Shown here: piece by piece, positions 1 through 64,000 of the stretch
Layout of the letters: each line of letters begins with the position of its first letter
Position numbering within the stretch: the first letter of the stretch is position 1
Assembly: GCA_018674305.1 (NCBI GenBank)
Contig: JABHAL010000015.1
Coordinates: 128,532-192,531, forward strand
DNA from: Candidatus Falkowbacteria bacterium
Lineage (GTDB): Bacteria > Patescibacteriota > Patescibacteriia > UBA11705 > JABHMO01
DNA length: 64,000 nucleotides
Direction of reading: 5' to 3'
Translations under genes and position numbers: made by a program
Notes under the pieces: model-generated
What the model was told of the DNA's origin: nothing
What the model saw: the letters and a program-made list of their open reading frames with translations, nothing else
Database searches by the model: none

Positions 1-59
1 TCGTCGGGATTAATTCCATTATACTATGGATCAGCTTTTATTTATACAACCTGGAACCA

Positions 60-1889
60 TTGACTGTTATTCGAGCCCTAATCATTACCACCATTCCACT
101 TGAATACTTCACACCGAAATTTATTAGACCGAAATTTAACTTAAAACAATTTTTCAGTGATTATATAGTTAAACTAAAGCCAAAATTTTTAATTTTCGGT
201 TTTTTAATTTTCGTTCTGGTGAATTTTATGTTGCTATTCAAATTTCGAACTGACCAAGCCATAACTTCACCATGGAACATCGTAAGCAAAGATTTCTTTG
301 TGTTTTTTATTGTGCTAACAATTCTACTGGTTATTATTTTGATCAAAAATCAAAATATTTTAGTTTCAAAAATTTTGTTAATAATTTACACAGCGCTTTT
401 TTCCAGTGTAGCTCTGATTATTTATAAAATCGGTTACGGTTATGACCCATTCTTACACTTGGCCGCCATGAAACAAATAATGGCCACCAGCACCCTAATC
501 CCAAAAACGTTTTATTACATTGGAGAATACTCAGTTGTTATATTTTTACACAATATCACTCAGCTTCCATTGGAATTCATCAACAAACTATTTCTACCGC
601 TTAGCATGGCGATTCTTTTGCCGACCTCCATTTATTATGGCCTAACAACTGGACTAAAGTTAAACAAAAACTATTCTCTAACTGCCTGCTTGGGGAGTTT
701 AATTTTACCAATCACCTACTTTATCCACACAACACCTCAAGGTTTAACAAATTTATTGTGTTTAATCATTATCTTTTTAAGCTTTATTAAACATAAATCA
801 ATGCTTAAGTTTTTATTATTTCTAAGCATTATCACTCTAACTATTCATCCGCTTTTTGGCGCTCCGATTTTGGTCTTTGTAATTTATTTATTCAGCCAAA
901 ACATTATAAACGCAAAAGTTAAAAAAGCCACACAAACAGTTTTAATTTTAGGTAGTTTATTCGTATTTCCAATTCTTTTCATTCTTAACTCTTGGTTAAA
1001 CAATTTAAAAGTCAGTTTACTTAAATTTAATCTTTCTCAATTGTTCGACTTTACTTTATTTCACAGTGAACACAAGTTCAGATTCATTTACGATCTAATT
1101 TATGTTTATGGATTCAACATTAAGATCATATTTCTAATCCTTGCTGGCTGTGGATTACTTTTAATGTTATTCAAAAAAGAATTTGCAAAATACAAAGTTC
1201 ATTTTGGAGCAGGCATAGTAATTTTTGTTAATTTTTTACTGACCAAAGTCTTTCTGAATTTTGAATTCGCTACGAATCAAAACCAAGCTCAATTTATGAG
1301 CAGAATCTCTGAATTAAGTTTATATTTCTTACTACCAATTGTAATTTATTTATTCTATAATTTAATTCAATTTAATTTTGACAAACAGGGCAACTTCGCA
1401 GGAAAGCTTTTCGTACTCCTTTTGCTCACCTTAATAACGAGCACTTCACTATATTTTTCTTATCCGGTTAAAGATGATTACAAAGACTCACAAGAATATA
1501 ATGTTACCAAGGGCGACGTTGAGGCCGTGCAATTAATTGACCAAAAAACTGAGGGTGATTATATTGTTCTTGGCAACCAAATGCTAGCGGCAGCGGCAAT
1601 TAGAGAATTTGGTTTTGCTCATTATTATAACCAAGATTTTTACTACTCAATTCCTAATGGCAATGATAACAATCTTTATCAATATTATAAAAAATTAGTT
1701 TTCGAAAAAGTTGATCGTGATTTTATTGACCAAGCCATGAGCCAAGCAAACGTCGATCAAGCGTATTTTGTTTTGAACGACTATTGGTCTAACTCTGAGA
1801 AACTCATTCCTCAATCTAAATTCATGTCCGATAATTATTATACTACAGACAAGGGGTCAAACCATATATTTTATTTTCAAAAAAAATAG
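60..1889 (+). CDS. Large polytopic integral membrane protein (609 aa; >12 predicted TM helices, soluble C-terminal region), function unknown
   Basis: Long ORF; strongly hydrophobic helical segments throughout; no recognisable catalytic motif. Confidence 0.5.
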   Translation: MTVIRALIITTIPLEYFTPKFIRPKFNLKQFFSDYIVKLKPKFLIFGFLIFVLVNFMLLFKFRTDQAITSPWNIVSKDFFVFFIVLTILLVIILIKNQNILVSKILLIIYTALFSSVALIIYKIGYGYDPFLHLAAMKQIMATSTLIPKTFYYIGEYSVVIFLHNITQLPLEFINKLFLPLSMAILLPTSIYYGLTTGLKLNKNYSLTACLGSLILPITYFIHTTPQGLTNLLCLIIIFLSFIKHKSMLKFLLFLSIITLTIHPLFGAPILVFVIYLFSQNIINAKVKKATQTVLILGSLFVFPILFILNSWLNNLKVSLLKFNLSQLFDFTLFHSEHKFRFIYDLIYVYGFNIKIIFLILAGCGLLLMLFKKEFAKYKVHFGAGIVIFVNFLLTKVFLNFEFATNQNQAQFMSRISELSLYFLLPIVIYLFYNLIQFNFDKQGNFAGKLFVLLLLTLITSTSLYFSYPVKDDYKDSQEYNVTKGDVEAVQLIDQKTEGDYIVLGNQMLAAAAIREFGFAHYYNQDFYYSIPNGNDNNLYQYYKKLVFEKVDRDFIDQAMSQANVDQAYFVLNDYWSNSEKLIPQSKFMSDNYYTTDKGSNHIFYFQKK

Positions 1890-1928
1890 GGTAAATCATT
1901 GTTGATTTTCCCTATTGTCTTTTGGATT

Positions 1929-2411
1929 CTACTCACCACGTTTTTTCTGCACGTACTTTTTAATCTGTTCGTTTGTACATTCTTTTGCCTGCTGACCCAA
2001 TTCATCATAAAAGGGTCTTTCAAAAACATGTACTGACCCATCCAATGAATCCGTTGTACAATACTTTCTCTGACCGGTCCAGCGGTCAACAAGTTGATCA
2101 CCACTGATAAAAAACATGGCCAAGGAATGCAAGGCAAACATTCCCAACAAAAGAGCAAAACCTAGGTTTCTCTTTTTTTTATTCCAACGAAGGAATAACC
2201 TAAAAATTGCAAACCACAGTACAAAGCCAACAACAACTGCGATGACGTTGGCTAAATAAACATTCAGACCTAACCCTAAAACCTGGCTTAGGGCGTATGG
2301 ATATATCATCAGGAAGCCGAGAAAACTGGCATATCGGAACATCCCAACTAACAGCAAAATTCCCATCACTAGAAGGGAAATGCCCAACAGTAGCCTTTTG
2401 TTATTATTCAT
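1929..2411 (-). CDS. Paralog-family membrane protein (160 aa; shortest member: 4-TM N-module + conserved Cys-containing soluble segment)
   Basis: Shares motifs YASFLGFLMIYPY / NVYLA / LWFAIFRLFLRWNKKKR / HSLAMF / CTTD...VFE..YDE.GQ..C with five downstream paralogs. Confidence 0.6.
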   Translation of the reverse strand: MNNNKRLLLGISLLVMGILLLVGMFRYASFLGFLMIYPYALSQVLGLGLNVYLANVIAVVVGFVLWFAIFRLFLRWNKKKRNLGFALLLGMFALHSLAMFFISGDQLVDRWTGQRKYCTTDSLDGSVHVFERPFYDELGQQAKECTNEQIKKYVQKKRGE

Positions 2412-2423
2412 CTTAAACCTCCC

Positions 2424-3464
2424 TTATTCAAGATCATCTTTAAACACCCAGACAAAAAATGAATGTACAATAAGACTAATTATTACAGTCATATACCCTA
2501 GAATTGCCAATCTAGTAGCATACACCAAGCAATACCCAACTCCCCCCATAAGTCCACCTACCGTCAAAGTCACAATCAAGACCTTCAGAGTGAGCTCATT
2601 TCTTTCTTTACTGTCATATTCAGAATGATCTAAATACATAAATATAAAGCCAGATATTACTAATGTGAAAAGAAGTGTTATTATTATAGTAAAAGTTACA
2701 ATTGAGTCCATTGGATTTGATATTTCTTTTTTTAGCGAACTGGAATGTGTTTCTGTAGGTTGATGAAATTGCGTACTTGTTTTTTTCTTGGGCCCCTCAT
2801 TTCGCCAACGTGCTTGATTTTGTTCAGCTTTGGCAAATGACTGTTCTCTGATCTTTTCCATTCCAGTGTCAGTTTTTATTCCACGCTTTTTTTGCACAAA
2901 TTCCAAGGCCTGACTCTTATTACACTTTCTAGCCTTTTGGCCAAATTCATCATAGATTGGTTGATCAAACACCTGTAGTTCATTTGTGATTTTGTCATAA
3001 GTACAATATTTAATCACTTGGCCTGTTTGGGGGTCATAAATTCTTGAGCTGGTAATAAAATACATTGCCAGAGAGTGGGCAACAAAGATAAAAGCCAGCA
3101 AAATAAAACCTCGTTCCATTTTCTTTCTATTTAAACTGAAAAACAGTTTAAATATTGCGTACCACAGAATTGCTCCAACACCGACTGCAATTGCCTTGGC
3201 TAAATATTGATTCAACCCAAGCCCGAGGAGTTGCTCCAGGGCGTAAGGATAAACCATTAAAAAACCAAAAACTGATGCATAGCGCCAGGTGCCAATCAGA
3301 AGCAAAATTGCCACGACTAGTAAAAATATTCCTAGTTGCAATTTCTTTTTTCTAATTTTTTCTCTTTCTAACAATTCATGAATAGAAGTAATTGAAATAC
3401 CAGGACTCGTGTCTGGCCCTTTTGCAAAATGATTCTTTTTCTTCTGACTCATTTTATCCTCCAT
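2424..3464 (-). CDS. Paralog-family membrane protein (346 aa; N-terminal extension + conserved module + C-terminal 2-TM tail)
   Basis: Conserved FGFLMVYPY...NQYLAKAIAV...SLNRKK...HSLAMY...KYCTYD...VFDQPIYDEFGQKARKC block. Confidence 0.65.
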   Translation of the reverse strand: MEDKMSQKKKNHFAKGPDTSPGISITSIHELLEREKIRKKKLQLGIFLLVVAILLLIGTWRYASVFGFLMVYPYALEQLLGLGLNQYLAKAIAVGVGAILWYAIFKLFFSLNRKKMERGFILLAFIFVAHSLAMYFITSSRIYDPQTGQVIKYCTYDKITNELQVFDQPIYDEFGQKARKCNKSQALEFVQKKRGIKTDTGMEKIREQSFAKAEQNQARWRNEGPKKKTSTQFHQPTETHSSSLKKEISNPMDSIVTFTIIITLLFTLVISGFIFMYLDHSEYDSKERNELTLKVLIVTLTVGGLMGGVGYCLVYATRLAILGYMTVIISLIVHSFFVWVFKDDLE

Positions 3465-3516
3465 TCTTAAAGAACAACAACTGTTTTATTTTTCAATAAA
3501 ACAGTTGTCAGCCTTT

Positions 3517-3553
3517 AAAAAATTAGGGCGAAGCAAAGTGCTTGACTTCGCCC
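3517..3553 (-). terminator. Intrinsic terminator (GGGCGAAG-loop-CTTCGCCC + T6 on minus strand) after paralog 3580..4695
   Basis: 8-bp GC stem followed by U-run on minus strand. A second 12-bp hairpin lies at 3477-3510. Confidence 0.6.
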
Positions 3554-3579
3554 ATGTTAGACTTTCAAAACAAACACCG

Positions 3580-4695
3580 TTATGGGTGAAGTAAGTTATG
3601 GAATGATCTACGAATCATTGAAAAATCTATATCTAATGAACTATCTTCAACAATAAAATACAATAACACACAATACCCAAAAATCAATAACGCGCCAACC
3701 GGAATTCCAAAAATGAAAACAAGTACTGCTGGAGCATTATAATATACAATAATAGTTGCCAAATCAGCAACCAAAATTATAATAATAGAAATTGGCAACG
3801 CTGAAAACACTACCAACACAGAAAACTGCCAATAACCACTATCCGCTCCAGCCAACATAAACAAAACACCACCAACAAGACAAAAAATGAACAAAAGAAA
3901 TGCCAAGCCACCAGTAGTTTGATAATCCATAAAAGCAAATAAGTTGAAATTAAAATCTGACTCGTCGGATTCAATCTCTTCAACGTCTTCATTACTATTT
4001 TCCCATTCGAGATAATTACCTTTCGTTGACGTCCGTTTGACTATAGCTGGTGTTACTTGCCTTACATTGCCACCCCAAGGACAATGGCCAACCATATTAA
4101 AGAAGCGAACAATTCCGTCTATGTCATAGCAGTAATAAAATATTGACTTGCCAGTTGTTGGACTAATAAAGCCCTTTTTTATCTGAACAAAATCAATTTC
4201 CTGATTTTCATCAGGCTCATATTTTTTTTCAATTTCAAATCTTTCAACTTGATCATCTTCACAACGATAAGCAAGATCACCAAACTCATCGTAAAGCTGA
4301 GCCTCATAAACCTTAACCCGACCGGTCAAACGATCATCAATACAAAATTTTCGCTCTCCAGTAATCGGATGTACAATCGTATTGTAATTAACTGCGTACA
4401 TCACCAGGGAATGACTAATGAAGATTAATCCAATTATTGCAAATCCAATGTAGCGTCGCTTTTTATTCCAACTAAGAAAAAACTTAAAGATAACTACCCA
4501 TAAACCGACACCGGCTATTAGGGCAATCACTTGAGCCAGATAAATATTAAGGCCGTAGCCAGAAATCTGTGCTACCACATACGGATAAAACATTAAAAAA
4601 CCAAAAAACTCAGCGTACATTGCTATTCCAACCAGCAAAAATACTGCCAAACCAATAAAAAACACACCAATAGACAACTTTGTCCACTTTGACAT
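3580..4695 (-). CDS. Paralog-family membrane protein (371 aa)
   Basis: Conserved N-module plus second conserved soluble motif FYYCYD...GHCPWGG; variable C-terminal TM bundle; RBS GGAGG upstream. Confidence 0.7.
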   Translation of the reverse strand: MSKWTKLSIGVFFIGLAVFLLVGIAMYAEFFGFLMFYPYVVAQISGYGLNIYLAQVIALIAGVGLWVVIFKFFLSWNKKRRYIGFAIIGLIFISHSLVMYAVNYNTIVHPITGERKFCIDDRLTGRVKVYEAQLYDEFGDLAYRCEDDQVERFEIEKKYEPDENQEIDFVQIKKGFISPTTGKSIFYYCYDIDGIVRFFNMVGHCPWGGNVRQVTPAIVKRTSTKGNYLEWENSNEDVEEIESDESDFNFNLFAFMDYQTTGGLAFLLFIFCLVGGVLFMLAGADSGYWQFSVLVVFSALPISIIIILVADLATIIVYYNAPAVLVFIFGIPVGALLIFGYCVLLYFIVEDSSLDIDFSMIRRSFHNLLHP

Positions 4696-4761
4696 GACAA
4701 ACCTCCGTAATTTTAAAGATCAATCTTTATTCTAAATTATTTAGAACAAGGATTAAGCTTG

Positions 4762-4798
4762 AAAAAATTAGGGCGAAGCAAAGTGCTTGACTTCGCCC
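4762..4798 (-). terminator. Intrinsic terminator, same sequence as 3526-3553
   Basis: GGGCGAAGCAAAGTGCTTGACTTCGCCC + A-run on plus strand (U-run on minus strand). Confidence 0.6.
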
Positions 4799-4823
4799 AG
4801 GTTTTGTAGTTTACATCTTGAAT

Positions 4824-5930
4824 CTATTTATCTTTGAACATGTTTTTGATAACGTATCTTGCGTCACAAAAATCTCGTTCCAAAGAAGTATTTTTAGAAA
4901 TCCAAATAACTATCAGGTAATATCCAAGTGTCACTAAAACGAATATTGGTATACCAAAAATAGCCATAAAAAAATTGGGAACCTTCAGATGAGACATCCA
5001 AACTGCCAAATCCGCTATTAATATCCCTATAAAGGTCATTGGGAATATTGAGAACACACACAAAGAACAAAATTTCAACGAACGAATACCTATCCCAGCA
5101 AGAAAAAAAATCATCAATACAATCAAAATAACAAGAAAGCAAAATGCAAACAATAGAGTCGCTTCCTTATTTTTTTCAAAGGCAAAGAAATTAATTTTTG
5201 AAGCAGGCTTAACCTGCGGCTCACTTATTTCACGTGCTATTGGTCGGTAATTGTTGTTTTCCTTCGTTTGTTTAATAATATCTGCAGTTACATCTGAAAG
5301 TTCACCGCCCCAAGGACAATGACCACGCATATTAAAAAAATGAACTCTGGCTTCAGTGTCATTGCAATAGAAAAATATTGCTTTTCCCGTTTTCTGACTT
5401 ATAAAACCATTTGCAACCTGATAAAAATCAATTTCTTGATTATTGTCCATTGCATATCTTTTATTAATTTCAAAGCGTCTGAGTTGGCTATCATTACATC
5501 TAATAGACTGGTCACCAAATTCGTCATAACTGTGCCCTTCATAGACCTTTACGCGCCCACTCAATTTATCGTCAATGCAAAACTTTCGATCTCCAGTAAT
5601 TGGATGAACAATCGTGTTGTAATTAACTGCGTACATTACTAGTGAATGACTGACAAAAATTAAAACGATCAACCCAAAACCGATGTAGCGTCTTTTTTTA
5701 TTCCAGCTCAAAAAGAACTTAAAAATAGTTACCCATAGCCCGATGCCGATAATTAAACCGATCACTTGAGCCAAATAAATATTAAGGCCGTAACCAGAAA
5801 CTTTCACCACGATATATGGGTAAACCATTAAAAAACCAATGAAATCCGCGTACATCACAAGACCAAGGAAAAGAAATACTGCCAAACCAACAAAAAAAAT
5901 ACCCAAAGTTCGCTTTGTCCACTTTAACAT
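4824..5930 (-). CDS. Paralog-family membrane protein (368 aa); closest sister of 3580..4695
   Basis: High identity in N-module. 5' UTR/promoter block (5938-5995) nearly identical to 4703-4760. Confidence 0.7.
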   Translation of the reverse strand: MLKWTKRTLGIFFVGLAVFLFLGLVMYADFIGFLMVYPYIVVKVSGYGLNIYLAQVIGLIIGIGLWVTIFKFFLSWNKKRRYIGFGLIVLIFVSHSLVMYAVNYNTIVHPITGDRKFCIDDKLSGRVKVYEGHSYDEFGDQSIRCNDSQLRRFEINKRYAMDNNQEIDFYQVANGFISQKTGKAIFFYCNDTEARVHFFNMRGHCPWGGELSDVTADIIKQTKENNNYRPIAREISEPQVKPASKINFFAFEKNKEATLLFAFCFLVILIVLMIFFLAGIGIRSLKFCSLCVFSIFPMTFIGILIADLAVWMSHLKVPNFFMAIFGIPIFVLVTLGYYLIVIWISKNTSLERDFCDARYVIKNMFKDK

Positions 5931-5993
5931 GACAAACCTCCGAAATTTTAAAGATCAATCTTTATTCTAAATATTTTAGAACAAGGATTAAAC

Positions 5994-6031
5994 TTGAAAA
6001 TAAATAAGGGCAAGGCGCAAGCACCTTGCCC
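5994..6031 (-). terminator. Intrinsic terminator variant (GGGCAAGGCG-CAAG-CACCTTGCCC)
   Basis: GC hairpin with flanking A-run on plus strand, immediately after small ORF 6038..6292. Confidence 0.5.
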
Positions 6032-6037
6032 TTTGGA

Positions 6038-6292
6038 CTACTTCTTTTTACGTTTTTCCTTCAACTTCTTAACCCACGGATGCCCAGAACTCAAGAAAAT
6101 GCTGAACAATCCGATGGCGATACTCAGGAGAATTCCCGTAACAAACCAAGCCTCCTTTTTGTTAACTTCACGACCTTCGGGGTTTTCCTCAGCATCTTCT
6201 CCCATGATCCAGCCTTTAATAAAGGCAATTCCAAGAAGGAAGAAAAAGATGATAAGCACAACAATCGCAATCAAGATAATTTTTAACCACAT
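6038..6292 (-). CDS. Small 2-TM membrane protein (84 aa) with C-terminal GHPWVKK motif; paralog of 10244..10489
   Basis: Two copies share architecture (TM - acidic loop - TM - HPWVKK - basic tail); both are followed by the GGGCAAGG hairpin. Confidence 0.5.
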   Translation of the reverse strand: MWLKIILIAIVVLIIFFFLLGIAFIKGWIMGEDAEENPEGREVNKKEAWFVTGILLSIAIGLFSIFLSSGHPWVKKLKEKRKKK

Positions 6293-6319
6293 GGCATCCC
6301 TCCTGTTTAGTGGTCCTCT

Positions 6320-7810
6320 TTACTGAAAAGTGTATTCCATATAATGATCATTAGCATCCTTGCCACTGATTGTCACTTCAATCCAACGAAGGTTAGAATT
6401 ACCTCCCTTCAATCCCTTGTAATATGATGTCAAATCGATCATAAATCGTGCATTTTGAGTATGATGCTTCAAATTTGCTTCAAGGTACACTTCTGGTGCC
6501 AATTTCCAAGAGAAAACAATAGGAGTCCTTTGCTTATATTGAGCTGGGGACTCTCCTTTGCTTTTCAACACCCAGGCATTCATTGTTGCATCAGTGTATG
6601 TAACTGAGACACCGTGCTTTTCCTCACCTCTGAAATAAAGCCGGCAATTTGAAGACAGAAAACCGGGCCAATTCCACTCAATATTTCGAAAAACAGGGTA
6701 TGCCACAACATTTCTAGTTTTACTGGCAGCTGGATTATTTTTATTCCAGCCAGCTGTAACAATTTCGTAATGCTTTCTATCTTTTTCTAGTTGGGCTGCT
6801 TTTTTAGCCTTCTCTTTGGCTTTTTTTTCTGCTCTTTTTTTAGCAACCCTTTCTTTTCGTAATTCAGCCTTAGCATCTTCAGCTTTTCTGTTTTCTAGAT
6901 GTACCCTTCGTTTTTCCTGTCGGGCAAATTTATTTCTTTCGGCCTCTAGACTTTTTTCTGCTGAAACCCTTTTTCGTGCTTCTTCTTTTGCTTTTTTCTC
7001 TGCAACCAATCTTTCACGTCGCTCTTTTTCAATCTTTAATTTCAGGTTTTGCTTTTTTTCTTTCTCTAACCTGATTTGTTCATTTTTTTTTTGCAACTTC
7101 TCTCTTTCTTTCCTTACAATTTCACCAGTAATGACCTGAAGCTCGCCTCCCCAGGGACAATACCCAGAGGATGCGTAAAAATGAACCGTTCCTTCAGGAT
7201 CAGTACAGTAGAAAAAAAGTGCCTTTCCCGTGGCTGGACTAACAAATCCAGACTCTACTCTCTCAAGTGTGACTTCGTAATTCTTGGTAGTAGCAAACTG
7301 CTTACCCTTCTCATATTTTTCAATGAGCTCGGGGGAACAACGCTGTGCCTGCTGACCAAACTTATCATAAAGAGCCTGTTCAAAAACCTGAATTTCACCA
7401 GTCAAAGGATTGACTGTGCAAAACTTAGCCATAGCCGGTCCATCAATAGGATGAACCAAGGAGTCCCCTTGAATCAGGAACATTGCCAAGGAATGCAATG
7501 CAAAAAATGCTGCAATGGTGATCATCCCCGCAAGCCGTCGATCTTTCTTCCAGCTAAAGAAAAGCCGGAAAATTGCGTACCACAGAGGTACCGCAACAAC
7601 TATTCCAATTGCCTGGGCCAGATAAGGATTCATTCCGAATCCGGAAATCTTGCTGACCACGTACGGATAAACCATCAAAAAACCAAAAATCGAAGCATAT
7701 TTAACAAGACTGATCAAAATCAGAATTGCCAATGCCACAAAAAACAACCCGAGAAACAGTTTAGCTGTCCTCTTCATAACACACCTCCAATGGTTATTTT
7801 CAACGAACAA
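6320..7810 (-). CDS. Paralog-family membrane protein (496 aa) with K/E-rich coiled-coil insert and a distinct soluble C-terminal domain
   Basis: Conserved N-module (FGFLMVYPY, FFSWKKDRR, HSLAMF, FFYCTD...GYCPWGG), then ~120 aa EKEKK/ERRER low-complexity helix and a non-TM C-terminal domain. Confidence 0.7.
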   Translation of the reverse strand: MFVENNHWRCVMKRTAKLFLGLFFVALAILILISLVKYASIFGFLMVYPYVVSKISGFGMNPYLAQAIGIVVAVPLWYAIFRLFFSWKKDRRLAGMITIAAFFALHSLAMFLIQGDSLVHPIDGPAMAKFCTVNPLTGEIQVFEQALYDKFGQQAQRCSPELIEKYEKGKQFATTKNYEVTLERVESGFVSPATGKALFFYCTDPEGTVHFYASSGYCPWGGELQVITGEIVRKEREKLQKKNEQIRLEKEKKQNLKLKIEKERRERLVAEKKAKEEARKRVSAEKSLEAERNKFARQEKRRVHLENRKAEDAKAELRKERVAKKRAEKKAKEKAKKAAQLEKDRKHYEIVTAGWNKNNPAASKTRNVVAYPVFRNIEWNWPGFLSSNCRLYFRGEEKHGVSVTYTDATMNAWVLKSKGESPAQYKQRTPIVFSWKLAPEVYLEANLKHHTQNARFMIDLTSYYKGLKGGNSNLRWIEVTISGKDANDHYMEYTFQ

Positions 7811-7850
7811 TATTTAATCTTAAATCATTAAAATCAAATATCGTTTTTTG

Positions 7851-7891
7851 AAAAAAATTAGGGGCGAAAGCAAAGTTGTTCACTTCGCCCC
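7851..7891 (-). terminator. Intrinsic terminator (GGGGCGAA...TTCGCCCC + A7)
   Basis: Same hairpin family, located after 7908..8786. Confidence 0.55.
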
Positions 7892-7907
7892 TAGCATTAT
7901 TTTAGTT

Positions 7908-8786
7908 TCAAAGATCCCTCAAATAAATGATAACTTCTCGGGGAGAAATATTAGCGCATTTTTTTCTAAGCCACCTACTTGACTGATATCTATCTCTTGA
8001 ATATTTTGTTTGTTCAATCCATTTTGGATTTGCTTTTATCTGAATCAGATAATGCAAGGCCATATTATCACATAACCACTCTGCATCGTCACCTGATACT
8101 TCGTCCTGGCTAACAAACTCATGTAACCAAGCGTGAAAAAGTTCATGCACCAAGATGGCTCTGTGCACATCAAGTGGTAACCCAAAAAGAATGCTAATCA
8201 AGTGATTCGTAACTTCTGTTTTTCCCAGAAAAGGTTGGATATATTTAGTTAAACAATTCCCCAAGGTTGTACTACCTCGATTCCTATTTCTTTTAGTTAT
8301 AATCCCAAGGGTATTCAGATCGACGACTCTATATTCAATGGGTTTCCTTGGAAACCATGAATGCAGGTGCAATATCCGACTAACACCATTTATTATACTT
8401 TGATCAATTTGAAAAACGGCATCAATTGAACAAGTCGGGCAAATTACCCGGTAATCGGCTAAGTGCATTACATCATTAGGAGCCATTTGAGAGTGACAAG
8501 TAAAACACTGAAAACGTGGATCATGGCACCCTTTGCAAACAGCACCCTGGTCAGTGTTGAAATATCGTCCGTTTATTTTATTCCTACAAAGGCAACATTT
8601 CAAAGCAATTGAGTCATAACATTGTGAATGGTATAAAGAACCATCACATTCAACAGTATTATTCCCAATTAATGGCTGACTACAGACCGAACACTTTGGC
8701 GCACGTGAATTCACGCAAAAATCACAATACGTTACATTATTCAATGTAAAAATTTGTCTCGCGGATCTACCGCAATCGCACCTCAT
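7908..8786 (-). CDS. DA1-like protein: N-terminal LIM-type Cys/His zinc fingers + C-terminal HExxH zinc metallopeptidase (HELFHAWLHEF)
   Basis: Multiple CxxC...HxxCxxC clusters in the N-terminal half; HELFHAWL closely resembles the HEMMHAWL signature of DA1-like peptidases. Confidence 0.55.
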   Translation of the reverse strand: MRCDCGRSARQIFTLNNVTYCDFCVNSRAPKCSVCSQPLIGNNTVECDGSLYHSQCYDSIALKCCLCRNKINGRYFNTDQGAVCKGCHDPRFQCFTCHSQMAPNDVMHLADYRVICPTCSIDAVFQIDQSIINGVSRILHLHSWFPRKPIEYRVVDLNTLGIITKRNRNRGSTTLGNCLTKYIQPFLGKTEVTNHLISILFGLPLDVHRAILVHELFHAWLHEFVSQDEVSGDDAEWLCDNMALHYLIQIKANPKWIEQTKYSRDRYQSSRWLRKKCANISPREVIIYLRDL

Positions 8787-8787
8787 T

Positions 8788-8901
8788 TTAATCCTTGGTG
8801 ATAAAAAAGATGATAGCGATAATGATGATAATCAGCAGAATTCCTCCACCACCCGAATCACCACCAGCAACAACGCCAAGACTAATAAGTGAATTTAGCA
8901 T
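8788..8901 (-). CDS. Micro-ORF (37 aa): MLNSLISLGVVAGGDSGGGGILLIIIIIAIIFFITKD; Gly-rich N-half + single TM; stop lies 1 nt from the ATG of the DA1-like gene
   Basis: ATG..TAA ORF below the 60-aa ORF-track cut-off; arrangement TAAAATG suggests translational coupling. Confidence 0.3.
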   Translation of the reverse strand: MLNSLISLGVVAGGDSGGGGILLIIIIIAIIFFITKD

Positions 8902-8974
8902 TTTCGTCTCCTCTAAATTTTAGTCAATGAACAATATTTATTTTCAAATTATTAAAAACAAATATTATTGATTG

Positions 8975-9008
8975 AAAAAAGTTGGGGCAGGCAAGCTAAG
9001 CCTACCCC
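8975..9008 (-). terminator. Intrinsic terminator variant (GGGGCAGGC-loop-GCCTACCCC + A6)
   Basis: Hairpin followed by U-run on minus strand. Confidence 0.5.
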
Positions 9009-9016
9009 GTTGGTTA

Positions 9017-10165
9017 TTAAAATTCATCAAAAATCTTTATACCTAAATGAAAAACGCCAATAGTCAATAGTACGTAAATTGGGATCGAAAGAACAACCAT
9101 GACAACTATATGCAATTGTGCCCAAATGAGCAGGGACAATATATCAGCAGTCAATACACTTATTACTGCTAAAAAAGGAAGCACAATAAACGCACCAACC
9201 ATAGTTGGCCCATTCCCGTCTGACAGTCCAACACATAACGTAATAATAGAAATAATTACTGACAGAACGAAGAAAATCCCCGCAATAATATTTGTTTTTT
9301 TGTGATTTCTAAATTCCCAAAACCACGCAGTATAACTTATTTGCATTTCAGATTCAGCAGGGACAACTTCAACTTCCTGTGTTGTTCCCTCGAACGTTGG
9401 AAACTCCAGTTCAAATGGGACATAAACTGACTCTTGATGCACCAAAATTTCTTTATTGGCTATTTTTGCCACAAGAACAGAACTGACAGGCAAAAGTTGA
9501 CCTCCCCAAGGACAATATCCTTCAGAAGAAAAAAAGTGTGCTTTTTTCTCAGAGTCAAAACAATAGAAGAACAATGGTTTTCCAGTTGCCGGACTTATGA
9601 AACCATCCTGCACCCTAGAAAAAGAAACTTCCTTGCTTGTTCCATCAGTAAAAGTTTTTTCTCTCTCGTACTTTTCAATCAATTCCGGTGAGCACCTTTC
9701 CGCTTTATTACCAAACTGATCATAGATAGACTGTTCAAATGTTTGAATTTCACCTGTCAAAGGATTCACAGTACAAAATTTCGCCATTGCGGGACCATCA
9801 AATGGATGAACCAAGGAATCACCTTGCAATAAAAACATAGAGAATGAATGCAAAGCGAAAAAAGCTACAATTGTAATCATGCCAGCCATTCTGCGATCCT
9901 TTTTCCAACTAAACAAAAGTCGGAAAACTGCATACCAAATTGGAATGGCTACAACAATACCGATTCCTTGCGCCAAATATGAATTCATCCCAAAACCTGT
10001 AATCTTTGTAACTACGTAGGGATAAATAAGCAAAAAACCAAAAATAGTTGCGTATTTCAGTAAACTGACAATCATTAGGATTGCCAAGCTGATAAAAATG
10101 ACTCCAAAAATTATTCCTGCTTTTCTCTTCATGTCATCCTCCACAGCGTTGGTTTCAATGAACAA
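9017..10165 (-). CDS. Paralog-family membrane protein (382 aa); closest sister of 6320..7810 in the N-module
   Basis: MKRKAGIIFGVIFISLAILMIVSLLKYATIFGFLLIYPY... FFYCFD..GYCPWGG; C-terminal TM bundle. Confidence 0.7.
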   Translation of the reverse strand: MFIETNAVEDDMKRKAGIIFGVIFISLAILMIVSLLKYATIFGFLLIYPYVVTKITGFGMNSYLAQGIGIVVAIPIWYAVFRLLFSWKKDRRMAGMITIVAFFALHSFSMFLLQGDSLVHPFDGPAMAKFCTVNPLTGEIQTFEQSIYDQFGNKAERCSPELIEKYEREKTFTDGTSKEVSFSRVQDGFISPATGKPLFFYCFDSEKKAHFFSSEGYCPWGGQLLPVSSVLVAKIANKEILVHQESVYVPFELEFPTFEGTTQEVEVVPAESEMQISYTAWFWEFRNHKKTNIIAGIFFVLSVIISIITLCVGLSDGNGPTMVGAFIVLPFLAVISVLTADILSLLIWAQLHIVVMVVLSIPIYVLLTIGVFHLGIKIFDEF

Positions 10166-10204
10166 TATTTACTTTTAAATTTTTTAAAAATAAGTATTGT
10201 TATT

Positions 10205-10237
10205 GAAAATTGAGGGCAAGGTGCAAGCACCTTGCCC
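10205..10237 (-). terminator. Intrinsic terminator (GGGCAAGGTG-CAAG-CACCTTGCCC)
   Basis: 10-bp GC stem; lies between small ORF 10244..10489 and paralog 9017..10165. Confidence 0.5.
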
Positions 10238-10243
10238 TGTGAT

Positions 10244-10489
10244 TTATACTCTTCGCCCCTTCATTTTCTTTACCCACGGATGATCCGTGGCCAGGAAAAG
10301 GGTACAGACACCAATGACCGCAGCGGCCACAAAGGCACCAACGCTCCACTTTTCCTTTTCAGTGAAGGGAATGGGGTTTCCCTCCTCATCCTTGAAAGGC
10401 TGCCATGATCCCTTGATCAACAGCACCCCGCCAACAAGCAATGCAACGATCACTAAAACAAACAAAATACCAACAAAGTTCAACATCAC
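10244..10489 (-). CDS. Small 2-TM membrane protein (81 aa) with C-terminal DHPWVKK motif; paralog of 6038..6292
   Basis: Same architecture and C-terminal motif as 6038..6292. Confidence 0.5.
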   Translation of the reverse strand: MMLNFVGILFVLVIVALLVGGVLLIKGSWQPFKDEEGNPIPFTEKEKWSVGAFVAAAVIGVCTLFLATDHPWVKKMKGRRV

Positions 10490-10528
10490 ACCACCTCCAT
10501 TTGTTATGTGTGACTTACTAGTTGACCA

Positions 10529-10810
10529 TCAATCATCATCCTTTCCGAAAATCGCATCTCGACATCTTTTGTAAAGCGAATCAACGCCTCGCCTGGTAAG
10601 TTTACGCATTTCCTTGGCCGCAGTCTCCGCTTTTTGTTTTTTTATTTCTGCCTTTCTATCTGAAAAAGCAAAAAAGCTTCCCAGACCATTCATAAGCATT
10701 TCTTTGCCTAGATCAAAGGCAACTTCCACAGCCTCTTCTACAACTTCTTCCTGCTCACCGGACAACTTAATTTTGGCATCTTTTTCTTCTGTTTTATTTT
10801 TTTTCACCAC
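10529..10810 (-). CDS. Small charged hypothetical protein (93 aa)
   Basis: ORF overlaps the 3' end of the vWA gene by 17 nt (co-transcription likely). Confidence 0.4.
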   Translation of the reverse strand: MVKKNKTEEKDAKIKLSGEQEEVVEEAVEVAFDLGKEMLMNGLGSFFAFSDRKAEIKKQKAETAAKEMRKLTRRGVDSLYKRCRDAIFGKDDD

Positions 10811-11654
10811 CGCCTCCTAAAAGTAAAAGCTTACTTTCCGCGGAAGCCGATAACAGATTTCGTTTTTTCTGTGTTTTTACGTATTCTTCCAAGTCGCCAG
10901 TCTTGTGAGCGCAAACTCCGATCAAAATCTGAACCAAATCATCAAGATCAGAATCACACATTTCAAGGTATTGTCCCTTCGTCTCTTTTGCAATTTCCTT
11001 GTAAAAGCCTTGCGTTTTGTAGAGTTTCTTGTACGCTAAGGCCCCTTCTTCAAAACAGAACATGGAATAAACCGTTACTCCAAGCTCAACAAGCTTATCG
11101 ATCTCGTCCTTGTAATTGAATTCATTCCGACAGTTAGAAACTGGGTCAACAACGCCATGCGGAGGCATATCTCCAATCAACACTACCATCCTGATTGAAC
11201 CAGGGGTCCACTCAACATCATGTGCTAAATGATGAAGAACACATTCCAGGGCAGAAAGACCATCACCACCGCCACCAGGCCGAACTTTTTCTATTTCAGT
11301 CTGAATATCTTGCGGATCGCTCAAAAAATCGGTAGCCGAGAAAGCACGAACTCCATCAAAATGCCTTTCTTCATCGCCATGATTCTTGTAAGCAATGTAG
11401 CAGAAACGAGCCTTAGGATTTGTTTCACTCACTTCTTTCACGATCCGAGCAATTGCCTTTTTTCCTCGGTCAAAGTAACCCCACATACTAGCAGTAGTAT
11501 CAAAGGCAAAAGCAACCTCCAAAATTCCCTTTCCAGGCGTTTTACCAGTAGAACCAAATCGCTTTGATTCTCTGGTTTTGGCCAAGCCTCGTCTTTCGCC
11601 AAGTTTGGTTAAACCACCAGCTCCTGAAGTTGGACGTTTAATAATATTTGCCAT
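10794..11654 (-). CDS. von Willebrand factor A (vWA) domain protein
   Basis: MIDAS-like DTTASM (DxSxS-type) motif, GGGGDGLSALE, VVLIGDMPPHG typical of vWA fold. Confidence 0.65.
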   Translation of the reverse strand: MANIIKRPTSGAGGLTKLGERRGLAKTRESKRFGSTGKTPGKGILEVAFAFDTTASMWGYFDRGKKAIARIVKEVSETNPKARFCYIAYKNHGDEERHFDGVRAFSATDFLSDPQDIQTEIEKVRPGGGGDGLSALECVLHHLAHDVEWTPGSIRMVVLIGDMPPHGVVDPVSNCRNEFNYKDEIDKLVELGVTVYSMFCFEEGALAYKKLYKTQGFYKEIAKETKGQYLEMCDSDLDDLVQILIGVCAHKTGDLEEYVKTQKKRNLLSASAESKLLLLGGGGEKK

Positions 11655-11665
11655 TGTCTCCTCCT

Positions 11666-12628
11666 TTATAATGTTTTGTCGTAATCAGCACGTTGTTGAG
11701 CATCTTTCAATATTTGATAAGCTTCATTAACATTTTGAAATTTTTCATCGAAAGCTTTCTCGATCTGAGCTCTAACATCAGGATCACTGACTTTATTCAT
11801 CTCTGCAGTCTTCACGTCGGGATGATATTTTTTTGCCATTTTCCGATATGCTGATTTGATTTCATTGGAGGTCGCAGATGGCTGAATTCCCAAAATATCG
11901 TAATAATTCTTTCTTGGGCCTTTGGATGAAGTCCCACTGTTTGAACTACCACCAGAAGAACTCCCCGCCAAATAATCTCGCAAAGTAACTTCTTCTTCCA
12001 ACAACTTATCATAAAGCTCAAGCAAAGAAGTCATATCACCAAAATCAAAGCGTGATGCTTTGTAATCATTAAAGTCGGCTTCAATCTCAGACAAGGTCAC
12101 CAAATCATCGTCAGTTTCTGCTCTTTCTCCTGCCTGAATAAGTAACTCGAAGCAAGTTGCCAACAAATCATCGGTCTTTTTGTAAAGCTCAGCAAATTCA
12201 GGGAACTTTTTTCTCGTTTTCTGAATTTTGAGTCGTAAAGGAATAAAGTCAAAACCTTGCTCCCTTACCTGATCCAAGAAATCTTCAGCCGTTTCATCAA
12301 TAACAGCTTCCAACGGCAGAAGATGCTTGAAGGGTTCTTTGATTCTTTTTTTTCTTGCTCGAAATTGACCAAGCTCTTTCTTTAAAATTTTTGATTGCTC
12401 CTTCTTTGCAATTGCCGGGATAAGTTGTGGTAACAAAGAGAAAATGCCAAACAATATCGCTGACTGCCAGCCATCTCGACCATGTATAATTGGTCTCGCA
12501 CCACTTCCATTCTTCATCGCCCGAATGCCACTCTTGTCAAAAACAGTAGGATGGCTACGAACAATAATTCTGATCCCTATCCAAACTAGTAAAATAACGC
12601 CTAAAAATAGCAAAATTTTATATAACAT
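11666..12628 (-). CDS. Membrane-anchored J-domain (DnaJ-like) protein
   Basis: N-terminal TM helix; C-terminal DYYDILGI...YRKMAKKYHPDV...EAYQILKD with HPD tripeptide. Confidence 0.7.
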   Translation of the reverse strand: MLYKILLFLGVILLVWIGIRIIVRSHPTVFDKSGIRAMKNGSGARPIIHGRDGWQSAILFGIFSLLPQLIPAIAKKEQSKILKKELGQFRARKKRIKEPFKHLLPLEAVIDETAEDFLDQVREQGFDFIPLRLKIQKTRKKFPEFAELYKKTDDLLATCFELLIQAGERAETDDDLVTLSEIEADFNDYKASRFDFGDMTSLLELYDKLLEEEVTLRDYLAGSSSGGSSNSGTSSKGPRKNYYDILGIQPSATSNEIKSAYRKMAKKYHPDVKTAEMNKVSDPDVRAQIEKAFDEKFQNVNEAYQILKDAQQRADYDKTL

Positions 12629-12739
12629 TTAGGCCTCCACGAGCATATATTTTAAATGAACAATTGACAGTATATTCAATTTAACCATACTACTTCTGAC
12701 TAATTTGTCAACCCTCAAAACAAACCAAATTTTTTGATT

Positions 12740-12775
12740 CGTTAGAAAAGGGAGGACAGCATTTGAAACTGTCCT
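12740..12775 (-). terminator. Intrinsic terminator (GAGGACAG-loop-CTGTCCTC + CCTTTTCT on minus strand)
   Basis: 8-bp stem directly after stop of 12785..13027. Confidence 0.5.
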
Positions 12776-12784
12776 CGTAGTTTC

Positions 12785-13027
12785 TTACCGAAATCCCATA
12801 AAGAAACCATCATCAATACTGTTGCAATGCTTGCATTCACCGTTTCTACCTTCAGGATAGAGGAACGGGGTCATTTCACGCTTACACCGGTGACAAAACC
12901 TCTTTGAACTCTCTTTTTTCTCCTTAACACCCAAACACGTGCAAAGAGTTTTCAGATAGTGACAATTCTTACACAATAGTAAATATCCCATGTTTTCTCC
13001 TTTGTTAAAATTATCAATTATCTCCAT
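12785..13027 (-). CDS. Small Cys-rich zinc-ribbon protein (80 aa)
   Basis: CKNC...CTC...CHRC...CKHC pairs. Confidence 0.45.
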   Translation of the reverse strand: MEIIDNFNKGENMGYLLLCKNCHYLKTLCTCLGVKEKKESSKRFCHRCKREMTPFLYPEGRNGECKHCNSIDDGFFMGFR

Positions 13028-13230
13028 CTATTCAAATTATACGTCTAAATAACTATGAAATATACTGAAAAACTTACGAAAGAGAACAATGCGTAAATTT
13101 AGCAAAATCATCCAAACATATAATCAATAATACTCATTTCTATTGACATTAAATTAAATTTATGTTAAGGTTGTTGGTCTAATCAGCAATGATTAATTGA
13201 ATTTTGAAAACTATAACCCAAGGAGGAAAC

Positions 13231-14193
13231 ATGTTTTTTCAGGCTGAATTTTCTCAGTTGATCCCCTGGCCCAAGAAAACTGCCGGACAATGGTTCAGAA
13301 ATCTTTCTGGAAATAGTAAGCTGGGTTATCAGCTCTATTCCGCAATGCGTCACGTACTAGGAATCTTTCCTCTTTTGAGCGTGAACAAGGTTATTCTGTT
13401 TAGGGTTAATGGTGCAGATATACCATTTCCAAAAAACAGCGAAGGTGTTCAGTTGTCACAATTGTTCAACCTGATTGGCCAGGCAGAAGATCAAAATGAT
13501 AACCCTCTACAACTTCGAGTCATCCTCACGCAGTTCAATGCGCCTCTGAGCATCACATACAATGTGCATATTTGCATTGATGACGGTGCTTGCCGAATCA
13601 GTATTCATACGCACGGTCAGATGCAATTGCCAACGCTTGACGGCCATGAACAGTTTGTACAGAAAATCAAACTGTGCCTACCCGAATACGCGCACGCTGG
13701 GCTTCTCAGGTTTGGCGACTGCCAAGTCGCTCTGGTTTCCAACTTCAATCAGCTCTACGGAACAAGAATTGAGGCTGGATATCAGACCGTTGGGATTGTT
13801 CCCAATCTAAAGGTCAAGGCAAAGTCTTTTTACGAAAGGGACTTTTCCAATCAAGCGAACTTCGAGTGTTACGCACCACCGGTTTACCAAACACTTGGGA
13901 CATCACCACCATATATTCTGGACGGCATTGACCCGTTCGAGTATTTGTTCTGGTTCCTATCGCTTGATCATCTAATTCTAGGAATTGATCCAAACGATCT
14001 ACTGTACCACGACCCAGCTGGTAATGCTGTTACTATGGAAGATGCACAAACAGCGTTGGATGAATTCAACCAGCAGTCCCCTACGGAATTCATGCGCACA
14101 CGTATCGAAGCTGGTGAACACGCCAGACTGAATCCAGTCGTTGGCAAGCCACCACATCTCAAGCTGGTGTCTAGCAACGGCGAAGAGACGTAG
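13231..14193 (+). CDS. Hypothetical protein (~320 aa)
   Basis: ORF 13204..14193. Start refined to ATG 13231, preceded by AGGAGG at correct spacing. Confidence 0.5.
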   Translation: MFFQAEFSQLIPWPKKTAGQWFRNLSGNSKLGYQLYSAMRHVLGIFPLLSVNKVILFRVNGADIPFPKNSEGVQLSQLFNLIGQAEDQNDNPLQLRVILTQFNAPLSITYNVHICIDDGACRISIHTHGQMQLPTLDGHEQFVQKIKLCLPEYAHAGLLRFGDCQVALVSNFNQLYGTRIEAGYQTVGIVPNLKVKAKSFYERDFSNQANFECYAPPVYQTLGTSPPYILDGIDPFEYLFWFLSLDHLILGIDPNDLLYHDPAGNAVTMEDAQTALDEFNQQSPTEFMRTRIEAGEHARLNPVVGKPPHLKLVSSNGEET

Positions 14194-14235
14194 ACAAACA
14201 CAAATCCCACTATTCACGAATAGTGGGATTTTTTA

Positions 14236-14829
14236 TTACACAGAAAACTTCTTGCGAAAAGATTTTTCCAAAGCGGATTCATCATCCCGTTCCATTAACG
14301 CTGTAAAAATATGAATGGCAGCTTTATCGCTTGGATCCACAATATTTGGATAAAATGAAAAAACGTTCTCACAAGTTATCGCATTTGCTTCAATTATGCC
14401 TAGAATCACTTCTTTTCCAAATTCCCGTACCTCAGAAGGTCCCATCCTAATTAATGATGCAGCCTGATCAATATCAAGCATACTTGAGTATACACTTCTT
14501 AAAATCTGCAGAGCCCAACCTATATTATCAGATGTTTTGAACGCATCTAAATAACTAATAAGAACTTCTGCTGATAGTTCAACACCAAACTTATCTGCAA
14601 GAATTTCTCTTATAATTGCTCTGTCTTCAAGCCCTTCAGATTCATCCTTTTCATAGGCTGGTTCAAAAGATAATAGCAATTCCATTAAATGCTTAAAATT
14701 GTACTTTCTTTTATCAATTGACAAAGCCAACTCGGTGGCTCGATCAGAATCTGCTCGGTTCATCTGAACAAGAACTCCAACAAAATCGTTTCCCATGACA
14801 TCCTCCTCGTTTGGATTCGCGATTTTCAC
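14236..14829 (-). CDS. Hypothetical protein (197 aa)
   Basis: ORF only. Confidence 0.4.
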   Translation of the reverse strand: MKIANPNEEDVMGNDFVGVLVQMNRADSDRATELALSIDKRKYNFKHLMELLLSFEPAYEKDESEGLEDRAIIREILADKFGVELSAEVLISYLDAFKTSDNIGWALQILRSVYSSMLDIDQAASLIRMGPSEVREFGKEVILGIIEANAITCENVFSFYPNIVDPSDKAAIHIFTALMERDDESALEKSFRKKFSV

Positions 14830-14905
14830 GAATATTTAAACTTAACAAAAGAAAACCCCAGTGTCAATAGGAGTTTTCTTTAATCTTAAAACTTTACTCT
14901 TCTAA

Positions 14906-15862
14906 CTACTTATCCCAACAAAAATTATTCCCGAAATGGCCAAACTCAGCAGTTTGTTCAAATTGAGGCTTTTTCAACTCTAATAAAGTAATAATCCCTT
15001 TAGGAGTTAAATCATAACCTTGTACATTCTCTTTGCGACCATCAATTTCCACAGTCGCCATTACCGGTTCAGCTACTCCAATTGAATAAGCTAAATGGCA
15101 AATAACTTCTTTGGCATTATTTTTTTGTAAATAATCAACAGCAATTTTTCTGGCCATGTAAGCAGCGGAACGATCGACTTTGGACGGATCCTTGCCTGAA
15201 AATGCACCACCTCCGATAGGAATTCGTGGACCATAGTTATCCACAATCAATTTCCGACCAGTTACACCAGCATCTGCCTCAAATCCTCCTTGTGACCAAT
15301 CACCAGCTGGATTAACATAAATTTTAAGGTTTTCACTTACATTTTTGTCTTTTAACCATTCTTCAACCAGCCCCTTCATTTCTTCTGCTCGAGCATGCTG
15401 AAAGCTGGCCACGACAGTTGAAATTAAATTGTTTTCTAATGTAATTTGAGTTTTGCCATCAGTTTTGTATTTAGAAAATAATACTCGACACAAATCACGT
15501 GAAAGCTTTACCTCCAAAGGAATTAATTCCGGAGTTTCACTGCAAGCATATCCAACCATGATTCCCTGGTCACCAGCACCACCCGGATCAACTCCTCGGG
15601 CAATATCTGGAGATTGCTGAACTAAATTGACACTAACTTGATATTGATCTCCAGCAATTCGTTTAGCAATTTTTTCCGCATCAAAAACCGCACCGGAAGT
15701 AATCTCTCCGGTAATTGTAATAACTCCATGCCCCCCCATTGTCTCTACTGCAACCCGTGAATGTGGGTCTTGCGATAAACAAATATCTAAAATAGCATCG
15801 GAAACACGATCACAAATTTTGTCTGGGTGCATTGGTGAAACTGACTCTGCTGTACGTAACAT
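14906..15862 (-). CDS. metK: S-adenosylmethionine synthetase (compact form, 318 aa)
   Basis: HPDKICDRVSDAILD, GGGAFSGKDPSKVDRSAAY hallmark motifs. Confidence 0.9.
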   Translation of the reverse strand: MLRTAESVSPMHPDKICDRVSDAILDICLSQDPHSRVAVETMGGHGVITITGEITSGAVFDAEKIAKRIAGDQYQVSVNLVQQSPDIARGVDPGGAGDQGIMVGYACSETPELIPLEVKLSRDLCRVLFSKYKTDGKTQITLENNLISTVVASFQHARAEEMKGLVEEWLKDKNVSENLKIYVNPAGDWSQGGFEADAGVTGRKLIVDNYGPRIPIGGGAFSGKDPSKVDRSAAYMARKIAVDYLQKNNAKEVICHLAYSIGVAEPVMATVEIDGRKENVQGYDLTPKGIITLLELKKPQFEQTAEFGHFGNNFCWDK

Positions 15863-16118
15863 AAATTCTTTGGCCGCGATGTAACCAGAAATAGTTTTTG
15901 GTTTTGTTGCAGCTTAATACTTAAATAAAAAATACTCTTTCATCACGAAAAAGTATAATAATTGAATAATTATTTATCTTTCCCGTGCTGGGCTAGAATT
16001 GACACCTTCTTGAATTACCTTCAAGGGTTGTCGACAGGTCATCGGGCTATATCCCTCACTGTACTCTTGATAAATGGTTAAATTGTATATATATAATATT
16101 ACACTAAAATTAATTTTA

Positions 16119-16877
16119 TTACAAATTTTTTAAATGATGCATAATAATCGCTGCGGCACTGGCAACATTAAGCGATTCCATATTTGAGCTGATTTTTATT
16201 TTAATAAATTCGTCTGTGCGACTCTTTATTTCATCATCAATGCCACGTGATTCATTTCCCAAGACTAAGCAGTAATTATTTTTCACCTTTATTTCTTCAA
16301 GATTATGAGCTTTTTGATTCAATAAAGACGCTAATACTTTGAGCTTTTTCATTTTGAGTAAATCAAGGAGTTTTGATCCTTCATCTTGCTCGATATTTAA
16401 TTTAAATATAGCACCTTTGCTAGCCTGAATGGTTTTACTATTGTAAATATCAGCGCAAAGTTCATCCACAATAATATTCTTGTAACCAAAGGCAACAGCA
16501 CTACGAAGGATTGCTCCCAGGTTACCAGGATCATTAATTGCATTTAAATAAATCACCGGGTCTTTAAGATTAGTTTTAGTTTCAACTTTAGCAAAAACTG
16601 CGCAAATGCCCTGTGGGGTTTCAAGTTCTGAAAAACTTTTGTAAACCTTTTTGTCAACTAAATAATAGTCCAACTTGAGCTCAGTAAATTCTTTATTGTA
16701 TTTATCTAAAAAGTCTTGGGTGACTATAACTTGCTCCGGTTTTATTTTTCCTGCAATAGCTTCACTAATTATTTTTAAGTTTTCTACCTTGAACAACGCC
16801 AACTGTTCTCTATATTTCTTGAGCTTAAGTTTACGTAATAGTTTAATTTTTTCATTGTCCTTGCTGGTAATAGCCAT
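16119..16877 (-). CDS. SpoU/TrmH-family RNA 2'-O-methyltransferase
   Basis: NDPGNLGAILRSAVAFG, GNESRGI, ESLNVASAAAI SPOUT motifs. Confidence 0.8.
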   Translation of the reverse strand: MAITSKDNEKIKLLRKLKLKKYREQLALFKVENLKIISEAIAGKIKPEQVIVTQDFLDKYNKEFTELKLDYYLVDKKVYKSFSELETPQGICAVFAKVETKTNLKDPVIYLNAINDPGNLGAILRSAVAFGYKNIIVDELCADIYNSKTIQASKGAIFKLNIEQDEGSKLLDLLKMKKLKVLASLLNQKAHNLEEIKVKNNYCLVLGNESRGIDDEIKSRTDEFIKIKISSNMESLNVASAAAIIMHHLKNL

Positions 16878-16912
16878 ATAAATAGTGTTATAATATAATA
16901 AATATAAACATT

Positions 16913-17500
16913 ATGAAAAGTAAAAAATTAATTCCAGTATTATTAATAATTCTAGCAATTCCCTTTGTCACTTTTGCTTTTTCCTGGAAAAGCATGCTTT
17001 TCTGGCAAAAGCCAGTTATCGTCGAACCAATTGCAGAATTAAATCCAGTAGAAATATTAAATGCCAATGAAAAATATTCAAACTGGGAAAAAGCGTTCAA
17101 TAAAACCAATCTTAATCTAGTTACCACTAATCCACAAAACCTAACTCTCTCCGAGTCTGAACTAAATTACATGGTCAAGAAAAGTTTAGCTACTTTAAAA
17201 AATCCACCGATTCAGGATCTAAAAATAGACTTATTGGAGGGTGAAGTAGAAATATCTGGATATTTACTGTCTCCATTTAGAGGGAGCATAAGTGCTATTG
17301 TTAAGCCCGTCTATAGCTTGGGTAAATTATCACCAGAAGTCACTAAAGTTCGTTTCAAAAAATTGTACTTTCCAAAAAGATTGGCCAACCGTTTATTATC
17401 AAAACAGCTCGAACCTTCATTAAACTTGCTGTACTCAGATTCTAGTTTGAAGGATTTACAGATTATTATTAGAAATGATCGAATACAAATAAAATTATAA
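16913..17500 (+). CDS. Secreted/membrane-anchored hypothetical protein (195 aa)
   Basis: N-terminal signal/TM segment. Confidence 0.45.
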   Translation: MKSKKLIPVLLIILAIPFVTFAFSWKSMLFWQKPVIVEPIAELNPVEILNANEKYSNWEKAFNKTNLNLVTTNPQNLTLSESELNYMVKKSLATLKNPPIQDLKIDLLEGEVEISGYLLSPFRGSISAIVKPVYSLGKLSPEVTKVRFKKLYFPKRLANRLLSKQLEPSLNLLYSDSSLKDLQIIIRNDRIQIKL

Positions 17501-17534
17501 GCAATATATTTCAAAAAGGCTTTAGGGCCTTTTT

Positions 17535-17975
17535 TTATTTAAGCTTTTCATTCAAAGTTTCAACATCGCCAACCACCCAACGGTTTATTTCATTTTGATC
17601 TTTGTCTATTTGAATAAATGTTGAAGTATGTTCAACTGAGTATTTTTGTTTTAGATTTTCTTCCTTTGCATAATCCACTTTTAAGACCACAGCCTTGTCT
17701 GGGATGTCTGATTGTTGTAAATCAAACTTGGTATCAGCAGTCACTGAATACGGATCCCAAGGAGCATAAAAAAACAAAACTACTTTTTTGCCTAAATCTA
17801 CCTCTCTCCCTAAAACTGTTGGAGAATAATCCAGATACTTAACTGTTTTATCTGTAATAACTAATTCTTTGGTTTCACCAGAGTTGGTTTTGAGTTTAAC
17901 GGTTTTTTGACCACAACCGGTTATAGAAAACAACATGATCAAAATTAATATTGTAAGTAAGAAATTTTTTTTCAT
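17535..17975 (-). CDS. Lipoprotein with thioredoxin-like fold lacking the CxxC motif
   Basis: Lipobox ITGC; VVLFFYAPWDPYS resembles the thioredoxin WCxxC region with both Cys replaced. Confidence 0.45.
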   Translation of the reverse strand: MKKNFLLTILILIMLFSITGCGQKTVKLKTNSGETKELVITDKTVKYLDYSPTVLGREVDLGKKVVLFFYAPWDPYSVTADTKFDLQQSDIPDKAVVLKVDYAKEENLKQKYSVEHTSTFIQIDKDQNEINRWVVGDVETLNEKLK

Positions 17976-17978
17976 AGA

Positions 17979-18872
17979 TTAAGCCATCTTTCTCAGTTTT
18001 TTTATTCTTTCTTCAATTGGTGGATGGGTTGAAAATAGTTTTTTAACTTTTGTTCCGGAAAAAGGATTTGCAATGTAGAGATGTGCAGTTGCTTTCGAAG
18101 CTCGAGCTAAAGGCTTATTTTCATAAGCAATCTTTTCTAACGCGCTAGCTAACCCTTCTGGATACCTAGTCAAAAGTGAGGCTGAAGCGTCAGCTAAATA
18201 TTCTCTTTTCCGAGAAATAGCAAACTTTATAAGCTGGGCAATTATTGGAGAAAGGACTATAAAAACTAAGCCAATGATTATTAAAGCCGGATGACCACCC
18301 TTATTGCTACGTGAACGACCACGACCACCCCAAATACTTATCCGCATAAACCAATCTGCCAAGATTGCGATTGCACCAACCAAAACCGTTACTAACATCA
18401 TAAAACGAATATCATAATTACCAACGTGAGATAACTCATGAGCAATTACCCCTTCTAACTCTTCATTTTCCAACTTTTCAATTGCTCCCTTGGTAACTGC
18501 GATTGAAGCTAATTCTGGTTTTCGTCCCGTAGCAAAAGCATTAATTGACGGATCATCGATCAAATAAACTTTTGGTGCTGGCAGGCCAGCTGTAATACAA
18601 AGATTTTCTACCATTCGATAAACATATGGATTGTCCGTTTTTTGAATTTCTTTTGCGCCAGAAGCTGACAAGGCTATCTTGTCTCCTTTGAAATATGAAA
18701 CACTGGTCATTAATAATGAAAACCCAACAGCTATAATCATTCCAAGGTACGGAACTTGGCCTTGGCCACCATATATATAATCATAAGCATAGCCAACACC
18801 AAGCAGAACTGCGAAAAAAATCACAATCAAGAACATTGAATTTCTTTTGTTGGAGTCTATCTGGTTGTACAT
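17979..18872 (-). CDS. htpX: M48 zinc metalloprotease HtpX
   Basis: HELSHVGNYD motif, 4 TM segments, adjacent LemA gene. Confidence 0.85.
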   Translation of the reverse strand: MYNQIDSNKRNSMFLIVIFFAVLLGVGYAYDYIYGGQGQVPYLGMIIAVGFSLLMTSVSYFKGDKIALSASGAKEIQKTDNPYVYRMVENLCITAGLPAPKVYLIDDPSINAFATGRKPELASIAVTKGAIEKLENEELEGVIAHELSHVGNYDIRFMMLVTVLVGAIAILADWFMRISIWGGRGRSRSNKGGHPALIIIGLVFIVLSPIIAQLIKFAISRKREYLADASASLLTRYPEGLASALEKIAYENKPLARASKATAHLYIANPFSGTKVKKLFSTHPPIEERIKKLRKMA

Positions 18873-18877
18873 ATATT

Positions 18878-19804
18878 TTATTTTTTAACAACAATAACAT
18901 TTCCCTTAATTGTATCAGGAACCTTACGCAATTCCGCTTTGAATCCCTTGTCCTGCAAATATTTTATCCTGGCTGAATCCAGCTTTTCCATTGCCTCTTG
19001 TCCTTTTTTTCGTTTTTCCAAGTCATTACTATTAGTTAAATCTGACTGACGACAAAGTTGTTTCCACTCTTCTTTGTCAATACCATATGGATTGGCATGA
19101 TTCTTGGCCATTCCCTGACAACAGGTCATTAAATACAATTCCGGACTGCCTTCAGATTTCGACCAACTATCAATAATATGATCAGCTAAATCACCACAAG
19201 GATGTTTGGCTACCCAGGTGCCATCAGGAATTTTATCTTTTCTAATATCAAATTGAACAGGTTCAACACTTTGATCCAAAATTTTATTTAACTCTTCTAC
19301 ATAACGAAGCTGATGTGGATTAATGTCCAAAACCTTAGCTGGTTTACCGGTCTTTTCAGATAAAACACGAGCCATATCACCAGCGCCACCAGCAATGTCA
19401 ATAATCTCATCACCAGAAATAGTATCAATTATTTTCGAAAAACCAATCATTTCTCGTTTTTTTCTTTTATAAAATTCTTCTGTTTTTTGGGGGAGAGAAG
19501 TATCACTATACACCTCTTGCTTAAGTTCAGGTACCATAAAATCTAAAAGAATACAGTTTTCACTGGGTGTTACGTTGTGAACATTAAATTTCCCAGACTT
19601 AAGCATCTGCTGAATTTCTTGAGCTCTTTCTGGTGAAAAATCAACAAAAAGCTCCTTCTGCCGTTCCCTATTCAATTCCCCTAAACTTTCCCAAAGTTTA
19701 TTGAGATAAGTATTAAAAACTCTCGCCCTATTTTTCTGGGAATATAATTCGTCTGCAACATGTTCAGCTACGGAGACTGGTAAATTTTGGTTTTCGAATT
19801 TCAT
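18878..19804 (-). CDS. Class I SAM-dependent methyltransferase, substrate unknown
   Basis: IDIAGGAGDMARVL motif I; VLDINP motif II. Confidence 0.55.
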   Translation of the reverse strand: MKFENQNLPVSVAEHVADELYSQKNRARVFNTYLNKLWESLGELNRERQKELFVDFSPERAQEIQQMLKSGKFNVHNVTPSENCILLDFMVPELKQEVYSDTSLPQKTEEFYKRKKREMIGFSKIIDTISGDEIIDIAGGAGDMARVLSEKTGKPAKVLDINPHQLRYVEELNKILDQSVEPVQFDIRKDKIPDGTWVAKHPCGDLADHIIDSWSKSEGSPELYLMTCCQGMAKNHANPYGIDKEEWKQLCRQSDLTNSNDLEKRKKGQEAMEKLDSARIKYLQDKGFKAELRKVPDTIKGNVIVVKK

Positions 19805-19814
19805 ACTTAAACTA

Positions 19815-20387
19815 CTAAAATTTAACTTTTACGTTTTCTTTTTCTTTCTCATCGGCTTCAAAAAAATCATACTTTTTAAATCCAATAGCATTAGCAATCA
19901 TATTTGTTGGGAAAACTTGAATTTTGGTATTGAAGTCACGAACATTACCATTGTAAAATCTTCGAGCAGCTTGGATCTTATTTTCAATATCACTCAACTC
20001 ATCTTGCAACTTCGCAAAATTAGCAGAAGCCTTCAGGTCAGGATAACTCTCAGCTACTGCGAACAAGGTTTTTAACGCTCCTGACAGCATGTTTTCGGCC
20101 TTAGCTTGGTCTTCTGGACTAGCATCCTTGTTATCATGTGATCCCATGGCAGCTGTTCGAGCTTCAGTTACTTTTTGTAAAGTTTCTTGTTCGTGCGTCA
20201 TGTAACCTTTAACGGTCTCCATTAGATTTGGAATCAAATCATAACGTCGTTTTAACTGAACATCAATATCTGAAGAAGCCTCGTCCACACGATTACGTAA
20301 ACGAATTAGTCCGTTGTAGACTGCGATTAACCAAACGATAATTACTGCTACAACTGCCAAAATTACATAAATAATTGTTGCTGACAT
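19815..20387 (-). CDS. lemA: LemA family protein
   Basis: N-terminal TM + YNGLIRLRNRVDEASSDIDVQLKRRYDLIPNL... LemA signature; upstream of htpX. Confidence 0.8.
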   Translation of the reverse strand: MSATIIYVILAVVAVIIVWLIAVYNGLIRLRNRVDEASSDIDVQLKRRYDLIPNLMETVKGYMTHEQETLQKVTEARTAAMGSHDNKDASPEDQAKAENMLSGALKTLFAVAESYPDLKASANFAKLQDELSDIENKIQAARRFYNGNVRDFNTKIQVFPTNMIANAIGFKKYDFFEADEKEKENVKVKF

Positions 20388-20460
20388 AAATTGTTTATTA
20401 TTTATAAAATCAACTAAATTATAGTCTATTATAGCAGAAAAATCAACTTTATTTTGTTTT

Positions 20461-20500
20461 TATTATAAAAAAAGAGCAAGCCAGTGATGGCTTGCTTTGA
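20461..20500 (-). terminator. Intrinsic terminator (AGCAAGCCA-loop-TGGCTTGCT + T7)
   Basis: Hairpin + U-run downstream of 20505..20777. Confidence 0.55.
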
Positions 20501-20504
20501 TTGA

Positions 20505-20777
20505 CTACCAACCCCTTCTTTTCTTTAATTTCTTGCGTCGATTTTTTCTAGCTTGCTCTCGATAGGATTCCTTAGCTTTTTCCTGTCGAAGAGCTCTAGC
20601 TTCAACCTTGTTTGGCACATGCTCACGTTTGGTTAATTCAGTCTTAATCTCTACAACTGACAACATTCGACCACCTGGTATCGGCGTATGGCCCTTGTGT
20701 CGTTTTGACCTAGCTTTTTCTAAATAATTCAACAAGACTTTTGTAGGTAAATTTGGTAAATCATATGGATTAGTCAT
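20505..20777 (-). CDS. Small basic hypothetical protein (90 aa)
   Basis: ORF; RRKKLKKRRGW basic tail. Confidence 0.4.
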   Translation of the reverse strand: MTNPYDLPNLPTKVLLNYLEKARSKRHKGHTPIPGGRMLSVVEIKTELTKREHVPNKVEARALRQEKAKESYREQARKNRRKKLKKRRGW

Positions 20778-20882
20778 AATAACCTCCCTTATGACAAAGA
20801 TTCAAAGAACGAGCACTAAAGCGTATATGCACTAGTTTATCAAGTTCAATGATTTTAAGCAAATATTATAACTACTGTTCTA

Positions 20883-20911
20883 TTGACAATATACAACCAA
20901 TAAGCTATACT
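20883..20911 (+). promoter_or_regulatory. Sigma70-like promoter TTGACA-N17-TATACT driving the ncRNA below
   Basis: Consensus -35, 17-nt spacer, near-consensus -10; predicted TSS ~20918. Confidence 0.55.
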
Positions 20912-20917
20912 TTAACC

Positions 20918-21304
20918 TAGGTTAAGAAGTGAAACCTCCGCCACGCGGAGGGGTAACCTAAATTGGTTCCCGACAAACCGATTTAGATTGCTGGTAATAC
21001 CGGAGTGGGTTAGCTCGCCCTCATCATGGCCCTTGACAGCGGTGTTGGTAAATGAATAGCAGTCAAGTCCATTCTACGACTAGCCCTGCTACCAACCGCG
21101 ACCGTCTACAGACTAGGAAATACCTCCGCCAAATTGAATGCGCACAATTTGGTTCCGAATGGATATTGGACAAATATGAAACTGGCGAGAAAATTCATAT
21201 TTGAGAAATATCCAGGTCTAGTCCCTTATTCCGGGGGGTGCGTCAAGCATTTCTTAACCTAAAAGCGCGCCTTGTGCATCATTACGGGGCGCGCTATTTT
21301 TTTT
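20918..21304 (+). ncRNA. Unclassified structured ncRNA (~385 nt) bounded by promoter, closing helix and intrinsic terminator
   Basis: GC-rich island between two minus-strand genes. 5' GGTTAAGAAG (20920-20929) pairs with 3' TTTCTTAACC (21250-21259). Internal hairpins: CCTCCGC/GCGGAGG, CTAAATTGG/CCGATTTAG. Terminator GCGCGCC...GGCGCGC + T8 at 21265-21304. No convincing RNase P P4 or tmRNA UUCGAC/T-arm match. Confidence 0.5.
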
Positions 21305-21309
21305 GCAAA

Positions 21310-21345
21310 CAAAAAAAAACAACTATTAAAGTTGTTTCTTTTATA
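21310..21345 (-). terminator. Intrinsic terminator (AACAACT-ttaat-AGTTGTT + T9) for 21357..23078
   Basis: Hairpin + U-run on minus strand. Confidence 0.5.
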
Positions 21346-21356
21346 CAGTTCAAATT

Positions 21357-23078
21357 CTAACCAACACTTTTCATATATTTTAAGTCTTCCTTCTTAATCA
21401 TAAATTTACCATCTTTAGCTAGCCTCTTTGCTAGTATTTCATCTTTCTGATCCTCATTAACTAACGACTGAGCAATCGTCTTGGCCTTTTCTCCTATTTC
21501 TGCATCATTTTCATTATTAGCAGCCTCGGTAACTCCCCATAGATGCCAACCTATTTTATTCAGTGTTTTTTGGAAATTATCTTGCAATCCAGCAAGATCC
21601 ACACCCCATTCATTTTTCACCTCACCACGGTCAATTTTTGCTTGAATGACCTCAATTTCATTTTGTTTCAATGCTATTATTTCTTCTAACGCAACAATGT
21701 ATGAATTTGCATCACTATATCCCATTTGTGATTCCCAATGACCCTCATCAGAGGCTAAACGAAAAGTGTGTTTTTTATCTTTTGAAGATAAAGATTGATA
21801 TATTTGCTGAGCATATGACCAAGAATCAAAATTATTTCGTTCAGGTAAATCCAGATTATATATATCACCTTCTAACACATCTTTTATTAATTCATTTTTC
21901 TGACTTTCACTTAATTCAAAATCATTATTGACAATATCCTCTATTTTCATTGGTTTCTTATTGTACTTTACTCTTTTCCTATCAACTTCTTCAAGTTCTT
22001 CATTCACAATTTTTTCAGTCACAACTTCCTCAACCAAAAAATATTCACCTGTCTGAGCATCTCTTATATATACTGGCATGCCCAGGGTTTTGCCTTCTTT
22101 CAATATTTCATCCATCAAATTTTTATTACCATGCTCAGTTAAGGCTGAATTCTCCGCTATTTTAACATCAATATCTGAATCAAAAAACAAAGCTGCAATT
22201 TGTGGTTTTTTTACTAAAATTTCATTATGTCCAGACTCCGATTTATTAATAGCTTGAGAGATTTCTTCTTTAGGATTTTCAGTATTAAATACATTACTTC
22301 GTTCACCTTCAGATACTTGTGAAACACTATCTCTCGCCATTGCTGCCCCAATCTCACCCCCTTTCAATAAAACACCAAAAGAAAAAAAGGATTGATCCTT
22401 GACTTCATTCTTTTGCTTATCAAGCCGTACACTTGCAGTTGACAAATTAGGCTCCATTGCCAATGTTGCATGAAACATATCCTGCCATCTAACCCCACGC
22501 TTCATAACAGAAACCTGTCCCGGAGTAGTCATGCTCAAAAAACTGTGATTTAATACAGCATTATGTTCTTTACATACCTCCATAACATCCTTGGACTTTT
22601 TCTCACCTTCCCAAGTCTCCAGAGCCTCAGCTTGATCTTTATAAAATTCACTTATCAAACTTTCAGCTTTTTCAAGTTCGACTTTACTGTCAGCCTCTTT
22701 TTGCAAATCTTTATACATTTGCCACAACCCCTCAAACTCTCTTTGTAAATCTTCAACTTTTCTCCTATCCCCTTGGATCTCATTCTGCAAAGCCCTAATC
22801 TCAAATAAATTAAATAATTTAGCAAGTGTTCTTTGCTGTTTTGACTCTAATTCACTCTCCAATTCTTTCAACCTATCGATTACTTCCTTAAACTCCAATT
22901 GTTTTTGTTTAATTTTCTCCTGTAATCGTACTGTTTTTTCATTGATATCTGCTTGGCGTTCAGAAAACTGAGCTTCCAGCGCAGCTTGTTGCGCCTCCAC
23001 TTCTAATTTTTCCTCGGGATTTTTTTCCTGAACAAAATTTCTAAGCTTTTGATTATTTACTGGTGATTCTTTTCTCAT
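21357..23078 (-). CDS. Coiled-coil protein (573 aa), function unknown
   Basis: N-terminal ~200 aa heptad-rich E/K/Q region; C-terminal globular part without recognised motifs. Confidence 0.5.
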   Translation of the reverse strand: MRKESPVNNQKLRNFVQEKNPEEKLEVEAQQAALEAQFSERQADINEKTVRLQEKIKQKQLEFKEVIDRLKELESELESKQQRTLAKLFNLFEIRALQNEIQGDRRKVEDLQREFEGLWQMYKDLQKEADSKVELEKAESLISEFYKDQAEALETWEGEKKSKDVMEVCKEHNAVLNHSFLSMTTPGQVSVMKRGVRWQDMFHATLAMEPNLSTASVRLDKQKNEVKDQSFFSFGVLLKGGEIGAAMARDSVSQVSEGERSNVFNTENPKEEISQAINKSESGHNEILVKKPQIAALFFDSDIDVKIAENSALTEHGNKNLMDEILKEGKTLGMPVYIRDAQTGEYFLVEEVVTEKIVNEELEEVDRKRVKYNKKPMKIEDIVNNDFELSESQKNELIKDVLEGDIYNLDLPERNNFDSWSYAQQIYQSLSSKDKKHTFRLASDEGHWESQMGYSDANSYIVALEEIIALKQNEIEVIQAKIDRGEVKNEWGVDLAGLQDNFQKTLNKIGWHLWGVTEAANNENDAEIGEKAKTIAQSLVNEDQKDEILAKRLAKDGKFMIKKEDLKYMKSVG

Positions 23079-23105
23079 AAATTTGCAAACACAAAACTTC
23101 GAAAA

Positions 23106-25091
23106 TTATTTAAAATTGGCTCGAAACACTCCATCAAAATTTTCCGGCGGATTAACAAGATATTCTTTTAAGCGTTCAACATAAATTTCGATTGGCCGAT
23201 CTTCTGGGTAGGCTTCTGCCAACGACGAAAATAACTTCAAAGCTTCCGGCCATTCTTGATTTAAATATTGCTGTGTTGCTAGTCCAAATTTTTCTAATAA
23301 TTCAGCGTACTTTTTTTTGTCCGCTAATTCACCCAAAACTTGATAAATTTTAATGCCTGTTTGCTTCCCTTTTACAGCAACGGTATCTAAATATCTAAAC
23401 ACAAATTTGTTATTCAATTCAGCTTTTGTTTTTTCACTGGCCAAAATACCAACTCCATAATATTTAGTTAAACTTTCCAGGCGAGATGCTAAGTTCACAT
23501 CATCACCAATGGCCGTGTAATCAAAACGCTGATGTGATCCCAAATTTCCAACCACCACTTCGCCCGTATTTAACCCAATTCCAATCTTTATCTCAGGCAT
23601 CCCTCGGATTTTCATTTTTTTATTAAATTTTACTAATTCACTTTGCATTAATAATGCTGAAGTTAACCCATCTTGGCGATGATTTTCATTATGCAAAGGT
23701 GAATTCCAAAAAGCCATAACCGCATCACCAATAAACTTATCCACAACCCCGTTATTATCCATAATCACAGTTGTCATTTCGGTTAAATAATCGTTTAAGT
23801 AATGTACAAGCTCCTCGGGCTTCATTTTTTCTGACAATGAAGTAAACCCACGAATATCAGAAAACAAAATAGTTAATTCTCGCCTTTCTCCGCCGAGATT
23901 CAATTTTTCTGGTTTAGCAATTAGCTCGTCAACAACTTCCTTAGCTACATATTGGGAAAAACCAGCACGAATTTTTTGTTTTTCTTGCGATTCTAATAAA
24001 TATCGAATCACAAAAGCAGTAGCAAAAATTAAAATTATTAACAAACAAGGATATAAAATCGAAAATAACCAACTGAAGACAAAGGCTACAACTACACCCA
24101 GTAAATATAAAACGATTAACAATACCATGCCCAACAATGAGTAATACCAACGCCAAGCAAAAGCTACAAAAGCACTAATTATTCCTAAAAGTATAAATAG
24201 ACCTAAATACAAAATTTGATTATCAACTTGCTGAACATATGCCGACTGTAAATATGACTCAATCAAGTTAGCCTGAATTTCCACCCCAGACATAGCCTCA
24301 AACTTAGTCGAAGCCGTGAAATATTGATCATGTAAATTGTCTGCAGTAGCACCGACTAAAACAATCTTGCCTTGCAAAACTTGACTATCAAAATCCTGAT
24401 TGTAAACATCTATGAAAGAATATTTTTGAAAAGTATTTTCCGGACCAAAGAATTTAATGCGAAATAATCCGAACTGATCAAAATCAAATTTTTCAGGATA
24501 TAAACTATCAACTTCATTCCACAAGCCAGCTTTTTGTAGAACACCAACAAAAAACGGCGTCACCATTTCATCTTGATATTTAACAAAATTAGGTGTACGT
24601 CGAATCTGCCCATCCTGATCTGTTATCAAAGAGACATGCCCAACAGAGGACCGTTCTTGAATCTCTGATATTGGCCACAAAGTTTCAGTGAACTGAGGAT
24701 CAGCACCTAAAGTCAATTTTAACTCACCCTCCATTGGAAAAACTACTTTGTTCCCCTCCTGCAAAACTGACAACAATTCATTATCTCCACCGCTCGACTC
24801 ACTAAAAGTCATATCATAACCAATAGCTTTCACTCCAGACTTACTCAATTTATCAATCATTTGAGTATGCAAACTTCTTGACCAAGGCCACTCACCAAAA
24901 GACTGAATTGATTTATCATCAATTCCGATCAGAACAATTTGATTAGAAATTTCCTCTTGAACAAATAATTTATCTTTTAACTGTTCATCAAATAAATTAA
25001 AAACCTTAAAATGCAATAGACCGTACATCAAGCCAACACAAACTACAGCTGTTAAAATTGCGCTCAGAATTTTAGTTTGTTTTTTTAACAT
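23106..25091 (-). CDS. CHASE2 sensor domain - class III adenylate/guanylate cyclase
   Basis: N-terminal TM + periplasmic CHASE2-like region, three TM helices, then cyclase core LTILFSDIRGFTSLSE...KFIGDAVMAFWNSP. Confidence 0.8.
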   Translation of the reverse strand: MLKKQTKILSAILTAVVCVGLMYGLLHFKVFNLFDEQLKDKLFVQEEISNQIVLIGIDDKSIQSFGEWPWSRSLHTQMIDKLSKSGVKAIGYDMTFSESSGGDNELLSVLQEGNKVVFPMEGELKLTLGADPQFTETLWPISEIQERSSVGHVSLITDQDGQIRRTPNFVKYQDEMVTPFFVGVLQKAGLWNEVDSLYPEKFDFDQFGLFRIKFFGPENTFQKYSFIDVYNQDFDSQVLQGKIVLVGATADNLHDQYFTASTKFEAMSGVEIQANLIESYLQSAYVQQVDNQILYLGLFILLGIISAFVAFAWRWYYSLLGMVLLIVLYLLGVVVAFVFSWLFSILYPCLLIILIFATAFVIRYLLESQEKQKIRAGFSQYVAKEVVDELIAKPEKLNLGGERRELTILFSDIRGFTSLSEKMKPEELVHYLNDYLTEMTTVIMDNNGVVDKFIGDAVMAFWNSPLHNENHRQDGLTSALLMQSELVKFNKKMKIRGMPEIKIGIGLNTGEVVVGNLGSHQRFDYTAIGDDVNLASRLESLTKYYGVGILASEKTKAELNNKFVFRYLDTVAVKGKQTGIKIYQVLGELADKKKYAELLEKFGLATQQYLNQEWPEALKLFSSLAEAYPEDRPIEIYVERLKEYLVNPPENFDGVFRANFK

Positions 25092-25096
25092 AGCAG

Positions 25097-26809
25097 TTAA
25101 TTTCTCAGTTTAGTTGAAACCAATAGAACTGTAATTGTTGTTTGGCCTGTAAACGAACTATTATCATCTGGTCGATACGTACCAGAAATTGTAGTAGCAC
25201 CACCATTGCGATTGGCTGTAAAAATATTTCCCTTCAAACTACCGACGTCATTACCACTGATTGAATCTCCACTGGCTGACCAATTTATTTGTTCAGTGAC
25301 ATCTAATTTACTACCATCACTATAAATCAAATTGGCGCTAAGCTTTGAACTCGCATCAGGAATTAAGCTTGCTGGATTAGCAGTGACTACTAAACTTTGA
25401 GCCACAGGCACCACCAGCTCCTCAGGCTGATCAGTTGAACCACTGTCAGTGATTGCAGGCTGTTCTTCGGTAACAGCTGGTGTATCAGTTGTGACGGGAT
25501 CTTCTAATGTTGCGGATTCACCAGTAGTAGCTGGTTCATCAGTCGCAATAGATTCAACGGTTGTTTCTTGTTCTGTCGATTCAGAACTCGGCACCTGGTC
25601 ATCTGCGGTTCCATAGGTTGGCTCTGATTCCTGTACTTCAATAACGACTGGTTCAATTTTAGGCTTAGCTAAATCTTGTTCAACTTCTAGCTTTAATTCA
25701 CCTGAGTCAACACTTTGTACTTCCTCTGAATCTAAACCTTGAATTTTATTAGCGATAAATGCAGCAACTGATTGGTCAAAAATCTTGCCTAAAAATACTT
25801 TTCGTAAACCATCATATCGTGACAACTTATTTGTAAATTCTTTATCAAAAGACTGCAGTCTCTGTAATGTTGCTAAAGTCTGTTTATTAAATTCTGCTAT
25901 TTTCAACTGTTCAATTGCCTTGGTTACTTTTGTACTATCAATTAAGCCCTGAATTTCAATTCCTCTTTTGGTTTCTAGCTTTTGTTTATAACTAGACTCT
26001 GTTCCAGACAAAAGCAAACGGATCTTTTCAAACCCGGTTTTAATCCCATACAAAGGATGGTCAGGTAGTAGCCCAACGTCGCTAATAATTGCTTGCCTTT
26101 TTGTCTCTAAATAATTTTCAAAATTTCTATTCATCATTATATTATTGTAAATCCATGGCTCTTCTTTTTGTTGTAACTTTAATTCATCTGTACCAACTGT
26201 TTCCTGCTCATAAGTTTTCTTTACCAAATCATAAGTCAATTTATCACCGGCTGACATATTTGCTAGAATTGCTGCCTCTCCAACAAGACTTACGTCAACA
26301 TCATTTTCATAAACAAAAACTTCAACTGTAATATCCGTTAAAGTTACATTAAAGGCAGTACCACGAACTGTTGCCACAACTGTACCCGCTTCAACTTCAA
26401 AAGCAGCAGAAGGATGCAATAGATTCATTAATCTTGACCAAACCTGTCCTTTTTGCAATTTAACTCTGACCTTGGTCAACAAAGGTGAGTTGGAATTAAT
26501 ATATCCCTTGGTAATAACAACTTGTGAATCTTCAGCGACCATAACTTCCTGAGTATCAAAAAAACTAATTCGCGCTACTGAATTACCATTGGTTTTTATA
26601 ATGTCACCTTCGGAAACAATTTTAAATTTTTCAACTTTCTGAAAATCATTATCAGTACTTCCATTGTGCCAAACATCTCCCTTTTCTACAATTAAAGCGA
26701 TTTCTGGTTCTACCAAGTCTGTTCTCCCCATTGCACCGTTAAACCAAAATATTACTATTACAATGACAACCGCTAAAACAATTAAACCAAAAGTTTTTAT
26801 TTTTTTCAT
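25097..26809 (-). CDS. FecR-domain protein (membrane anchored) with Thr/Glu-rich linker and C-terminal beta domain
   Basis: FecR-like block ISFFDTQEVMVAEDSQVVI...GTVVATVRGTAFNV; directly upstream of the CHASE2 cyclase with a 5-nt gap. Confidence 0.65.
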   Translation of the reverse strand: MKKIKTFGLIVLAVVIVIVIFWFNGAMGRTDLVEPEIALIVEKGDVWHNGSTDNDFQKVEKFKIVSEGDIIKTNGNSVARISFFDTQEVMVAEDSQVVITKGYINSNSPLLTKVRVKLQKGQVWSRLMNLLHPSAAFEVEAGTVVATVRGTAFNVTLTDITVEVFVYENDVDVSLVGEAAILANMSAGDKLTYDLVKKTYEQETVGTDELKLQQKEEPWIYNNIMMNRNFENYLETKRQAIISDVGLLPDHPLYGIKTGFEKIRLLLSGTESSYKQKLETKRGIEIQGLIDSTKVTKAIEQLKIAEFNKQTLATLQRLQSFDKEFTNKLSRYDGLRKVFLGKIFDQSVAAFIANKIQGLDSEEVQSVDSGELKLEVEQDLAKPKIEPVVIEVQESEPTYGTADDQVPSSESTEQETTVESIATDEPATTGESATLEDPVTTDTPAVTEEQPAITDSGSTDQPEELVVPVAQSLVVTANPASLIPDASSKLSANLIYSDGSKLDVTEQINWSASGDSISGNDVGSLKGNIFTANRNGGATTISGTYRPDDNSSFTGQTTITVLLVSTKLRN

Positions 26810-26875
26810 AAATTTAGATCATTAATTTTTAAACCTCCTAGTAACAGCTTAGCAAATTTTGGCCGTGAATTCAAC

Positions 26876-27379
26876 CTAAACTTCATTATTTCGATCACAA
26901 AACCAAGCTTTTGGGTTGTTACAAATATAACAACGAGCATGTTCCAGTTCGGATTGGTCTCGTAACACGCGGTCGTAAAATGATTTTTGCCAATTAAAAT
27001 CAAAACAATTTAGACCATATCGAATTTGTTTGGTACAAACATTTTTGAAGGAATTTATGATTTTGGAAATTAATCCATAATTATTTCGTGTAGGGATCGG
27101 GCAATGCCCGTTCCCTACGTTTTTTATATATATTATACCGTGCATATGATTCGGCATTACAATATATTTATCCAATGAAACATTTTCATAATACCGTGGA
27201 ATTAATTTCCAAAATTCATTTACCACATCACCACAAACATTCAAAATCATTTTTTCATCAACAACATCACCAAACCAATTTATTCTATTCTTCGTACAAA
27301 TCGTTAAATAATAAAAACCGGGCAATGAATAATCAAACGCCCGACAACGGTTTAATTTTCGTTCTGGACCATTGTACAT
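26876..27379 (-). mobile_element. IS200/IS605-family HuH tyrosine transposase, REP-associated (RAYT)-like
   Basis: HuH motif PNHMHGIIYI, catalytic Tyr region WQKSFYDRVLRD, C-terminal ...YICNNPKAW typical of RAYT/TnpA-REP. Confidence 0.65.
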
Positions 27380-27530
27380 ATATTAACATTGTGACAATTA
27401 ATTTAAGAAACCTATAGCAAAATGTTATCCCCACTCGTCAAATCCTATTAAAACAAAAACTTCTCTTCTATACAGCGGTGTTTTTTTGACGATGAAAGTC
27501 GTCAATATTAAGATAACAATTTTTTAAAAT

Positions 27531-27560
27531 AAAAAAGGACCCTTGTATCGACAAGGGTCC
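27531..27560 (-). terminator. Intrinsic terminator (GGACCCTTG-loop-CAAGGGTCC + A6/T-run) after giant gene
   Basis: 9-bp stem, U-run on minus strand immediately after stop at 27569. Confidence 0.55.
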
Positions 27561-27568
27561 TGTCTTTC

Positions 27569-30500
27569 TTAAACGCGCTGTCTATTCCTCAGACCAAGCA
27601 AGATACCTCCTAAAAGTAGAAACAGGACAATTCCTGTTGCTTGTCCGTTCTGAGATGTAGAACATCCGTCTGAACTTGAACACCAGTTTCTATCGCTACT
27701 GACAGAAAACTCTTTCTTGGCAGTAACTGTCTGGTCATTATTTTTCACCGTAATTTTAACTTCATGTTTCCCAGTGCTACCACACTCAAGGAAAACATAA
27801 GCTTCAACGTGATAATGATCATCCACCCACATAAAATTACTGTTGATATCTGTATCGACAGATAAAGAACCAAAGATATAGGAGAACTGTTCACTCTCTG
27901 GAACATTATCAGACCCATACAGATCAAAGCTTATGACCATATGAGTAGCTTCTTGAGCGTTATTAATCGACAAATTTTCTATGGCTAAATCACCCTCTGC
28001 TTTAGGCTTATTACCACAAGAAGTGATTATAACTTGTTTTGTCGTGCTAGTAGTAATATTGTCGATGTTTATATTCATTGTCACTTGATAAGTTCCCGGC
28101 TGATCATAAATATGAGTTGCTTTCAATTGCAAAGCCCCATTACCTATAAGACCAGCTGAACAAGCAACTTGTTCAAAACCCTCAAGTCCAAAGTTCACAT
28201 AGCAACTGACAACCTGACTTGGAACCGCATTGTAGATAAGCCATTCCGACTTAACATCACAGAATCCCATATTCACCACATAGTAATTCTGTCCCTTGAC
28301 AACGGGGTCACCTGTCGGAACTTCACCTTCAACGCATTCTCCGTCTTGACAAAACTCATTCTGAGCACAGGGTTGTTTGATGGCCACCTTTTCCCCATCT
28401 TCACTTATCCACCAAACATCATTCTCAAAACAACCAAGTTCGAACACAACGGAGCAGTCCATTTCCAGGCAGTACTCAATTAATCCTGCCGGCAAAAGCC
28501 CATGTTTACCCAACATCTTCATTAAGTCTTCGTCTTTTACCTTGTCGAGCATTTTTTGAAGAACTAATTTTGCATCTTTGATCAACAAGTTTGCTTCTGC
28601 CGTTTTTGCATTGAAGGCAGACGTTCCCAAAGAACTTTTGATCTCATTAAGTAATGCTGTATCCTTGGAAATCATGGCCTGAGCAAGACCCTGTGTATTA
28701 ATATCAGCTAAATCATCAAAAGAGTCTCTGACTACTAATTTCACTGAATCTCGATATTTTGTTTTCCAGCCCTGAACTCCAAACATATTTTGAGTTGGAT
28801 GACCGCCACCCCAAAGATCTGCTAGCACCTCCAAGATTGCAGCTTGTGCACCCTCTTTGGCAATAGGAATGCCCAGCTCATAAACTAAAATAGCTTTAGA
28901 CTTTGCATGCATATACTCATGCATAACAATAGAAGTTAAAACTGCTTTCACATCAGCCAGATAAGTAGCTATAGGAACTGCTGAATCTGCAGAGCCGTAT
29001 AACAACTCCTTCAATCGTCCTTCATGTACTGTGAAAATAATCATTTCATGGAACTCGTCTACATTATAAGCAGCTGGAATAGCTTCATCTATTCCATTGA
29101 AAAGCTCCTCGCTTTTTTTGAACCAATTATACTCACCTAGACTAGCCAAGGGATCAGCAGTAACTGCAAGAGCTTCAAACCCTTTAACGCTTGGGGCTTG
29201 ACCATCAATTGCCTCTAGTGCCTTTTTAAGATTTCCACTACTAATCACTTCACGCATCACCAATCTATCAACTTCTGAAAATTTCATGGAAAAAAGAGAT
29301 TTGTAATTATAGAATGGATATTTTTTAACTAGAGCAACAGCATCACCTCTAACACTTTCCAGAACAAGTGGGTCTTTGATTTTCTTTACGTGAATTTTTC
29401 CACTTCTAGCAAAGACCACAAACTTTTCAGTTTTTCCACTTGTTAAATACTTGATGTATCGCAATCCATGTTTTCCAAGAAAGACAAGTCCCTTGATGGC
29501 ATTGTAACCAAGGTCAACAAATGCCAAGATTGCCACAACATAAGCTAGTTTTGGATACGTATCTTCTAGCAGAATAAAACCTGCGGTCTCACCACAAACA
29601 CCCAGAAGAGCAATCCCAATTGGAGCAGTGGCTACCTCAAATATTCCTGCAACAATCAAGAAGACTGAAGCTCCATAACACGAACCATACAATAAAATCT
29701 CATCAAAGTTGTCCATCATCCAGTCAAGACCAAAGAGACCGATATCAAGCACATCGTCCATCACATACAGCCCATTCTCGTCCCACCATTCAAAACACGT
29801 AGCTGATGTATCCGTTTCTGGACTGAGACACGGTGATTCCGTCAGATTAACGATAGAATCAATCATCCCCATCATTTCAATGATTTTTTCTTGCGGGATT
29901 ACGTTCAAGTCTATCACATAAGCATCATTATCATTGAGGAAAATATTCGTTTTGACCAACAACTCCAGTGAATCTCCACCATGAATTGCTTGCCAACTGA
30001 ACTCGAATTCATCCCCCTCAAAGAGGACAAAGTCCTGACTTAACTCCTCTTCTGCGTCTACGAGTAATATTTCAACCTCAATGTAATTCGGAACATTTTC
30101 TGCACAAAATGCAGAAAATGTAATTTCAAGTAAGGCAATGTCACCCTCAAAAACTGCAGTAGCGACAGAGCCGTCTTCATGTTTCCACTGCGCGCTTATA
30201 ATTTCACACGGAGATGGATTATAAACACAATCACCAAACACACAAGAGTAAAATTCCGGACACAGATTCACATCACCCCAGTCACAACACTGTCCATCGC
30301 ACTCACATTCGCGATAACCAAAACCAAAACACTCTTTTTCGTTTGGTTCGCAATTGCTTTCACAACAAGGAGAAATACATTCCCCTGCCTGGCAACCACA
30401 TGAGCAAGGATCAGCGTCCAAATAGTAACAATCCAAATCATTTGAGGAGCACTTTCCATTACTCAACACCGAACTGTAATTTGATGAACATACATTTGGT

Positions 30501-32110
30501 AATTCAGTGCAATCATCAATAATTTCAGTCGTTACATCACAACCATTTTTCCAAACTAGATTATCATTTTCGCAAGTCTGATAATCCTTGGTGGGCAAAC
30601 AGTCGTTAACACAATAACCGTCACTACAGACCTTGTTTGATCCACACTGATAAGTTTGCTTTTGTAAGCATCCGTCCTTGAGTAGACAAGTCCACTTTTG
30701 GGACGGGCTATTACAACCAACCTCATTCAGCTCGCAGATTTCATCGCAACAAGGCTCAAGACAGGAATCATTCTGACAACCACAGTCACACTCTATAACT
30801 TCAAGTGTCACAGGTGACCAGTCATCCTGACATGCACCATTCTGGCAAATCTCCTGCATCTGATTTTGAATAACATGCTCATCGCCTGATTTGCAGATTG
30901 AATAACTTGAACCATTCTGTGTTCCGTCACAAGGATCAATTTGATGGTGTGGCGAATTATTCGAATCATAGCACCAGATTCCACCCAAATGACATTTTTC
31001 ACTTGCACAACTGTTGTAACAATTAGTTTTGCAACTACCGTTTAGACAGCCACAATCACAATCAGTTTCAACAGCGTAATAGCAATCCTTGTCTTGCGGA
31101 GAGCAAAAACCGTTGCTTAAAACATTCCCGGCAGCATTACAAACATCAGGTTGTTCATCACAGTCTTCAATTATGCTAGTTTGGACATTGCAAGAATTTT
31201 TCCAAACTAATTTACCAGCCACACAAAATTTATTTGCTTGTACTGGCAAGCAGTCTGAAACACAATTACCCGCGTTACAAACCTTACCAACCCCACAATT
31301 AACATAATCTTTTTCGTAACAACCGTTTGTATTGTTAAAATCACAGGTCCACTTTTGAGTATTATTAGCGTTACAGCCTACTTGAGCGGAAGAGCAATTA
31401 CTCTGACAGGACTGGCATTTATCATTGTAACAATTACATGATTCATAATGCCATTCCAAACAAGTATCGCTGTCAAAATTGCCACAAGTTTTGAGCATAT
31501 TACTGCTCATACATTCCTTGTCGCCATAATCATCACACTCATCATCACAGAGCAACACACACTCACCATCGTCACATTCTGTGCCTAGTTCACAATTAGC
31601 CCAGTCTTTTTCATAGCAACCAGTATTGGAATTATAATCACAGTCCCACACTTTGCTACCAGAATTATTACAACCATCACTGCCTGACGAACATTCATCA
31701 TCACATTCAATACATTCACCGTTACTGCAACCATTATCGCAATAATCAATTACCTGCATACCTGAATAAACTGCCTCTTGTTTGCAAGTAGTATTACTAC
31801 AATACGGTTCATAATCATAGGAATCATACTGAAGCCAATTACCATCGCAATAGGCCTGAGAGTCATAGCCACCAAAGGCTGTACACTCTTCATCGACATG
31901 ATCCCATTCGTTATCAGAATTAATACACCAAATATCTCCATTCTTGCATTGTCGATCAACACAAGTATGAAAACATTTAAAATAACTACAATACCCAGAA
32001 CAGCAAGAACCACCAGTAGCACACCAGCCACCGTTACCTGTGCAAGCCTCAGCTTGATTAGCAAAGCCCAAACAAAACAACAAAACAATAGCAAAAATTG
32101 CATTTCTCAT
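27569..32110 (-). CDS. Giant secreted Cys-rich repeat protein (1513 aa) with central HExxH (HEYMH) motif and C-terminal TM anchor
   Basis: Signal peptide MRNAIFAIVLLFCLGFANQAEA; ~600 aa of CxC/CxxC-rich repeats (>150 Cys); VMHEYMHAK putative zinc-binding site; C-terminal GIVLFLLLGGILLGLRNRQRV hydrophobic anchor + basic tail. Confidence 0.6.
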   Translation of the reverse strand: MRNAIFAIVLLFCLGFANQAEACTGNGGWCATGGSCCSGYCSYFKCFHTCVDRQCKNGDIWCINSDNEWDHVDEECTAFGGYDSQAYCDGNWLQYDSYDYEPYCSNTTCKQEAVYSGMQVIDYCDNGCSNGECIECDDECSSGSDGCNNSGSKVWDCDYNSNTGCYEKDWANCELGTECDDGECVLLCDDECDDYGDKECMSSNMLKTCGNFDSDTCLEWHYESCNCYNDKCQSCQSNCSSAQVGCNANNTQKWTCDFNNTNGCYEKDYVNCGVGKVCNAGNCVSDCLPVQANKFCVAGKLVWKNSCNVQTSIIEDCDEQPDVCNAAGNVLSNGFCSPQDKDCYYAVETDCDCGCLNGSCKTNCYNSCASEKCHLGGIWCYDSNNSPHHQIDPCDGTQNGSSYSICKSGDEHVIQNQMQEICQNGACQDDWSPVTLEVIECDCGCQNDSCLEPCCDEICELNEVGCNSPSQKWTCLLKDGCLQKQTYQCGSNKVCSDGYCVNDCLPTKDYQTCENDNLVWKNGCDVTTEIIDDCTELPNVCSSNYSSVLSNGKCSSNDLDCYYLDADPCSCGCQAGECISPCCESNCEPNEKECFGFGYRECECDGQCCDWGDVNLCPEFYSCVFGDCVYNPSPCEIISAQWKHEDGSVATAVFEGDIALLEITFSAFCAENVPNYIEVEILLVDAEEELSQDFVLFEGDEFEFSWQAIHGGDSLELLVKTNIFLNDNDAYVIDLNVIPQEKIIEMMGMIDSIVNLTESPCLSPETDTSATCFEWWDENGLYVMDDVLDIGLFGLDWMMDNFDEILLYGSCYGASVFLIVAGIFEVATAPIGIALLGVCGETAGFILLEDTYPKLAYVVAILAFVDLGYNAIKGLVFLGKHGLRYIKYLTSGKTEKFVVFARSGKIHVKKIKDPLVLESVRGDAVALVKKYPFYNYKSLFSMKFSEVDRLVMREVISSGNLKKALEAIDGQAPSVKGFEALAVTADPLASLGEYNWFKKSEELFNGIDEAIPAAYNVDEFHEMIIFTVHEGRLKELLYGSADSAVPIATYLADVKAVLTSIVMHEYMHAKSKAILVYELGIPIAKEGAQAAILEVLADLWGGGHPTQNMFGVQGWKTKYRDSVKLVVRDSFDDLADINTQGLAQAMISKDTALLNEIKSSLGTSAFNAKTAEANLLIKDAKLVLQKMLDKVKDEDLMKMLGKHGLLPAGLIEYCLEMDCSVVFELGCFENDVWWISEDGEKVAIKQPCAQNEFCQDGECVEGEVPTGDPVVKGQNYYVVNMGFCDVKSEWLIYNAVPSQVVSCYVNFGLEGFEQVACSAGLIGNGALQLKATHIYDQPGTYQVTMNINIDNITTSTTKQVIITSCGNKPKAEGDLAIENLSINNAQEATHMVISFDLYGSDNVPESEQFSYIFGSLSVDTDINSNFMWVDDHYHVEAYVFLECGSTGKHEVKITVKNNDQTVTAKKEFSVSSDRNWCSSSDGCSTSQNGQATGIVLFLLLGGILLGLRNRQRV

Positions 32111-32275
32111 GATTCACCTCTTTTTTAGGTTTCAATTTGTGTTGTCAACGAACTTTCATTAACATTGTACACTATCACACTACAACAAAAAAATCAAGCT
32201 AAACAAAAAGTTGAGATTAATACTCTCAACTTTTGACTTTTGGCTAAAATTAAACCTTTTCAACTAATAATCTTA

Positions 32276-33679
32276 TCATTTACAATAGCCTTGAGTATAA
32301 GGCAATCCATAGCTTTGATGTAATTTAATATTTGCATGATCACGATTATCTAAATTCATATCCCACAAAGACAAAGCTTTTCTCACTGCACCTTTAGTAA
32401 TAACCACTGTTTTTACTTCACCTATGTCTGGTCTATTGTAATGATAACACCCCTCTAATCCAATAATTGAAGGATTTTCCACACAAGTATAAGAAAAGCA
32501 TCCTGAAACACCTTGATTATGATCTGGGCAATAAGTTATTAAGCCATAGTCTGGCTCAATGAGCGTGCCATCAGTCGGATTAAATACATGCCAGGCGCCA
32601 TCAAAATAGACGTTAGCAAAAACATGCCCGTTGGCAGGAACAGCAGAGCAACCATTTTCTAATTGATTATATAAATCTAATTCTATGGTGTCCACATAAA
32701 TAGCAGGATAGCCAAGTTCTCTAGCTAAGGCCACAAATCCAATTCCAAAATCCGTACAACCCTGCATATAATCACTATTAGAAATCATATTTTCGGCAGT
32801 TTTCACTCCTTTGTCAATTTCAAATACTTTTGGAGAAATATCATAAATCTCCTTTTCAAGATAGCTTGTAATTTTTTTCAAAACTGCAATCGGTTTATTC
32901 AGTTGGACATTATTTTTTATTTGATTCACTGCCTGCTCTATTGAATTCCCGTCATCGGTTTGCATATCATTATGAAGCCATTCTTCTATTTCCGGTGGAG
33001 CACATCTTTTTTCTGCCGGCAAACATAACGCTGAACTGCAATCATTATCCCCCTGACAATTTTTATTTATACCGCATTTTTTACCGAATTTTTCTAAACA
33101 TTTTCCACCGCAATCTATATCAGTTTCAAAAACTTCTTTCTGACCATTATTACAAAGTTCTATCATCTCAACACATAAACTTTCATAACATGAGCCGGAT
33201 TTGCAGTCCTTACCTTTTTGACAAACAGAACCGTTGGCTTTACCACATTCACCACCCACATCAGCTCCGGTTTCGTTCTGATTTTTTACATTATCAAAAC
33301 AAGTTGGTGGTAAACAGACTTTACCATTAACCTCTTCAAAAATTTCTTCCGAAGAACCGCATACTCCACTTAAACAATCAAATTTACTAACACAAGAAAT
33401 ACCAACTGGCGATTTTCCTTTATTCTTTCCAATAGATGACGATAAGCTTTTTACCCCTCCCAAAATATTGATTAATGAAGATTCTGGTTTAGTTACAACT
33501 TTCACGTCCACTACTGATTCTCTGGTTGATAATTCTTTTTTTTCAGCTTTTTGTTTTCTCATGTTCGTAGCAATTCCAGCTGCTGCAATGCCCCACATCC
33601 CCAATACTATAATTATAACTGCTACTTTTTGGTAGGTTTTTAACTGAGTTTTTTCCGCTGTCCTAGGTTTTGCTTGCAT
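32276..33679 (-). CDS. Membrane-anchored Cys-rich protein with C-terminal transglutaminase-like cysteine protease domain
   Basis: N-terminal TM; Cys-rich middle; catalytic-core-like QGCTDFGIGFVALARELGYPA (Cys), GHVFANVYF (His), NPTDG (Asp). Confidence 0.55.
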   Translation of the reverse strand: MQAKPRTAEKTQLKTYQKVAVIIIVLGMWGIAAAGIATNMRKQKAEKKELSTRESVVDVKVVTKPESSLINILGGVKSLSSSIGKNKGKSPVGISCVSKFDCLSGVCGSSEEIFEEVNGKVCLPPTCFDNVKNQNETGADVGGECGKANGSVCQKGKDCKSGSCYESLCVEMIELCNNGQKEVFETDIDCGGKCLEKFGKKCGINKNCQGDNDCSSALCLPAEKRCAPPEIEEWLHNDMQTDDGNSIEQAVNQIKNNVQLNKPIAVLKKITSYLEKEIYDISPKVFEIDKGVKTAENMISNSDYMQGCTDFGIGFVALARELGYPAIYVDTIELDLYNQLENGCSAVPANGHVFANVYFDGAWHVFNPTDGTLIEPDYGLITYCPDHNQGVSGCFSYTCVENPSIIGLEGCYHYNRPDIGEVKTVVITKGAVRKALSLWDMNLDNRDHANIKLHQSYGLPYTQGYCK

Positions 33680-33831
33680 AAAATAATATTGTTATTTTCA
33701 TACTAATCATAACTCAATATTAAAATATTTACAATTGACAACTCCTTCAATTTTAACTAAAATAGAATTGAATTGATCATTAATAATTTAATTTACCTCT
33801 CGACAAGCTCGAGACATATGAGGAGCCCCCA

Positions 33832-35257
33832 ATGTTCGAGATCATTAAAATAGATGGAAAGTTGTTCAGACACGAAGTATTATGCACGAAGGAATTTTTC
33901 CTACCAATGAAGAGAAAAAACCAAATTCATTGGGCAGCAATGAGTGAAGCTGAAATCATCTTGTATGCAAAAGCTTATTGTCAGCATCATGAAATCAAAA
34001 GACAGAGGCACCTTGCCAATGGAAAGAACAAACACGACGGGCTTTACAACATCCTTTATAAATCCAAATGGATGAGGCAAGTTTTCATCGTCGATGAAAC
34101 TAAACCTGTAAGACTGGGTGAGGATGATTTTATTATACCTTTGGATGGTGGCGGCAGGGTCAGCTGGAAAAGCATGTCGCGTCAGGAAAAAATTGATTAT
34201 ATAATTGCCTACTGCAAGGAGTTTAATATTACCAACTCCACACAACTCCAAAAAGGTCCTAACAAGAACCCCGGAATGCACAGTAGGTTACTTGACGATA
34301 AACTGATGACTGACATCTTCGACCGAGAAAGGCTTGAAACGTTGTGTGGAGAACCCTTTCTTATTCCTCTATGTGCAATTGACAAAGTTGCTTGGGAAAA
34401 AATGTCCGAAGACGAGATCATTGAATATGCAAAAGCTTATTGCAAACATCACAAGATCAAAGGCTCTGGGGCATTGTCAAATCACAAAACTAAGCGCAAC
34501 ACAGGCATGTACAAAGCACTCATGGACAGAACCTTGCTAGATCGAGTTTTCAGCCGACCAAAAACAAAATCCTATCCAGTCAACGGAACAACATATACTT
34601 TCCAAATTCGCAAAAACCGACAAATTGACTGGAAATTGGTAACTAAAAAGAGATTAGAAAAATTTGGTCGAGATTACTGCATCGAATACGGGATAAAAAC
34701 TCGCACTCAATTGAAAAACAAAAATGCGGGACTGTGCAACCAAAAGAGACGCCAAAGTGCTTGATCTGGTTTTGCCACAAAAATTCAGACCTTTCCCTAT
34801 TGGCCAAGAAACATTTCGTCTGCCTATGATTGGCAGCCGGATCGCCTGGAAACTTTGGACAAACCAAGAACTACTTACGTTTGCCAAAGCTTATATCATA
34901 GAACACAACATTGCGGACTCAGGAGACTTGGGATACGGAAATCATAGATTCTCTGAATTGTACAAGTGCCTGATTCGATGTGAACTCATGCATGATTTAT
35001 TTAATCTTGAAAGCGAAAGACCAGAAAAATGGCAGGAACAGGAATTTACACTTCCAATCCTCACTACCGGTGATGTAAATTGGGAAAAATTCGACAATAA
35101 AAAACTCGAAAATTATGCCAAAGCATATTGCGCGCACTTTGCGATTGTTTACCGAGAGCAACTCAAGAAAAAAAAACGAAGCACTTGTTGGGGTATTAGA
35201 AAGAAGAAAATTAATACACAAAATTTTTCCCAAAGAAACTACCGTCTTAGCCTTTGA
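33832..35257 (+). pseudogene. Tandem-repeat protein gene disrupted by at least one +1 frameshift (ORFs 33832..34764 and 34724..35257), with further decayed repeat remnants to ~35790
   Basis: ~45-aa repeat W..MSE.EII.YAKAYC.HH.I recurs six times across two overlapping frames; remnants GIRKIKPKQP / VKGIRRIERSI downstream in other frames. Confidence 0.5.
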
Positions 35258-36051
35258 AAGCCGTCATTTCAAATTCAAGGTAAGAAGAGCGAAAGTTCTC
35301 TGGCACTTAGCTAAAATTGAAACTCTGAATATTTACGCCGCGTGTTGGTGTATTGCAAATAAAAAAAACGTCAACGACCTACCAAAAGAAATAAAATAAC
35401 ATATTCAGATTGGCACTGTCGCAAGATTTACAAAACATCTACCGACACTGAATATCGAAATCGCTGGTGAACTGAGATGGAAATACGAGATATCCAGCAA
35501 CAACGATATTCCTGAAGAAATTCTTTGGGCCCTTGGTTACGAACGCTATAACAACACGGCGTTGAGAGCAAGAGGGATTAGAAAAATCAAGCCAAAACAG
35601 CCAGTAAAGGTTTCTTCAGTGAAAGAAGTCTTAGACGCTGGACAAATCCCAACGGTGGACGATTTCTGATACACCACCTAGCAATATGACAAGGGTTTTT
35701 AAAACTAAAGAAGACAAACGAATTCGAGTGAAAGGGATCCGTCGAATTGAGCGGTCCATTAGAACAACATAAAGACTACTAGTGAATCTACTGGTGGTCT
35801 TTTTTATTTTGATTAAAACATTAATTAAGAGTCTAAACTTATCCTTCGGAGAGTTACTTTTATAACCTGCCTCGACTGACGTCGGTCAAGGCGGCCGCCC
35901 CTCCAGCTCCCCCAGAAAGTAAGGGAATCCTTCCCTTACCATCCCTGGTTCGAGTCCTCCTACTTCGCACAAGAGTTTTTATTGGCTTGCCATGAACCCG
36001 AAGAATCATCTAAATAAAAACCACCCACCTTGTAAAAAGATGAGTGGTTCA

Positions 36052-36378
36052 TGGCTCTGCGAGTCGGACTCGAACCGACGACCTACTGGTTACACTTATC
36101 CAAGGATTTCTCCAGGGCGTGGACTATATCATCACCATAGCAAATGCTTTAGGCGCGAGGCGCTTCCACCTTGATGTAAAAATCAAAGTGTACTCCTAAA
36201 AAGGATAGTCTCTGAACCTTCCCCAACTAATGTTAGGGCTTGGCTGCGGATTAGCATATCACAATTGACTTAGCCTTCCCGACAATTCACCTCGTTATTC
36301 ACCCCAATGTTTCCAAAGGGGGCTGCGTTATATTTTTGTGTACACAGCCAGTTGCTCTACCAACTGAGCTATCGCAGA
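36052..36378 (-). tRNA. tRNA-Asn(GUU) (alternative reading Thr-UGU) interrupted in the anticodon loop by a 251-nt group I intron (36093..36343); exons 36344..36378 (nt 1-35) and 36052..36092 (nt 36-76 incl. CCA)
   Basis: Exons give a perfect cloverleaf: acceptor TCTGCGA/TCGCAGA, D-arm GCTC-AGTTGGTA-GAGC, anticodon stem ACTGG/CCAGT with loop CUGU|UAA, T-arm GTCGG-TTCGAGT-CCGAC, G73, CCA. Intron has Q AATCCGCAGC (exact), R GTTCAGAGACTA (exact), S ATGATATAGTCC, P AATTGTCGGGAA in canonical order. P1 pairs GGCUGU (exon) with GCAGCC (IGS) giving U.G at the splice site; omega-G precedes 3' exon. Confidence 0.8.
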
Positions 36379-36508
36379 ATAATGTTTTTACCAACTGCGT
36401 GTCCGCCGAAGCTTTAGCGTAGGCGGGAGCTATCGCAGAATAATTCTGTAGTAAAATACTATCATATTATTTCAAAATATACAAGAGCCAAATATCAACA
36501 AATATTCG

Positions 36509-36874
36509 CTACCGGTAACAACAGTCCGTACAGTTCGGACCAAAGAACAAACCCTCCGGAGTGAAGAATTCCTTTTTTTCTTCTTCTGTTCCTTTATAAT
36601 ATTTACCAAATAATATTTTGCAGATCGCTTTGCTTTTTACAATACAGGTATAGTCATAACCATCGGACCATCCTTTCACTTGTCTATCCATCACTCCACC
36701 ACCAAGCACACACAAGGGCTCTAAATAATTTTTTCCGAGAGTTACAAACTGCAAAGTCGGCGATCCAGAAACAATATCTCCGCCACCAAGTTCATTATAA
36801 AGCGGGAAATATAAAATAATTAAAACAGAAATTATTATTCCAATGATAATTAGATGGAGCTTTCTCTTTTCCAT
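36509..36874 (-). CDS. Small membrane-anchored hypothetical protein (121 aa)
   Basis: N-terminal TM; C-terminal Cys pairs. Confidence 0.4.
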   Translation of the reverse strand: MEKRKLHLIIIGIIISVLIILYFPLYNELGGGDIVSGSPTLQFVTLGKNYLEPLCVLGGGVMDRQVKGWSDGYDYTCIVKSKAICKILFGKYYKGTEEEKKEFFTPEGLFFGPNCTDCCYR

Positions 36875-36889
36875 AGATTTTATTTCTAT

Positions 36890-37702
36890 TTATTTTTCAA
36901 GTCCAATGAACGGGCTGGCCTGTCCCCAATAAGTTGGAACTTCACCATTCCATTTTTCAATCCAACGTAATTCCACAACTTTTGGATTAGATCTCAGCGC
37001 CTGAGCTTCAACATCAATAGCTGCAGCCTTTCCTTTTGCTTGGGCCACTTGTTGCTCAGCTTCAATCACAATTCTTTCCAAATCTCGATCTGCTTTTAAT
37101 TTCAACTGCTCAGCAGTAACCTTAGCTTCAATAGCCTCATTAAAAGCTGGTGAAAAACTAAAATCAATAATATTAAATTCATCAATAATAATTGACCGAG
37201 CTACAACTCTCTCTGCTAGATTCACTTTAATCTGATCTTTAACAGTTTCACGTTTAGTAATGAGTTCTTCCGCTGTGAACTTGGCAGTTACTGCCTTTAC
37301 TGCTTCCTGAATTGAAGGTGCAATAATACGAGAATTATAATTTTTTCCGACTTCCTGCCAAATCTTATTTACAGCCGCAGGATCTAAATGATAATTCAAA
37401 GCAATCTTAGAAGTAACAACCTGCAAATCTTTGGAAGATGCGCTAGCTGGAACTTCATCTTTTTGGATTTTAACATCCATAACCTCTACTTGTTGGATCA
37501 ATGGGATCTTGATGTAAAGGCCTTCGTCAAAAATCTTATCCTGAACTGCGCCAAACTGCAAAACTACGCCCCTCTGTCCAGCACCAATTGTACCAAAGCT
37601 TCCAAAAATTCCGACCAGGACAATGAAGCCTATTAATACATATACTGCAAACTTTCCTGCTTGTTTTAATTCTTTTACTTTCTTTGGTTCAATGATTTCC
37701 AT
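36890..37702 (-). CDS. SPFH/band-7 (prohibitin/HflC-like) membrane protein
   Basis: N-terminal TM + GQRGVVLQFGAV...IKIPLIQQV PHB-domain motifs, coiled-coil C-terminus. Confidence 0.75.
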   Translation of the reverse strand: MEIIEPKKVKELKQAGKFAVYVLIGFIVLVGIFGSFGTIGAGQRGVVLQFGAVQDKIFDEGLYIKIPLIQQVEVMDVKIQKDEVPASASSKDLQVVTSKIALNYHLDPAAVNKIWQEVGKNYNSRIIAPSIQEAVKAVTAKFTAEELITKRETVKDQIKVNLAERVVARSIIIDEFNIIDFSFSPAFNEAIEAKVTAEQLKLKADRDLERIVIEAEQQVAQAKGKAAAIDVEAQALRSNPKVVELRWIEKWNGEVPTYWGQASPFIGLEK

Positions 37703-37820
37703 AGAATTAGAGATTAAATATTAAGTAATTAGTTAATTATACTTTTATCCTAGCACCATTTGAGGGAAATTTCAAATAAAAAACACCCTTGAATAAGATC
37801 AAGAGTGTTTATTAACTCAC

Positions 37821-39446
37821 CTACTCATCACAAACTTCACCATTGTGATCAAGTTTAACAACAAACGCGTCAGCAAAACCGTTATTAGGATAAACATTGC
37901 CAGCCACTACAAAACCAAGAGTCTCAGTTTGCGCTACGGCCATGCCGTTTTCCATATCAGTTCCGCCAAATGTCTTTTGCCATTCAACTTCACCATCATT
38001 AAAAAGTTTTACCAGCCAGACGTCGGACATCCCGGCGCCCATGGACCAAGTATCACCCACAGCAATATAGCCAGTATCTTCAGTTTGCTGAATTGAATGA
38101 AACAAATCAATTTCACTGCCACCAAGGACTTGTTCCCAAAGCAGATCACCTTCATAGCTTAGCTTAAAAATCCAGCCTTGCCACTGCTCAGCAGGGTCGA
38201 GCTGAATTATTCCAGTAAACACTAAGCCCCCATCAAAAGACTGAATAACCTTGTGCACTTCGTTCTTAGTTCCCCCGGAAAATGATTTTTCCCAGACTAA
38301 TTCGCCAGAATTATCCAACTTTAACACTTTGGCAGTTTGTATATTTTCAATTATATCCTGAGTGTAGCCGGACAAAATAAATCCATCGGAAACAAGTCCG
38401 GGACCAAAGACCTGATCAATTGAGGTACCCCAATCTTCAGCTGATCCACCGTATTTTTTCTCCCACTCGAGCTCGCCAAACTGACTCAATCGCAAAACCC
38501 AAAAATCTTTTCCGCCTGCGCTATCCGTTGTGGAATAGCCAACTGCCGTAAACTTTCCATCATCCGTCTGCACTACATCATACACTCGATCATTACCGGC
38601 GCCACCAAATTTCTCGCTCCAAACTATTGAACCATTGTCAGGATCAAGCTGAAGGATCCAAGCATCAAACAGAACTGAATCGGGTTGTTGTGCATAGCCT
38701 GCAACAACATAACCACCACCAAAAACTTCTTTGACAGACTCAGCCCATTCCATACTACCTTCATCACCAGTAATCACGGTCCATAGAACTTCACCTAATT
38801 CATCTAGCTTAGCCACAAAGAAGTCATGTTCCAAAGTAGCGCCCGGTCCAACAAAGCCTACAGCAACACAACCACCATCTGCTGTCAGTGTTAAATCGCT
38901 GAAATAATCAGCTTCCATTGTGATAAAATCCGTTTGCCACAAGTCACAAGACTTATCTTGACAAATACCACTCTCATCACAAAACTGCCAAAGATCACAG
39001 TTTTCATCACAAAAATCATCCAAACATTCAATATTACAATGAAGCTTGCAAATGCCATCTTCGCAATATTTATCCGGATGACATTCTTGAATCTCAGTCC
39101 ATTGCCAACAGTCCGACGCCACCTCGAAGCAATATTGGTATTCTTGACCTGAAACACATTTTCGTTCATCAGGCGAACAATTGGATTCACAAGAAACTTC
39201 AGAGTTATCTATACTCAAATCTTCAACTTCAATTTCCGATTGCTCTTCCGAATCGATTTGACCACTGTCTTTTTTGTGAACATTCAAATCTTCATTCACA
39301 ATAAACTCTTGGAAATCGATATCCTGTTCAAGCTCAATATTTGAATCGCTAGGCAACTCCCCAACTACTATGTCTGAGAGAATCCCTGTTGTTGAAGCGC
39401 CACATGAGCAAAGAAACAATACAAGTAAAATGATGATTTTTTTCAT
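37821..39446 (-). CDS. Secreted lipoprotein-like protein: Cys-rich N-region + beta-propeller of SBBP-like repeats
   Basis: Signal MKKIIILLVLFLCSCGAS; 5+ repeats of G.L.WEK.FGG...D.....Q..DGG....G. Confidence 0.55.
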   Translation of the reverse strand: MKKIIILLVLFLCSCGASTTGILSDIVVGELPSDSNIELEQDIDFQEFIVNEDLNVHKKDSGQIDSEEQSEIEVEDLSIDNSEVSCESNCSPDERKCVSGQEYQYCFEVASDCWQWTEIQECHPDKYCEDGICKLHCNIECLDDFCDENCDLWQFCDESGICQDKSCDLWQTDFITMEADYFSDLTLTADGGCVAVGFVGPGATLEHDFFVAKLDELGEVLWTVITGDEGSMEWAESVKEVFGGGYVVAGYAQQPDSVLFDAWILQLDPDNGSIVWSEKFGGAGNDRVYDVVQTDDGKFTAVGYSTTDSAGGKDFWVLRLSQFGELEWEKKYGGSAEDWGTSIDQVFGPGLVSDGFILSGYTQDIIENIQTAKVLKLDNSGELVWEKSFSGGTKNEVHKVIQSFDGGLVFTGIIQLDPAEQWQGWIFKLSYEGDLLWEQVLGGSEIDLFHSIQQTEDTGYIAVGDTWSMGAGMSDVWLVKLFNDGEVEWQKTFGGTDMENGMAVAQTETLGFVVAGNVYPNNGFADAFVVKLDHNGEVCDE

Positions 39447-39587
39447 TGATTTCTCCTTGGTTTAATTTTCAATAAACTATTGACTGACTACCATCAATCA
39501 AACAAAACACTCTAACATTTTTGAATAAATATGTCAATTATTGAGACAAAAAATCCCCAAGTCCATTGGACCTGGGGATTGTGTTTT

Positions 39588-40709
39588 CTAGAAATTGTCA
39601 TTCAACGTACGGTAGACAAAACCCTCACTGGCGGTGATAGTAGCAATGTACACATCTCCACCAACCGTAGGAATTTGATTCTTGATGTACGAATGAAATT
39701 CCGAGGTTGAATCAATCAACCACTTAATAACCTTCAGACACTCCCGCAGGGTCATATCACTCATGTGGTCAATGCTAGCCCCTTCACGAATATTTTGCAT
39801 AAGATCTTCACACATTGCCATCCCGAGCGACATACTGACACCAGCAAAGTCAAATTCATCGGTAGCCTCGTCAAAAGATCCGTCCGGAGCTCTCTTCTTC
39901 GCTTCTTCAAAAAGCGCATCGATATCTTTCAAGCCATCTTCCAACATCTTCTTAAGGTCGGACGCTGGAAGCTTCTCGGTTGGCAAAGTACCACCTTCTG
40001 CACACAAACCCAAAAGATACGTGAGCATTTCCGTGACTTTGTCTTTCAAAAGGTCTGGCAAGCGCGTATCTCTCCCCAGGATCATTCTGTCCACAACGCC
40101 AGTATCGCCAAGCGGATAAAACAACTTGCCGCTACCAAGCTTGACAAAGTCAAAGTTTATCTTCTTCTCATTGTCATGAACCTTTGACTTGTAAATGACT
40201 CTCGCAAAATAGCAAATGTAATCCTTTTGGACTGGGCAATATCCAGCAAAAATAAAGGATCCGAAACGCGAAGAGCCGTTCAATTCTTCCATGGCGACCG
40301 TCATCCTGACTTTCATGGAATTCATGTAATCCTCAAAAGCCAGATCCTCAGATGCTCCTTCTTTTTGCATTTCCTGAGCTACACTGACCACCATGTTATC
40401 AATCAAAGCATCCCCTACGGTCATCACACCGCCAAAAGGCTTCCCATCCTTGTAGAAAGTTGGAAACAACTTTTTAGCACGAAAACTTTTGATGACTGCG
40501 TCGTCTTTTGCCTGAACCATTTTTTTCATAGCTTCTGCTTTCAGAGCAGCAAGGTCGACTTCGTCAGCACCCTCCTTTTGTGCTTCATCAAACAACTCTT
40601 TGATTTCTGACCACAAGTTGACCTCAAAGAATGTGCGTGACGTAGAAACCAAACTGTCAGCTCCAAGTGCCACACCGTGCTCATTACAAATCATAATTCC
40701 TAAACTCAT
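39588..40709 (-). CDS. Hypothetical protein (373 aa)
   Basis: ORF only; acidic. Confidence 0.4.
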   Translation of the reverse strand: MSLGIMICNEHGVALGADSLVSTSRTFFEVNLWSEIKELFDEAQKEGADEVDLAALKAEAMKKMVQAKDDAVIKSFRAKKLFPTFYKDGKPFGGVMTVGDALIDNMVVSVAQEMQKEGASEDLAFEDYMNSMKVRMTVAMEELNGSSRFGSFIFAGYCPVQKDYICYFARVIYKSKVHDNEKKINFDFVKLGSGKLFYPLGDTGVVDRMILGRDTRLPDLLKDKVTEMLTYLLGLCAEGGTLPTEKLPASDLKKMLEDGLKDIDALFEEAKKRAPDGSFDEATDEFDFAGVSMSLGMAMCEDLMQNIREGASIDHMSDMTLRECLKVIKWLIDSTSEFHSYIKNQIPTVGGDVYIATITASEGFVYRTLNDNF

Positions 40710-41068
40710 GACATACCTCCACTTTGTTAAAATACAATTATATTCAACGTAATTGTTGACTGAAAATTATACACTATTGACATGATTTGTCAAGTGTTAG
40801 AACACAATTCAAACAAATTATTTAGATTGATTAACTTGAAACCTACAGTTTACACACCGACAGACTCTACTTTTTGACCCCAAAAAGTAGCAAAAAGGCT
40901 GGGGCTCCACAATTCGCTTCTTACTCTTTTAGTATATCTTTCTTATTACGGCTCAATGTTCTGCCCCAGACCCCGCCCTGCTATTTTTGGTCATTGCGAT
41001 AAAAGGACACGAAATCCCAAATTAATATCAAAACAATGTCTTAGAAAGAAATACTGTCCACACATCGT

Positions 41069-41644
41069 CTAAACAACCAAATATGCAATATCTAATCCTA
41101 TATCAAATCTATTATACTTTTCAAAGTTAAAACCCTCTAAGCCAGGATAATGAAAAAGGTCTTCGATCTTCTCATTTTTCAATGCATCATGATAGTTATA
41201 AATAATAATTGACCCACCTGGCGCTAAAAAGTTTTTCAACTTTTCAACTACGCTTTTTCTGTCCTTTTCATATAATAAATATGGTTCCAAAATAATATAC
41301 TTAAATTTTATTTCCGTAGAAAATAAATCGATTGAACAGCAATAAAAGTTTTCATTGAACTGCGGTAAAATCTCTTCTTTGGCCTGCTCGATCGACTGCT
41401 CCAAAAAATCAACGCCATACGGAACAACATTCAGATTAGAAAAGTATGTTAAATGGCGCAACAATAAACCATTACCACAACCTAGATCCAAAACATTGCC
41501 ATCTTCCTCTAGGTATTGCAAAAAACTATTATAAATATCCATTGGATAATCTTTGAAACCGTTTACATTAATCAATCCAGGCGTTTGTTCCAGCCAATAT
41601 TTTTCATAAAACTGTTTTTGTCTTGTCTCGTAAAAATTACTCAT
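41069..41644 (-). CDS. Class I SAM-dependent methyltransferase, co-transcribed with the rSAM gene (8-nt overlap)
   Basis: VLDLGCGNGLLLRHL motif I. Confidence 0.65.
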   Translation of the reverse strand: MSNFYETRQKQFYEKYWLEQTPGLINVNGFKDYPMDIYNSFLQYLEEDGNVLDLGCGNGLLLRHLTYFSNLNVVPYGVDFLEQSIEQAKEEILPQFNENFYCCSIDLFSTEIKFKYIILEPYLLYEKDRKSVVEKLKNFLAPGGSIIIYNYHDALKNEKIEDLFHYPGLEGFNFEKYNRFDIGLDIAYLVV

Positions 41645-42752
41645 AAATACTAGCTTTTATGTGTTCAATTAGCTGTATTGTTTCCCGACAATAAATTGAC
41701 GGTGCGTCATAAGTATCTTTGCCTGTATGTCGGAAAGCGTGGCCACCAGAACCGCAAATATTCAAATAATCACAACTCACACATTGCTCCGGCAAGTTAA
41801 CTTCCGATTGGTGTAGAGCTTTTACTTTGGAATGATCAAAGAAATCAACCAATTTATTTTTCTGTACATTCAGACCAAGTTCCACAAAACCATCTCCACA
41901 AATTCTCAGATCATCAACTAGCTGGATACTTCCATCGGTGTCAATTGTCAACATATCTAAACCTGAATGTCGAATCGAACACATCGGCTCATTAGAACCA
42001 ATTAATAAATCAATTATACTATCAAAAATTCTAATCGACACTTCAGGATCGTCCATAGCTAAATATTTTTCAAAAATCGGTTTTAACCAATCGAAATATT
42101 CACTTTTATTTTCATTATAACCAAAAGGGTTATGCGGATTTCTAAGTGGTAACAAAAAGTCAACTTTTTTCACACCCAATTGCAGGAAATGATCATACAA
42201 TTCCAAAGGATCACTCTTGCTATCTATCACGCACAGTAATCCACGAAAACAGGCTGGATCAGCCTTGGCTTGCAACTGTTTCAAACCGCGGACAATGTTA
42301 TTATATGAATCTTCACCGGACTTCATTTTTGATTTGTTTTGTACATCAGGACCGCCATCCAGACTTATACCGACTTTTAATTTATGTTTGTTAAATAATT
42401 CAATGAATTCATCATTTATCAAGGTTCCATTGGTTTGCATTGAAACACCCACACCTGGAATCTTGTTCAGGTTAGTCAAAATATAATCTAACTTTTCAAG
42501 TCCCAAAATTAATGGTTCACCACCGTGCAAAACAACTTCTAACTGCTCAACCTTATTTTCCTTTACATACTCCGTCAGACGCTGACACACTTTTTCAATC
42601 ATGGCAGAAGAAATAATTGGTGGTTTTTTATTAAAACTATTGTCCGGCCCGCTAAACATAAAACAGTGCGGGCAAGCCATGTTACAAACTTCAGTAACTT
42701 TGAAAACAACTGTACTAATTATTTTGTCGTAAGCTCTTTCATTTATTTTCAT
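41637..42752 (-). CDS. Radical SAM enzyme with C-terminal SPASM/twitch domain (peptide-modifying maturase-like)
   Basis: CNMACPHC (Cx3Cx2C) near N-terminus; C-terminal Cys cluster RICGDG...CVSCDYLNICGSGGH...YC. Confidence 0.8.
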   Translation of the reverse strand: MKINERAYDKIISTVVFKVTEVCNMACPHCFMFSGPDNSFNKKPPIISSAMIEKVCQRLTEYVKENKVEQLEVVLHGGEPLILGLEKLDYILTNLNKIPGVGVSMQTNGTLINDEFIELFNKHKLKVGISLDGGPDVQNKSKMKSGEDSYNNIVRGLKQLQAKADPACFRGLLCVIDSKSDPLELYDHFLQLGVKKVDFLLPLRNPHNPFGYNENKSEYFDWLKPIFEKYLAMDDPEVSIRIFDSIIDLLIGSNEPMCSIRHSGLDMLTIDTDGSIQLVDDLRICGDGFVELGLNVQKNKLVDFFDHSKVKALHQSEVNLPEQCVSCDYLNICGSGGHAFRHTGKDTYDAPSIYCRETIQLIEHIKASIYE

Positions 42753-42813
42753 AGGTGTTCTTAATAATCAAAATAGTTGAGAGCAGGTAAAAAACCCACT
42801 CTCTCAATTCTGA

Positions 42814-42921
42814 CTATCTAAGCCATTGCGCGTGCATTGACTTTAATTCACCGGAAACGTTTTTTGCTTCTACTCTTTTCAGAGCTTTTGCCAAAAGGCT
42901 CATGTTCTTTAAGCTTTTCAT
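42814..42921 (-). CDS. Candidate RiPP precursor peptide (35 aa, no Cys): MKSLKNMSLLAKALKRVEAKNVSGELKSMHAQWLR
   Basis: Unannotated small ORF 61 nt upstream of and co-directional with the rSAM-SPASM gene; helical leader-like N-half and aromatic/basic C-terminal HAQWLR; hairpin TTGAGAG...CTCTCAA between peptide ORF and rSAM gene. Confidence 0.4.
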   Translation of the reverse strand: MKSLKNMSLLAKALKRVEAKNVSGELKSMHAQWLR

Positions 42922-43039
42922 ACTTTTGATTATTTAATTAATTAATTATATAAATAGCCTTGGTTACTAACAGTTAACTATCTTGCTTAGATTATATTGA
43001 TTTTCAATTATGAAAACTACTGAAATTTTCAAGAAAACA

Positions 43040-43066
43040 AAAAAGCACTAAATTTAGTGCTTTATG
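43040..43066. terminator. Bidirectional terminator (AAGCACTAAA/TTTAGTGCTT perfect palindrome flanked by A/T runs)
   Basis: 10-bp palindromic stem between 43144..43521 and the peptide/rSAM cassette. Confidence 0.5.
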
Positions 43067-43143
43067 TTTAAATATATTTGATATTATTTACTAATTTTAA
43101 TTAAAAATCCCACCATTCATGAACAGCAGGATTCAACATACAC

Positions 43144-43521
43144 TTATCTTGGCCACAACCGAGGCTTATTACGTGGTGTAGCATATCGTTGTTTCTTCCA
43201 GTTATATCTACAAAATGTACAGGTATCAGGAGTTTTAATTACCGACAACTGACTTGAAGTTCCCCGGTAACTTAAACAGGCCAAACAAAAATGATAACAT
43301 CTGTAACTTATTCCCATTCCGTATGTATCGACGTGGCTCAACATACAAACCAGTTCTTCTTTGCCACACACAGGACACTTTATTTCAAATATCCGAACCC
43401 AACAACGACGGGCGCCAACCGAGTTTCTAACCTCTTTTAATATTCCATGTAGCTCCCCAACAGGTACAGCATCTAGAACCGTTCTAATCCTTTTTTTCAA
43501 AAGCCATTGTCTAATGCCCAT
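43144..43521 (-). CDS. Zinc-finger hypothetical protein (125 aa)
   Basis: CPVCG...C...HFCLAC...CTFC clusters. Confidence 0.4.
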   Translation of the reverse strand: MGIRQWLLKKRIRTVLDAVPVGELHGILKEVRNSVGARRCWVRIFEIKCPVCGKEELVCMLSHVDTYGMGISYRCYHFCLACLSYRGTSSQLSVIKTPDTCTFCRYNWKKQRYATPRNKPRLWPR

Positions 43522-43594
43522 GACTTCCTCCGTTGCAATTGAATATCAAATCAATTTAACTTATTTTTAGTAAAATGTCGATGAGGGACCTACT

Positions 43595-44065
43595 TTATAT
43601 TTTGTTATCTCTTATCATTTCAAACAACTCATCCACTGGAAATTGCAAATCCTTTTTCTTTAGCTTACTTACATCAACCCATTCCGGTTTTTCGGATTCA
43701 TCATCCTCAACTTGATAGTCTTCCGCCAATTCAAAACCAAGTGGTTTACATTCAAAAAAGAAGCAATAATTCTGCCAAGCGTTGTCCGTCGGATCGTAAT
43801 AGAACATTGTTTTTTTGCGGGCAAGCAATTCTCCAACTTCAACATCTATTCCGCATTCTTCGTGTGTCTCCCGCTTAACAGCATCTTCCATCTCTTCACC
43901 AATTTCCACTTCCCCGCCCGGCAAAAACCATTTACCGGGACTCTTGGTATTAACTAACAATATTTTTCCTTCATGTTTAATAATCCCGTAGGCAGAGACC
44001 CGGTTGGTAAATTTTTCTTTTGGTAGCATTACGTAGTTACCGTTTATTGAGCGGGCTTTTAGCAT
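43595..44065 (-). CDS. NUDIX hydrolase
   Basis: Nudix box GGEVEIGEEMEDAVKRETHEECG. Confidence 0.8.
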   Translation of the reverse strand: MLKARSINGNYVMLPKEKFTNRVSAYGIIKHEGKILLVNTKSPGKWFLPGGEVEIGEEMEDAVKRETHEECGIDVEVGELLARKKTMFYYDPTDNAWQNYCFFFECKPLGFELAEDYQVEDDESEKPEWVDVSKLKKKDLQFPVDELFEMIRDNKI

Positions 44066-44172
44066 AGGTAAATATCAGTTAAAAGTTGAAAGCTAAAAAG
44101 TTTATAAAGTTGAAAATTATAATTCTTCTATATCTATATTACAACCTTTCAGCTAAAATTACAACCCGAAAT

Positions 44173-44682
44173 TTATTTCTTCAGCGCCATTTCATAAACA
44201 TCATAATCCGCCTGCGCATAGCAAACAAAAACAACCTTTTCAAAACAATCATCCTCTTTTATAAAATCCTGGACTGTATCAACGGCGATTTTGGCGGCCT
44301 TTCGTTTAGGATAACCGAATACACCGGTTGAGATACACGGAAAAGCGATTGATTGACAATTATTTTCTTTGGCCAATTTTAAACTATTCAAATAACAATC
44401 CCGAAGCAGGTTCGGTTCTTCCCCACCATGCTGACCGTATCTTGGACCAACGGCATGAATAACATATTTTGCTGGTAACTCATGACCTGAAGTTATTTTC
44501 GCCTGACCAGTTTTACAACCACCAAGTTTGGCACATTCAAGTTTCAACTCATAGCCAGCGCCCGAATGGATTGCGCCGTCCACTCCGCCACCACCAAGCA
44601 AAAGTTCGTTAGCCGCATTAACAATTGCGTCAACTTTTTGGTTGGTGATGTCGCCTTTTTCAAGAAAGATTTTAGTTTTCAT
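44173..44682 (-). CDS. Macro domain protein (ADP-ribose/O-acetyl-ADP-ribose processing, YmdB-like)
   Basis: VDAIVNAANELLLGGGGVDGAIH...YVIHAVGP...IAFPCISTGVFGYP. Confidence 0.8.
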   Translation of the reverse strand: MKTKIFLEKGDITNQKVDAIVNAANELLLGGGGVDGAIHSGAGYELKLECAKLGGCKTGQAKITSGHELPAKYVIHAVGPRYGQHGGEEPNLLRDCYLNSLKLAKENNCQSIAFPCISTGVFGYPKRKAAKIAVDTVQDFIKEDDCFEKVVFVCYAQADYDVYEMALKK

Positions 44683-44709
44683 ATTAAAACATTGGCTTTC
44701 AACGCTTTC

Positions 44710-45051
44710 TTACAAATTATCCAGTGCTGCTGGCTCACAATTCTCAAACTTACCTAAATCAATTGAGGTCATCTCAAAGTGTCCACCTTCCTGCTCAAAC
44801 CTCATCAAGAACTTATTATCCAAAACAATGTCAAAACCACGACCATTATTGCCACCTCGTGGAAACATGTCTACTTTTCTATTCTCACGACCGCGGGTAA
44901 AAAGAAAAGCTGCCAACCTAAAGTCCATTGATTTCGCACCATAGCGTCGGAATAGATAACGATTAAAGGTGTCTGGGAACATGGCGTACAAGAACTTCTC
45001 TACCATGCTAAGATGAATAACTTTCTGCGTCTCGGGTGTGTGATTTTTCAT
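44710..45051 (-). CDS. Hypothetical protein (113 aa)
   Basis: ORF only. Confidence 0.35.
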   Translation of the reverse strand: MKNHTPETQKVIHLSMVEKFLYAMFPDTFNRYLFRRYGAKSMDFRLAAFLFTRGRENRKVDMFPRGGNNGRGFDIVLDNKFLMRFEQEGGHFEMTSIDLGKFENCEPAALDNL

Positions 45052-45072
45052 ATTTTTTTAATGTTATTTTTT

Positions 45073-45462
45073 TTAATAGTTAGCAGTTAATATTTGAAAT
45101 GGAGTATTGTCCGTTCGCCTGAACTTAATTGATTTAACCATTTTGTGGCGAAGGAAGGTTGGTTTATCAATATCAACATCATGGTAAGAACCTTTCCCAC
45201 GATAAACATAGGCCTTCACTTCTCCTGACCGCAACCACCGAAAAGGTAAGGCTGTGCCGTTTATCAATTTCTTCACATCCTTTTCTAGCTTCGGCGGATA
45301 GGCGTATCCTTTGACTTCAGGATCATAGTCCTTACCGAATTTAGCGTCTTTATTATCAATAGTAATTACAACTTCCACAAAGGAATCTGAGGTGTTGGAA
45401 AAGTTCACGACTTTCGTACCGTCAAGTTCTTTGACCTTTAGTTTAAATGGCTCATTTTTCAT
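45073..45462 (-). CDS. Hypothetical protein (129 aa)
   Basis: ORF only. Confidence 0.35.
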   Translation of the reverse strand: MKNEPFKLKVKELDGTKVVNFSNTSDSFVEVVITIDNKDAKFGKDYDPEVKGYAYPPKLEKDVKKLINGTALPFRWLRSGEVKAYVYRGKGSYHDVDIDKPTFLRHKMVKSIKFRRTDNTPFQILTANY

Positions 45463-45468
45463 ATAATT

Positions 45469-46344
45469 TTAATTAGCCAAAAGTACAATTTTCAAGTTCT
45501 GTTTGATTTTAGCATCATTCACAACTCCAAAGATAATTCTAGCTTTATTAGTTAATTGTTTTTGTATTTTATTACAAATGTCGCCCACTTCCTGCATAAG
45601 CAAATCACTGTTGGAATAGATCACGTACAATGAACGAGAAAAATCGGTCTTGGTAGATTTCAGTTGGGTATTTGTAAAAAGTTGATTAACTATGCTCGTC
45701 AGATCCTCTTTTGTGCCACTGATAGAATTGAAAAACAGTTCTCCGCCGTTCTCTATTGTTGAACGCAGATCTGCAAAATCAACATTGATCACTCCACACT
45801 TATTAATAAGGTCAATAATTGACAGGATTACCCCGCTAAGCATATTATCAACCTTTGTTAAACCTTCTGCGATTGGAACTCCTTTTTGGATTGTTTTGTC
45901 ACTATCCAAAACCAAAACTGAATCTATTTCATCATGCAGATAGGCTTTGTTTTGTTCAGACTGTTCTAATGCTAGTTTGCCTTCGAAGAAAAATGGTGAT
46001 GCGCCCACAAAAACTGTTAAAATTCCTTTTTGTCTGGCCAGTTGGGCGATTGTTGCAGTTTGGGTTACGGTAACCTTGTTAGTAAGGTTAGAAATGAAGA
46101 AAACAATATCCGTGTTATCCAGGATTTTTTCTATCTGGGATTTCTTGCTATCAATAGCTTGGCCAGGATTGTCTATATCAACCTGGGTTAATTCTATTTT
46201 CTTGTTAACCTCAAGACCCTCGAACACTTTTTCACGCTTAGCAATTGCAATTCTTTTGACTGACTTTGGCAGGTCATTGAGGCGATTAAGAACGTTACAG
46301 CCTCTATTACCTACGCCAATGATTTTAACCTTGATTGTTGACAT
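45469..46344 (-). CDS. Divergent FtsZ/tubulin-like protein with degenerate GTP-binding loops (291 aa)
   Basis: Aligns with FtsZ core: IKVIGVG.., KGILTVFVGASPFFFEGK, DSVLVLDSDK, GVINVDFADLRSTI (compare FtsZ GLMNVDFADVRTVM). Tubulin signature GGGTGTG replaced by NLTNKVTVTQT, and GVGGGG by GVGNRG. Confidence 0.6.
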   Translation of the reverse strand: MSTIKVKIIGVGNRGCNVLNRLNDLPKSVKRIAIAKREKVFEGLEVNKKIELTQVDIDNPGQAIDSKKSQIEKILDNTDIVFFISNLTNKVTVTQTATIAQLARQKGILTVFVGASPFFFEGKLALEQSEQNKAYLHDEIDSVLVLDSDKTIQKGVPIAEGLTKVDNMLSGVILSIIDLINKCGVINVDFADLRSTIENGGELFFNSISGTKEDLTSIVNQLFTNTQLKSTKTDFSRSLYVIYSNSDLLMQEVGDICNKIQKQLTNKARIIFGVVNDAKIKQNLKIVLLAN

Positions 46345-46394
46345 AAAATTAGAATTTTATATAGTTATAACCTAAACTTTGTGAAATGAAATTA

Positions 46395-47426
46395 TTATGG
46401 ATATATCAGAGTAAGTTCATTGTTTGTCCATTTATAATATCGAGAAGAAAATCGTTCCCAGACTGCCATATTACGTTTACGATTTTCATTATCTATCCGA
46501 TAAAGATCTAATGTGCTGGACGGATTAACGATAAGTAAATTACTTTCTAGCTGAAAATCTATTCCTAACTCAGATACAAATTCATTTGTTTGATAAATTA
46601 TTCCTGTAATATTATCAATTATTACAAAACGTTGGCAATTTGCCCCACAACCGTAGTCAACAACAGTATAATGCCCGGCGAAATTCGGGCTACCATCATA
46701 AGCATTTGTAAGAATGGTTTTAAATTTTATTCCGACAGGATGGCTATTAAGATCAAGCGGAGAATAAGATGAACTAGCGGCCGTCTCTGATACTGGATAT
46801 TTTTCAAAAGTGGGTAATGAGCTTAAATGTTCTATTTTTTCTACAACTACATTTGGAATACACACTTGATTTCCATTACGGTCCTTTTGATCATAATAAT
46901 CACAATCTGCTCCGTTAAAACTACCTGTAATTCGGTAAATGCCACTCCAATCAACACCGTCACTTTTCGTAACACCATATCTCTTCATCATATAATTTAC
47001 CCAATTTCCAGAAAAATTTTGAGTTATTTGGTTATTAATTTCAAAAAGCTCCTCTTCCTTTGTGTAATCCGGGGCGCCCCAAAACCATTCATAATAATCC
47101 CATATGCTCGCTGGATGGTCTTCGTCAAATATCCAAAACTTTATTCCATCGATTTGAGTCTTGTCAGATATTACGCCGTTCCACTCCACCCGTCCTCCTT
47201 TCGTATTGCTGTTTTGAGCATTAATAGCAAATTCATAGGAAACCTTTTGGTTAGGATCGAGATTGTGTGTCTGAATGTTTGTTTCTAATACCTTTTCGGT
47301 TTTTTCTACTCCCACATCTGCGCTTTTTTTTCTTGTGAATAGTCCTTGATCAAGGCCAATAATAAATATTGCAATTACTAATAAAACTGCGGTTACTATT
47401 AAAATTTGAAGTCGTTCATTTTTCAT
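46395..47426 (-). CDS. Secreted/membrane-anchored hypothetical protein (343 aa)
   Basis: N-terminal TM; Trp/Tyr-rich. Confidence 0.4.
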   Translation of the reverse strand: MKNERLQILIVTAVLLVIAIFIIGLDQGLFTRKKSADVGVEKTEKVLETNIQTHNLDPNQKVSYEFAINAQNSNTKGGRVEWNGVISDKTQIDGIKFWIFDEDHPASIWDYYEWFWGAPDYTKEEELFEINNQITQNFSGNWVNYMMKRYGVTKSDGVDWSGIYRITGSFNGADCDYYDQKDRNGNQVCIPNVVVEKIEHLSSLPTFEKYPVSETAASSSYSPLDLNSHPVGIKFKTILTNAYDGSPNFAGHYTVVDYGCGANCQRFVIIDNITGIIYQTNEFVSELGIDFQLESNLLIVNPSSTLDLYRIDNENRKRNMAVWERFSSRYYKWTNNELTLIYP

Positions 47427-47500
47427 AGAATTTTTGCTAAGTTTTCAGATAATCTCATTGTAACACTCCTGTCAAAAACAAAAAAATGTGCAAAGTGAAC

Positions 47501-47585
47501 ACATTTTTTATTCAAATTTCCTGATTCAGTTGTAATTTTGCGGAGACGTCAGTGGCTCTTTTTTAGGAGTGAGCTGGGGATAAGT
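47501..47585. repeat. Direct repeat copy A (85 bp; 84/85 identical to 48918..49002), flanking the toxin-antitoxin cassette
   Basis: ACATTTTTTATTCAAATTTCCTGATTCAGTTGTAATTTTGCGGAGACGTCAGTGGCTCTTTTTTAGGAGTGAGCTGGGGATAAGT occurs twice; similarity extends ~20 bp further upstream imperfectly. Confidence 0.8.
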
Positions 47586-47604
47586 GTATTATATCCTCAC
47601 AAAT

Positions 47605-47958
47605 TCAAATACCAAAATGTTTTTTTAAGTATAATCTTATTTCATGCATAATATTATTCCCGGCATGACCGATGACGCCGCAGAAACGACTATAATCACA
47701 GGAAGCAATGTTGTAAACCTTAATTAGAGAATTGCTTTTTAAATTATTTTCATTATCAGCATGAATAATTATATCATCATCAACTTTATTCGTTAAATTA
47801 CCTGTCAAAGGTATTACTGTTACTAAATTTGATCTGCTGATCTGCTTATTTGTTTGAATAACCACAGCCGGTCTTTTATCCTGGAATTCATGGCCGATAC
47901 TGGGATCAAACTGCGTCCAAACAATATCACCAAATTCTATTTGTCCTTTTTTGAGCAT
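47605..47958 (-). CDS. MazF/PemK-family type II toxin (endoribonuclease)
   Basis: GDIVWTQFDPSIGHEFQDKRPAVVIQ matches the PemK/MazF N-terminal signature; overlaps upstream antitoxin gene by 22 nt. Confidence 0.75.
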   Translation of the reverse strand: MLKKGQIEFGDIVWTQFDPSIGHEFQDKRPAVVIQTNKQISRSNLVTVIPLTGNLTNKVDDDIIIHADNENNLKSNSLIKVYNIASCDYSRFCGVIGHAGNNIMHEIRLYLKKHFGI

Positions 47959-48800
47959 AAATTTTCATAATAATTATATTCTTCTTTTGATATAGGGCCA
48001 AGATGCTTCAGGGAATCTACGCCAGAAGCATTTTGCCATGCTTGCCAATGATCAACCTGTGCGTATGGCGTTTCTCGGTCAACAGTTAATTCATAAGGAA
48101 TGACTTCATTTTTTCCCATAACCTTCCAGGGAATATCTTCATGAACATATTGCTCAATCTGGGCCGCTGACATATCTGACAATTTAGCAATAACATCATC
48201 AATTACATTTTTTTCTTTGATTGAAAAATTATCCAGATTAAAATCACCCAACGCGACATATCTTTTTTGCTTCATATCATGATATTCTTGAATGAAAATT
48301 TTAATCCGGTTTTCAGTTTCCATTTTCTTAATCACGGTTCGGAATTGAATTGACTGAGGTACCGGACCAAACTGCAATTTAACATAACTCAGGCCAATAA
48401 TCGGTTTGCCCCATTTTTCATAACTATTAAAATCAATAAAGTACAACAATTTATACAAAACAGTTTCTCCGACATTTGGCTTACCGCCACATTTATTTAA
48501 AACATAAAGTAAAACCTGCTGTAATTTCTCAGGATTGAATTCTATATCTTTATTTACTTCTACATCAGAAGGACTAGTTTCATTCTTGTTTATTTCCGAA
48601 ACAAGTAGCTCGTCAATTTTCACGCCAAAAAAAGTGGCGATTTTAGATAATTCAAATACTTCTACTCCCCTGTTTCCGGTTTCAATTGCCGACATGGCTG
48701 GACGAGAGATTCCAACATATTTAGCCAGTTTTGCCTGACTAACCTGTCTTTCTTCGCGCAGACTTTTAATTGTTTGACCCAATTGTTGTTTATTTATCAT
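47937..48800 (-). CDS. Antitoxin-like protein: N-terminal XRE-family HTH + C-terminal DUF4065 (Panacea/SocA-like) domain
   Basis: QAKLAKYVGISRPAMSAIETG HTH; LYKLLYFIDFNSYEKWGKPIIGLSYVKLQFGPVP DUF4065-like; own promoter TTGACA-N17-TATAAT at ~48812-48840 (minus strand). Confidence 0.65.
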   Translation of the reverse strand: MINKQQLGQTIKSLREERQVSQAKLAKYVGISRPAMSAIETGNRGVEVFELSKIATFFGVKIDELLVSEINKNETSPSDVEVNKDIEFNPEKLQQVLLYVLNKCGGKPNVGETVLYKLLYFIDFNSYEKWGKPIIGLSYVKLQFGPVPQSIQFRTVIKKMETENRIKIFIQEYHDMKQKRYVALGDFNLDNFSIKEKNVIDDVIAKLSDMSAAQIEQYVHEDIPWKVMGKNEVIPYELTVDRETPYAQVDHWQAWQNASGVDSLKHLGPISKEEYNYYENLCSKKDK

Positions 48801-48917
48801 ATATCTGAATTATAACACTGCTCAATATACTGTCAAGTGTATATCTTCAATGACAAGATACCTGACAACGGTTAGATGTTTATATTAATTTAAAAACAAA
48901 AAATGCGTCAAAATGGC

Positions 48918-49002
48918 ACATTTTTTATTCAAATTTCCTGATTCAGTTGTAATTTTGCGGAGACGTCAGTGGCCCTTTTTTAGGAGTGAGCTGGGGATAA
49001 GT
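48918..49002. repeat. Direct repeat copy B (85 bp), upstream flank of the TA cassette
   Basis: See copy A. Confidence 0.8.
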
Positions 49003-49029
49003 CGGCATTTAAAGACAAAACTGATAATT

Positions 49030-49326
49030 TTATATATATTTTATTACATCAGTTTTTTTATATCTATTCATACCAAAGTTATTGGAACTAGGAATCTTTG
49101 ATATTTCTTTATCAGTAAGATTAAACATCTTTTTGATTTGATACTTTGACATGGTTTGATTTTTATATTCTCTTCTATCTTCTTTTATATCTTCTAACCC
49201 TTTCCCAGAATCACAAACCCAGGCAGAAGCAAATGTTTTTTGACAAGAAGGACAATGGCTTACGCAAGCATAAAAGGCGTTAATTTCTTCATGGCAATGA
49301 GGACATTTTATAAAGTTTACAACCAT
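49030..49326 (-). CDS. Zinc-ribbon hypothetical protein (98 aa)
   Basis: CPHC...CVSHCPSC...C. Confidence 0.4.
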   Translation of the reverse strand: MVVNFIKCPHCHEEINAFYACVSHCPSCQKTFASAWVCDSGKGLEDIKEDRREYKNQTMSKYQIKKMFNLTDKEISKIPSSNNFGMNRYKKTDVIKYI

Positions 49327-49353
49327 ACTTTAGTTCACTTCTACTTATTAGAA

Positions 49354-50838
49354 TTACAATTTCTTCAAAAATCTATAAATTTCCACCATTGCGAATGTAT
49401 CCAACTTACAATATTTGAGCAAGTCACTGGCGATCTGTTTTTTTTCTTCAGGTGAGCTATCGCCAAACACCATTCTTTCCCAGCGTTCGACTGCTTGGTC
49501 TCCTTTTTGGATTCCTAAGGTCCTGTAGGTAAGTTCAGGGACAATAACTGGAAGAACGTTTTTTATACTCGAACTTCCTTTGAACCGAGCATCAACATAA
49601 TAATTATTAGAAAAGATTGTCATGAGGTCAAACATTCGGTCGTTCAGGCCAACAAGAAATTCAGCATAGTCAGGATGGATTTCTGCAAGTTTATCGTTTC
49701 GTTGTGATTCATATGATTTGTACCAAGCGATGACACTACCCGTATCATCAAAATCTTCTCTCATTCTTTTGATAAGTGGCAAAGTAAGATCACTTTCTGG
49801 GTCGGTGATAAGATATTCCTTGTGGTCCAGTGTTCCATCTTCATGCAATATATGTAGTGAGTATTGAAATGGTACTTGTTCATATGCGCCAAAATCATTA
49901 AACCTTGGGATTGCGCTTGAGTAGCCTTCATAATCGAAGAAATGGATTGGGAAGGTCAAACTAGCAAGCTCATTTCTTACGGCAGTGGTGTCAACAATTG
50001 GATTTCCAAGCATATACGCGTCGTATTGGAACTTTTTCGTACCTTTAAGTTTTTCTGGGTTATCTATTTCTTCCAGCTTATATATTCCTCGATCTATCCA
50101 GTCATAAAACAGTTTTTTACTACCACCGATTCTATTGATATCATGGACAGAATATTCTGGGACTTTTGGGTTGGAATAAGCAAATGTAGTACATTGTGAA
50201 TTTCTGCCACGGTACAAACATTCACAGCCTTTTTCTTCTTTCATATTCAAATAGATCTTGATATCGTTCATTTGTTCCTGAACACCCGCCTCGGCCTCTA
50301 GAACCTCGTCTGTTAGCTCGGCAATGATAAACAGCTCGTCATAGTCAACTTTTCCCTGTTTCCGGTATTCACCGTTCAGATGAATTACGCCTGCTTTCAC
50401 AATATTCAGACCGTCATTCTCAATAACAATTTTCTGGAATGCGAGGTCGTTGATATGATGGTGCGGAATCTCCCTTTTCACGTCGTTGGTTGCTTTTACT
50501 TCATAGAGCTCCCAGCCTTTCAAAACATTATTATAACGAAGGATATCTGCCTGGACGAAAAAGTCATTATACTGGAATGCACCCTGGAACAGGACTGGTG
50601 GGTTTTTCTCGAGTATTTTTTTTGTAACTGGTACGGCATTGACACCAATAATATCAATCAGTTCTCCACCAGGAAAAAGATTTCTGGCTGCTTCGTCTGC
50701 TATATTCCCCTCTTCGATAATTTTCTTTTCAAATTCTGATAATTCGACATCGTCAAAAAGCTCTGGCTTGTGTTTGTTTAGCCAGAGATTCTTTTTGCAG
50801 TATGTGTATTCGAGGTAGTCGGTTTTTGTGATGTGCAT
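49354..50838 (-). CDS. DUF2779-like protein (predicted RecB/Cas4-like PD-(D/E)XK nuclease family)
   Basis: N-terminal MHITKTDYLEYTYCKKNLWL resembles the conserved SKS...qCpkrLWL start of DUF2779 proteins; family assignment from memory, moderate. Confidence 0.45.
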   Translation of the reverse strand: MHITKTDYLEYTYCKKNLWLNKHKPELFDDVELSEFEKKIIEEGNIADEAARNLFPGGELIDIIGVNAVPVTKKILEKNPPVLFQGAFQYNDFFVQADILRYNNVLKGWELYEVKATNDVKREIPHHHINDLAFQKIVIENDGLNIVKAGVIHLNGEYRKQGKVDYDELFIIAELTDEVLEAEAGVQEQMNDIKIYLNMKEEKGCECLYRGRNSQCTTFAYSNPKVPEYSVHDINRIGGSKKLFYDWIDRGIYKLEEIDNPEKLKGTKKFQYDAYMLGNPIVDTTAVRNELASLTFPIHFFDYEGYSSAIPRFNDFGAYEQVPFQYSLHILHEDGTLDHKEYLITDPESDLTLPLIKRMREDFDDTGSVIAWYKSYESQRNDKLAEIHPDYAEFLVGLNDRMFDLMTIFSNNYYVDARFKGSSSIKNVLPVIVPELTYRTLGIQKGDQAVERWERMVFGDSSPEEKKQIASDLLKYCKLDTFAMVEIYRFLKKL

Positions 50839-50934
50839 TTTTTTGTGCTTGAGTTTTTAGATATCGATAATAGTGCAAATATTTTTTGGGAGTGGTAAAG
50901 AGACTTGTCTTCCGAGGTTAGATGAATGTCCAAC

Positions 50935-52251
50935 TTATTTTTCTAAATTTTTTAAACCAATTTTTGGATTCTGATAATCTAGCCCATCTGGCGTCAATTT
51001 AATTGATTCCATAAAATATTTTTTTGAATTTTCTTTGTCGTTAAGTTCAGCAAAAATAACGCCCATATTGTTTAATATCGTACATACAGTTTTGTCTCGT
51101 TTTAAATATTTTTCTCCAGCTGAAAAATATTCTGGATTTATTGTTCTAGTAGTTTCCGTATCTTGAACAGTATTTTCAAGTTTTCTTGCGACTTTACAAG
51201 CTTCTTTAATAAAATGATCATAAACTTGATTATATATTCCCATAGCCTCAACTAATTTACCCTCTTTTTTGTATTTTTGTGCTTGATTAACTTTGTTTTG
51301 TAAATCATCATCAGAATTAACAAGAACACCCTCCTCAATAACAAAACCGACAGGAGCCTTTCTTGATAATCTTTTATTGTAAGGTGAAATATATAATTTT
51401 CCAAGATCTTTATTATGTTCAGTAAAAATATTATAAATGTCTATTAACCCATCCATTTTCATTACACTTGATTCAATCGATCCAGCTCTTTTAAATTTAA
51501 TTTTACTTCCATCAACGGTTTTTAGACTTTCTAAATACACGTCGCTTGCCAAAATTCCGTTCACAGGGATTGGATTGGTTTCACAGCGACCAAATTCGCC
51601 ATATGCGACAGGAATTTCATCTTCGTCATAGCCTAACCCTGTTAAGCCAAAACCAGTCTCTATAAATTTAATAGCTTTTTCATCTGTTGATCCAAGCATT
51701 AGAAAAGCAGTTACAAGCTTCAATTCATTATCGTCTAAAATATCACCAAAATTCAATTTCATTGACTCATACAATCGATTTTTGTTTATTGAAAGCATAC
51801 CCTTCCCCTTCAAGAGCATCTTTTGTGCTGTTTCAAAGTTTATTTTACCATTTAAAAGTTCAATAATTTCATTTGTTTGATCTTGAATTTGTTTTTTACC
51901 ACCAGGAAAGTGGGTCTTGGACATCTTTTCAAAAACTTCTGTGATCTCTGATTTATTTGTTTTCTTCTTTATGATGTCCTGTTTCCGAATAATTCTTCTC
52001 GCAGATACATATATTCTAAGAGGCCAAATAAAAAAAATTCTGATAATCCCATTGAGTCGGGCTGCGCCACGTTCATTCACGTAAAGTGGAGATTCTATAT
52101 TTGCCTTAAGGTCAAATTCTCGAGAATTAAAAAGCAAAGATAATATGCGATAGCGCATATCCCAGAACACAAGCAACAACCCTCCGGCTAAATAGGTTAG
52201 GATTATAATTATAATTTTAATCATATTTTCATTTTTTATTCCTACCTTCAA
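50935..52251 (-). CDS. Membrane-anchored hypothetical protein (438 aa) with C-terminal TPR-like helical repeats
   Basis: N-terminal TM; C-terminal AMGIYNQVYDHF...ILNNMGVIFAELNDKENSKKYFMESIKL. Confidence 0.4.
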   Translation of the reverse strand: MKVGIKNENMIKIIIIILTYLAGGLLLVFWDMRYRILSLLFNSREFDLKANIESPLYVNERGAARLNGIIRIFFIWPLRIYVSARRIIRKQDIIKKKTNKSEITEVFEKMSKTHFPGGKKQIQDQTNEIIELLNGKINFETAQKMLLKGKGMLSINKNRLYESMKLNFGDILDDNELKLVTAFLMLGSTDEKAIKFIETGFGLTGLGYDEDEIPVAYGEFGRCETNPIPVNGILASDVYLESLKTVDGSKIKFKRAGSIESSVMKMDGLIDIYNIFTEHNKDLGKLYISPYNKRLSRKAPVGFVIEEGVLVNSDDDLQNKVNQAQKYKKEGKLVEAMGIYNQVYDHFIKEACKVARKLENTVQDTETTRTINPEYFSAGEKYLKRDKTVCTILNNMGVIFAELNDKENSKKYFMESIKLTPDGLDYQNPKIGLKNLEK

Positions 52252-52341
52252 TCTACCACATTTAAGCTAAAATTACTATGACAATATCAAAAAAACAGGC
52301 TCATTTGAGCATAGGTCTGCCTTAATATATCCATTACAACA

Positions 52342-52854
52342 TTATAACTCAAAAATAATCTTTGCCTCAGCCATAAGTTTTTTGGTTAATGAAAGATTCC
52401 ATGCTCTCATTGTTTTGTGCCATTTCCGAAATTCCAAAAACTTCTCCCATGTTAATTCAATGATTAAAACAGGCTCAAGCGCTTTACTTATTGAAACAAT
52501 AATAACATATTCAAACTTTTTGTCTGGCAAAATAGTATCTTCTACATTTCCCACATTATAAAAAACACCTGTTAGTCGGCCTGGTTGGGTGATTGTTTTA
52601 ATACTATATCTTTCTCCCTTTCGACTTAACGCATCAACGTTTTGTGTTCCCTCGGGGGCAGCTTGTAAATTTGAATAACCTGGAATATTATTATATGCCT
52701 CGATAGCTAAAAATTCACCCCTTTCTCCAGTAATATTTTCTGTTCTTACTAGTCCTCTCTCTTTTAATTGAACCTTCGCAAACGCAAACAGCTCCCAGAC
52801 ATTATGATTATCGAGGGTTTCTAGTTTTTTTATTAAATTTTTGGATAATGGCAT
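52342..52854 (-). CDS. Hypothetical protein (170 aa)
   Basis: ORF only. Confidence 0.4.
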   Translation of the reverse strand: MPLSKNLIKKLETLDNHNVWELFAFAKVQLKERGLVRTENITGERGEFLAIEAYNNIPGYSNLQAAPEGTQNVDALSRKGERYSIKTITQPGRLTGVFYNVGNVEDTILPDKKFEYVIIVSISKALEPVLIIELTWEKFLEFRKWHKTMRAWNLSLTKKLMAEAKIIFEL

Positions 52855-52861
52855 ATTTTAT

Positions 52862-53158
52862 TTTTTCACAAATGCTTTACTACCTCTACGGCAATTGCCC
52901 GTATCAAATTAACTGGAACGCTGTTCCCAAATTGCTTATACGCTTGTGTGTCAGAAACAGGTATAACAAATGTTTCCGGATAACCTTGTAGCCTTGCAGC
53001 TTCTCTTGGTGTTAACTTTCTAGGATTTTTTCCTATTTGCGCAACCAGAATCTACCGGTCTTTTTTTTAATAAAACTTTTTGCTATGTGCGATACGGCTT
53101 CATTAGTATGGGACCAATCTGGTTCTTGAATTTTGTTTTTACTTTTTTGATTAAACAT
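52862..53158 (-). pseudogene. Remnant of a DNA (cytosine-5)-methyltransferase (C-terminal motifs IX/X only, frameshifted)
   Basis: Minus-strand translation gives ...[49 protein letters not shown] (classic C5-MTase C-terminus), preceded by out-of-frame MFNQKSKNK... segment; no motifs I-VIII present. Confidence 0.6.
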
Positions 53159-53238
53159 ACTTAATATTACTATAATAACTTCCAACATCCTTCATCAAAA
53201 CCATTTTTATGAAACATTTTTTTAATATAGCTTCTGTC

Positions 53239-54009
53239 CTAACTTTCTTTTATCCTATATTTACCTGAGTTTACTAACTTCACACTATTATAATCATCCT
53301 CATTTTCGAATTTAAATTGCCAAATAGAATAACTATTTTCTTTAATATCTCGCTCAAAAAACAAAATAATAACTTTCTTTTCTGTACAAACTTGCCATTG
53401 CCTAAATGGATAATAAAGTTGTCTTATGATCGTATTGCTAACGCCAGGCCTTTTTGCCTCAACCAAAACAATTTGGTTTTCTCCCTCATAACCAGCATCT
53501 ACTTCTGTCTGGACACTCGCTGTTTTAATCTCTTGACTCCCAACTTTAAAATGAAATTCCGGCGTGTATTTTCGACCACGAATTGTCAGAACAAGTGTCG
53601 GATCGTCCATAAAAGTTCTGATTAAACTTGAGGCATAGGCAAAATCTAGATGTTGCATCTCAGAGTCTCCTACATCTGAGGAATCCAAGTGAAATTGTAA
53701 TTTAGACGAGTATATTTCAATTTCTTTATTTATTTCTGGCATATCCAGATAACCCTCCCCTTTTATAATATTATATATTCCATTTTTAACGGGAAGAAGA
53801 AATAGATTGTTTTTTTGAAAAATTTTCGGACGGGACTCTCTTGTGTCCTGCTTACAAAGGATTCGAACCTCCTTTTCTGCAGTTTTTTTAAATCTTTGAC
53901 ATGAAACTTTAATTTGCGGTGCGGTTAATACAAATGGTTCTTTATCAAAGTCGTGCTCATTAATGTTATAATCACGAAATATTTTTGCCCATGATTTGCT
54001 GTTTGCCAT
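53239..54009 (-). CDS. Putative type II restriction endonuclease (PD-(D/E)XK)
   Basis: EVDAGYEGENQIVLVEAKR (D...E.K) motif; starts 2 nt after the MTase stop. Confidence 0.5.
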   Translation of the reverse strand: MANSKSWAKIFRDYNINEHDFDKEPFVLTAPQIKVSCQRFKKTAEKEVRILCKQDTRESRPKIFQKNNLFLLPVKNGIYNIIKGEGYLDMPEINKEIEIYSSKLQFHLDSSDVGDSEMQHLDFAYASSLIRTFMDDPTLVLTIRGRKYTPEFHFKVGSQEIKTASVQTEVDAGYEGENQIVLVEAKRPGVSNTIIRQLYYPFRQWQVCTEKKVIILFFERDIKENSYSIWQFKFENEDDYNSVKLVNSGKYRIKES

Positions 54010-54011
54010 AA

Positions 54012-54818
54012 TTATAATAGTTTACGATTTTTAGATTTCAATATTTCATTGAATCTTTGCTTTGACAAATCCAAATATTCTTTTTCCATATCAAGCCCAA
54101 CAAAGTGACGTCCATGCTCATACGCGGCAATCCCAGTTGTTGAACTGCCCGTAAAAGGGTCAAGAATTAAATCTCCTTTATTTGTACTTGCAATAACAAT
54201 TCTTTTTAGCAAATCCAAAGATTTTTGTGTAGGATGTTTGCCAAAGTTTTTCTCTGATTTTTTTGGAGTATTAATTGACCAAACAGATCTCATTTGCAGA
54301 CCAGGCTTCTTCATCTGATCTTCCGGCCAATCACCATTTTTCATTTCCTGATAATTAAAGGTGTGCTTCGCCTTTTTCTCTTTTCTCGCCCAAACCAATG
54401 TTTCGTGACTAGCAGTGAAAAATCTACAACTTAAATTTGGTGATGCGTTTGGCTTAAACCATGAAATATCATTTAAAACATGATAGCCGGCCAACTGCAA
54501 TGCAAAGCCACACTGATAGACAGAATGATAGGTTCCGCTAACCCAAATAGTACCATTTGGTTTCAATACCCTTCGACATGCGTTTATCCAATCTAAATGA
54601 AAATTAAAGTTTTCTTGGTGTCCTTTACTTAAATCCCAGTCCCCCTTTTTCACACTCACCATTTTACCATTCTGACAGGTAAAACTACCGCTGGAAAGAA
54701 AATATGGCGGATCGGCAAAAATCATATCAAAAATATCTGGTGGGAACTCCTTCAGAATTTCCATTGAGTTTCCATGATATAACTTGAATTTAGGTTTTTG
54801 AAAGTATGGTTTTTTCAT
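54012..54818 (-). CDS. DNA methyltransferase, beta-class N6-adenine/N4-cytosine (DPPY)
   Basis: Motif IV FADPPY precedes motif I ILDPFTGSSTTG (beta-class order). Confidence 0.8.
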   Translation of the reverse strand: MKKPYFQKPKFKLYHGNSMEILKEFPPDIFDMIFADPPYFLSSGSFTCQNGKMVSVKKGDWDLSKGHQENFNFHLDWINACRRVLKPNGTIWVSGTYHSVYQCGFALQLAGYHVLNDISWFKPNASPNLSCRFFTASHETLVWARKEKKAKHTFNYQEMKNGDWPEDQMKKPGLQMRSVWSINTPKKSEKNFGKHPTQKSLDLLKRIVIASTNKGDLILDPFTGSSTTGIAAYEHGRHFVGLDMEKEYLDLSKQRFNEILKSKNRKLL

Positions 54819-55013
54819 ATATATGACACTATTTTAACATGTCTGCTAAAATTTTTCAACAAAATCTCAACCGCACTCCCCTAATTTTACACAAAAGGAT
54901 AATCAATAAAAAAACGCCCTCTCAGGCAGTTGGGAAAAATAATTACATAAAGTGGAACCGATAGCATCTGAATGGAGCCGCCCGTCTCTCAGTAATGTCA
55001 AAATATTAATAGG

Positions 55014-55622
55014 TCAGACAATATATCCATCTTTTTTTAGCTTTTGTTGCATTAACTTTTTTTCTTCTACTGTAGGATGCAAAAAAGTCCCTCCTCCAAT
55101 AAATTTATACCAAAACCATTCATTATTAAACTTGTTTTTAATTTCTAAATAATCTTTGTATTGAATTTTTATAGCTATTAATACTGGGGCTTCCTTACTT
55201 AATTTATGAGACGAAAAAATATTGCCTGATGATGTGCTTTTTTTATCTTGATATAATTTATTTGGCGATTCAAACCTATTTAATTCTACTTTGTCATTAG
55301 GATACATATAAAGGGTTGTGATACTTACATCACTAGCAGGGTGTTTTCCTTGATTATGAAAAACAATATTATATGGGTATTTAAATTTTAGTCCATCCTC
55401 AAATCCCCCTTCTTCAATTCTTACTTCTGTCTTGTCAATACTAATAAGTGGCCTTTCAAAATGTCGTGTGAATCGAGTTGTTTTAAAATGGATGAAAACT
55501 GCTAAAACAAGACTTAAAAAACCAATAATCGAAGGTGCCAAATCTTTTATTATCTCAATATAAGTACTCTCGGTTAGAGTACAAAAAACCGACGGAGCCG
55601 ATTGTATAAAAGTTTCTGTCAT
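55014..55622 (-). CDS. Membrane-anchored hypothetical protein (202 aa)
   Basis: N-terminal TM. Confidence 0.4.
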   Translation of the reverse strand: MTETFIQSAPSVFCTLTESTYIEIIKDLAPSIIGFLSLVLAVFIHFKTTRFTRHFERPLISIDKTEVRIEEGGFEDGLKFKYPYNIVFHNQGKHPASDVSITTLYMYPNDKVELNRFESPNKLYQDKKSTSSGNIFSSHKLSKEAPVLIAIKIQYKDYLEIKNKFNNEWFWYKFIGGGTFLHPTVEEKKLMQQKLKKDGYIV

Positions 55623-55710
55623 AAATAAATATTATACTTTTATTCTAGCAAGCTCACCATCTAAAGTCAATCAAAAAAACGCCCAAGTTTGGACGTTTTG
55701 TGTTTGTGTG

Positions 55711-57636
55711 TTAGTTACATGCAGTCATGTCAAAACCAAATATCTGTGTGTTTTTCAATTTAATCAGCACACTACAAGTTCCAACATCTACAAACAATTG
55801 ATTATTTGCCAAATAAAGATATGTCAACCAAAGCAAACCAGCTATAGGAGTAACATCACTTACTTGATTATTCTCAATACTAAGCGTTTTTAAAGTTGTT
55901 AAACTTTCTAACCCCACTAGACTTGAAACTTGGTTGTTGTTAAGCCAAAGTTGAAGTAAAGAAGTTAATCCCGCCAAAGGAGTAAGATCAGTGACTTGAT
56001 TATTACTAAAACGTAAATATTTCAGAGTAACTAATCCAGCTAAAGGTGTAAGGTCAGAAACCTGGTTATTGTTAATGTTTATGCCTTCCAGTGAGGGTAA
56101 CCCTGACAATGGAGTTAAATCAGAAACTTGGTTATTCATAAGAGTTAGGCCCCTCAACAAAATTAATTCAGCCAAAGGAGTAAGGTCCGAGACGAGATTG
56201 TCTTCTAACCAAAGATTATCTAATGAAATTAACCCTACTAAAGGAGTTAAATCAGAAATTTGATTCTCATAAAGAATGAGTTGCCATAGAGAAGTTAGCC
56301 CTTCCAAACCATTAAGATTGGATATCTGGTTTTCCTGAAGTTGAAGAGAGGTTAACAATGAAAGCTCTGCTAAAGGAGTTAAATCAAATATTTGATTCTC
56401 CTGGAGTTGCAAAAGTTCCAATGACGTTAACTCCATTAAAGGAGCAATATCAGAGATAAAATTATCCTTGGCCCTAAGCCAGTTTAACGAAGTCAATCCG
56501 GATAAGGGAGTAAGGTCCGAGATAAAATTTTCCTGAATATCTAGATGCGTCAAAGTAACCAAGCTACTTAAAGGACCAATATCAACAATCCCAATTTCAT
56601 CCATTTCCAATTCTTTTAGGGATAAAAAGTGTTCAATTCCTCCCAAATCAGTAATGGGATTGTGCGACAACTTCAGCACTTCAATATTTTTCACATCATT
56701 TTGAGTTAAATACGGAAACTGATTTTCATCAAGCTTATTGATTTTTTTCCGCACAACATATTCGAAGTCTGGATCTGCAAATTCGATAATACTACTTATG
56801 CAATTACCTTCTTCCTCCATATACCAATCATCACAGATCACGTTACAACCTGGATATGGCCCAATGATTCCATTTTCAATTTCCTGCACTTCGCAAACTG
56901 GAAGTTCCACCACCTCAAATCCCACCTCAAAACTATCCACATCATCCCCATCACTCACCAAGAAAGTAACTTCATACTCTCCCGCCTGATCAAATCCAGG
57001 CGTCCATGAAAAAGTTGCACATGGCGCAGGTGGAAAAACAAGACAAGGTTCATCAGGATTTGGATCAAAGATAAATCCTTCCGGCGCATTTTCAACTGAG
57101 AACACTAAATCATCATCGTCATCATCATACGCCCAAAGATGACCCTCAATCAATTCACCTTCATTGACGATTTCCTCATTAAACGCAATCCACAACTCCG
57201 GCGGATTATTCACATACTCGCATACACCTTCAAGGCAGTAATGCTTCGCGCTGTATTCACTACAATTCTTGTACCACCGCTTGTAAGTCTGATTCGCCGA
57301 GCAACCGCCCTCGATAACATACGTTGTTCCAAACCAGTCAAGACACCAGTCAGCTTTACCAACTGGACTTGTATCAGTCGTGACAATGCCGAACTCTTTG
57401 AACGACATACCACCATCAGAATCCTCACACCAGCCCTGGACTGCATTTTGTGCCTGAGCACTGCAATCCCACGAGCAATTCATGTAGTTTGCCCAATCAG
57501 CGTCAAGCAAGAGCTGATAGCAACTGTCTTTCCAACATTTGTAAAAGAATTTTTGTTGGTAATAGTTTAGAGCCATTGCATTTGTTGCAAAAGATACGAC
57601 AACGAGGCCTAAAATTACTGTGATTACCTTTTTCAT
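55711..57636 (-). CDS. Secreted leucine-rich repeat protein (internalin-like 22-residue LRRs, ~14 repeats) with Cys-rich N-terminal domain
   Basis: Signal peptide; repeats L..L..L..L.L..NQ(V/I)SDLTPL. Confidence 0.75.
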   Translation of the reverse strand: MKKVITVILGLVVVSFATNAMALNYYQQKFFYKCWKDSCYQLLLDADWANYMNCSWDCSAQAQNAVQGWCEDSDGGMSFKEFGIVTTDTSPVGKADWCLDWFGTTYVIEGGCSANQTYKRWYKNCSEYSAKHYCLEGVCEYVNNPPELWIAFNEEIVNEGELIEGHLWAYDDDDDDLVFSVENAPEGFIFDPNPDEPCLVFPPAPCATFSWTPGFDQAGEYEVTFLVSDGDDVDSFEVGFEVVELPVCEVQEIENGIIGPYPGCNVICDDWYMEEEGNCISSIIEFADPDFEYVVRKKINKLDENQFPYLTQNDVKNIEVLKLSHNPITDLGGIEHFLSLKELEMDEIGIVDIGPLSSLVTLTHLDIQENFISDLTPLSGLTSLNWLRAKDNFISDIAPLMELTSLELLQLQENQIFDLTPLAELSLLTSLQLQENQISNLNGLEGLTSLWQLILYENQISDLTPLVGLISLDNLWLEDNLVSDLTPLAELILLRGLTLMNNQVSDLTPLSGLPSLEGININNNQVSDLTPLAGLVTLKYLRFSNNQVTDLTPLAGLTSLLQLWLNNNQVSSLVGLESLTTLKTLSIENNQVSDVTPIAGLLWLTYLYLANNQLFVDVGTCSVLIKLKNTQIFGFDMTACN

Positions 57637-57916
57637 GACATTCCTCCAGTCAAATTGTCAACGTTCATTTCTAACTCAATCGTAACTTAAATTAACTGGT
57701 TAGTCTAGCATTAATTGTCAATTTTGTCAATTGTGAAATATGAATTATGCGATATGTATTATGGAAATTAATTGTGGAAATAAAAAAACGTCCCAATCGA
57801 GACGCCAACATACCTACGATAAGTGAACCTGCCGAAGGCAGGTTTTGTGTTTATTTAGTTTAGCCTATAAAAATCTGCACCTTCCTTATATAATTTTACA
57901 CAAACGTAGCCAGCAC

Positions 57917-57945
57917 TTGACAACAATACAATTATGTTCTATAAT
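57917..57945 (+). promoter_or_regulatory. Consensus sigma70 promoter TTGACA-N17-TATAAT
   Basis: Perfect -35 and -10 hexamers with 17-nt spacer. Confidence 0.6.
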
Positions 57946-57951
57946 AAAGGC

Positions 57952-58250
57952 ACAGTAGCCCCCTATACCTTGTATAGGAACGTAGGGACAGTGATACAAA
58001 TACTGATTTCAGGACTGGTATTGTTTAGTAGAATGGTACAAACCTCGCCATCTATTGCGTCAATGTTAAAACTGAGAAGTAAAAACATGATGAGAATGGA
58101 GTTTAGGTCCACTTTGCAGGTTATTGCAACGTGCAAGTGACCAACAAGGATAGTATAAAACTCTTTTCTCATTAGTACGCTACTGTCTCTTGGGTTCAAA
58201 CCCGACACTTTATATATTCTTAGGAAATATATCGCGGTCGGGTTTTTTTT
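57952..58250 (+). ncRNA. Unclassified ncRNA candidate (~300 nt) between a consensus promoter and a strong intrinsic terminator
   Basis: Terminator AACCCGAC...GTCGGGTT + T8 (58199-58250); 5' hairpin CCTATAC-cttg-GTATAGG; only weak ORFs inside (68-aa ORF starts within the promoter spacer). Confidence 0.45.
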
Positions 58251-58361
58251 ATTTTTTCCAATAAATTCGGAGAAAAAATCAACAAAAAAACCCAGCACCG
58301 TTTGGTACTGGGTAAGCGCCTCTCACGCGAGGCGGTTTGTGTTTGTTTGTTAATGAAAACT

Positions 58362-59297
58362 TCACTCCAGGGACACTACTTGCACATCAATACCCCACTG
58401 TTTGCAAAGTACTGTCAATGATGTTTCGTGAGCTTGACCAACAACAAATAACGCTTCTGTATAGCCATGCTTTCGCATCTGCTGTACAATGTGAGCCAAC
58501 ATTATTTGATCTCGCCAAACGAAATTCAAGTTCATAACTCCTGCAAGATAAACATTTCTGTTCAGACTCTCTTCTACGAACATGAACAAAGTTGGTATCA
58601 AAGTTCCCAAATAGTAATCTTCTACTCCGAAAATCTTTTGATCACTTTGTCCAATGTAGTCAAAATGCCAGGAGTGCAAACCGTTGGCCTTGTAATTTCC
58701 AAAAAATTCTTCTGGTCCAATCTTAGTTGCATTGGCCAATGCTTCCGGCTCCCACTTTGCTAGCTCTTGCAAAAAACTGGCCCAAGTCATTTCATCTACA
58801 GGGTCATTTTCCTTAAAAACAACCTCGGGTGAGCTTGTCCGAACATACTCAGAAATTAGAGCTTGTCGACGAAGAGACTCTTCTGTCTGCTTATGCTGTA
58901 ACACGGGGTGACTATCTAAAAGGATCGTGATCTTCAAAGTTGGACCTTTTTCCAACTCGGCAATTCCTTTTTTAATAATTTTCAGCTGTCGCTTGACATC
59001 CACTCGCCAAAAATACTCCAGAGCCTCTCTAATAGAGTTTTTCTCAGTATACATTCGCACTATGGGATACTGTCGTGCCAAGACCTCCGCAGGTAAAAGG
59101 CTCGCCAGTTCTTTTGCTTTTTGTTTAGCAAAAGTTGCTGACATATCAGGATCCGAAAAAAGTTCTTCCAATGTGTAATTCTTTTGTTCTTTTGACTCCG
59201 GTTTCTTTTTTGTAGAAGTCTCCTTTTCCCCACAAGAACATACTATTAACATCAAAGAACACACAATGACATTTCGGCAATTCAACATCTTTCTCAT
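58362..59297 (-). CDS. Lipoprotein, TraB/GumN/PrgY-like
   Basis: Signal + IVCSCG lipobox-like; RDQIMLAHIVQQM and FVVGQAHE resemble TraB/GumN motifs; promoter TTGACA-N17-TAGAAT (minus strand) within duplicated block 59355-59420. Confidence 0.45.
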   Translation of the reverse strand: MRKMLNCRNVIVCSLMLIVCSCGEKETSTKKKPESKEQKNYTLEELFSDPDMSATFAKQKAKELASLLPAEVLARQYPIVRMYTEKNSIREALEYFWRVDVKRQLKIIKKGIAELEKGPTLKITILLDSHPVLQHKQTEESLRRQALISEYVRTSSPEVVFKENDPVDEMTWASFLQELAKWEPEALANATKIGPEEFFGNYKANGLHSWHFDYIGQSDQKIFGVEDYYLGTLIPTLFMFVEESLNRNVYLAGVMNLNFVWRDQIMLAHIVQQMRKHGYTEALFVVGQAHETSLTVLCKQWGIDVQVVSLE

Positions 59298-59470
59298 ATC
59301 AGTCTCCTCTATTGCAAATTATCAATTTGATCGTATCTAAATCGAACTCTTTATTCTAGCATTTATTGTAAATTTTGTCAATTGTGAAATGTCGAGTAAG
59401 TATAATGTATTATGGAGAAACAAAAAATGCCCGTCCAACAGGCATTCACATTTGAACATACTTTTTAATT

Positions 59471-60007
59471 TTAATTTGATATCGCTGTATTCAGTTTATC
59501 CAAAATTTCTAGGGCAATTAATTCTGGCTCTTTGCACGAATAAATTTTAATATCACCAAATTGTTGGTATTCTCGAAATCGTTTTCGAAATTTTTCGCGC
59601 TCTCTATCCTCTTTCAATCCGAAACCGCGCTTGAGCTGTCTTTTGATTACTATCTCCGTACTCTCCTCCAAGGACTCTGACGGTAATAGAAGCACTGTAA
59701 TTCCTGCTTTTTCTAAAGTCTGCTGATTTTTTAAGGTTAGTTGGTCAAAACTATCGTGAACTAGGAATCCCGAGGAAAGAGCGAAAACAAAATTATCTTT
59801 CTTTTGATTAAGAATATTAAGAAAAAGGTCTGAGTTTCTTTGACAATATTCCTCATATCCCCTTGTATTAATGAACACACCAACATTTTCAATCTTTTCA
59901 CAAAACTCTCCATCTAAATCAATAAAATCATATCCAAGCTTTTGTGCAAGTATTTTGCCAACCGTTGATTTCCCAACTCCACCTGGACCAATAATGAATA
60001 TTTTCAT
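59471..60007 (-). CDS. P-loop NTPase, shikimate/adenylate-kinase-like small kinase
   Basis: Walker A IIGPGGVGKSTVGKILAQKLGYDFIDLD. Confidence 0.55.
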   Translation of the reverse strand: MKIFIIGPGGVGKSTVGKILAQKLGYDFIDLDGEFCEKIENVGVFINTRGYEEYCQRNSDLFLNILNQKKDNFVFALSSGFLVHDSFDQLTLKNQQTLEKAGITVLLLPSESLEESTEIVIKRQLKRGFGLKEDREREKFRKRFREYQQFGDIKIYSCKEPELIALEILDKLNTAISN

Positions 60008-60070
60008 ATTAAAATATTGTATTATCCCTATAACTAGTGCTTCCGATATATTACAATTTAAAACTTTAAT

Positions 60071-61399
60071 CTAGAGTCGATTATCCTCATGAAACGCTCG
60101 AATCTGTTCATCCATAATAATAGTTCTGCGAGTCATGGGTCGCTTGAGAACCATCCCCTCAAGTGTTGTACAACGACTAAGCGCCACATAACTCTGCCCA
60201 TGCGCAAAAGTACCACGCCCAAAATCGATTATAACTTTTTCAAATGTCTTGCCCTGACTCTTGTGAACGGTAATCGCCCAAGCTAAACGGAGTGGAACCT
60301 GAATGTATTTACCAATCTGTTCACGCTCAAACTTCCCGCCATGAAAGACGTACTTGGAAATTTCCCATTCATGTCGCTTTACTTCTACAATTTTTTTATC
60401 TTCTTTCTCTACTCTAATAACAATCTCTTCTGCATCTTTCTCTGAATTATATTCCATTCTAATCTCTTTAATTTTACCAATCGTACCATTTACCCAGCGC
60501 CTTTCCTTGTCATTGCAAATAAACATCACCTGCGCGCCCTCACACAGAGTGATCGTAGTATCATTAGGGTATAAACTTTTAGGAACCTTGCCTGATTTCT
60601 CTGCAACAAAATCTAATTCTGACTGTCCTAGTTTTTTCATTTCTAATTCATTGATTGTTCTGGCTTCAGCATTCGTTGTAACTAAATAAATATACTTATC
60701 GCTTTTCGATGGACTAAAATCTCTTGAATAACGAGAATTTAATACTTGCAAATGATTATCTTCAACTCTGTTTTCCCGAACGGCATTTAATACTTCAATA
60801 AATTTCCGATCCTTTTGTCGATAAATTGTCTCCAGTTCAATGATTGGTAATTCAAAGTCGGCATCAAAAATATTTTTTTGACCACTGAATACATCGGACG
60901 CAAAAAAGTATGGTGAATCATATTCAGAAAAAAACTGTTCCCTGTCTGCCGTGGTTACCACTGGCGGTAATTGATAAAGATCTCCGAATAGGACCATCTG
61001 CACACCACCAAACGGATGCTCACTTCCTCTTGCCCGTCGAAGAACTATATCCATAGCATCAAATACATCAGCTCTGACCATTGAAACTTCATCCACGAAC
61101 ATTGTCTTTAGTCTGGCAAACTTTTTCCTTTTCCTGTCATCAATTTTCATTTTCCGCGCTTCATCCTTTTCATAACCAGGCTTGATACCGAAAAATGAAT
61201 GAATAGTCTCTCCGTTAACATTAATTGCGGAAATCCCAGTCGGTGCTAAAACTACGGACTTTTTCTTGTTATATAGCCGGATATGCTCAAGAAGTGTGGA
61301 TTTACCAGTTCCCGCCTTGCCTGTAACAAAAAAACTACGGTCAGAATTCTCCACCAAATCAATAACTTGTTTTGCTTTTGCACAAAATTTAATAGACAT
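60071..61399 (-). CDS. Pif1/RecD-family ATP-dependent DNA helicase
   Basis: Walker A GKAGTGKST, motif II MFVDEVSMV, LFGDLYQLPPV, C-terminal HKSQGKTFEKVII...YVALSRC. Confidence 0.8.
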   Translation of the reverse strand: MSIKFCAKAKQVIDLVENSDRSFFVTGKAGTGKSTLLEHIRLYNKKKSVVLAPTGISAINVNGETIHSFFGIKPGYEKDEARKMKIDDRKRKKFARLKTMFVDEVSMVRADVFDAMDIVLRRARGSEHPFGGVQMVLFGDLYQLPPVVTTADREQFFSEYDSPYFFASDVFSGQKNIFDADFELPIIELETIYRQKDRKFIEVLNAVRENRVEDNHLQVLNSRYSRDFSPSKSDKYIYLVTTNAEARTINELEMKKLGQSELDFVAEKSGKVPKSLYPNDTTITLCEGAQVMFICNDKERRWVNGTIGKIKEIRMEYNSEKDAEEIVIRVEKEDKKIVEVKRHEWEISKYVFHGGKFEREQIGKYIQVPLRLAWAITVHKSQGKTFEKVIIDFGRGTFAHGQSYVALSRCTTLEGMVLKRPMTRRTIIMDEQIRAFHEDNRL

Positions 61400-61625
61400 G
61401 CCTACATTTTAGCAGAAAAAAGATAAAAGGTAAAAGTGGTAAGGTAAATTTTTCAATAAAATCATCCAGCCGCCTAGGGGTAAAAAACCCCGTGAACGGG
61501 GCTAGAATCTTTAGGCGTCCGCAGGCCCCTTTAGGGGCCTTTGTTGTAGATAGCCTGGCCGTTGCACGGCCAGGCAGCAAAGTGAATTTTTCAACAAAAA
61601 ACCCGATGCTGTAATAAACACCGGG

Positions 61626-62540
61626 TTACTTTTTCTGCTTGATAATAAATTGCCAAGCTAGACGGAGCGGGACACGCCAACCAGTCTTGCGTAACTGATA
61701 AGCTGACACCCATCTTTTGTTAACTATTTTGTAGCCAATTGAATTCAAAACTGCATTCATGTCAGAATAACGATCCACGCCCCAAAGCATGAAAATGTTA
61801 CCTGATTGAACACGATTCAGTCCGATATGTCCAATTTCATTGCGACTATTGATCACAATTTGCCAAAGCTTGCTACGTTTTTTGGAAAATCGAACATATA
61901 ACTCAAAGGCCATGGCCACCAGCACCAATTTGTTAAACAACTTGGTCAAAACCCATTTTGTTAAGTCCGACACCTGTTCTGGTTTTTTGAAATCAGGTAT
62001 CTGCTTGAAAAAATAGGATTTGGTAGCTGACACACGAGCTAAAAACTCAACTTCTGACATATCAACATTTTGCCATTCTTGACGATTTTTTCTGTACGGT
62101 AAACTGCGTGGCTGAGAAGCTAAGCCTATGACTTGCTTGATCCAACGTAGCCCAGCATAAACAGCTTGGAGCTGCCTTTTAGCTTCCCACTCAGCTGGCT
62201 GCAACTTCAACCGTTGCTCTTTGGTTAATGGCCTAATCTTGTCATGCAGGATTGAATAGCCACAGGTTTGATGAATCCTGACGAGCTTGTTTAGCTCGGC
62301 ATAATATTCTGGGTCTGCTAACGGAATCGTTGGCGCAAACATCAAAGTACGACCGTTTTTTTTGGCATGATAGGTTACGATCGGCAACTGGATATTTCCA
62401 TTACGACAACGTATATATTCTGTACCAAATCGATTAACCAACTTCATCGCCAACCAATAAAACGGGTACGTAACCAACATTAGCAACACCAGCAGGAACA
62501 GCAGTACAGACCGCCAGATTCTGCGTAGTATTTTTCTCAT
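61626..62540 (-). CDS. Membrane hypothetical protein (304 aa)
   Basis: N-terminal TM helices. Confidence 0.4.
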   Translation of the reverse strand: MRKILRRIWRSVLLFLLVLLMLVTYPFYWLAMKLVNRFGTEYIRCRNGNIQLPIVTYHAKKNGRTLMFAPTIPLADPEYYAELNKLVRIHQTCGYSILHDKIRPLTKEQRLKLQPAEWEAKRQLQAVYAGLRWIKQVIGLASQPRSLPYRKNRQEWQNVDMSEVEFLARVSATKSYFFKQIPDFKKPEQVSDLTKWVLTKLFNKLVLVAMAFELYVRFSKKRSKLWQIVINSRNEIGHIGLNRVQSGNIFMLWGVDRYSDMNAVLNSIGYKIVNKRWVSAYQLRKTGWRVPLRLAWQFIIKQKK

Positions 62541-62555
62541 GCGTTACCTCATTTT

Positions 62556-62813
62556 TTACCACAACATCTCACTGTTCAATTTACCGCCTAAAGGCCTTTC
62601 GTCGATTTGCCCACACTCAAGAGCTTCTTTGGATGCTTCTTGGCGTGTTAAAAACATGTTTTCATCATTAACAAACCCTTGCTCCCCAAGACTTACGGCT
62701 TTGCGAATGCGGGGAACCCTGATCATCTTTTCAAGAATTTTTATGTGCCTACGACCTGTGTAAACCTGACCTTCATGACGGATTGCTGCTTGTACAATCA
62801 TACTGACCTCCAT
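62556..62813 (-). CDS. Small hypothetical protein (85 aa)
   Basis: ORF only. Confidence 0.35.
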   Translation of the reverse strand: MEVSMIVQAAIRHEGQVYTGRRHIKILEKMIRVPRIRKAVSLGEQGFVNDENMFLTRQEASKEALECGQIDERPLGGKLNSEMLW

Positions 62814-62960
62814 TGTAAAGAACAGTTTAGTTTAACATCTTAATTATAATTTGTCAACAACATCATAAAAAAAACCTGCCCTAGCATTTTGCTACGGCAA
62901 GCGGTTTCTGAATTACTTTGAATTCAGAAATTTTGCAAAGATAAACACAATAAAGATTGA

Positions 62961-63149
62961 CTACTGAAACAGTCTACGAAAGAACTTGAAAGGATGAAGA
63001 AAAAACTCCTTCATAATCGCCAAATCTTCTCTAGCAATTTCCTTTGCAGGATCCTTGCCTTGCGCTTTGAACTCATCGTAACGCCGGGCATAAATCTCAT
63101 CTTTCACTCTACTGTCAATTCCAAATGGTCCTCGTGTAAACATAGTCAC
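62961..63149 (-). CDS. Small hypothetical protein (62 aa)
   Basis: ORF only. Confidence 0.3.
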   Translation of the reverse strand: MTMFTRGPFGIDSRVKDEIYARRYDEFKAQGKDPAKEIAREDLAIMKEFFLHPFKFFRRLFQ

Positions 63150-63272
63150 CTCCTTGTTTACCGTTAATCAACGGACTCGTAGGTAAATTATATCATAAAT
63201 AATATTGACAACAAAACTAATAAACTATAAGCTAAAATAATAATAATCGTTCATTTTACAACGGGAGACTCA

Positions 63273-64000
63273 ATGGAAAAGCAAACGACTCAACAAATCA
63301 GGAATAAATTCTCAGACTTTTGGGATGAACAAGGCTTTGCAAAAAGGACCAGCAATTCAATTGTTCCTCCTCCCAACTGGCAAGAATCGCTATTTATAAT
63401 GTCTGGGTTCATTAGACACTGGGAAACGGTTGCTACCACTGGATTTATGGCTCAACCAGAATATGTGTGCCAACCATGCATTAAGTTAGGGTTTAATTAT
63501 CTTGACTTGAATGACATGATGGCAAAAGATGGATTTTTTACATTTTTTGAACAACTTTCTTGCGCACAAGCAAATACTGGGCAAAAAGATATATTCAAAT
63601 TTGTTAAAAATGTTTGGCGATTTCTTACCCAAGAACTGAATTTACCTACTAACAAATTGCACATCAGCGTTCATCAAGATCAGTCGCTGATTTATCAAGC
63701 TTGGCTAGCGGCAGGAGTAGCAAAAGAACAAATAACTTTTCCAGATCAATTTGCCTTTCACTTAAACCTGGATTCTAGTAACATTCATGGTTTCTACAGT
63801 ACAATCTCATTTGATCGTGGCCAAGAACAATCTGGCTACTGCGGAAACTCTGGATGCAATATTAACTGTGATTGTGATCGATTCCTGGAACTTGGTGATA
63901 TCGGCTTAATCGCAATTGGCGATGTTGTGATAATTGACCATGGACTTGGACTAGAGCGAATAGCTTCAGCCTGCCTTGATCAAAAAAACACAAATAGCCT
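63273..64000 (+). CDS. alaS: Alanyl-tRNA synthetase, N-terminal catalytic region (partial; runs off window end)
   Basis: Not in ORF track because no stop within window. MEKQTTQQIRNKFSDFWDEQGF (compare AlaRS IRQAFLDFFHSKGH), ...GYCGNSGCNINCDCDRFLELGD (compare GPCGPCTEIFYD), GLGLERIASA (GMGLERIAAV). RBS GGGAGA upstream. Confidence 0.65.
   Translation, partial: MEKQTTQQIRNKFSDFWDEQGFAKRTSNSIVPPPNWQESLFIMSGFIRHWETVATTGFMAQPEYVCQPCIKLGFNYLDLNDMMAKDGFFTFFEQLSCAQANTGQKDIFKFVKNVWRFLTQELNLPTNKLHISVHQDQSLIYQAWLAAGVAKEQITFPDQFAFHLNLDSSNIHGFYSTISFDRGQEQSGYCGNSGCNINCDCDRFLELGDIGLIAIGDVVIIDHGLGLERIASACLDQKNTNS

What the first reader, a model, noticed from the sequence alone, without database searches (positions are those of the whole stretch)
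45469..46344. FtsZ homolog with destroyed GTP-binding signature (pseudo-FtsZ)
Clear FtsZ core similarity (GILTV.V..PF.FEG, VDS.LV.D.DK, G.INVDFADLR). The tubulin signature GGGTGTG is replaced by NLTNKVTVTQT and the N-terminal G-box by GVGNRGCN. The gene is short (291 aa) with no C-terminal linker or tail. A likely GTPase-dead FtsZ paralog that may regulate or cap filaments.
Basis: partly seen in the sequence, partly recalled or inferred. Interest (0 to 1): 0.55.

Follow-up and report, generated by a model that had tools for sequence, protein, structure and literature searches.

The report
FtsZ paralogue without GTP pocket
This gene encodes a selected, rare FtsZ relative from tiny uncultured (CPR) bacteria that has lost its own GTP-binding site but kept the loop FtsZ uses to act on a neighbouring subunit, so it probably regulates the real division protein rather than building the ring itself.

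Summary
Window 45469..46344 (-) encodes a 291-aa protein with full-length FtsZ-core homology and fold. Loops T2, T3, T4 (GGGTGTG -> NLTNKVTVTQT) and T6/H7 are replaced, T1 is altered (GVGNRGCN), and there is no C-terminal linker or tail. This is not a one-off decay. About 29 sequences (~17 clusters at 50% identity among 1.84 billion representatives), essentially all from Patescibacteria, show the same pattern. dN/dS against an 84%-identical relative is 0.11.

The protein is therefore dead on its nucleotide ("top") face and intact on its catalytic ("bottom") face.

Best reading (inferred, about 0.42): it docks by T7 onto the nucleotide-exposed face of canonical FtsZ monomers, or onto the shrinking filament end, as a cap and/or GTPase trigger. 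The gene is not in a dcw cluster. It usually sits among toxin-antitoxin, restriction and nuclease genes, which suggests an accessory division modulator.

I could not establish whether the same genome has a canonical ftsZ. Verdict: new variant of a known kind, moderately interesting.

The parts
45469..46344 (-). FtsZ-like gene, 291 aa (NCBI MBT5503660.1, HN643_06245, annotated 'hypothetical protein', Ca. Falkowbacteria)
   Evidence: ORF; FtsZ homology and fold; identity of the protein; dN/dS 0.11 against L013
46294..46317 (-). T1 loop remnant GVGNRGCN (residues 10-17). The canonical sequence is GVGGGGGN. Arg replaces E. coli G21 in 22 of 29 family members.
46225..46248 (-). T2 position AIAKREKV (residues 33-40). 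The canonical N-T-D motif is lost in 29 of 29 members.
46159..46185 (-). T3 position QVDIDNPGQ (residues 54-62). The canonical GLGAGxNP motif is lost and shortened. This is the least conserved segment of the family.
46057..46089 (-). T4 position NLTNKVTVTQT (residues 86-96) replacing the tubulin signature GGGTGTG. The family consensus is G-N-L-x-N-x-x-s-x-Y-Q.
45976..45999 (-). T5 loop SPFFFEGK (residues 116-123), retained. PFxFEG is present in 24 of 29 members.
45763..45798 (-). T7 synergy loop CGVINVDFADLR (residues 183-194), fully canonical. N187, D189 and D192 correspond to E. coli N207, D209 and D212 and are 100% conserved in 28 members.
45073..45462 (-). 129-aa ORF starting 6 bp downstream, with no known domain. 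A homologue (39% identity) lies in the same-strand cluster as the FtsZ-like gene of L005/L015/L117.
   Evidence: the structure model was unusable
44710..45051 (-). 113-aa ORF, next downstream, with no known domain. A homologue (30% identity, E 4e-21) directly follows the FtsZ-like gene in L013.
46395..47426 (-). 343-aa ORF with an N-terminal membrane anchor, ending 50 bp upstream of the FtsZ-like gene. Homologous fragments lie directly upstream of the FtsZ-like gene in L014. The gene is absent in population variant L008.
48809..48836 (-). Tentative: perfect sigma-70-like promoter (TTGACA-16-TATAAT with TG) upstream of the HTH-Panacea/MazF pair. It is a possible start of a long transcription unit that includes the FtsZ-like gene.
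   Evidence: consensus scan only
43042..43063 (-). Tentative: apart from one weak 5-bp-stem match at 44415..44401 inside the Macro gene, this is the first intrinsic-terminator-like hairpin on the minus strand downstream of the gene. It lies after the Macro, NUDIX and 125-aa genes.
   Evidence: consensus scan only

Best explanation
The gene encodes a functional member of a small Patescibacteria-specific FtsZ subfamily under purifying selection. The family descended from CPR FtsZ and lost its own nucleotide pocket (T2, T3, T4 and T6/H7 contacts gone, T1 altered). In most members it also lost the C-terminal linker and anchor peptide. It retained the complete T7 catalytic loop and the C-terminal (GAD) domain, which form the 'bottom' polymerisation face.

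Shown: homology and fold, the family-wide motif pattern, purifying selection, rarity, and a location outside any dcw cluster.

Inferred: the protein cannot bind GTP and cannot present a normal 'top' face, so it cannot be extended on that side. Its intact bottom face lets it dock onto the nucleotide-exposed top face of a canonical FtsZ monomer, or onto the shrinking (nucleotide-exposed) end of an FtsZ filament. There it inserts N187/D189/D192 into the partner's GTP site. The expected consequence is end-capping and/or triggering of GTP hydrolysis in trans, which would change filament length and turnover. Lacking the C-terminal peptide, it would not itself be tethered by FtsA-type anchors.

It usually sits among toxin-antitoxin, restriction-modification, nuclease and recombinase genes, so it is probably an accessory, island-borne modulator of division rather than core divisome machinery.
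For: FtsZ-core homology and fold.

Family-wide pattern over 29 members and 7 canonical controls: GGGTGTG in 0/29, NTD in 0/29, GLGAG in 0/29, N-x-D-x-x-D in 28/29.

T7-H8 is the most canonical-like segment (mean BLOSUM 2.76, against -0.2 to 1.5 elsewhere) and the most conserved within the family. T3-H3, a top-face element, is the least conserved. N207, D209 and D212 are 100% conserved, while N43, T44, D45, G71, G105-G110, R142, N165 and F182 are replaced.

Purifying selection: dN/dS 0.114, dS 0.75, 222 codons.

A distinct family: about 17 clusters at 50% identity with 434-188 bits, then a canonical continuum at 172 bits and below. The closest canonical FtsZs are from Patescibacteria.

Links to the division machinery: P0133 has lost the signature but keeps a canonical C-terminal 'DVPAFLRRK' peptide. 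One member is followed directly by FtsE/FtsX-like genes.

The two truncated copies (L013, L023) both keep the T7/GAD half.

Literature: filaments grow at the T7-exposed bottom end and shrink from the nucleotide-exposed end (PMC8936486). ARC3, another FtsZ-derived domain, inhibits Z-ring assembly and is reported to raise FtsZ2 GTPase (PMC12232670).

Context among conflict and mobile genes.
Against: No interaction with canonical FtsZ was tested or modelled.

A canonical ftsZ in the same genome was not demonstrated.

T7 conservation could partly reflect structural constraint, since T7 is also highly conserved in canonical FtsZ.

T1 (GG-R-G-x-N), the start of T4 (G-N-L) and T5 (PFxFEG) are conserved within the family, so the top face is not free of constraint and may still bind something.

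Engineered top-interface FtsZ mutants are reported to be non-toxic (PMC8936486, citing Du 2018 and Redick 2005), so a pure top-dead subunit might have only mild effects.

No neighbour is conserved family-wide. The AF2 model is only moderately confident (pLDDT 75.7, and below 50 in the T7 loop).
Confidence: 0.42

Rival explanations
1. Nucleotide-independent self-assembly. The family forms its own head-to-tail filaments or oligomers. Remodelled T1/T4/T5 residues (for example the Arg at E. coli G21 and the conserved G-N-L-x-N motif) replace GTP-Mg as the partner for the T7 aspartates. This would give a static scaffold unrelated to canonical FtsZ dynamics.
For: Within the family, T1 GG-R-G-x-N (Arg in 22/29), G-N-L at T4 (N in 86%) and PFxFEG are conserved, so part of the top face is under constraint. 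The T7 aspartates are invariant. Small membrane proteins often lie just upstream and could act as anchors.
Against: T3-H3, a central top-interface element, is the least conserved and most length-variable segment. Six members that lack the T1 Arg (W, Y, K, A, L, A) still keep both T7 aspartates. No precedent is known to me for nucleotide-free polymerisation in the tubulin/FtsZ superfamily (my own knowledge). P0133 retains the FtsA-type C-terminal peptide, which points to the canonical divisome.
Confidence: 0.2
2. A component of a conflict, defence or mobile-element system whose target is not the host's FtsZ ring as such. Examples would be a decoy or sensor for phage-encoded FtsZ inhibitors, or an effector or adaptor working with neighbouring toxin-antitoxin, ADP-ribose (Macro, NUDIX) or nuclease genes.
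For: Most loci are embedded among conflict or mobile genes. The window has MazF with an HTH-Panacea antitoxin, Macro, NUDIX, a Cas4-like DUF2779 protein and a DNA methylase. Type I R-M with Fic and NYN genes lies upstream in L001/L017. L014 has a HigB toxin with an HTH-M78 protein. L019 has a NERD nuclease and FtsK/SpoIIIE; L020 has a PD-(D/E)XK nuclease; L018 has Bro-N. L021 has type I R, DpnI-like and PD-(D/E)XK genes. L004 has a resolvase and AAA_25. The family is patchy and rare and includes decayed copies. Kaur et al. 2020 (PMC7159879) report rare FtsZ/tubulin domains, and predicted-inactive cell-division ATPase domains, as effectors in conflict systems.
Against: There is no PADLOC or PHROGs hit, no family member on IMG/VR viral contigs, and no fixed partner gene as expected for a dedicated defence system. 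Some loci are housekeeping or division-like: FtsEX, NfeD, ribosomal genes, murA. CPR genomes are generally rich in such islands, so adjacency may be incidental.
Confidence: 0.15
3. The pocket is remodelled but still functional. The protein binds GTP or another nucleotide or ligand in a non-canonical way and remains an active, polymerising FtsZ-like enzyme.
For: G19 and G22 of T1, and F137, E138 (the ribose-contacting Glu) and G139 of T5, are retained. The T4 replacement keeps the same length and is conserved.
Against: Every phosphate- and guanine-contacting element is lost together and family-wide: T2 N43/D45, T3 G71, all T4 glycines, R142, N165 and F182. Pfam Tubulin matches only residues 62-151 at 36.3 bits, and the TIGR00065 score is 114.8 against a cut-off of 295.2.
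Confidence: 0.1
4. A decaying relic of a duplicated ftsZ with no function.
For: Two loci carry truncated copies (L013, L023). The family is very rare.
Against: dN/dS is 0.11 at dS 0.75. Intact ORFs at 41-46% identity persist across several candidate phyla, with 49 invariant positions among 9 members. New conserved motifs have arisen.
Confidence: 0.03

Closest known systems
Canonical bacterial FtsZ (TIGR00065; Pfam PF00091 + PF12327), especially Patescibacteria FtsZ
   Same: Same two-domain fold. T5 (PFxFEG) and T7 (GxINVDFADL) are identical, and the core is alignable end to end. The closest canonical relatives are CPR FtsZs.
   Different: The tubulin signature is absent and T2/T3/T6/H7 nucleotide contacts are gone. 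There is no linker or C-terminal peptide. The gene is not in a dcw cluster. The score is far below the equivalog cut-off (114.8 against 295.2 bits).
'Divergent second copy of FtsZ' in some CPR genomes, mentioned in Santana-Molina et al. 2023 (PMC9871819)
   Same: A divergent FtsZ copy in CPR, inferred there to derive from the canonical CPR FtsZ. It may include this family.
   Different: That paper gives phylogenetic placement only, with no motif, selection, context or functional analysis. None of the genome or taxon names I searched appear in its supplements, so identity with this family is unproven.
ARC3 FtsZ-like domain (plant chloroplast division inhibitor)
   Same: An FtsZ-derived domain acting as a regulator of true FtsZ. 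It inhibits Z-ring assembly and is reported to enhance FtsZ2 GTPase (PMC12232670 and references therein). That it lacks GTPase function is from my own knowledge.
   Different: ARC3 is eukaryotic and multi-domain (middle and MORN domains). It arose independently and is not a specific sequence relative. The protein here is a stand-alone FtsZ core.
Thaumarchaeal FtsZ-like protein Nmar_1262
   Same: A natural FtsZ homologue without the GGGTGTG motif. It does not polymerise in yeast (PMC3684127).
   Different: Nmar_1262 has also lost the T7 loop (PMC3684127). The family here keeps T7 perfectly, which is the inverse, asymmetric pattern.
Engineered FtsZ interface mutants and natural end-binders (MciZ, SulA, MipZ)
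   Same: The same logic of blocking one polymerisation face to cap filaments or sequester subunits (PMC8936486, PMC9897490, bioRxiv 10.1101/2020.02.25.965095).
   Different: In the papers I read, MciZ, SulA and MipZ bind the bottom (T7, plus-end) face of FtsZ. This protein would use its own T7 face to occupy the top, nucleotide-exposed (minus-end) face. It is itself FtsZ-derived.
FtsZl1 / FtsZl2 (Makarova & Koonin 2010; Pfam Tubulin_2)
   Same: Divergent FtsZ-superfamily proteins outside the dcw cluster with a patchy distribution.
   Different: Those families were found through, and retain, the GGGTG(S/T)G loop, and they carry extra domains (PMC2875224). There is no Tubulin_2 hit here.

Membership tests
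FtsZ/tubulin superfamily | Two-domain FtsZ fold (Rossmann-like nucleotide-binding domain, helix H7, C-terminal GAD domain) | tested here: met
   PDB phmmer covers residues 4-290 with E 1.9e-27. The AF2 model has pLDDT 75.7, and all top Foldseek hits are FtsZ with E about 1e-21.
Canonical FtsZ (TIGR00065 equivalog) | Score at or above the curated equivalog cut-off (295.2 bits) | tested here: not met
   114.8 bits. Pfam Tubulin scores 36.3 bits, just above its cut-off of 33, over residues 62-151 only. FtsZ_C scores 25.9, below its cut-off of 27.
Canonical FtsZ | Tubulin signature GGGTG(T/S)G in loop T4 | tested here: not met
   NLTNKVTVTQT occupies this position. The signature is present in 0 of 29 family members and 7 of 7 canonical controls.
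Canonical FtsZ | Other nucleotide contacts: T1 GGGGxN, T2 N-T-D, T3 GLGAG, R142, T6 N165, H7 F182 | tested here: not met
   T1 is partly kept (GVGNRGCN). All the others are replaced family-wide.
Canonical FtsZ | T7 synergy loop N-x-D-x-x-D (catalytic aspartates) | tested here: met
   N187, D189 and D192 are present. The motif is present in 28 of 29 family members, and these residues are 100% conserved in 28.
Canonical FtsZ | Variable C-terminal linker plus conserved C-terminal peptide (D-I/V-P-x-F-L-R-K/R) | tested here: not met
   The protein ends at the core ('KIVLLAN'). Only the outlier member P0133 keeps 'DVPAFLRRK'.
Canonical FtsZ | Location in the dcw cluster next to ftsA/ftsQ/mur genes | tested here: not met
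   No dcw genes occur in the 64-kb window or in 10 kb beyond its left edge, and none occurs around other family loci.
Canonical FtsZ | GTP binding, GTPase activity and GTP-dependent polymerisation | not testable with these tools
   Requires biochemistry. The sequence predicts loss of binding.
FtsZl1/FtsZl2 (Pfam Tubulin_2, PF13809) | Match to Tubulin_2, retained GGGTG(S/T)G loop, extra C- or N-terminal domains | tested here: not met
   Tubulin_2 is not among the Pfam hits at E up to 1. There is no signature loop and no extra domains. Features of those families are from PMC2875224 and PMC9871819.
TubZ / PhuZ / CetZ / tubulin | Closer similarity to these subfamilies than to FtsZ | tested here: not met
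   All 49 PDB sequence hits and the top 50 structural hits are FtsZ.
Known anti-phage defence proteins (PADLOC) and phage protein families (PHROGs) | Profile match | tested here: not met
   No hit in either library. No family member occurs in IMG/VR.
FtsZ paralogue (a second copy beside a canonical ftsZ) | A canonical ftsZ present in the same genome | tested here: inconclusive
   No canonical ftsZ in the window, none within 10 kb of other family loci, and none in the left extension. Searches with CPR FtsZ queries returned only Wolfebacteria- and Paceibacterota-type proteins. The whole MAGs could not be read.

The most novel reading that the evidence does not exclude
The family may be the first natural 'half-subunit' of the tubulin/FtsZ superfamily. 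This would be a nucleotide-free protein that either (i) acts as a natural cap and trans-acting GTPase activator at the top (minus) end of FtsZ filaments, a regulator class with no natural example in the papers I read, or, more radically, (ii) polymerises without any nucleotide by using remodelled T1/T4 residues as the docking site for T7. My evidence excludes neither. The probability given is for the more radical reading (ii).
Probability: 0.15. Interest if true: 0.85.

Novelty: new variant of a known kind. Interest (0 to 1): 0.6.

Why it matters
FtsZ dynamics depend on an active site split between two subunits: the nucleotide pocket of one and the T7 loop of the next. Evolution has here produced a stable protein that keeps only the T7 half. 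If it acts on canonical FtsZ, it would be a natural tool for probing filament polarity, the role of the nucleotide-exposed (shrinking) end, and trans-activation of GTP hydrolysis. Those questions are currently addressed with engineered interface mutants. It would also add an FtsZ-derived regulator in bacteria, parallel to plant ARC3, and give a first handle on how division is modulated in CPR/Patescibacteria, whose cell biology is almost unknown. Its frequent position in toxin-antitoxin and restriction islands raises the possibility that mobile or defence islands manipulate host division with a domesticated dominant-negative FtsZ.

Tried and rejected
(1) Same-genome canonical ftsZ. A tblastn of the window found only this gene. 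Two homology searches, with the closest canonical FtsZ (P0138) and with a 'Magasanikbacteria' FtsZ (P0362, really Wolfebacteria-like), found nothing traceable to the family's assemblies by name or contig-length fingerprint. A cluster look-up gave no taxon names. A 10-kb extension beyond the window's left edge showed no ftsZ. The question is unresolved.

(2) Conserved operon partner. All-vs-all BLASTP and jackhmmer over neighbours of 12-13 loci found only pairwise sharing. The similarly sized downstream ORFs in the window and in L001 are not homologous.

(3) Function of the 129-aa, 113-aa and 343-aa neighbours. Pfam, NCBIfam, PADLOC and PHROGs gave no significant hit; the only match was a sub-threshold DUF7841 hit for the 343-aa protein (16.7 bits against a cut-off of 25.2). 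The single-sequence AF2 model of the 129-aa protein had pLDDT 41.5 and was unusable.

(4) Phage origin. No family member occurs on IMG/VR contigs.

(5) Within-population synonymous versus non-synonymous counts were rejected as evidence. Those contigs were retrieved by exact protein identity, so zero non-synonymous changes is true by construction.

(6) The AFDB Foldseek library was unavailable. Du et al. 2018 is not held, so I cited it through PMC8936486.

(7) The supplements of PMC9871819 contain none of the genome or taxon names I searched.

(8) The crude hydrophobicity 'TM=1' flag on the FtsZ-like proteins was dismissed. It reflects buried core strands, not a membrane segment.

(9) P0132, P0137, P0146 and L022 scored high but are tandem canonical FtsZs, not family members.
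Full report
**1. Observation**

Window 45469..46344 (minus strand) is an ATG-initiated ORF of 291 aa. It is an unmistakable FtsZ homologue.
- phmmer against PDB sequences matches 49 distinct FtsZ chains. The best is Aquifex FtsZ at E 1.9e-27, aligned over residues 4-290.
- NCBIfam TIGR00065 (ftsZ) scores 114.8 bits, far below its 295.2-bit equivalog cut-off.
- Pfam Tubulin barely passes (36.3 against 33 bits, residues 62-151 only), and FtsZ_C falls just short (25.9 against 27).
- An AF2 model built on nine family sequences (pLDDT 75.7, pTM 0.72) retrieves only FtsZ structures, with E about 1e-21.
GVGGGGGN aligns to GVGNRGCN (residues 10-17), and GMGGGTGTGAA aligns to NLTNKVTVTQT (residues 86-96). 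The protein stops right after the last core strand, with no linker or tail.

**2. It is a family, not an accident**

The exact protein is NCBI MBT5503660.1 (HN643_06245, 'hypothetical protein', Candidatus Falkowbacteria). It occurs on contigs up to 196,809 bp from Saanich Inlet and other marine metagenomes.
- A search of 5.8 billion proteins found relatives of 296-323 aa at 41-45% identity, from Magasanikbacteria and the 'Patescibacteria group'. There is then a sharp gap to canonical FtsZ at E about 1e-24.
- A profile of the family against 1.84 billion representatives gave about 17 clusters at 50% identity (434 to 188 bits), before a continuum of canonical FtsZ at 172 bits and below.
- The three high-scoring proteins of about 750-840 aa are tandem canonical FtsZs.
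- Among 185,579 species genomes only about ten loci belong to the family: four Magasanikbacteria, one Moraniibacteriota, one Parcubacteria, one 'Patescibacteria group', and two MAGs labelled Gammaproteobacteria whose sequences sit with a Magasanikbacteria member.
- JGI metagenomes added three loci and IMG/VR none.
- The canonical FtsZs closest to the family profile are themselves from Patescibacteria. This fits the remark by Santana-Molina et al. 2023 that some CPR genomes hold a divergent FtsZ copy derived from the CPR FtsZ (PMC9871819). That paper gives no motif or functional analysis, and I could not show that it refers to this family.

**3. Asymmetric motif loss**

I aligned 29 family members with seven canonical FtsZs. 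Results:

| Element | Family members with the canonical motif |
|---|---|
| T4 GGGTGTG | 0/29 |
| T2 N-T-D | 0/29 |
| T3 GLGAG | 0/29 |
| T6 N165 | mostly replaced by Ser |
| T1 | GG-R-G-x-N; Arg at E. coli G21 in 22/29 |
| T5 PFxFEG | 24/29 |
| T7 N-x-D-x-x-D | 28/29 |

- All seven canonical controls keep every motif.
- By segment, T7-H8 is by far the most canonical-like (mean BLOSUM 2.76 against -0.2 to 1.5 elsewhere, 65% consensus identity). It is also the most conserved within the family (0.75).
- T3-H3 is the least conserved segment (0.35) and varies in length.
- N207, D209 and D212 (window N187, D189, D192) are 100% conserved in 28 members. N43, T44, D45, G71, G105-G110, R142, N165 and F182 are all replaced.
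- The T4 replacement is itself conserved (G-N-L-x-N-x-x-s-x-Y-Q), so a new constrained surface has formed.

The protein has lost the nucleotide ('top') half of the split FtsZ active site and kept the catalytic ('bottom') half.

**4. Selection and decay**

- Against the 84%-identical relative on L013, dN/dS is 0.114 (dS 0.75, dN 0.085, 222 codons). This is strong purifying selection.
- The L013 copy lacks homology upstream of residue about 70, so it is either truncated or on a chimeric contig.
- L023 keeps only the C-terminal domain, about 124 aa and 68% identical to P0121, with no N-terminal domain.
- The gene is therefore functional where intact but dispensable in some lineages. Both shortened copies retain the T7-bearing half.
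- One outlier subgroup (P0131, P0133, P0135) is less remodelled. P0133 (358 aa) still carries a canonical C-terminal 'DVPAFLRRK' peptide although its signature is gone. This suggests stepwise loss and a historical link to the divisome's membrane anchors.

**5. Context**

The window contains no other FtsZ. It has no dcw, ftsA or mur genes, and 10 kb beyond its left edge adds none.

The gene lies in a same-strand run: HTH-Panacea antitoxin, MazF toxin, a 343-aa membrane-anchored protein, the FtsZ-like gene, a 129-aa ORF (6-bp gap), a 113-aa ORF, Macro, NUDIX, and a Cys-rich 125-aa ORF.
- A perfect sigma-70-like promoter lies at 48836..48809.
- Apart from one weak 5-bp-stem match at 44415..44401, no terminator-like site occurs on that strand before 43063..43042 (consensus scans only).
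- Further genes nearby are a Cas4-like DUF2779 protein, an N6/N4 DNA methylase with a DUF6996/6997 protein, and a radical SAM/SPASM maturase.

No neighbour is conserved across the family. Each of the three unknown neighbours is linked to an FtsZ-like gene in exactly one other lineage:
- the 343-aa protein in L014;
- the 129-aa protein in L005/L015/L117 (39% identity);
- the 113-aa protein in L013 (30% identity).

The 343-aa gene is absent from one population variant, L008.

Other loci:
- Type I R-M with Fic and NYN genes lies upstream in L001/L017.
- A resolvase, AAA_25, a response-regulator protein, DUF6804 and DUF4190 lie around L004.
- A HigB-like toxin with an HTH-M78 protein lies downstream in L014.
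- ClpB, Bro-N and a trypsin-like protease lie around L018. A NERD nuclease, FtsK/SpoIIIE and FtsK-gamma lie around L019. A PD-(D/E)XK nuclease lies upstream in L020.
- A type I restriction subunit, a DpnI-like nuclease and a PD-(D/E)XK nuclease lie around L021.
- An NfeD/S49 protease lies next to the gene in L005/L015 and L023.
- NUDIX lies next to the gene in L016.
- A retropepsin-like protease precedes it in L197.
- In the P0005 locus an ABC ATPase plus an FtsX-domain permease (FtsEX-like) follow directly downstream.
- Small membrane proteins often lie just upstream but are not homologous to each other.

The dominant theme is accessory, conflict or mobile DNA, with occasional division-related neighbours. 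PADLOC and PHROGs give no hit for the protein. GC content and skew around 45-54 kb deviate only mildly from the rest of the window.

**6. Mechanism (inferred)**

In FtsZ filaments the T7 loop of one subunit completes the GTPase site of the subunit below.
- Filaments grow at the bottom end, where T7 is exposed, and shrink from the nucleotide-exposed end.
- Bottom-interface mutants are toxic cappers and top-interface mutants are not (PMC8936486, citing Du 2018 and Redick 2005).
- MciZ, SulA and MipZ all bind the bottom (plus-end) face (PMC9897490; bioRxiv 10.1101/2020.02.25.965095).

A protein with an intact bottom face and a dead, nucleotide-free top face should dock onto the nucleotide face of a GTP-FtsZ monomer or onto the filament's shrinking end. 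It should insert its conserved aspartates there and could not itself be extended on the other side. It would therefore cap that end and/or trigger hydrolysis in trans.

The closest functional parallel is plant ARC3, whose FtsZ-like domain inhibits Z-ring assembly and reportedly raises FtsZ2 GTPase (PMC12232670). The thaumarchaeal FtsZ-like protein differs because it lost T7 as well (PMC3684127). FtsZl1 and FtsZl2 differ because they keep the signature loop (PMC2875224).

I put 0.42 on this model. Its weak points are that no interaction has been tested and that the presence of a canonical ftsZ in the same genomes is unproven.

**7. Rivals**

- Nucleotide-independent self-assembly (0.20). It is supported by conserved T1-Arg, G-N-L and PFxFEG. 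It is weakened by the hypervariable T3 and by six members that lack the Arg yet keep both aspartates.
- A conflict-system or mobile-island component that is not aimed at the host ring (0.15). It is supported by the contexts and by the precedent of inactive cell-division domains in conflict systems (PMC7159879). It is weakened by the lack of fixed partners and the absence from defence and phage libraries.
- A remodelled but still active pocket (0.10).
- A functionless relic (0.03), contradicted by dN/dS.

**8. Verdict**

- Its interpretation is partly supported. It gains an important correction: the T7 loop is intact and the context is accessory.
- The feature is a new variant of a known kind: an FtsZ subfamily with an inverse, asymmetric motif pattern, at most noticed in passing before.
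- Interest is 0.6.

Noticed in passing
window 36052..36378 (-), intron 36100..36353: Rfam finds a group I intron (80.5 bits), but default ARAGORN finds no tRNA anywhere in the window. ARAGORN in intron mode calls an intron-split tRNA (reported as Thr-TGT with a 251-nt intron in the anticodon loop). The tRNA identity is uncertain.
   Followed up: partly
window 15971..16076 (-) and 14906..15862 (-): A SAM riboswitch (68 bits) lies directly upstream of an S-adenosylmethionine synthetase gene. This is the expected arrangement.
   Followed up: no
window 7908..8786 (-); L199 18194..19069: A 292-aa protein combines a LIM domain with a DA1-like peptidase domain. That architecture is typical of eukaryotes (my own knowledge). 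A 291-aa paralogue with the same weak hits lies about 7 kb beyond the window's left edge.
   Followed up: no
window 41069..43521 (-): A cyclophane-type radical SAM/SPASM peptide maturase (YhhB/FxsB-like, 307 bits) overlaps a SAM methyltransferase gene. A Cys-rich 125-aa ORF lies upstream. This may be a RiPP cluster. PADLOC also gives weak viperin-like hits to the radical SAM domain.
   Followed up: partly
window 47605..48800 (-): A MazF/PemK toxin gene overlaps an HTH-plus-SocA/Panacea antitoxin gene. A perfect -35/-10 promoter match lies at 48836..48809.
   Followed up: partly
L008 versus window 46395..47426: A population-level indel. One Saanich Inlet contig lacks the 343-aa membrane-protein gene, so MazF is followed directly by the FtsZ-like gene.
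   Followed up: partly
P0005 locus (JGI 3300072015, 7070-bp contig; no DNA held): A family member (46% identical to the window protein) is followed on the same strand by an ABC ATPase and an FtsX_ECD/FtsX permease. This is an FtsEX-like cell-division pair, the only clearly division-related neighbour seen.
   Followed up: partly
P0133 (358 aa; from the representative library): An outlier member has lost the tubulin signature but keeps T6 'IPND' and a canonical C-terminal 'DVPAFLRRK' peptide. It looks like an evolutionary intermediate between canonical FtsZ and the tail-less family.
   Followed up: partly
L023 about 9990..10372; L013 1..754: These are shortened copies. L023 keeps only the C-terminal T7/GAD domain, next to an NfeD/S49 protease gene. 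L013 lacks the first ~70 codons. It is unclear whether they are pseudogenes, assembly artefacts or functional stand-alone T7 domains.
   Followed up: partly
window 45692..45943 (+) and equivalents in 8 other loci: An antisense ORF inside the FtsZ-like gene appears 'conserved' in 9 loci by BLASTP. This is most likely a by-product of the conserved sense-strand coding sequence, not a gene.
   Followed up: no
window 23106..26809 (-): A CHASE2-sensor adenylate/guanylate cyclase gene lies next to a gene for a FecR-domain protein. This is a signalling pair in an otherwise annotation-poor region.
   Followed up: no
L020, L021 (contigs CAZCHJ010000021.1, CAZNAO010000039.1): Two MAGs labelled 'uncultured Gammaproteobacteria' carry family members nearly identical in motifs to a Magasanikbacteria member (L019). 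This suggests mis-binning or mislabelling, or otherwise horizontal transfer.
   Followed up: no
L022 3528..5864: Two canonical FtsZ genes lie in tandem (52% and 46% identical to E. coli FtsZ) in an unclassified bacterial MAG. Separately, single proteins of about 750-840 aa with two complete FtsZ cores exist in the protein libraries (P0132, P0137, P0146).
   Followed up: no

Follow-up and report, generated by a model that had tools for sequence, protein, structure and literature searches.

A toxin–antitoxin (TA) pair of known type lies between near-identical copies of one terminator-bearing intergenic segment in the genome of an uncultured marine member of the Falkowbacteria (CPR). This arrangement raises the question of how the pair came to be enclosed in this way, and whether the repeats that surround it serve its movement at present. 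The stretch of DNA that was analysed, referred to here as the window, comprises 64,000 nucleotides. A previous sequence-only reading had taken the direct repeats as an indication of insertion or excision by site-specific or homologous recombination, that is, of a mobile TA cassette or an attC-like module. It had also regarded the pairing of a MazF-type toxin with a Panacea-type antitoxin as non-canonical. In the following, the anatomy of the locus, the identity of the TA pair, the nature of the repeat and its distribution in the natural population are considered in turn.

According to its NCBI name, the source of the antitoxin is Candidatus Falkowbacteria. With the exact proteins as queries, many TA-carrying contigs were retrieved from marine metagenomes, those of Saanich Inlet included (JGI, ENA MEGAHIT k141, ENA SPAdes, and Logan assemblies), as well as one NCBI metagenome-assembled genome (MAG) carrying the TA pair, GCA_018665965.1. 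Among the source metagenomes are 3300000155, 3300022888, and ERZ27237556. The host population, named Candidatus Falkowbacteria (Patescibacteria), belongs to a marine oxygen-minimum zone.

Anatomy of the repeats and of their terminator-like ends

All the genes of the locus are located on the minus strand, and the features described in this work are collected in Table 1. Following this strand, the 98-aa gene is separated by a spacer of 27 nt from copy R of the repeat, which ends in a hairpin and T-run and is succeeded by the TA promoter. The antitoxin and toxin genes come next, then a spacer of 19 nt, copy L with its own hairpin and T-run, an extended −10-like element recognized by eye (TGTTACAAT), and finally the 343-aa gene. 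Each copy is therefore found at a short distance past a minus-strand stop codon, carries a hairpin and T-run at its end, and is followed by a promoter.

Table 1. Features of the TA locus (positions are those of the window).
Feature	Position	Strand	Remarks
343-aa gene	46395..47426	-	present/absent among strains; indel starts just past the promoter following copy L
Block common to all haplotypes	47451..49333	-	ORFan, copy R, TA pair, copy L, hairpin
A/T-rich hairpin with flanking A-/T-runs, 3' end of copy L	47481..47512	-	fold -10.2 kcal/mol, z -1.8
Direct repeat copy L, 86-nt core	47500..47585	-	starts 19 nt past toxin stop; extended 47475-47585
PemK/MazF-family toxin gene, 117 aa	47605..47958	-	Pfam PemK_toxin 3.5e-19
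Antitoxin gene, 287 aa	47937..48800	-	N-terminal XRE-type HTH_3 1.4e-11 and SocA_Panacea/DUF4065 1e-21
TA promoter	48809..48836	-	TTGACA-16-TATAAT, 12/12, TG extension; sole perfect site for the operon (promoter scan)
Inverted repeat ATATAC-N8-GTATAT	48825-48844		overlaps -35 box
A/T-rich hairpin with T-run, 3' end of copy R	48895..48926	-	fold -11.9 kcal/mol, z -3.6
Direct repeat copy R, 86-nt core	48917..49002	-	starts 27 nt past ORFan stop; extended 48892-49002
98-aa ORFan gene	49030..49326	-	N-terminal CxxC...CxxC motif; always immediately upstream of the TA pair; in invariant block

Pairwise alignment of the two cores revealed a single mismatch in 86 nt (T at 47557 versus C at 48974) and a start-to-start spacing of 1417 nt, in agreement with the 85-bp repeats with one mismatch, placed about 1.4 kb apart, that had been read from the sequence. 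A 38-mer taken from the core has two exact matches in the 64-kb window, while none is expected according to 100 shuffles. The similarity continues beyond the core. Without gaps, the extended repeat reaches 111 nt with 90% identity and is the longest direct repeat around the finding; when gaps are allowed, the identity is ~94% across 112–113 aligned positions. The differences between copies L and R are not evenly spread, since three mismatches and three gaps cluster in ~27 nt of the hairpin loop versus one mismatch in the 86-nt core. The boundaries of the repeat are sharp and enclose exactly one self-contained promoter-to-stop operon: the segment between the copies (1.3 kb, about 47586-48891) holds the TA promoter and both genes of the pair.

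The hairpin and T-run that had been noticed at each copy were also recovered by folding (Table 1). In the alignment, the loop of the copy R hairpin is unlike that of copy L and the stem is preserved by means of a G-U pair. Both hairpins are weak and contain few G-C pairs, and neither of them was called by the terminator scan, which is demanding in G+C. They can be described as intrinsic-terminator-like, and they would probably act as terminators of the transcripts that precede them.

The gene upstream of copy R encodes a protein of 98 amino acids for which the homology search returned no homologue except itself. Matches to Zn-ribbon families (Pfam and others) were weak and sub-threshold, and its AlphaFold2 model was unusable (pLDDT 51).

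The two-copy structure is highly reproducible. Copies L and R, with the identical single difference, were present in all the TA-spanning loci (25/25). These loci represent ~20 distinct contigs, given that some contigs were fetched repeatedly, and they derive from MEGAHIT k141, SPAdes and JGI assemblies plus the NCBI MAG, so that at least three assembly pipelines reproduce the structure. In addition, one short-k-mer Logan contig terminates inside copy L, as is expected at a true repeat. Because both copies recur unchanged across contigs and pipelines, an assembly artefact, which had been named beforehand as one outcome that would undo the proposal, is ruled out.

The toxin–antitoxin operon and its relatives

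The toxin matches the Pfam profile PF02452 along its full length (profile positions 2-108 of 109). Further matches were obtained with a MazF-like family of PHROGs (4.8e-17) and, weakly, with MazF/PemK-like chains of the PDB (~7e-4). In the antitoxin, the SocA_Panacea domain (PF13274) covers residues 115-226 with a score above the gathering threshold. Sequence searches of PHROGs, NCBIfam, and the PDB concur with the Pfam assignments, at lower significance. The Pfam matches of the antitoxin comprise HTH families and Panacea only, and the MazE/PemI families are absent from them. The two genes overlap by 22 nt (47937-47958). In all these respects, namely a MazF/PemK toxin, an HTH-DUF4065 antitoxin, the 22-nt overlap, and a consensus promoter of its own, the initial description of the operon was accurate. 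Judging from these sequence features, the locus is a type II PanA/PanT-class TA operon, in which a predicted HTH-Panacea antitoxin is followed by a predicted PemK/MazF endoribonuclease toxin. The inverted repeat that overlaps the −35 box of the promoter (Table 1) may serve as the operator recognized by the HTH domain of the antitoxin, and the antitoxin presumably autoregulates the operon.

Homologues of the antitoxin are abundant: 4791 proteins with the same HTH plus Panacea architecture were found at E<=1e-10, those that bear an organism name belonging mostly to Patescibacteria, and the nearest sampled relative is 62% identical. In the five homologous loci that were sampled, all from other Patescibacteria (52–62% identity), a PemK gene is located directly downstream of the HTH-Panacea gene (5/5). 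These loci have five different neighbourhoods, and three of the five adjoin restriction-modification or other defence genes. PemK has been reported among the toxin domains that adjoin Panacea antitoxins; two MazF-like PanT toxins have been verified, and 343 PanA antitoxins have been found to carry an HTH at the N-terminus (Kurata et al., 2022, PNAS, PMC8832971). As this pairing had already been reported (Kurata et al., 2022) and recurs in every sampled locus, the view that it is non-canonical has to be abandoned.

The locus shares with the PanA/PanT family a Panacea/DUF4065 antitoxin with an N-terminal HTH, a PemK/MazF toxin, and an overlapping bicistron in which the antitoxin comes first. Nonetheless, it differs from the family in its flanking direct repeats and its CPR host, and it is known from sequence alone. 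With MazEF/PemIK it has in common a toxin of the same family, whereas its antitoxin is of the HTH-Panacea type and not of the AbrB/SpoVT type of MazE/PemI. Neither flanking direct repeats nor any core-like sequence were detected in the four homologous TA loci with retrievable DNA. Since the homologous loci lack the repeats, these come from the insertion site and not from the TA family.

Nature and distribution of the repeat

The core of the repeat has few properties of its own. Its secondary structure does not exceed that of shuffled sequences on either strand (z +0.52 and +0.71). Rfam gave no match at the repeat at the gathering threshold, and at E<=10 returned only noise. ARAGORN predicted no tRNA or tmRNA at the locus, the only call of aragorn -i being a tRNA-Thr at 36 kb. 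Terminal inverted repeats and inverted pairs are absent from the core, and inspection by eye did not reveal in it the R''/R' cores of attC sites (the GTTRRRY/RYYYAAC pair). The core thus resembles ordinary intergenic DNA, since it lacks a fold of its own, an Rfam or tRNA signal, and a conserved open reading frame. Regarding the latter, a 21-codon ATG frame and a 62-aa plus-strand frame can be read from the sequence at copy R only. The repeat was rejected as a conserved small open reading frame, as the ATG frames of copy R have no start in copy L.

The distribution of the repeat is equally restricted. A third copy, even a diverged one, was not found in the 64-kb window with relaxed blastn, nor were further copies found in either version of the adjacent island. 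A 20-mer of the core had no match in viral contigs (IMG/VR) or in the genomes representing each GTDB species (one per species). In the metagenome collection it matched the TA contig of this population and, by chance, two unrelated sequences, one of them a contig with 50% G+C. Plasmid and phage collections, searched at blastn sensitivity, gave no match to the repeat. Consequently, the search for other copies that had been recommended to check the cassette proposal found none outside this locus in these collections. In the window, the fetched flanks and the collections searched, the repeat is private to this locus.

A dispersed element of the REP/MITE type, the other outcome that had been foreseen as fatal to the proposal, shares with the repeat only an intergenic location. 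However, even relaxed searches of the 64 kb recover exactly two copies, the repeat has neither terminal inverted repeats nor a significant fold, and it is absent outside this locus from all the collections searched, while the ~20 distinct contigs from k=141 MEGAHIT, SPAdes, and JGI agree on it. A dispersed element or an artefact is accordingly regarded as extremely unlikely.

The comparison with integrons deserves a separate comment. Integron cassettes are small units bounded by similar sequences of ~60–140 bp, and TA pairs are frequent cargo in chromosomal integrons. The unit described here is likewise small, enclosed between similar sequences, and loaded with a TA pair. In contrast to an integron cassette, the unit contains a promoter for its genes and is accompanied by neither an IntI nor an array of cassettes; its repeat, which has neither the palindrome nor the fold of attC, occurs only here. 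Domains of integrases, resolvases, transposases, or recombinases (Pfam) were not detected among the predicted genes of the window. The attC-like, MITE/REP, and tRNA-att interpretations are removed by the negative outcome of the searches for structure, dispersal, and recombinases. The suggestion of an attC-like or site-specific module also lacks support in that no other cassette in either version of the adjacent island carries the repeat.

The preservation of the two copies allows a different explanation, according to which the 86-nt core would be a functional cis-element and its copies would be held by selection or gene conversion. Such an element might act in RNA, as a 3'-UTR element or a 3'-UTR-derived small RNA that the transcripts of the ORFan and of the toxin have in common, or in DNA, as a site bound by a protein at the flanks of the operon. 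In its favor, the core accumulates one difference versus six in the adjacent hairpin-loop segment of ~27 nt; neither copy is polymorphic in any spanning locus; and the promoter scan detected a promoter-like site (47615->47588, 10/12) that ends just upstream of copy L. However, the same scan found no counterpart at an equal distance before copy R, and the core combines a fold no better than shuffled with the lack of an Rfam match. Moreover, nothing similar flanks the four homologous TA loci mentioned above, and the core contains nothing that matches the candidate operator at the TA promoter. As for the invariance of the repeat, it is not special because the whole block of 1.9 kb around it is invariant. 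A functional cis-element is considered, on balance, quite improbable.

A bolder reading, to which only a slight probability can be given, would see in the core either the recognition site of an undescribed cassette-capture/excision system of Patescibacteria or a new 3'-UTR RNA element coupled to MazF-type toxins. Working in trans and without a classical integrase in the vicinity, the former system would deposit addiction or defence cassettes close to dnaA, at the boundary of a hypervariable defence island. The sole hints in this direction are the clean core beside a diverged hairpin loop and the position at the island boundary.

Population structure and the origin of the duplication

Comparison of the contigs of this population shows a mosaic in which the TA locus is the stable part. 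The block common to all haplotypes (Table 1) is essentially invariant over its 1.9 kb, the variation consisting of single-nucleotide polymorphisms at 49012 and 48889 and three differences at the junction with the 343-aa gene. Both flanks of the block are swapped among haplotypes. Upstream, two unrelated versions of an island, of at least 6–10 kb, have been found. The version present in the window contains LRR, MTase, DUF6996/6997, TPR, and DUF2779 genes, and the alternative version encodes DnaA_C, a MORC-like ATPase, an MTase, an SNF2/DEAD helicase, HARE-HTH, and DUF2779 proteins together with two small genes. A relationship between the 98-aa protein and a 163-aa Zn-ribbon protein of the alternative island was considered and rejected, as the two have no similarity. 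The presence or absence of the 343-aa gene is independent of the upstream island version. The downstream core occurs in two forms, with ~98% or ~99.8% identity to the window.

The limits of the segment shared by all haplotypes (47451 and 49333) are not at the repeats, which means that the unit kept or exchanged in the population is larger than the repeat-delimited cassette. The block may represent either a recent sweep or a clonal frame between imported flanks. Sites devoid of the cassette were also sought: the pattern of an empty site (L-type hairpin, core, and R-type flank) had no match in the metagenome_contigs and genome_contigs collections, so this check of the cassette proposal came back negative as well. 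Likewise, where the contig flank was sufficient, no TA-less context was found for an identical 98-aa gene or for an identical downstream FtsZ-like gene, the closest relative recovered for the latter (84% identity) being a 1.1-kb fragment without the upstream region. Nothing shows current mobility of the cassette, and the best reading is that the insertion has become fixed, at the margin of a hypervariable and defence-like island.

These observations bear directly on the notion of an active mobile TA cassette, either an integron-like attC module or a non-autonomous integrative element, that would be moved by a site-specific recombinase supplied in trans. In its favor are the long direct repeats around a self-contained unit and the position of the locus beside a hypervariable island that occurs with two alternative gene sets. 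Against it, the core has no hairpin-forming symmetry and lies outside any tRNA or tmRNA gene, the predicted genes of the window include no integrase, and no other cassette with the repeat is known from the searches. Furthermore, an empty site was not found and the boundaries of haplotype exchange do not fall at the repeats. An active cassette is thus deemed very unlikely. Of the earlier proposal of insertion or excision by recombination, the past event is retained, the natural reading being a rearrangement with duplication of ~111 nt around the operon, and mobility at the present time is not.

A closer precedent is provided by restriction-modification complexes. The 'insertion with long target duplication' of these complexes, described by Kobayashi's group, leaves repeats of 45–420 bp and involves no mobility genes, by a mechanism that is unknown (Furuta et al., 2010, PMC2853133; see also Nobusato et al., 2000, as cited in Furuta et al., 2010). 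The TA locus resembles these cases in that it is an addiction-type module, has no mobility gene, and is flanked by repeats (86–113 bp) far longer than the target duplications of transposons. The repeats exceed 30 bp, mobility genes are absent nearby, and there are two copies only, as in the definition of the long target duplication. On the other hand, the cargo is a TA pair, and the restriction-modification cases are recognized from a sister genome in which the site is empty and the repeated sequence is present once (Furuta et al., 2010), whereas no such site was found for the TA locus in the collections searched. The sole relevant analogue found in the literature search is an engineered one, a mazF counter-selection cassette placed between terminator repeats for its pop-out (PMC4773802).

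By comparison with the restriction-modification complexes, the repeats are most likely the scar of the insertion of the TA pair. The specific proposal, for which the chances are judged to be about even, is that the TA operon was inserted with duplication of a target 3'-UTR/terminator module. This module would consist of a short 3' untranslated stretch and the A/T-rich terminator-like hairpin, and would originally have followed the 98-aa ORFan gene. The 1.3-kb segment would have been inserted in a single event, with the module duplicated at either side; an identical arrangement is expected if a circular DNA had integrated by a Campbell-type single crossover within ~100 bp of homology. From then on, ORFan and toxin gene alike would have a terminator copy downstream of them, with transcription of the TA pair starting at its own promoter. 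The polarity of the event would be that of a target duplication, rather than that of a cassette bringing its own copy. The repeats, left behind as a scar, could serve homologous loop-out passively but would not be an active recombination site. Loop-out by homologous recombination would leave a circle or tandem junction with the structure GCGTCAAAATGGCACATTTTTTATT-N60-GCTGGGGATAAGTGTATTATATCCT. Loss of the cassette would be counter-selected by activation of the toxin, and the absence of empty sites is consistent with such counter-selection. It is important to note that the clustering of the differences between copies L and R in the hairpin loop is not predicted by a simple neutral scar and argues against this explanation, as do the weakness of the hairpins and the failure to find a single-copy empty site in the collections searched.

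The same repeats might have arisen in the opposite order. The TA operon might have come without repeats, and the terminator module might have been copied secondarily, by ectopic gene conversion or a small segmental duplication. The operon would then have gained the 3' module of its neighbour or donated its own, and the repeats would be uninformative on the entry of the cassette. The window offers some precedent for this order of events. A 46-nt terminator-like hairpin is duplicated with 96% identity (3513-3558 and 4758-4803) and an 87-nt upstream segment with 78% identity (57679-57765 and 59330-59416); because of these other duplicated intergenic modules, it is clear that copying of intergenic modules occurs in this genome. 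Nevertheless, at least some of these modules go with tandem paralogous genes, unlike the TA locus, and a single insertion is a simpler explanation for sharp boundaries around one promoter-to-stop operon. Secondary copying of the module is for these reasons rated as unlikely, with a probability that is low but not negligible.

Regardless of the order of events, the type of the TA pair is known and the repeat gives no sign of a new class of element. In the natural population, the TA block represents an invariant anchor between swapped segments of the island. If insertion with target duplication is the correct explanation, an addiction module would have entered the chromosome with a long target duplication and without a mobility gene; apparently, no TA pair of a CPR bacterium had been noted as such a case before. 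This would provide modest support for the idea that addiction modules move by means of host recombination and not of dedicated recombinases.

Genes and islands bordering the toxin–antitoxin pair

The PemK/MazF toxin and HTH-Panacea antitoxin genes are accompanied by a 98-aa ORFan whose linkage to the pair is constant and whose sequence is invariant across this marine Falkowbacteria population. Among 5.8 billion proteins this ORFan matched only itself, with zero homologues, and its AlphaFold2 model was unusable (pLDDT 51). The defence-like island upstream of the block formed by these genes exists in the population in two versions, unrelated to each other, which diverge 7 nt ahead of the ATG of the 98-aa gene. 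The alternative version, found in two fetched loci (L002 and L013), contains DnaA_C, MORC-like ATPase, MTase, SNF2/DEAD helicase, HARE-HTH and DUF2779(502) genes, together with genes of 126 and 163 aa.

On the other side of the pair, the presence or absence of a 343-aa gene varies between strains. This indel begins directly past the promoter located 3' of copy L, one of the two direct repeats around the pair, so that the same promoter would drive either the 343-aa gene or the gene of a short and divergent FtsZ/tubulin-like protein. The closest relatives of the latter outside the population share 41-45% identity with it, except for one fragment at 84%; of the 41-45% relatives, the three whose source is named come from Patescibacteria or carry an FtsZ annotation. 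The FtsZ-like gene belongs to a conserved block that also includes Macro, NUDIX and radical SAM genes.

Coordinates of the features (window positions unless a locus is named)
Feature	Position	Strand	Details
98-aa ORFan	49030-49326	minus	N-terminus CxxC...CxxC; C-terminus basic
343-aa gene	46395-47426	minus	predicted hydrophobic N-terminal segment
FtsZ/tubulin-like, 291 aa	45469-46344	minus	Tubulin 8.8e-09; FtsZ_C 1.3e-05
Island, window version	49333-57700		LRR, N6_N4 MTase, DUF6996/6997, TPR, DUF2779(494) genes
Island, alternative version	L002 1-9470; L013 1-5994
tRNA-Thr(UGU) gene	36052-36378	minus	251-nt group I intron
Intron_gpI (Rfam)	36100-36353		80.5 bits
SAM (S-box) riboswitch	15971-16076	minus	68.3 bits
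S-adenosylmethionine synthetase gene	14906-15862	minus
G+C-rich hairpin, 46 nt	3513-3558; 4758-4803		2 copies, 96% identity
Upstream segment, 87 nt	57679-57765; 59330-59416		2 copies, 78%
64-nt family	7800-7863; 8924-8987; 10155-10218		3 copies

RNA elements

The anticodon loop of the tRNA-Thr(UGU) gene is split by its intron, and the gene, overlooked by ARAGORN at default settings, was detected by aragorn -i. An 18-nt sequence comprising the leader and the 5' end of this tRNA, ATTATTCTGCGATAGCTC, has a second copy about 60 nt upstream. The riboswitch stands immediately 5' of the synthetase gene.

Duplicated intergenic modules

The 2.4-10.2 kb region contains the 46-nt hairpin pair and paralogue-like coding repeats. 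With the upstream segment and the 64-nt family also present in more than one copy, the copying of intergenic modules seems to be common in this Falkowbacteria genome.

Follow-up and report, generated by a model that had tools for sequence, protein, structure and literature searches.

The stable structural and protein-binding RNAs of bacteria, such as 6S RNA, RNase P RNA, and raiA-type RNAs, share a layout in which the ends of the molecule are locked in a helix beside the terminator; short antisense regulators are laid out differently. In type I toxin mRNAs, of which hok is an example, the 5' and 3' ends typically fold back on each other, and Listeria and Clostridium possess antisense RNAs under riboswitch control. 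Bacteria of the candidate phyla radiation (CPR), which have tiny genomes and depend on hosts, have few catalogued RNAs. TIGR arrays and box C/D-like guide RNAs occur in CPR bacteria and phages; TIGR-Tas systems consist of tandem repeat/stem-loop units with box C/D-flanked spacers and a Nop-domain Tas protein (PMC12045711).

Here, we analyze a candidate RNA unit on the plus strand of a 64-kb stretch of DNA, referred to below in its entirety as the window; NCBI assigns the protein adjoining the candidate to Candidatus Falkowbacteria bacterium, a member of the CPR. Like 6S RNA, raiA-motif RNA, Ms1, and RNase P RNA, the candidate is bounded by a strong promoter and an intrinsic terminator of its own and holds no ORF with the codon usage of the window, and its predicted fold has paired ends and several long hairpins over ~300 nt, but it matches none of the Rfam models of these RNAs. 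Furthermore, the predicted fold is a multi-hairpin junction, unlike the rod with a central bubble characteristic of 6S RNA. A cmscan search against the 4227 families of Rfam 15 returned no match for the 311 nt of the locus alone, even at E <= 10, and nothing for the unit at the gathering threshold when the whole window was scanned; the matches obtained for 2.5 kb at E <= 10 were terminator-driven or miRNA noise. That Rfam can detect RNAs in this sequence is shown by the same run, which recovered a group I intron and a SAM riboswitch in other parts of the window. ARAGORN detected neither tRNA nor tmRNA (0 genes). The absence of a tmRNA, RNase P, or SRP signature, initially noted by eye, is upheld by these searches.

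Several known types of RNA were considered individually. Like tmRNA and tRNA, the candidate contains a T-arm-like hairpin near the 3' end (GGGUUCAAACCC), and its size is of the same order; the hairpin differs in having a loop of 6 rather than 7 nt and in lying 3' of the closing helix, with no acceptor strand or CCA, and the candidate lacks a tag-like reading frame, so that, with ARAGORN and Rfam both empty, tmRNA was rejected. RNase P, 6S, and SRP RNAs were discarded as well, there being no covariance-model match at E <= 10 and, for RNase P, no P4 motifs seen by eye in the candidate sequence. A riboswitch, T-box, or attenuator was dismissed given that there is no Rfam aptamer match and no plus-strand gene downstream; the next plus-strand ORFs are of 39 and 66 aa and overlap the minus-strand gene for a 311-aa protein. 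As in retron msr-msd RNAs, terminal inverted repeats (compare a1/a2) enclose hairpins, with UAGC at the 5' repeat, but Pfam and PADLOC searches of the neighbor proteins revealed no reverse transcriptase within ~8 kb upstream or ~4 kb downstream, and a retron was rejected on these grounds. A TIGR array was considered because this system occurs in CPR bacteria and the RNA holds UGAUGA and CUGA strings, along with tandem stem-loops ending in a terminator; however, there are no tandem repeat units (TRF and repeat scans were negative), the order and spacing of the boxes do not fit, and no Nop domain is present in the neighbor proteins. A tRNA remnant (att site) and a defense RNA were also rejected, with neither repeats nor partner proteins found. 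Target prediction (RNAduplex against all translation-start regions) was uninformative.

Transcription signals and genomic setting

The window is AT-rich (37% G+C), with a uniformly negative GC skew and nearly all genes on the minus strand. The contigs that bear the locus come from marine metagenomes, for example, Saanich Inlet, 200 m. The candidate unit runs counter to nearly every gene of the region and sits within a 725-nt gap without genes, between a gene for a secreted leucine-rich-repeat (LRR) protein and a gene for a lipoprotein-like ORFan, which is convergent to the unit (Table 1). Back-to-back terminators upstream insulate the unit from the promoter region of the LRR gene, and the convergent ORFan has its own terminator, so that the two convergent transcripts are predicted not to overlap.

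The sigma-70-type promoter, which is preceded by an A/T-rich stretch, matches the consensus at all 12 positions, as the original prediction held, and is the sole perfect match with a 17-nt spacer on either strand of the window. Dinucleotide shuffling yields an expectation of 0.04 perfect matches, with any match found in 4 of the 100 shuffles. Hairpin plus T-run terminators and consensus promoters flank real genes of this genome, and three minus-strand genes possess comparable promoters (Table 1); judging by sequence, the promoter of the candidate is of the type used for real genes in this genome.

Table 1. Positions of the candidate RNA unit, its predicted structural elements, and neighboring features in the window
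Feature	Position	Strand	Details
Sigma-70-type promoter	57917-57945	+	TTGACA (57917-57922), 17 nt, TATAAT (57940-57945); 12/12
Predicted transcription start	57952	+	A, 7 nt past the -10 box; from promoter geometry
Closing helix P1, 5' strand (predicted)	57952-57959	+	ACAGUAGC; begins exactly at predicted +1
5' hairpin (predicted)	57962-57978	+	CCUAUAC-CUU-GUAUAGG; mean pair probability 0.89
Alternative partner of the 3' segment (predicted)	57984-57997	+	AGGGACAGUG.UAC; second fold
Long imperfect hairpin A (predicted)	58001-58081	+	~80 nt; apical loop ACAAACCUC; helix probabilities 0.76-0.92
Long imperfect hairpin B (predicted)	58088-58174	+	~87 nt; two basal helices, 0.98 and 0.92
Closing helix P1, 3' strand (predicted)	58179-58186	+	GCUACUGU; 11 nt before the terminator
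Small T-arm-like hairpin (predicted)	58190-58205	+	UUGGG-UUCAAA-CCCGA; 6-nt loop; -6.3 kcal/mol
Intrinsic terminator	58198-58250	+	9-bp basal stem and inner hairpin, then T8 (58243-58250)
Second terminator-like site	58317-58334	+	Beyond the terminator of the candidate
Antisense ORF	57963-58298	-	111 codons, GTG start; 69 aa in one assembly
Upstream back-to-back terminators	57806-57787; 57825-57845	-; +
Terminator of the convergent 311-aa ORFan	58290-58313	-
Secreted LRR protein gene	55711-57636	-	One border of the gap
Lipoprotein-like ORFan gene	58362-59297	-	311 aa; other border of the gap; convergent to the unit
Comparable promoter of a minus-strand gene	48836-48809	-	12/12, spacer 16
Comparable promoter of a minus-strand gene	40793-40766	-	12/12, spacer 16
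Comparable promoter of a minus-strand gene	59381-59353	-	11/12, spacer 17
DUF2779/Cas4-like nuclease	49354-50838		Defense-type island
Methyl-directed restriction enzyme	52342-52854		Defense-type island
Restriction enzyme	53239-54009		Defense-type island
Type II methyltransferase	54012-54818		Defense-type island
Shikimate-kinase-like P-loop protein	59471-60007		Defense-type island
PIF1/RecD-like helicase	60071-61399		Defense-type island

Pfam and PADLOC scans of the neighbor proteins showed that the neighborhood of the candidate (49354-62540) is a defense-type island encoding restriction, methyltransferase, nuclease, and helicase proteins (Table 1), and it looks like a variable defense island.

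Two repeated elements were observed close to the unit. An 87-nt promoter module is present at 57679-57765 and 59330-59416 (78% identical), the first copy preceding the LRR gene and the second the 311-aa ORFan, and each carries TTGACA-17-TAGACT or TAGAAT on the minus strand. The exact 14-mer TTTGTGTAAAATTA is found twice in the window, at 57891-57904 (-) and 54882-54895 (-), and a near-identical copy lies upstream of a NUDIX gene in L011, the contig of the 84% PIF1 relative described below (~19345-19360, +). This 14-mer may be a promoter or an operator; at 57891-57904, it might drive a minus-strand transcript of ~90 nt, divergent from the candidate, that would end at the minus-strand member of the back-to-back terminators.

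Predicted fold of the transcript

The MFE fold of the unit, which is ~299 nt long, has a predicted energy of -90.9 kcal/mol (z = -4.99). For the 235-nt core without the terminator, the z-score of the fold was -4.8 on the plus strand vs -2.5 on the minus strand, and among 152 background windows of 235 nt tiled across the same sequence (mean z of -0.68, SD of 1.4), the plus-strand core was the most extreme. By these folding models, the structure is exceptional and the plus strand is favored.

The two strands of the closing helix P1 are perfectly complementary over 8 bp, and a match of this quality has a chance of 0.7-1.0%, as estimated from shuffled or natural control windows; the start of P1 coincides with the +1 position that was predicted independently from the promoter. 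In the second fold, AGCCC (57957-57961) pairs with GGGUU (58192-58196), and the 3' segment pairs with the alternative partner at 57984-57997, as in the MFE fold, rather than with the 5' strand of P1. The P1-constrained fold, at -90.1 kcal/mol, is nearly isoenergetic with the MFE fold, the two being 0.8 kcal/mol apart. The repeated ACAGU behind this predicted bistability is only 5 nt long. We treat both as candidate global folds, neither backed by covariation. The long hairpins A and B occur in both folds and are robust across the ensemble.

The terminator and its T8 tract were confirmed, but the stem is of 9 bp, not 8 as in the original prediction: AAACCCGAC (58198-58206) pairs with GUCGGGUUU (58237-58245), enclosing a 29-nt interior that itself forms a small hairpin. 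The terminator hairpin has a predicted energy of -16.2 kcal/mol and a pair probability of 0.96; a simple terminator scan overlooks it because the loop exceeds 8 nt. The alternative GGGTT/AACCC pairing that had been noticed across the 5' arm of the terminator is real, corresponding to the small T-arm-like hairpin, which overlaps and competes with this arm; the regulatory role at which it hinted is weak, with no plus-strand gene downstream to regulate.

Near-identical 10-mers, GGUACAAACC and GGUUCAAACC, are located at two hairpin tips of the RNA (58035-58044 and 58193-58202), and the convergent 311-aa gene likewise carries ACAAAC repeats in its 3' UTR (~58334-58350, minus strand).

Homolog searches and population copies

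No homolog of the unit was detected in phage, plasmid, viral, metagenome, or GTDB-representative scans, nor in the contigs of relatives. Specifically, blastn against phages and plasmids produced no match, and eight scans of IMG/VR (five with DNA patterns and three protein-seeded) yielded no real match; the sole IMG/VR match (L018) is GC-rich coding DNA and was discarded, ~3 chance matches being expected for a 35-bit pattern. The overlapping ORFs were additionally used as translated probes, in the form of 12 degenerate 24-nt seeds, against a set of 5.8 billion proteins, 1.84 billion representatives, JGI metagenome contigs, and IMG/VR, and only identical copies were returned from these four sets. 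There were no transcript-length contigs among the protein-indexed assemblies. Both scans of JGI metagenome contigs missed the source itself, though JGI contigs bearing the locus exist, so the source samples may lie outside that collection; and, given that the searches relied on exact words or patterns, distant (structural) homologs could have been missed. Close relatives appear to be absent from the collections searched.

Eight further contigs from different samples (L001 and L003-L009) cover all or part of the RNA with 100% identity, and across their full lengths, no more than one base differs. Accordingly, the locus is not an assembly artifact, but these contigs offer no variation to exploit. 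The covariation with homologous regions on which the original prediction had counted as a check was therefore not obtained, the copies being all identical and no homolog having emerged from any collection searched. By sequence, the copies seem confined, for now, to one marine CPR population.

Some variation was observed around the unit. One contig (L002) represents a 99.3% strain variant that ends at 58256, 6 nt past the terminator of the RNA, and carries an extra collagen-repeat gene between a 304-aa ORF and the PIF1 helicase gene. In four independent cases, the assembly is interrupted at or within the RNA locus (L002 at 58256, L005 at 57911, L008 at 58077, and L009 at 58148), which may reflect strain-level variation at this spot.

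For the adjacent 311-aa gene, no relatives were found; the nearby PIF1 helicase has many homologs across CPR bacteria. The contigs of the nearest relatives recognized by way of PIF1 (84%, 76%, and 72% identity) and of a 42% match from Desulfobulbaceae share no gene order with the locus and contain no homolog of the RNA. In the contig of the 84% relative (L011), an 830-nt stretch without a called gene includes a small ORF at 18860-19135 (-), which is accompanied by an 11/12 promoter and a terminator and has a strong Shine-Dalgarno sequence (GGAAGGAG); this opposite-strand promoter/terminator unit was not accepted as an analog, considering that it holds an ORF with a good Shine-Dalgarno sequence.

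Readings of the unit

A unique promoter, a strong terminator, the best and strand-biased fold, a helix anchored at +1, and the lack of a coding signature (see below) make a non-coding RNA the most economical reading. We assign a probability of about one half to the unit being an independently transcribed, lineage-specific, structured non-coding RNA of ~299 nt. Under this reading, the housekeeping RNA polymerase would start at ~57952 from the perfect consensus promoter and stop at the hairpin and U8 at ~58245-58250, and the ~299-nt product would not be translated. The RNA would fold compactly, with P1 pairing its first 8 nt with an equally long segment 11 nt ahead of the terminator and enclosing the short 5' hairpin and the two imperfect hairpins of ~80 nt each. 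The paired-ends layout favors, by analogy, a trans-acting structural or protein-binding role, and the product might be a stable trans-acting RNA specific to this lineage and residing in a variable island rich in defense genes. The start site, end, fold, and function of the RNA are all inferred rather than demonstrated. The original prediction of a stand-alone RNA gene therefore holds as far as the anatomy is concerned, whereas conservation beyond identical copies was not found. A bacterial small RNA gene delimited by a promoter and a terminator is of a familiar kind, and its sequence belongs to no described family; a specialist would class the unit as a good candidate rather than a discovery. 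Being an orphan of a single population, the candidate is of value as a well-defined target, its first (57952) and last (58250) positions being specified along with its helices. If strongly transcribed, structured, and family-less, such an RNA would lengthen the short catalog of CPR RNAs and could mark a lineage-specific RNA-protein machine.

A bolder version of this reading, which we consider unlikely, is that a class of CPR structured RNAs not described before (~300 nt, strongly transcribed, with paired ends) has come into view with the candidate as its first member, and that the bistable 3' pairing of the candidate (with nt 1-8 or 33-46) would serve as a functional switch. Another unit built in this way was observed at 20883-21304 (+), with TTGACA-17-TATACT (11/12), a predicted transcript of ~385 nt, and a 5' end pairing with the stretch immediately ahead of a 13-bp terminator stem and T8 (fold z of -6.8). 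Its sequence is unrelated to that of the candidate, and it had no Rfam match at E <= 10; if it is indeed such a unit, it would hint that RNAs of this kind recur in these reduced genomes.

Among the other explanations, it is possible, if somewhat doubtful, that the unit is a functionless remnant, its promoter and terminator having arisen by chance or being relics within a horizontally acquired island with fast turnover, in which case any transcript would have no selected role. This possibility is compatible with the lack of homologs in any collection searched, with the adjoining 311-aa gene being an ORFan as well, and with the variable neighborhood, which is non-syntenic in relatives. However, the perfect unique promoter, the strong terminator, the strand-biased fold, and the +1-anchored helix are each improbable, and their joint presence is hard to account for without selection.

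The coding potential of the plus strand bears on another alternative, namely, an mRNA for a small hydrophobic, possibly type I toxin-like peptide of 49-56 aa, starting at UUG 57970 or GUG 57991, whose translation would be prevented by the start region pairing over a long range with the 3' end. As in hok-type mRNAs, the candidate is predicted to be highly structured over ~300 nt with a 5'-3' fold-back; it includes a short ORF with an in-frame hydrophobic stretch (VGTVIQILISGLVLFSRMV, Kyte-Doolittle mean of 1.86) followed by a basic tail; and GUG 57991, within AGGGACAGUG, is paired to the 3' end in the MFE fold, placing a possible start codon in a helix. However, these two codons are the only starts in the transcript, with no AUG and no convincing ribosome-binding site, and the longer plus-strand ORF of 68 aa begins inside the promoter, its ATG preceding the predicted transcription start. 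Many genes here have no Shine-Dalgarno sequence, and some look leaderless, so the missing ribosome-binding site alone is weak evidence against translation. When codon usage was modeled from 32 of the genes in the window, the plus-strand ORF scored -0.07, below the first percentile of 68-codon chunks of real genes and in the manner of a shadow ORF, and its stop-free run is ordinary in length (P = 0.20). HMMER, run through the full set of 1.84 billion protein representatives, gave 0 matches for the 68-aa product, and tblastn-confirmed translated scans of metagenome and viral contigs revealed no homolog. In further contrast to type I toxin loci, no promoter for an antisense antitoxin RNA was found, and repeat scans detected no direct repeat linking the unit to a divergent antitoxin partner. 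We therefore regard a toxin mRNA as very unlikely.

Returning to the structured non-coding RNA, the competing pairings of its 3' segment could be viewed as a conformational switch that decides whether the terminator forms, read-through producing a transcript antisense to the 311-aa gene. The near-equal energies of the two folds and the ability of GGGUU to take either of two partners, the 5' AGCCC and the AACCC in the arm of the terminator, would allow for this, and the riboswitch-controlled antisense RNAs of Listeria and Clostridium provide a precedent. Yet, the anti-terminator hairpin is weak compared with the terminator (-6.3 vs -16.2 kcal/mol), the ACAGU repeat that creates the bistability is short, no aptamer was matched in Rfam, and a second terminator-like site follows on the plus strand. 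Such a switch is accordingly judged highly improbable.

The antisense ORF that overlaps the unit exists and looks non-genic, in agreement with the initial assessment. Its codon score of -0.008 is close to the first-percentile value for real genes cut into 111-codon chunks (-0.007) and falls within the range of shadow ORFs, 23% of which score at least as high; for both ORFs, the scores of -0.01 to -0.07 bits per codon are equaled or exceeded by 23-37% of shadow ORFs. The GC content at codon positions 1-3 is 0.39/0.29/0.41 vs 0.47/0.34/0.32 in real genes, the GTG start lies inside the terminator hairpin of the neighboring gene, and no minus-strand promoter of at least 9/12 is present between 58290 and 57960. 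Searches of 5.8 billion clustered proteins and translated scans of metagenome and viral contigs returned identical copies only, and the AlphaFold2 model of the 111-aa product has a pLDDT of 42. We judged this ORF to be spurious. The claim that the ~300-nt region harbors no credible ORF is thus supported in that no ORF has the local codon usage or homologs, with the qualification that the antisense stop-free run of 119 codons is unusually long (P = 0.008-0.013). The least probable alternative, in which the minus-strand ORF (111 or 69 aa) is a real ORFan controlled by a full-length antisense RNA from the plus-strand promoter, can draw on this run, on the shared orientation with the neighbors, on gene calls in three assemblies, and on the minus-strand terminator downstream (57806-57787), but has against it the codon usage, the lack of a promoter, the restriction to identical copies, and the asymmetry of fold stability in favor of the plus strand.

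Apart from the candidate, several other elements were observed in the window. A 111-nt direct repeat (47475-47585 and 48892-49002, 90% identical), each copy of which ends in a hairpin and a T-run on the minus strand, flanks a two-gene cassette that encodes a 287-aa protein (47937-48800) and a small downstream ORF. In the 12/12 promoter of the gene for the 287-aa protein, the -10 box stops just 8 nt short of the ATG, and a leaderless mRNA is therefore possible. The group I intron (36100-36353, -; 80.5 bits) is located in a 1.25-kb gap in which no tRNA was detected. The SAM riboswitch, of the SAM-I type (15971-16076, -; 68.3 bits), lies directly upstream of a metK-like gene (14906-15862).
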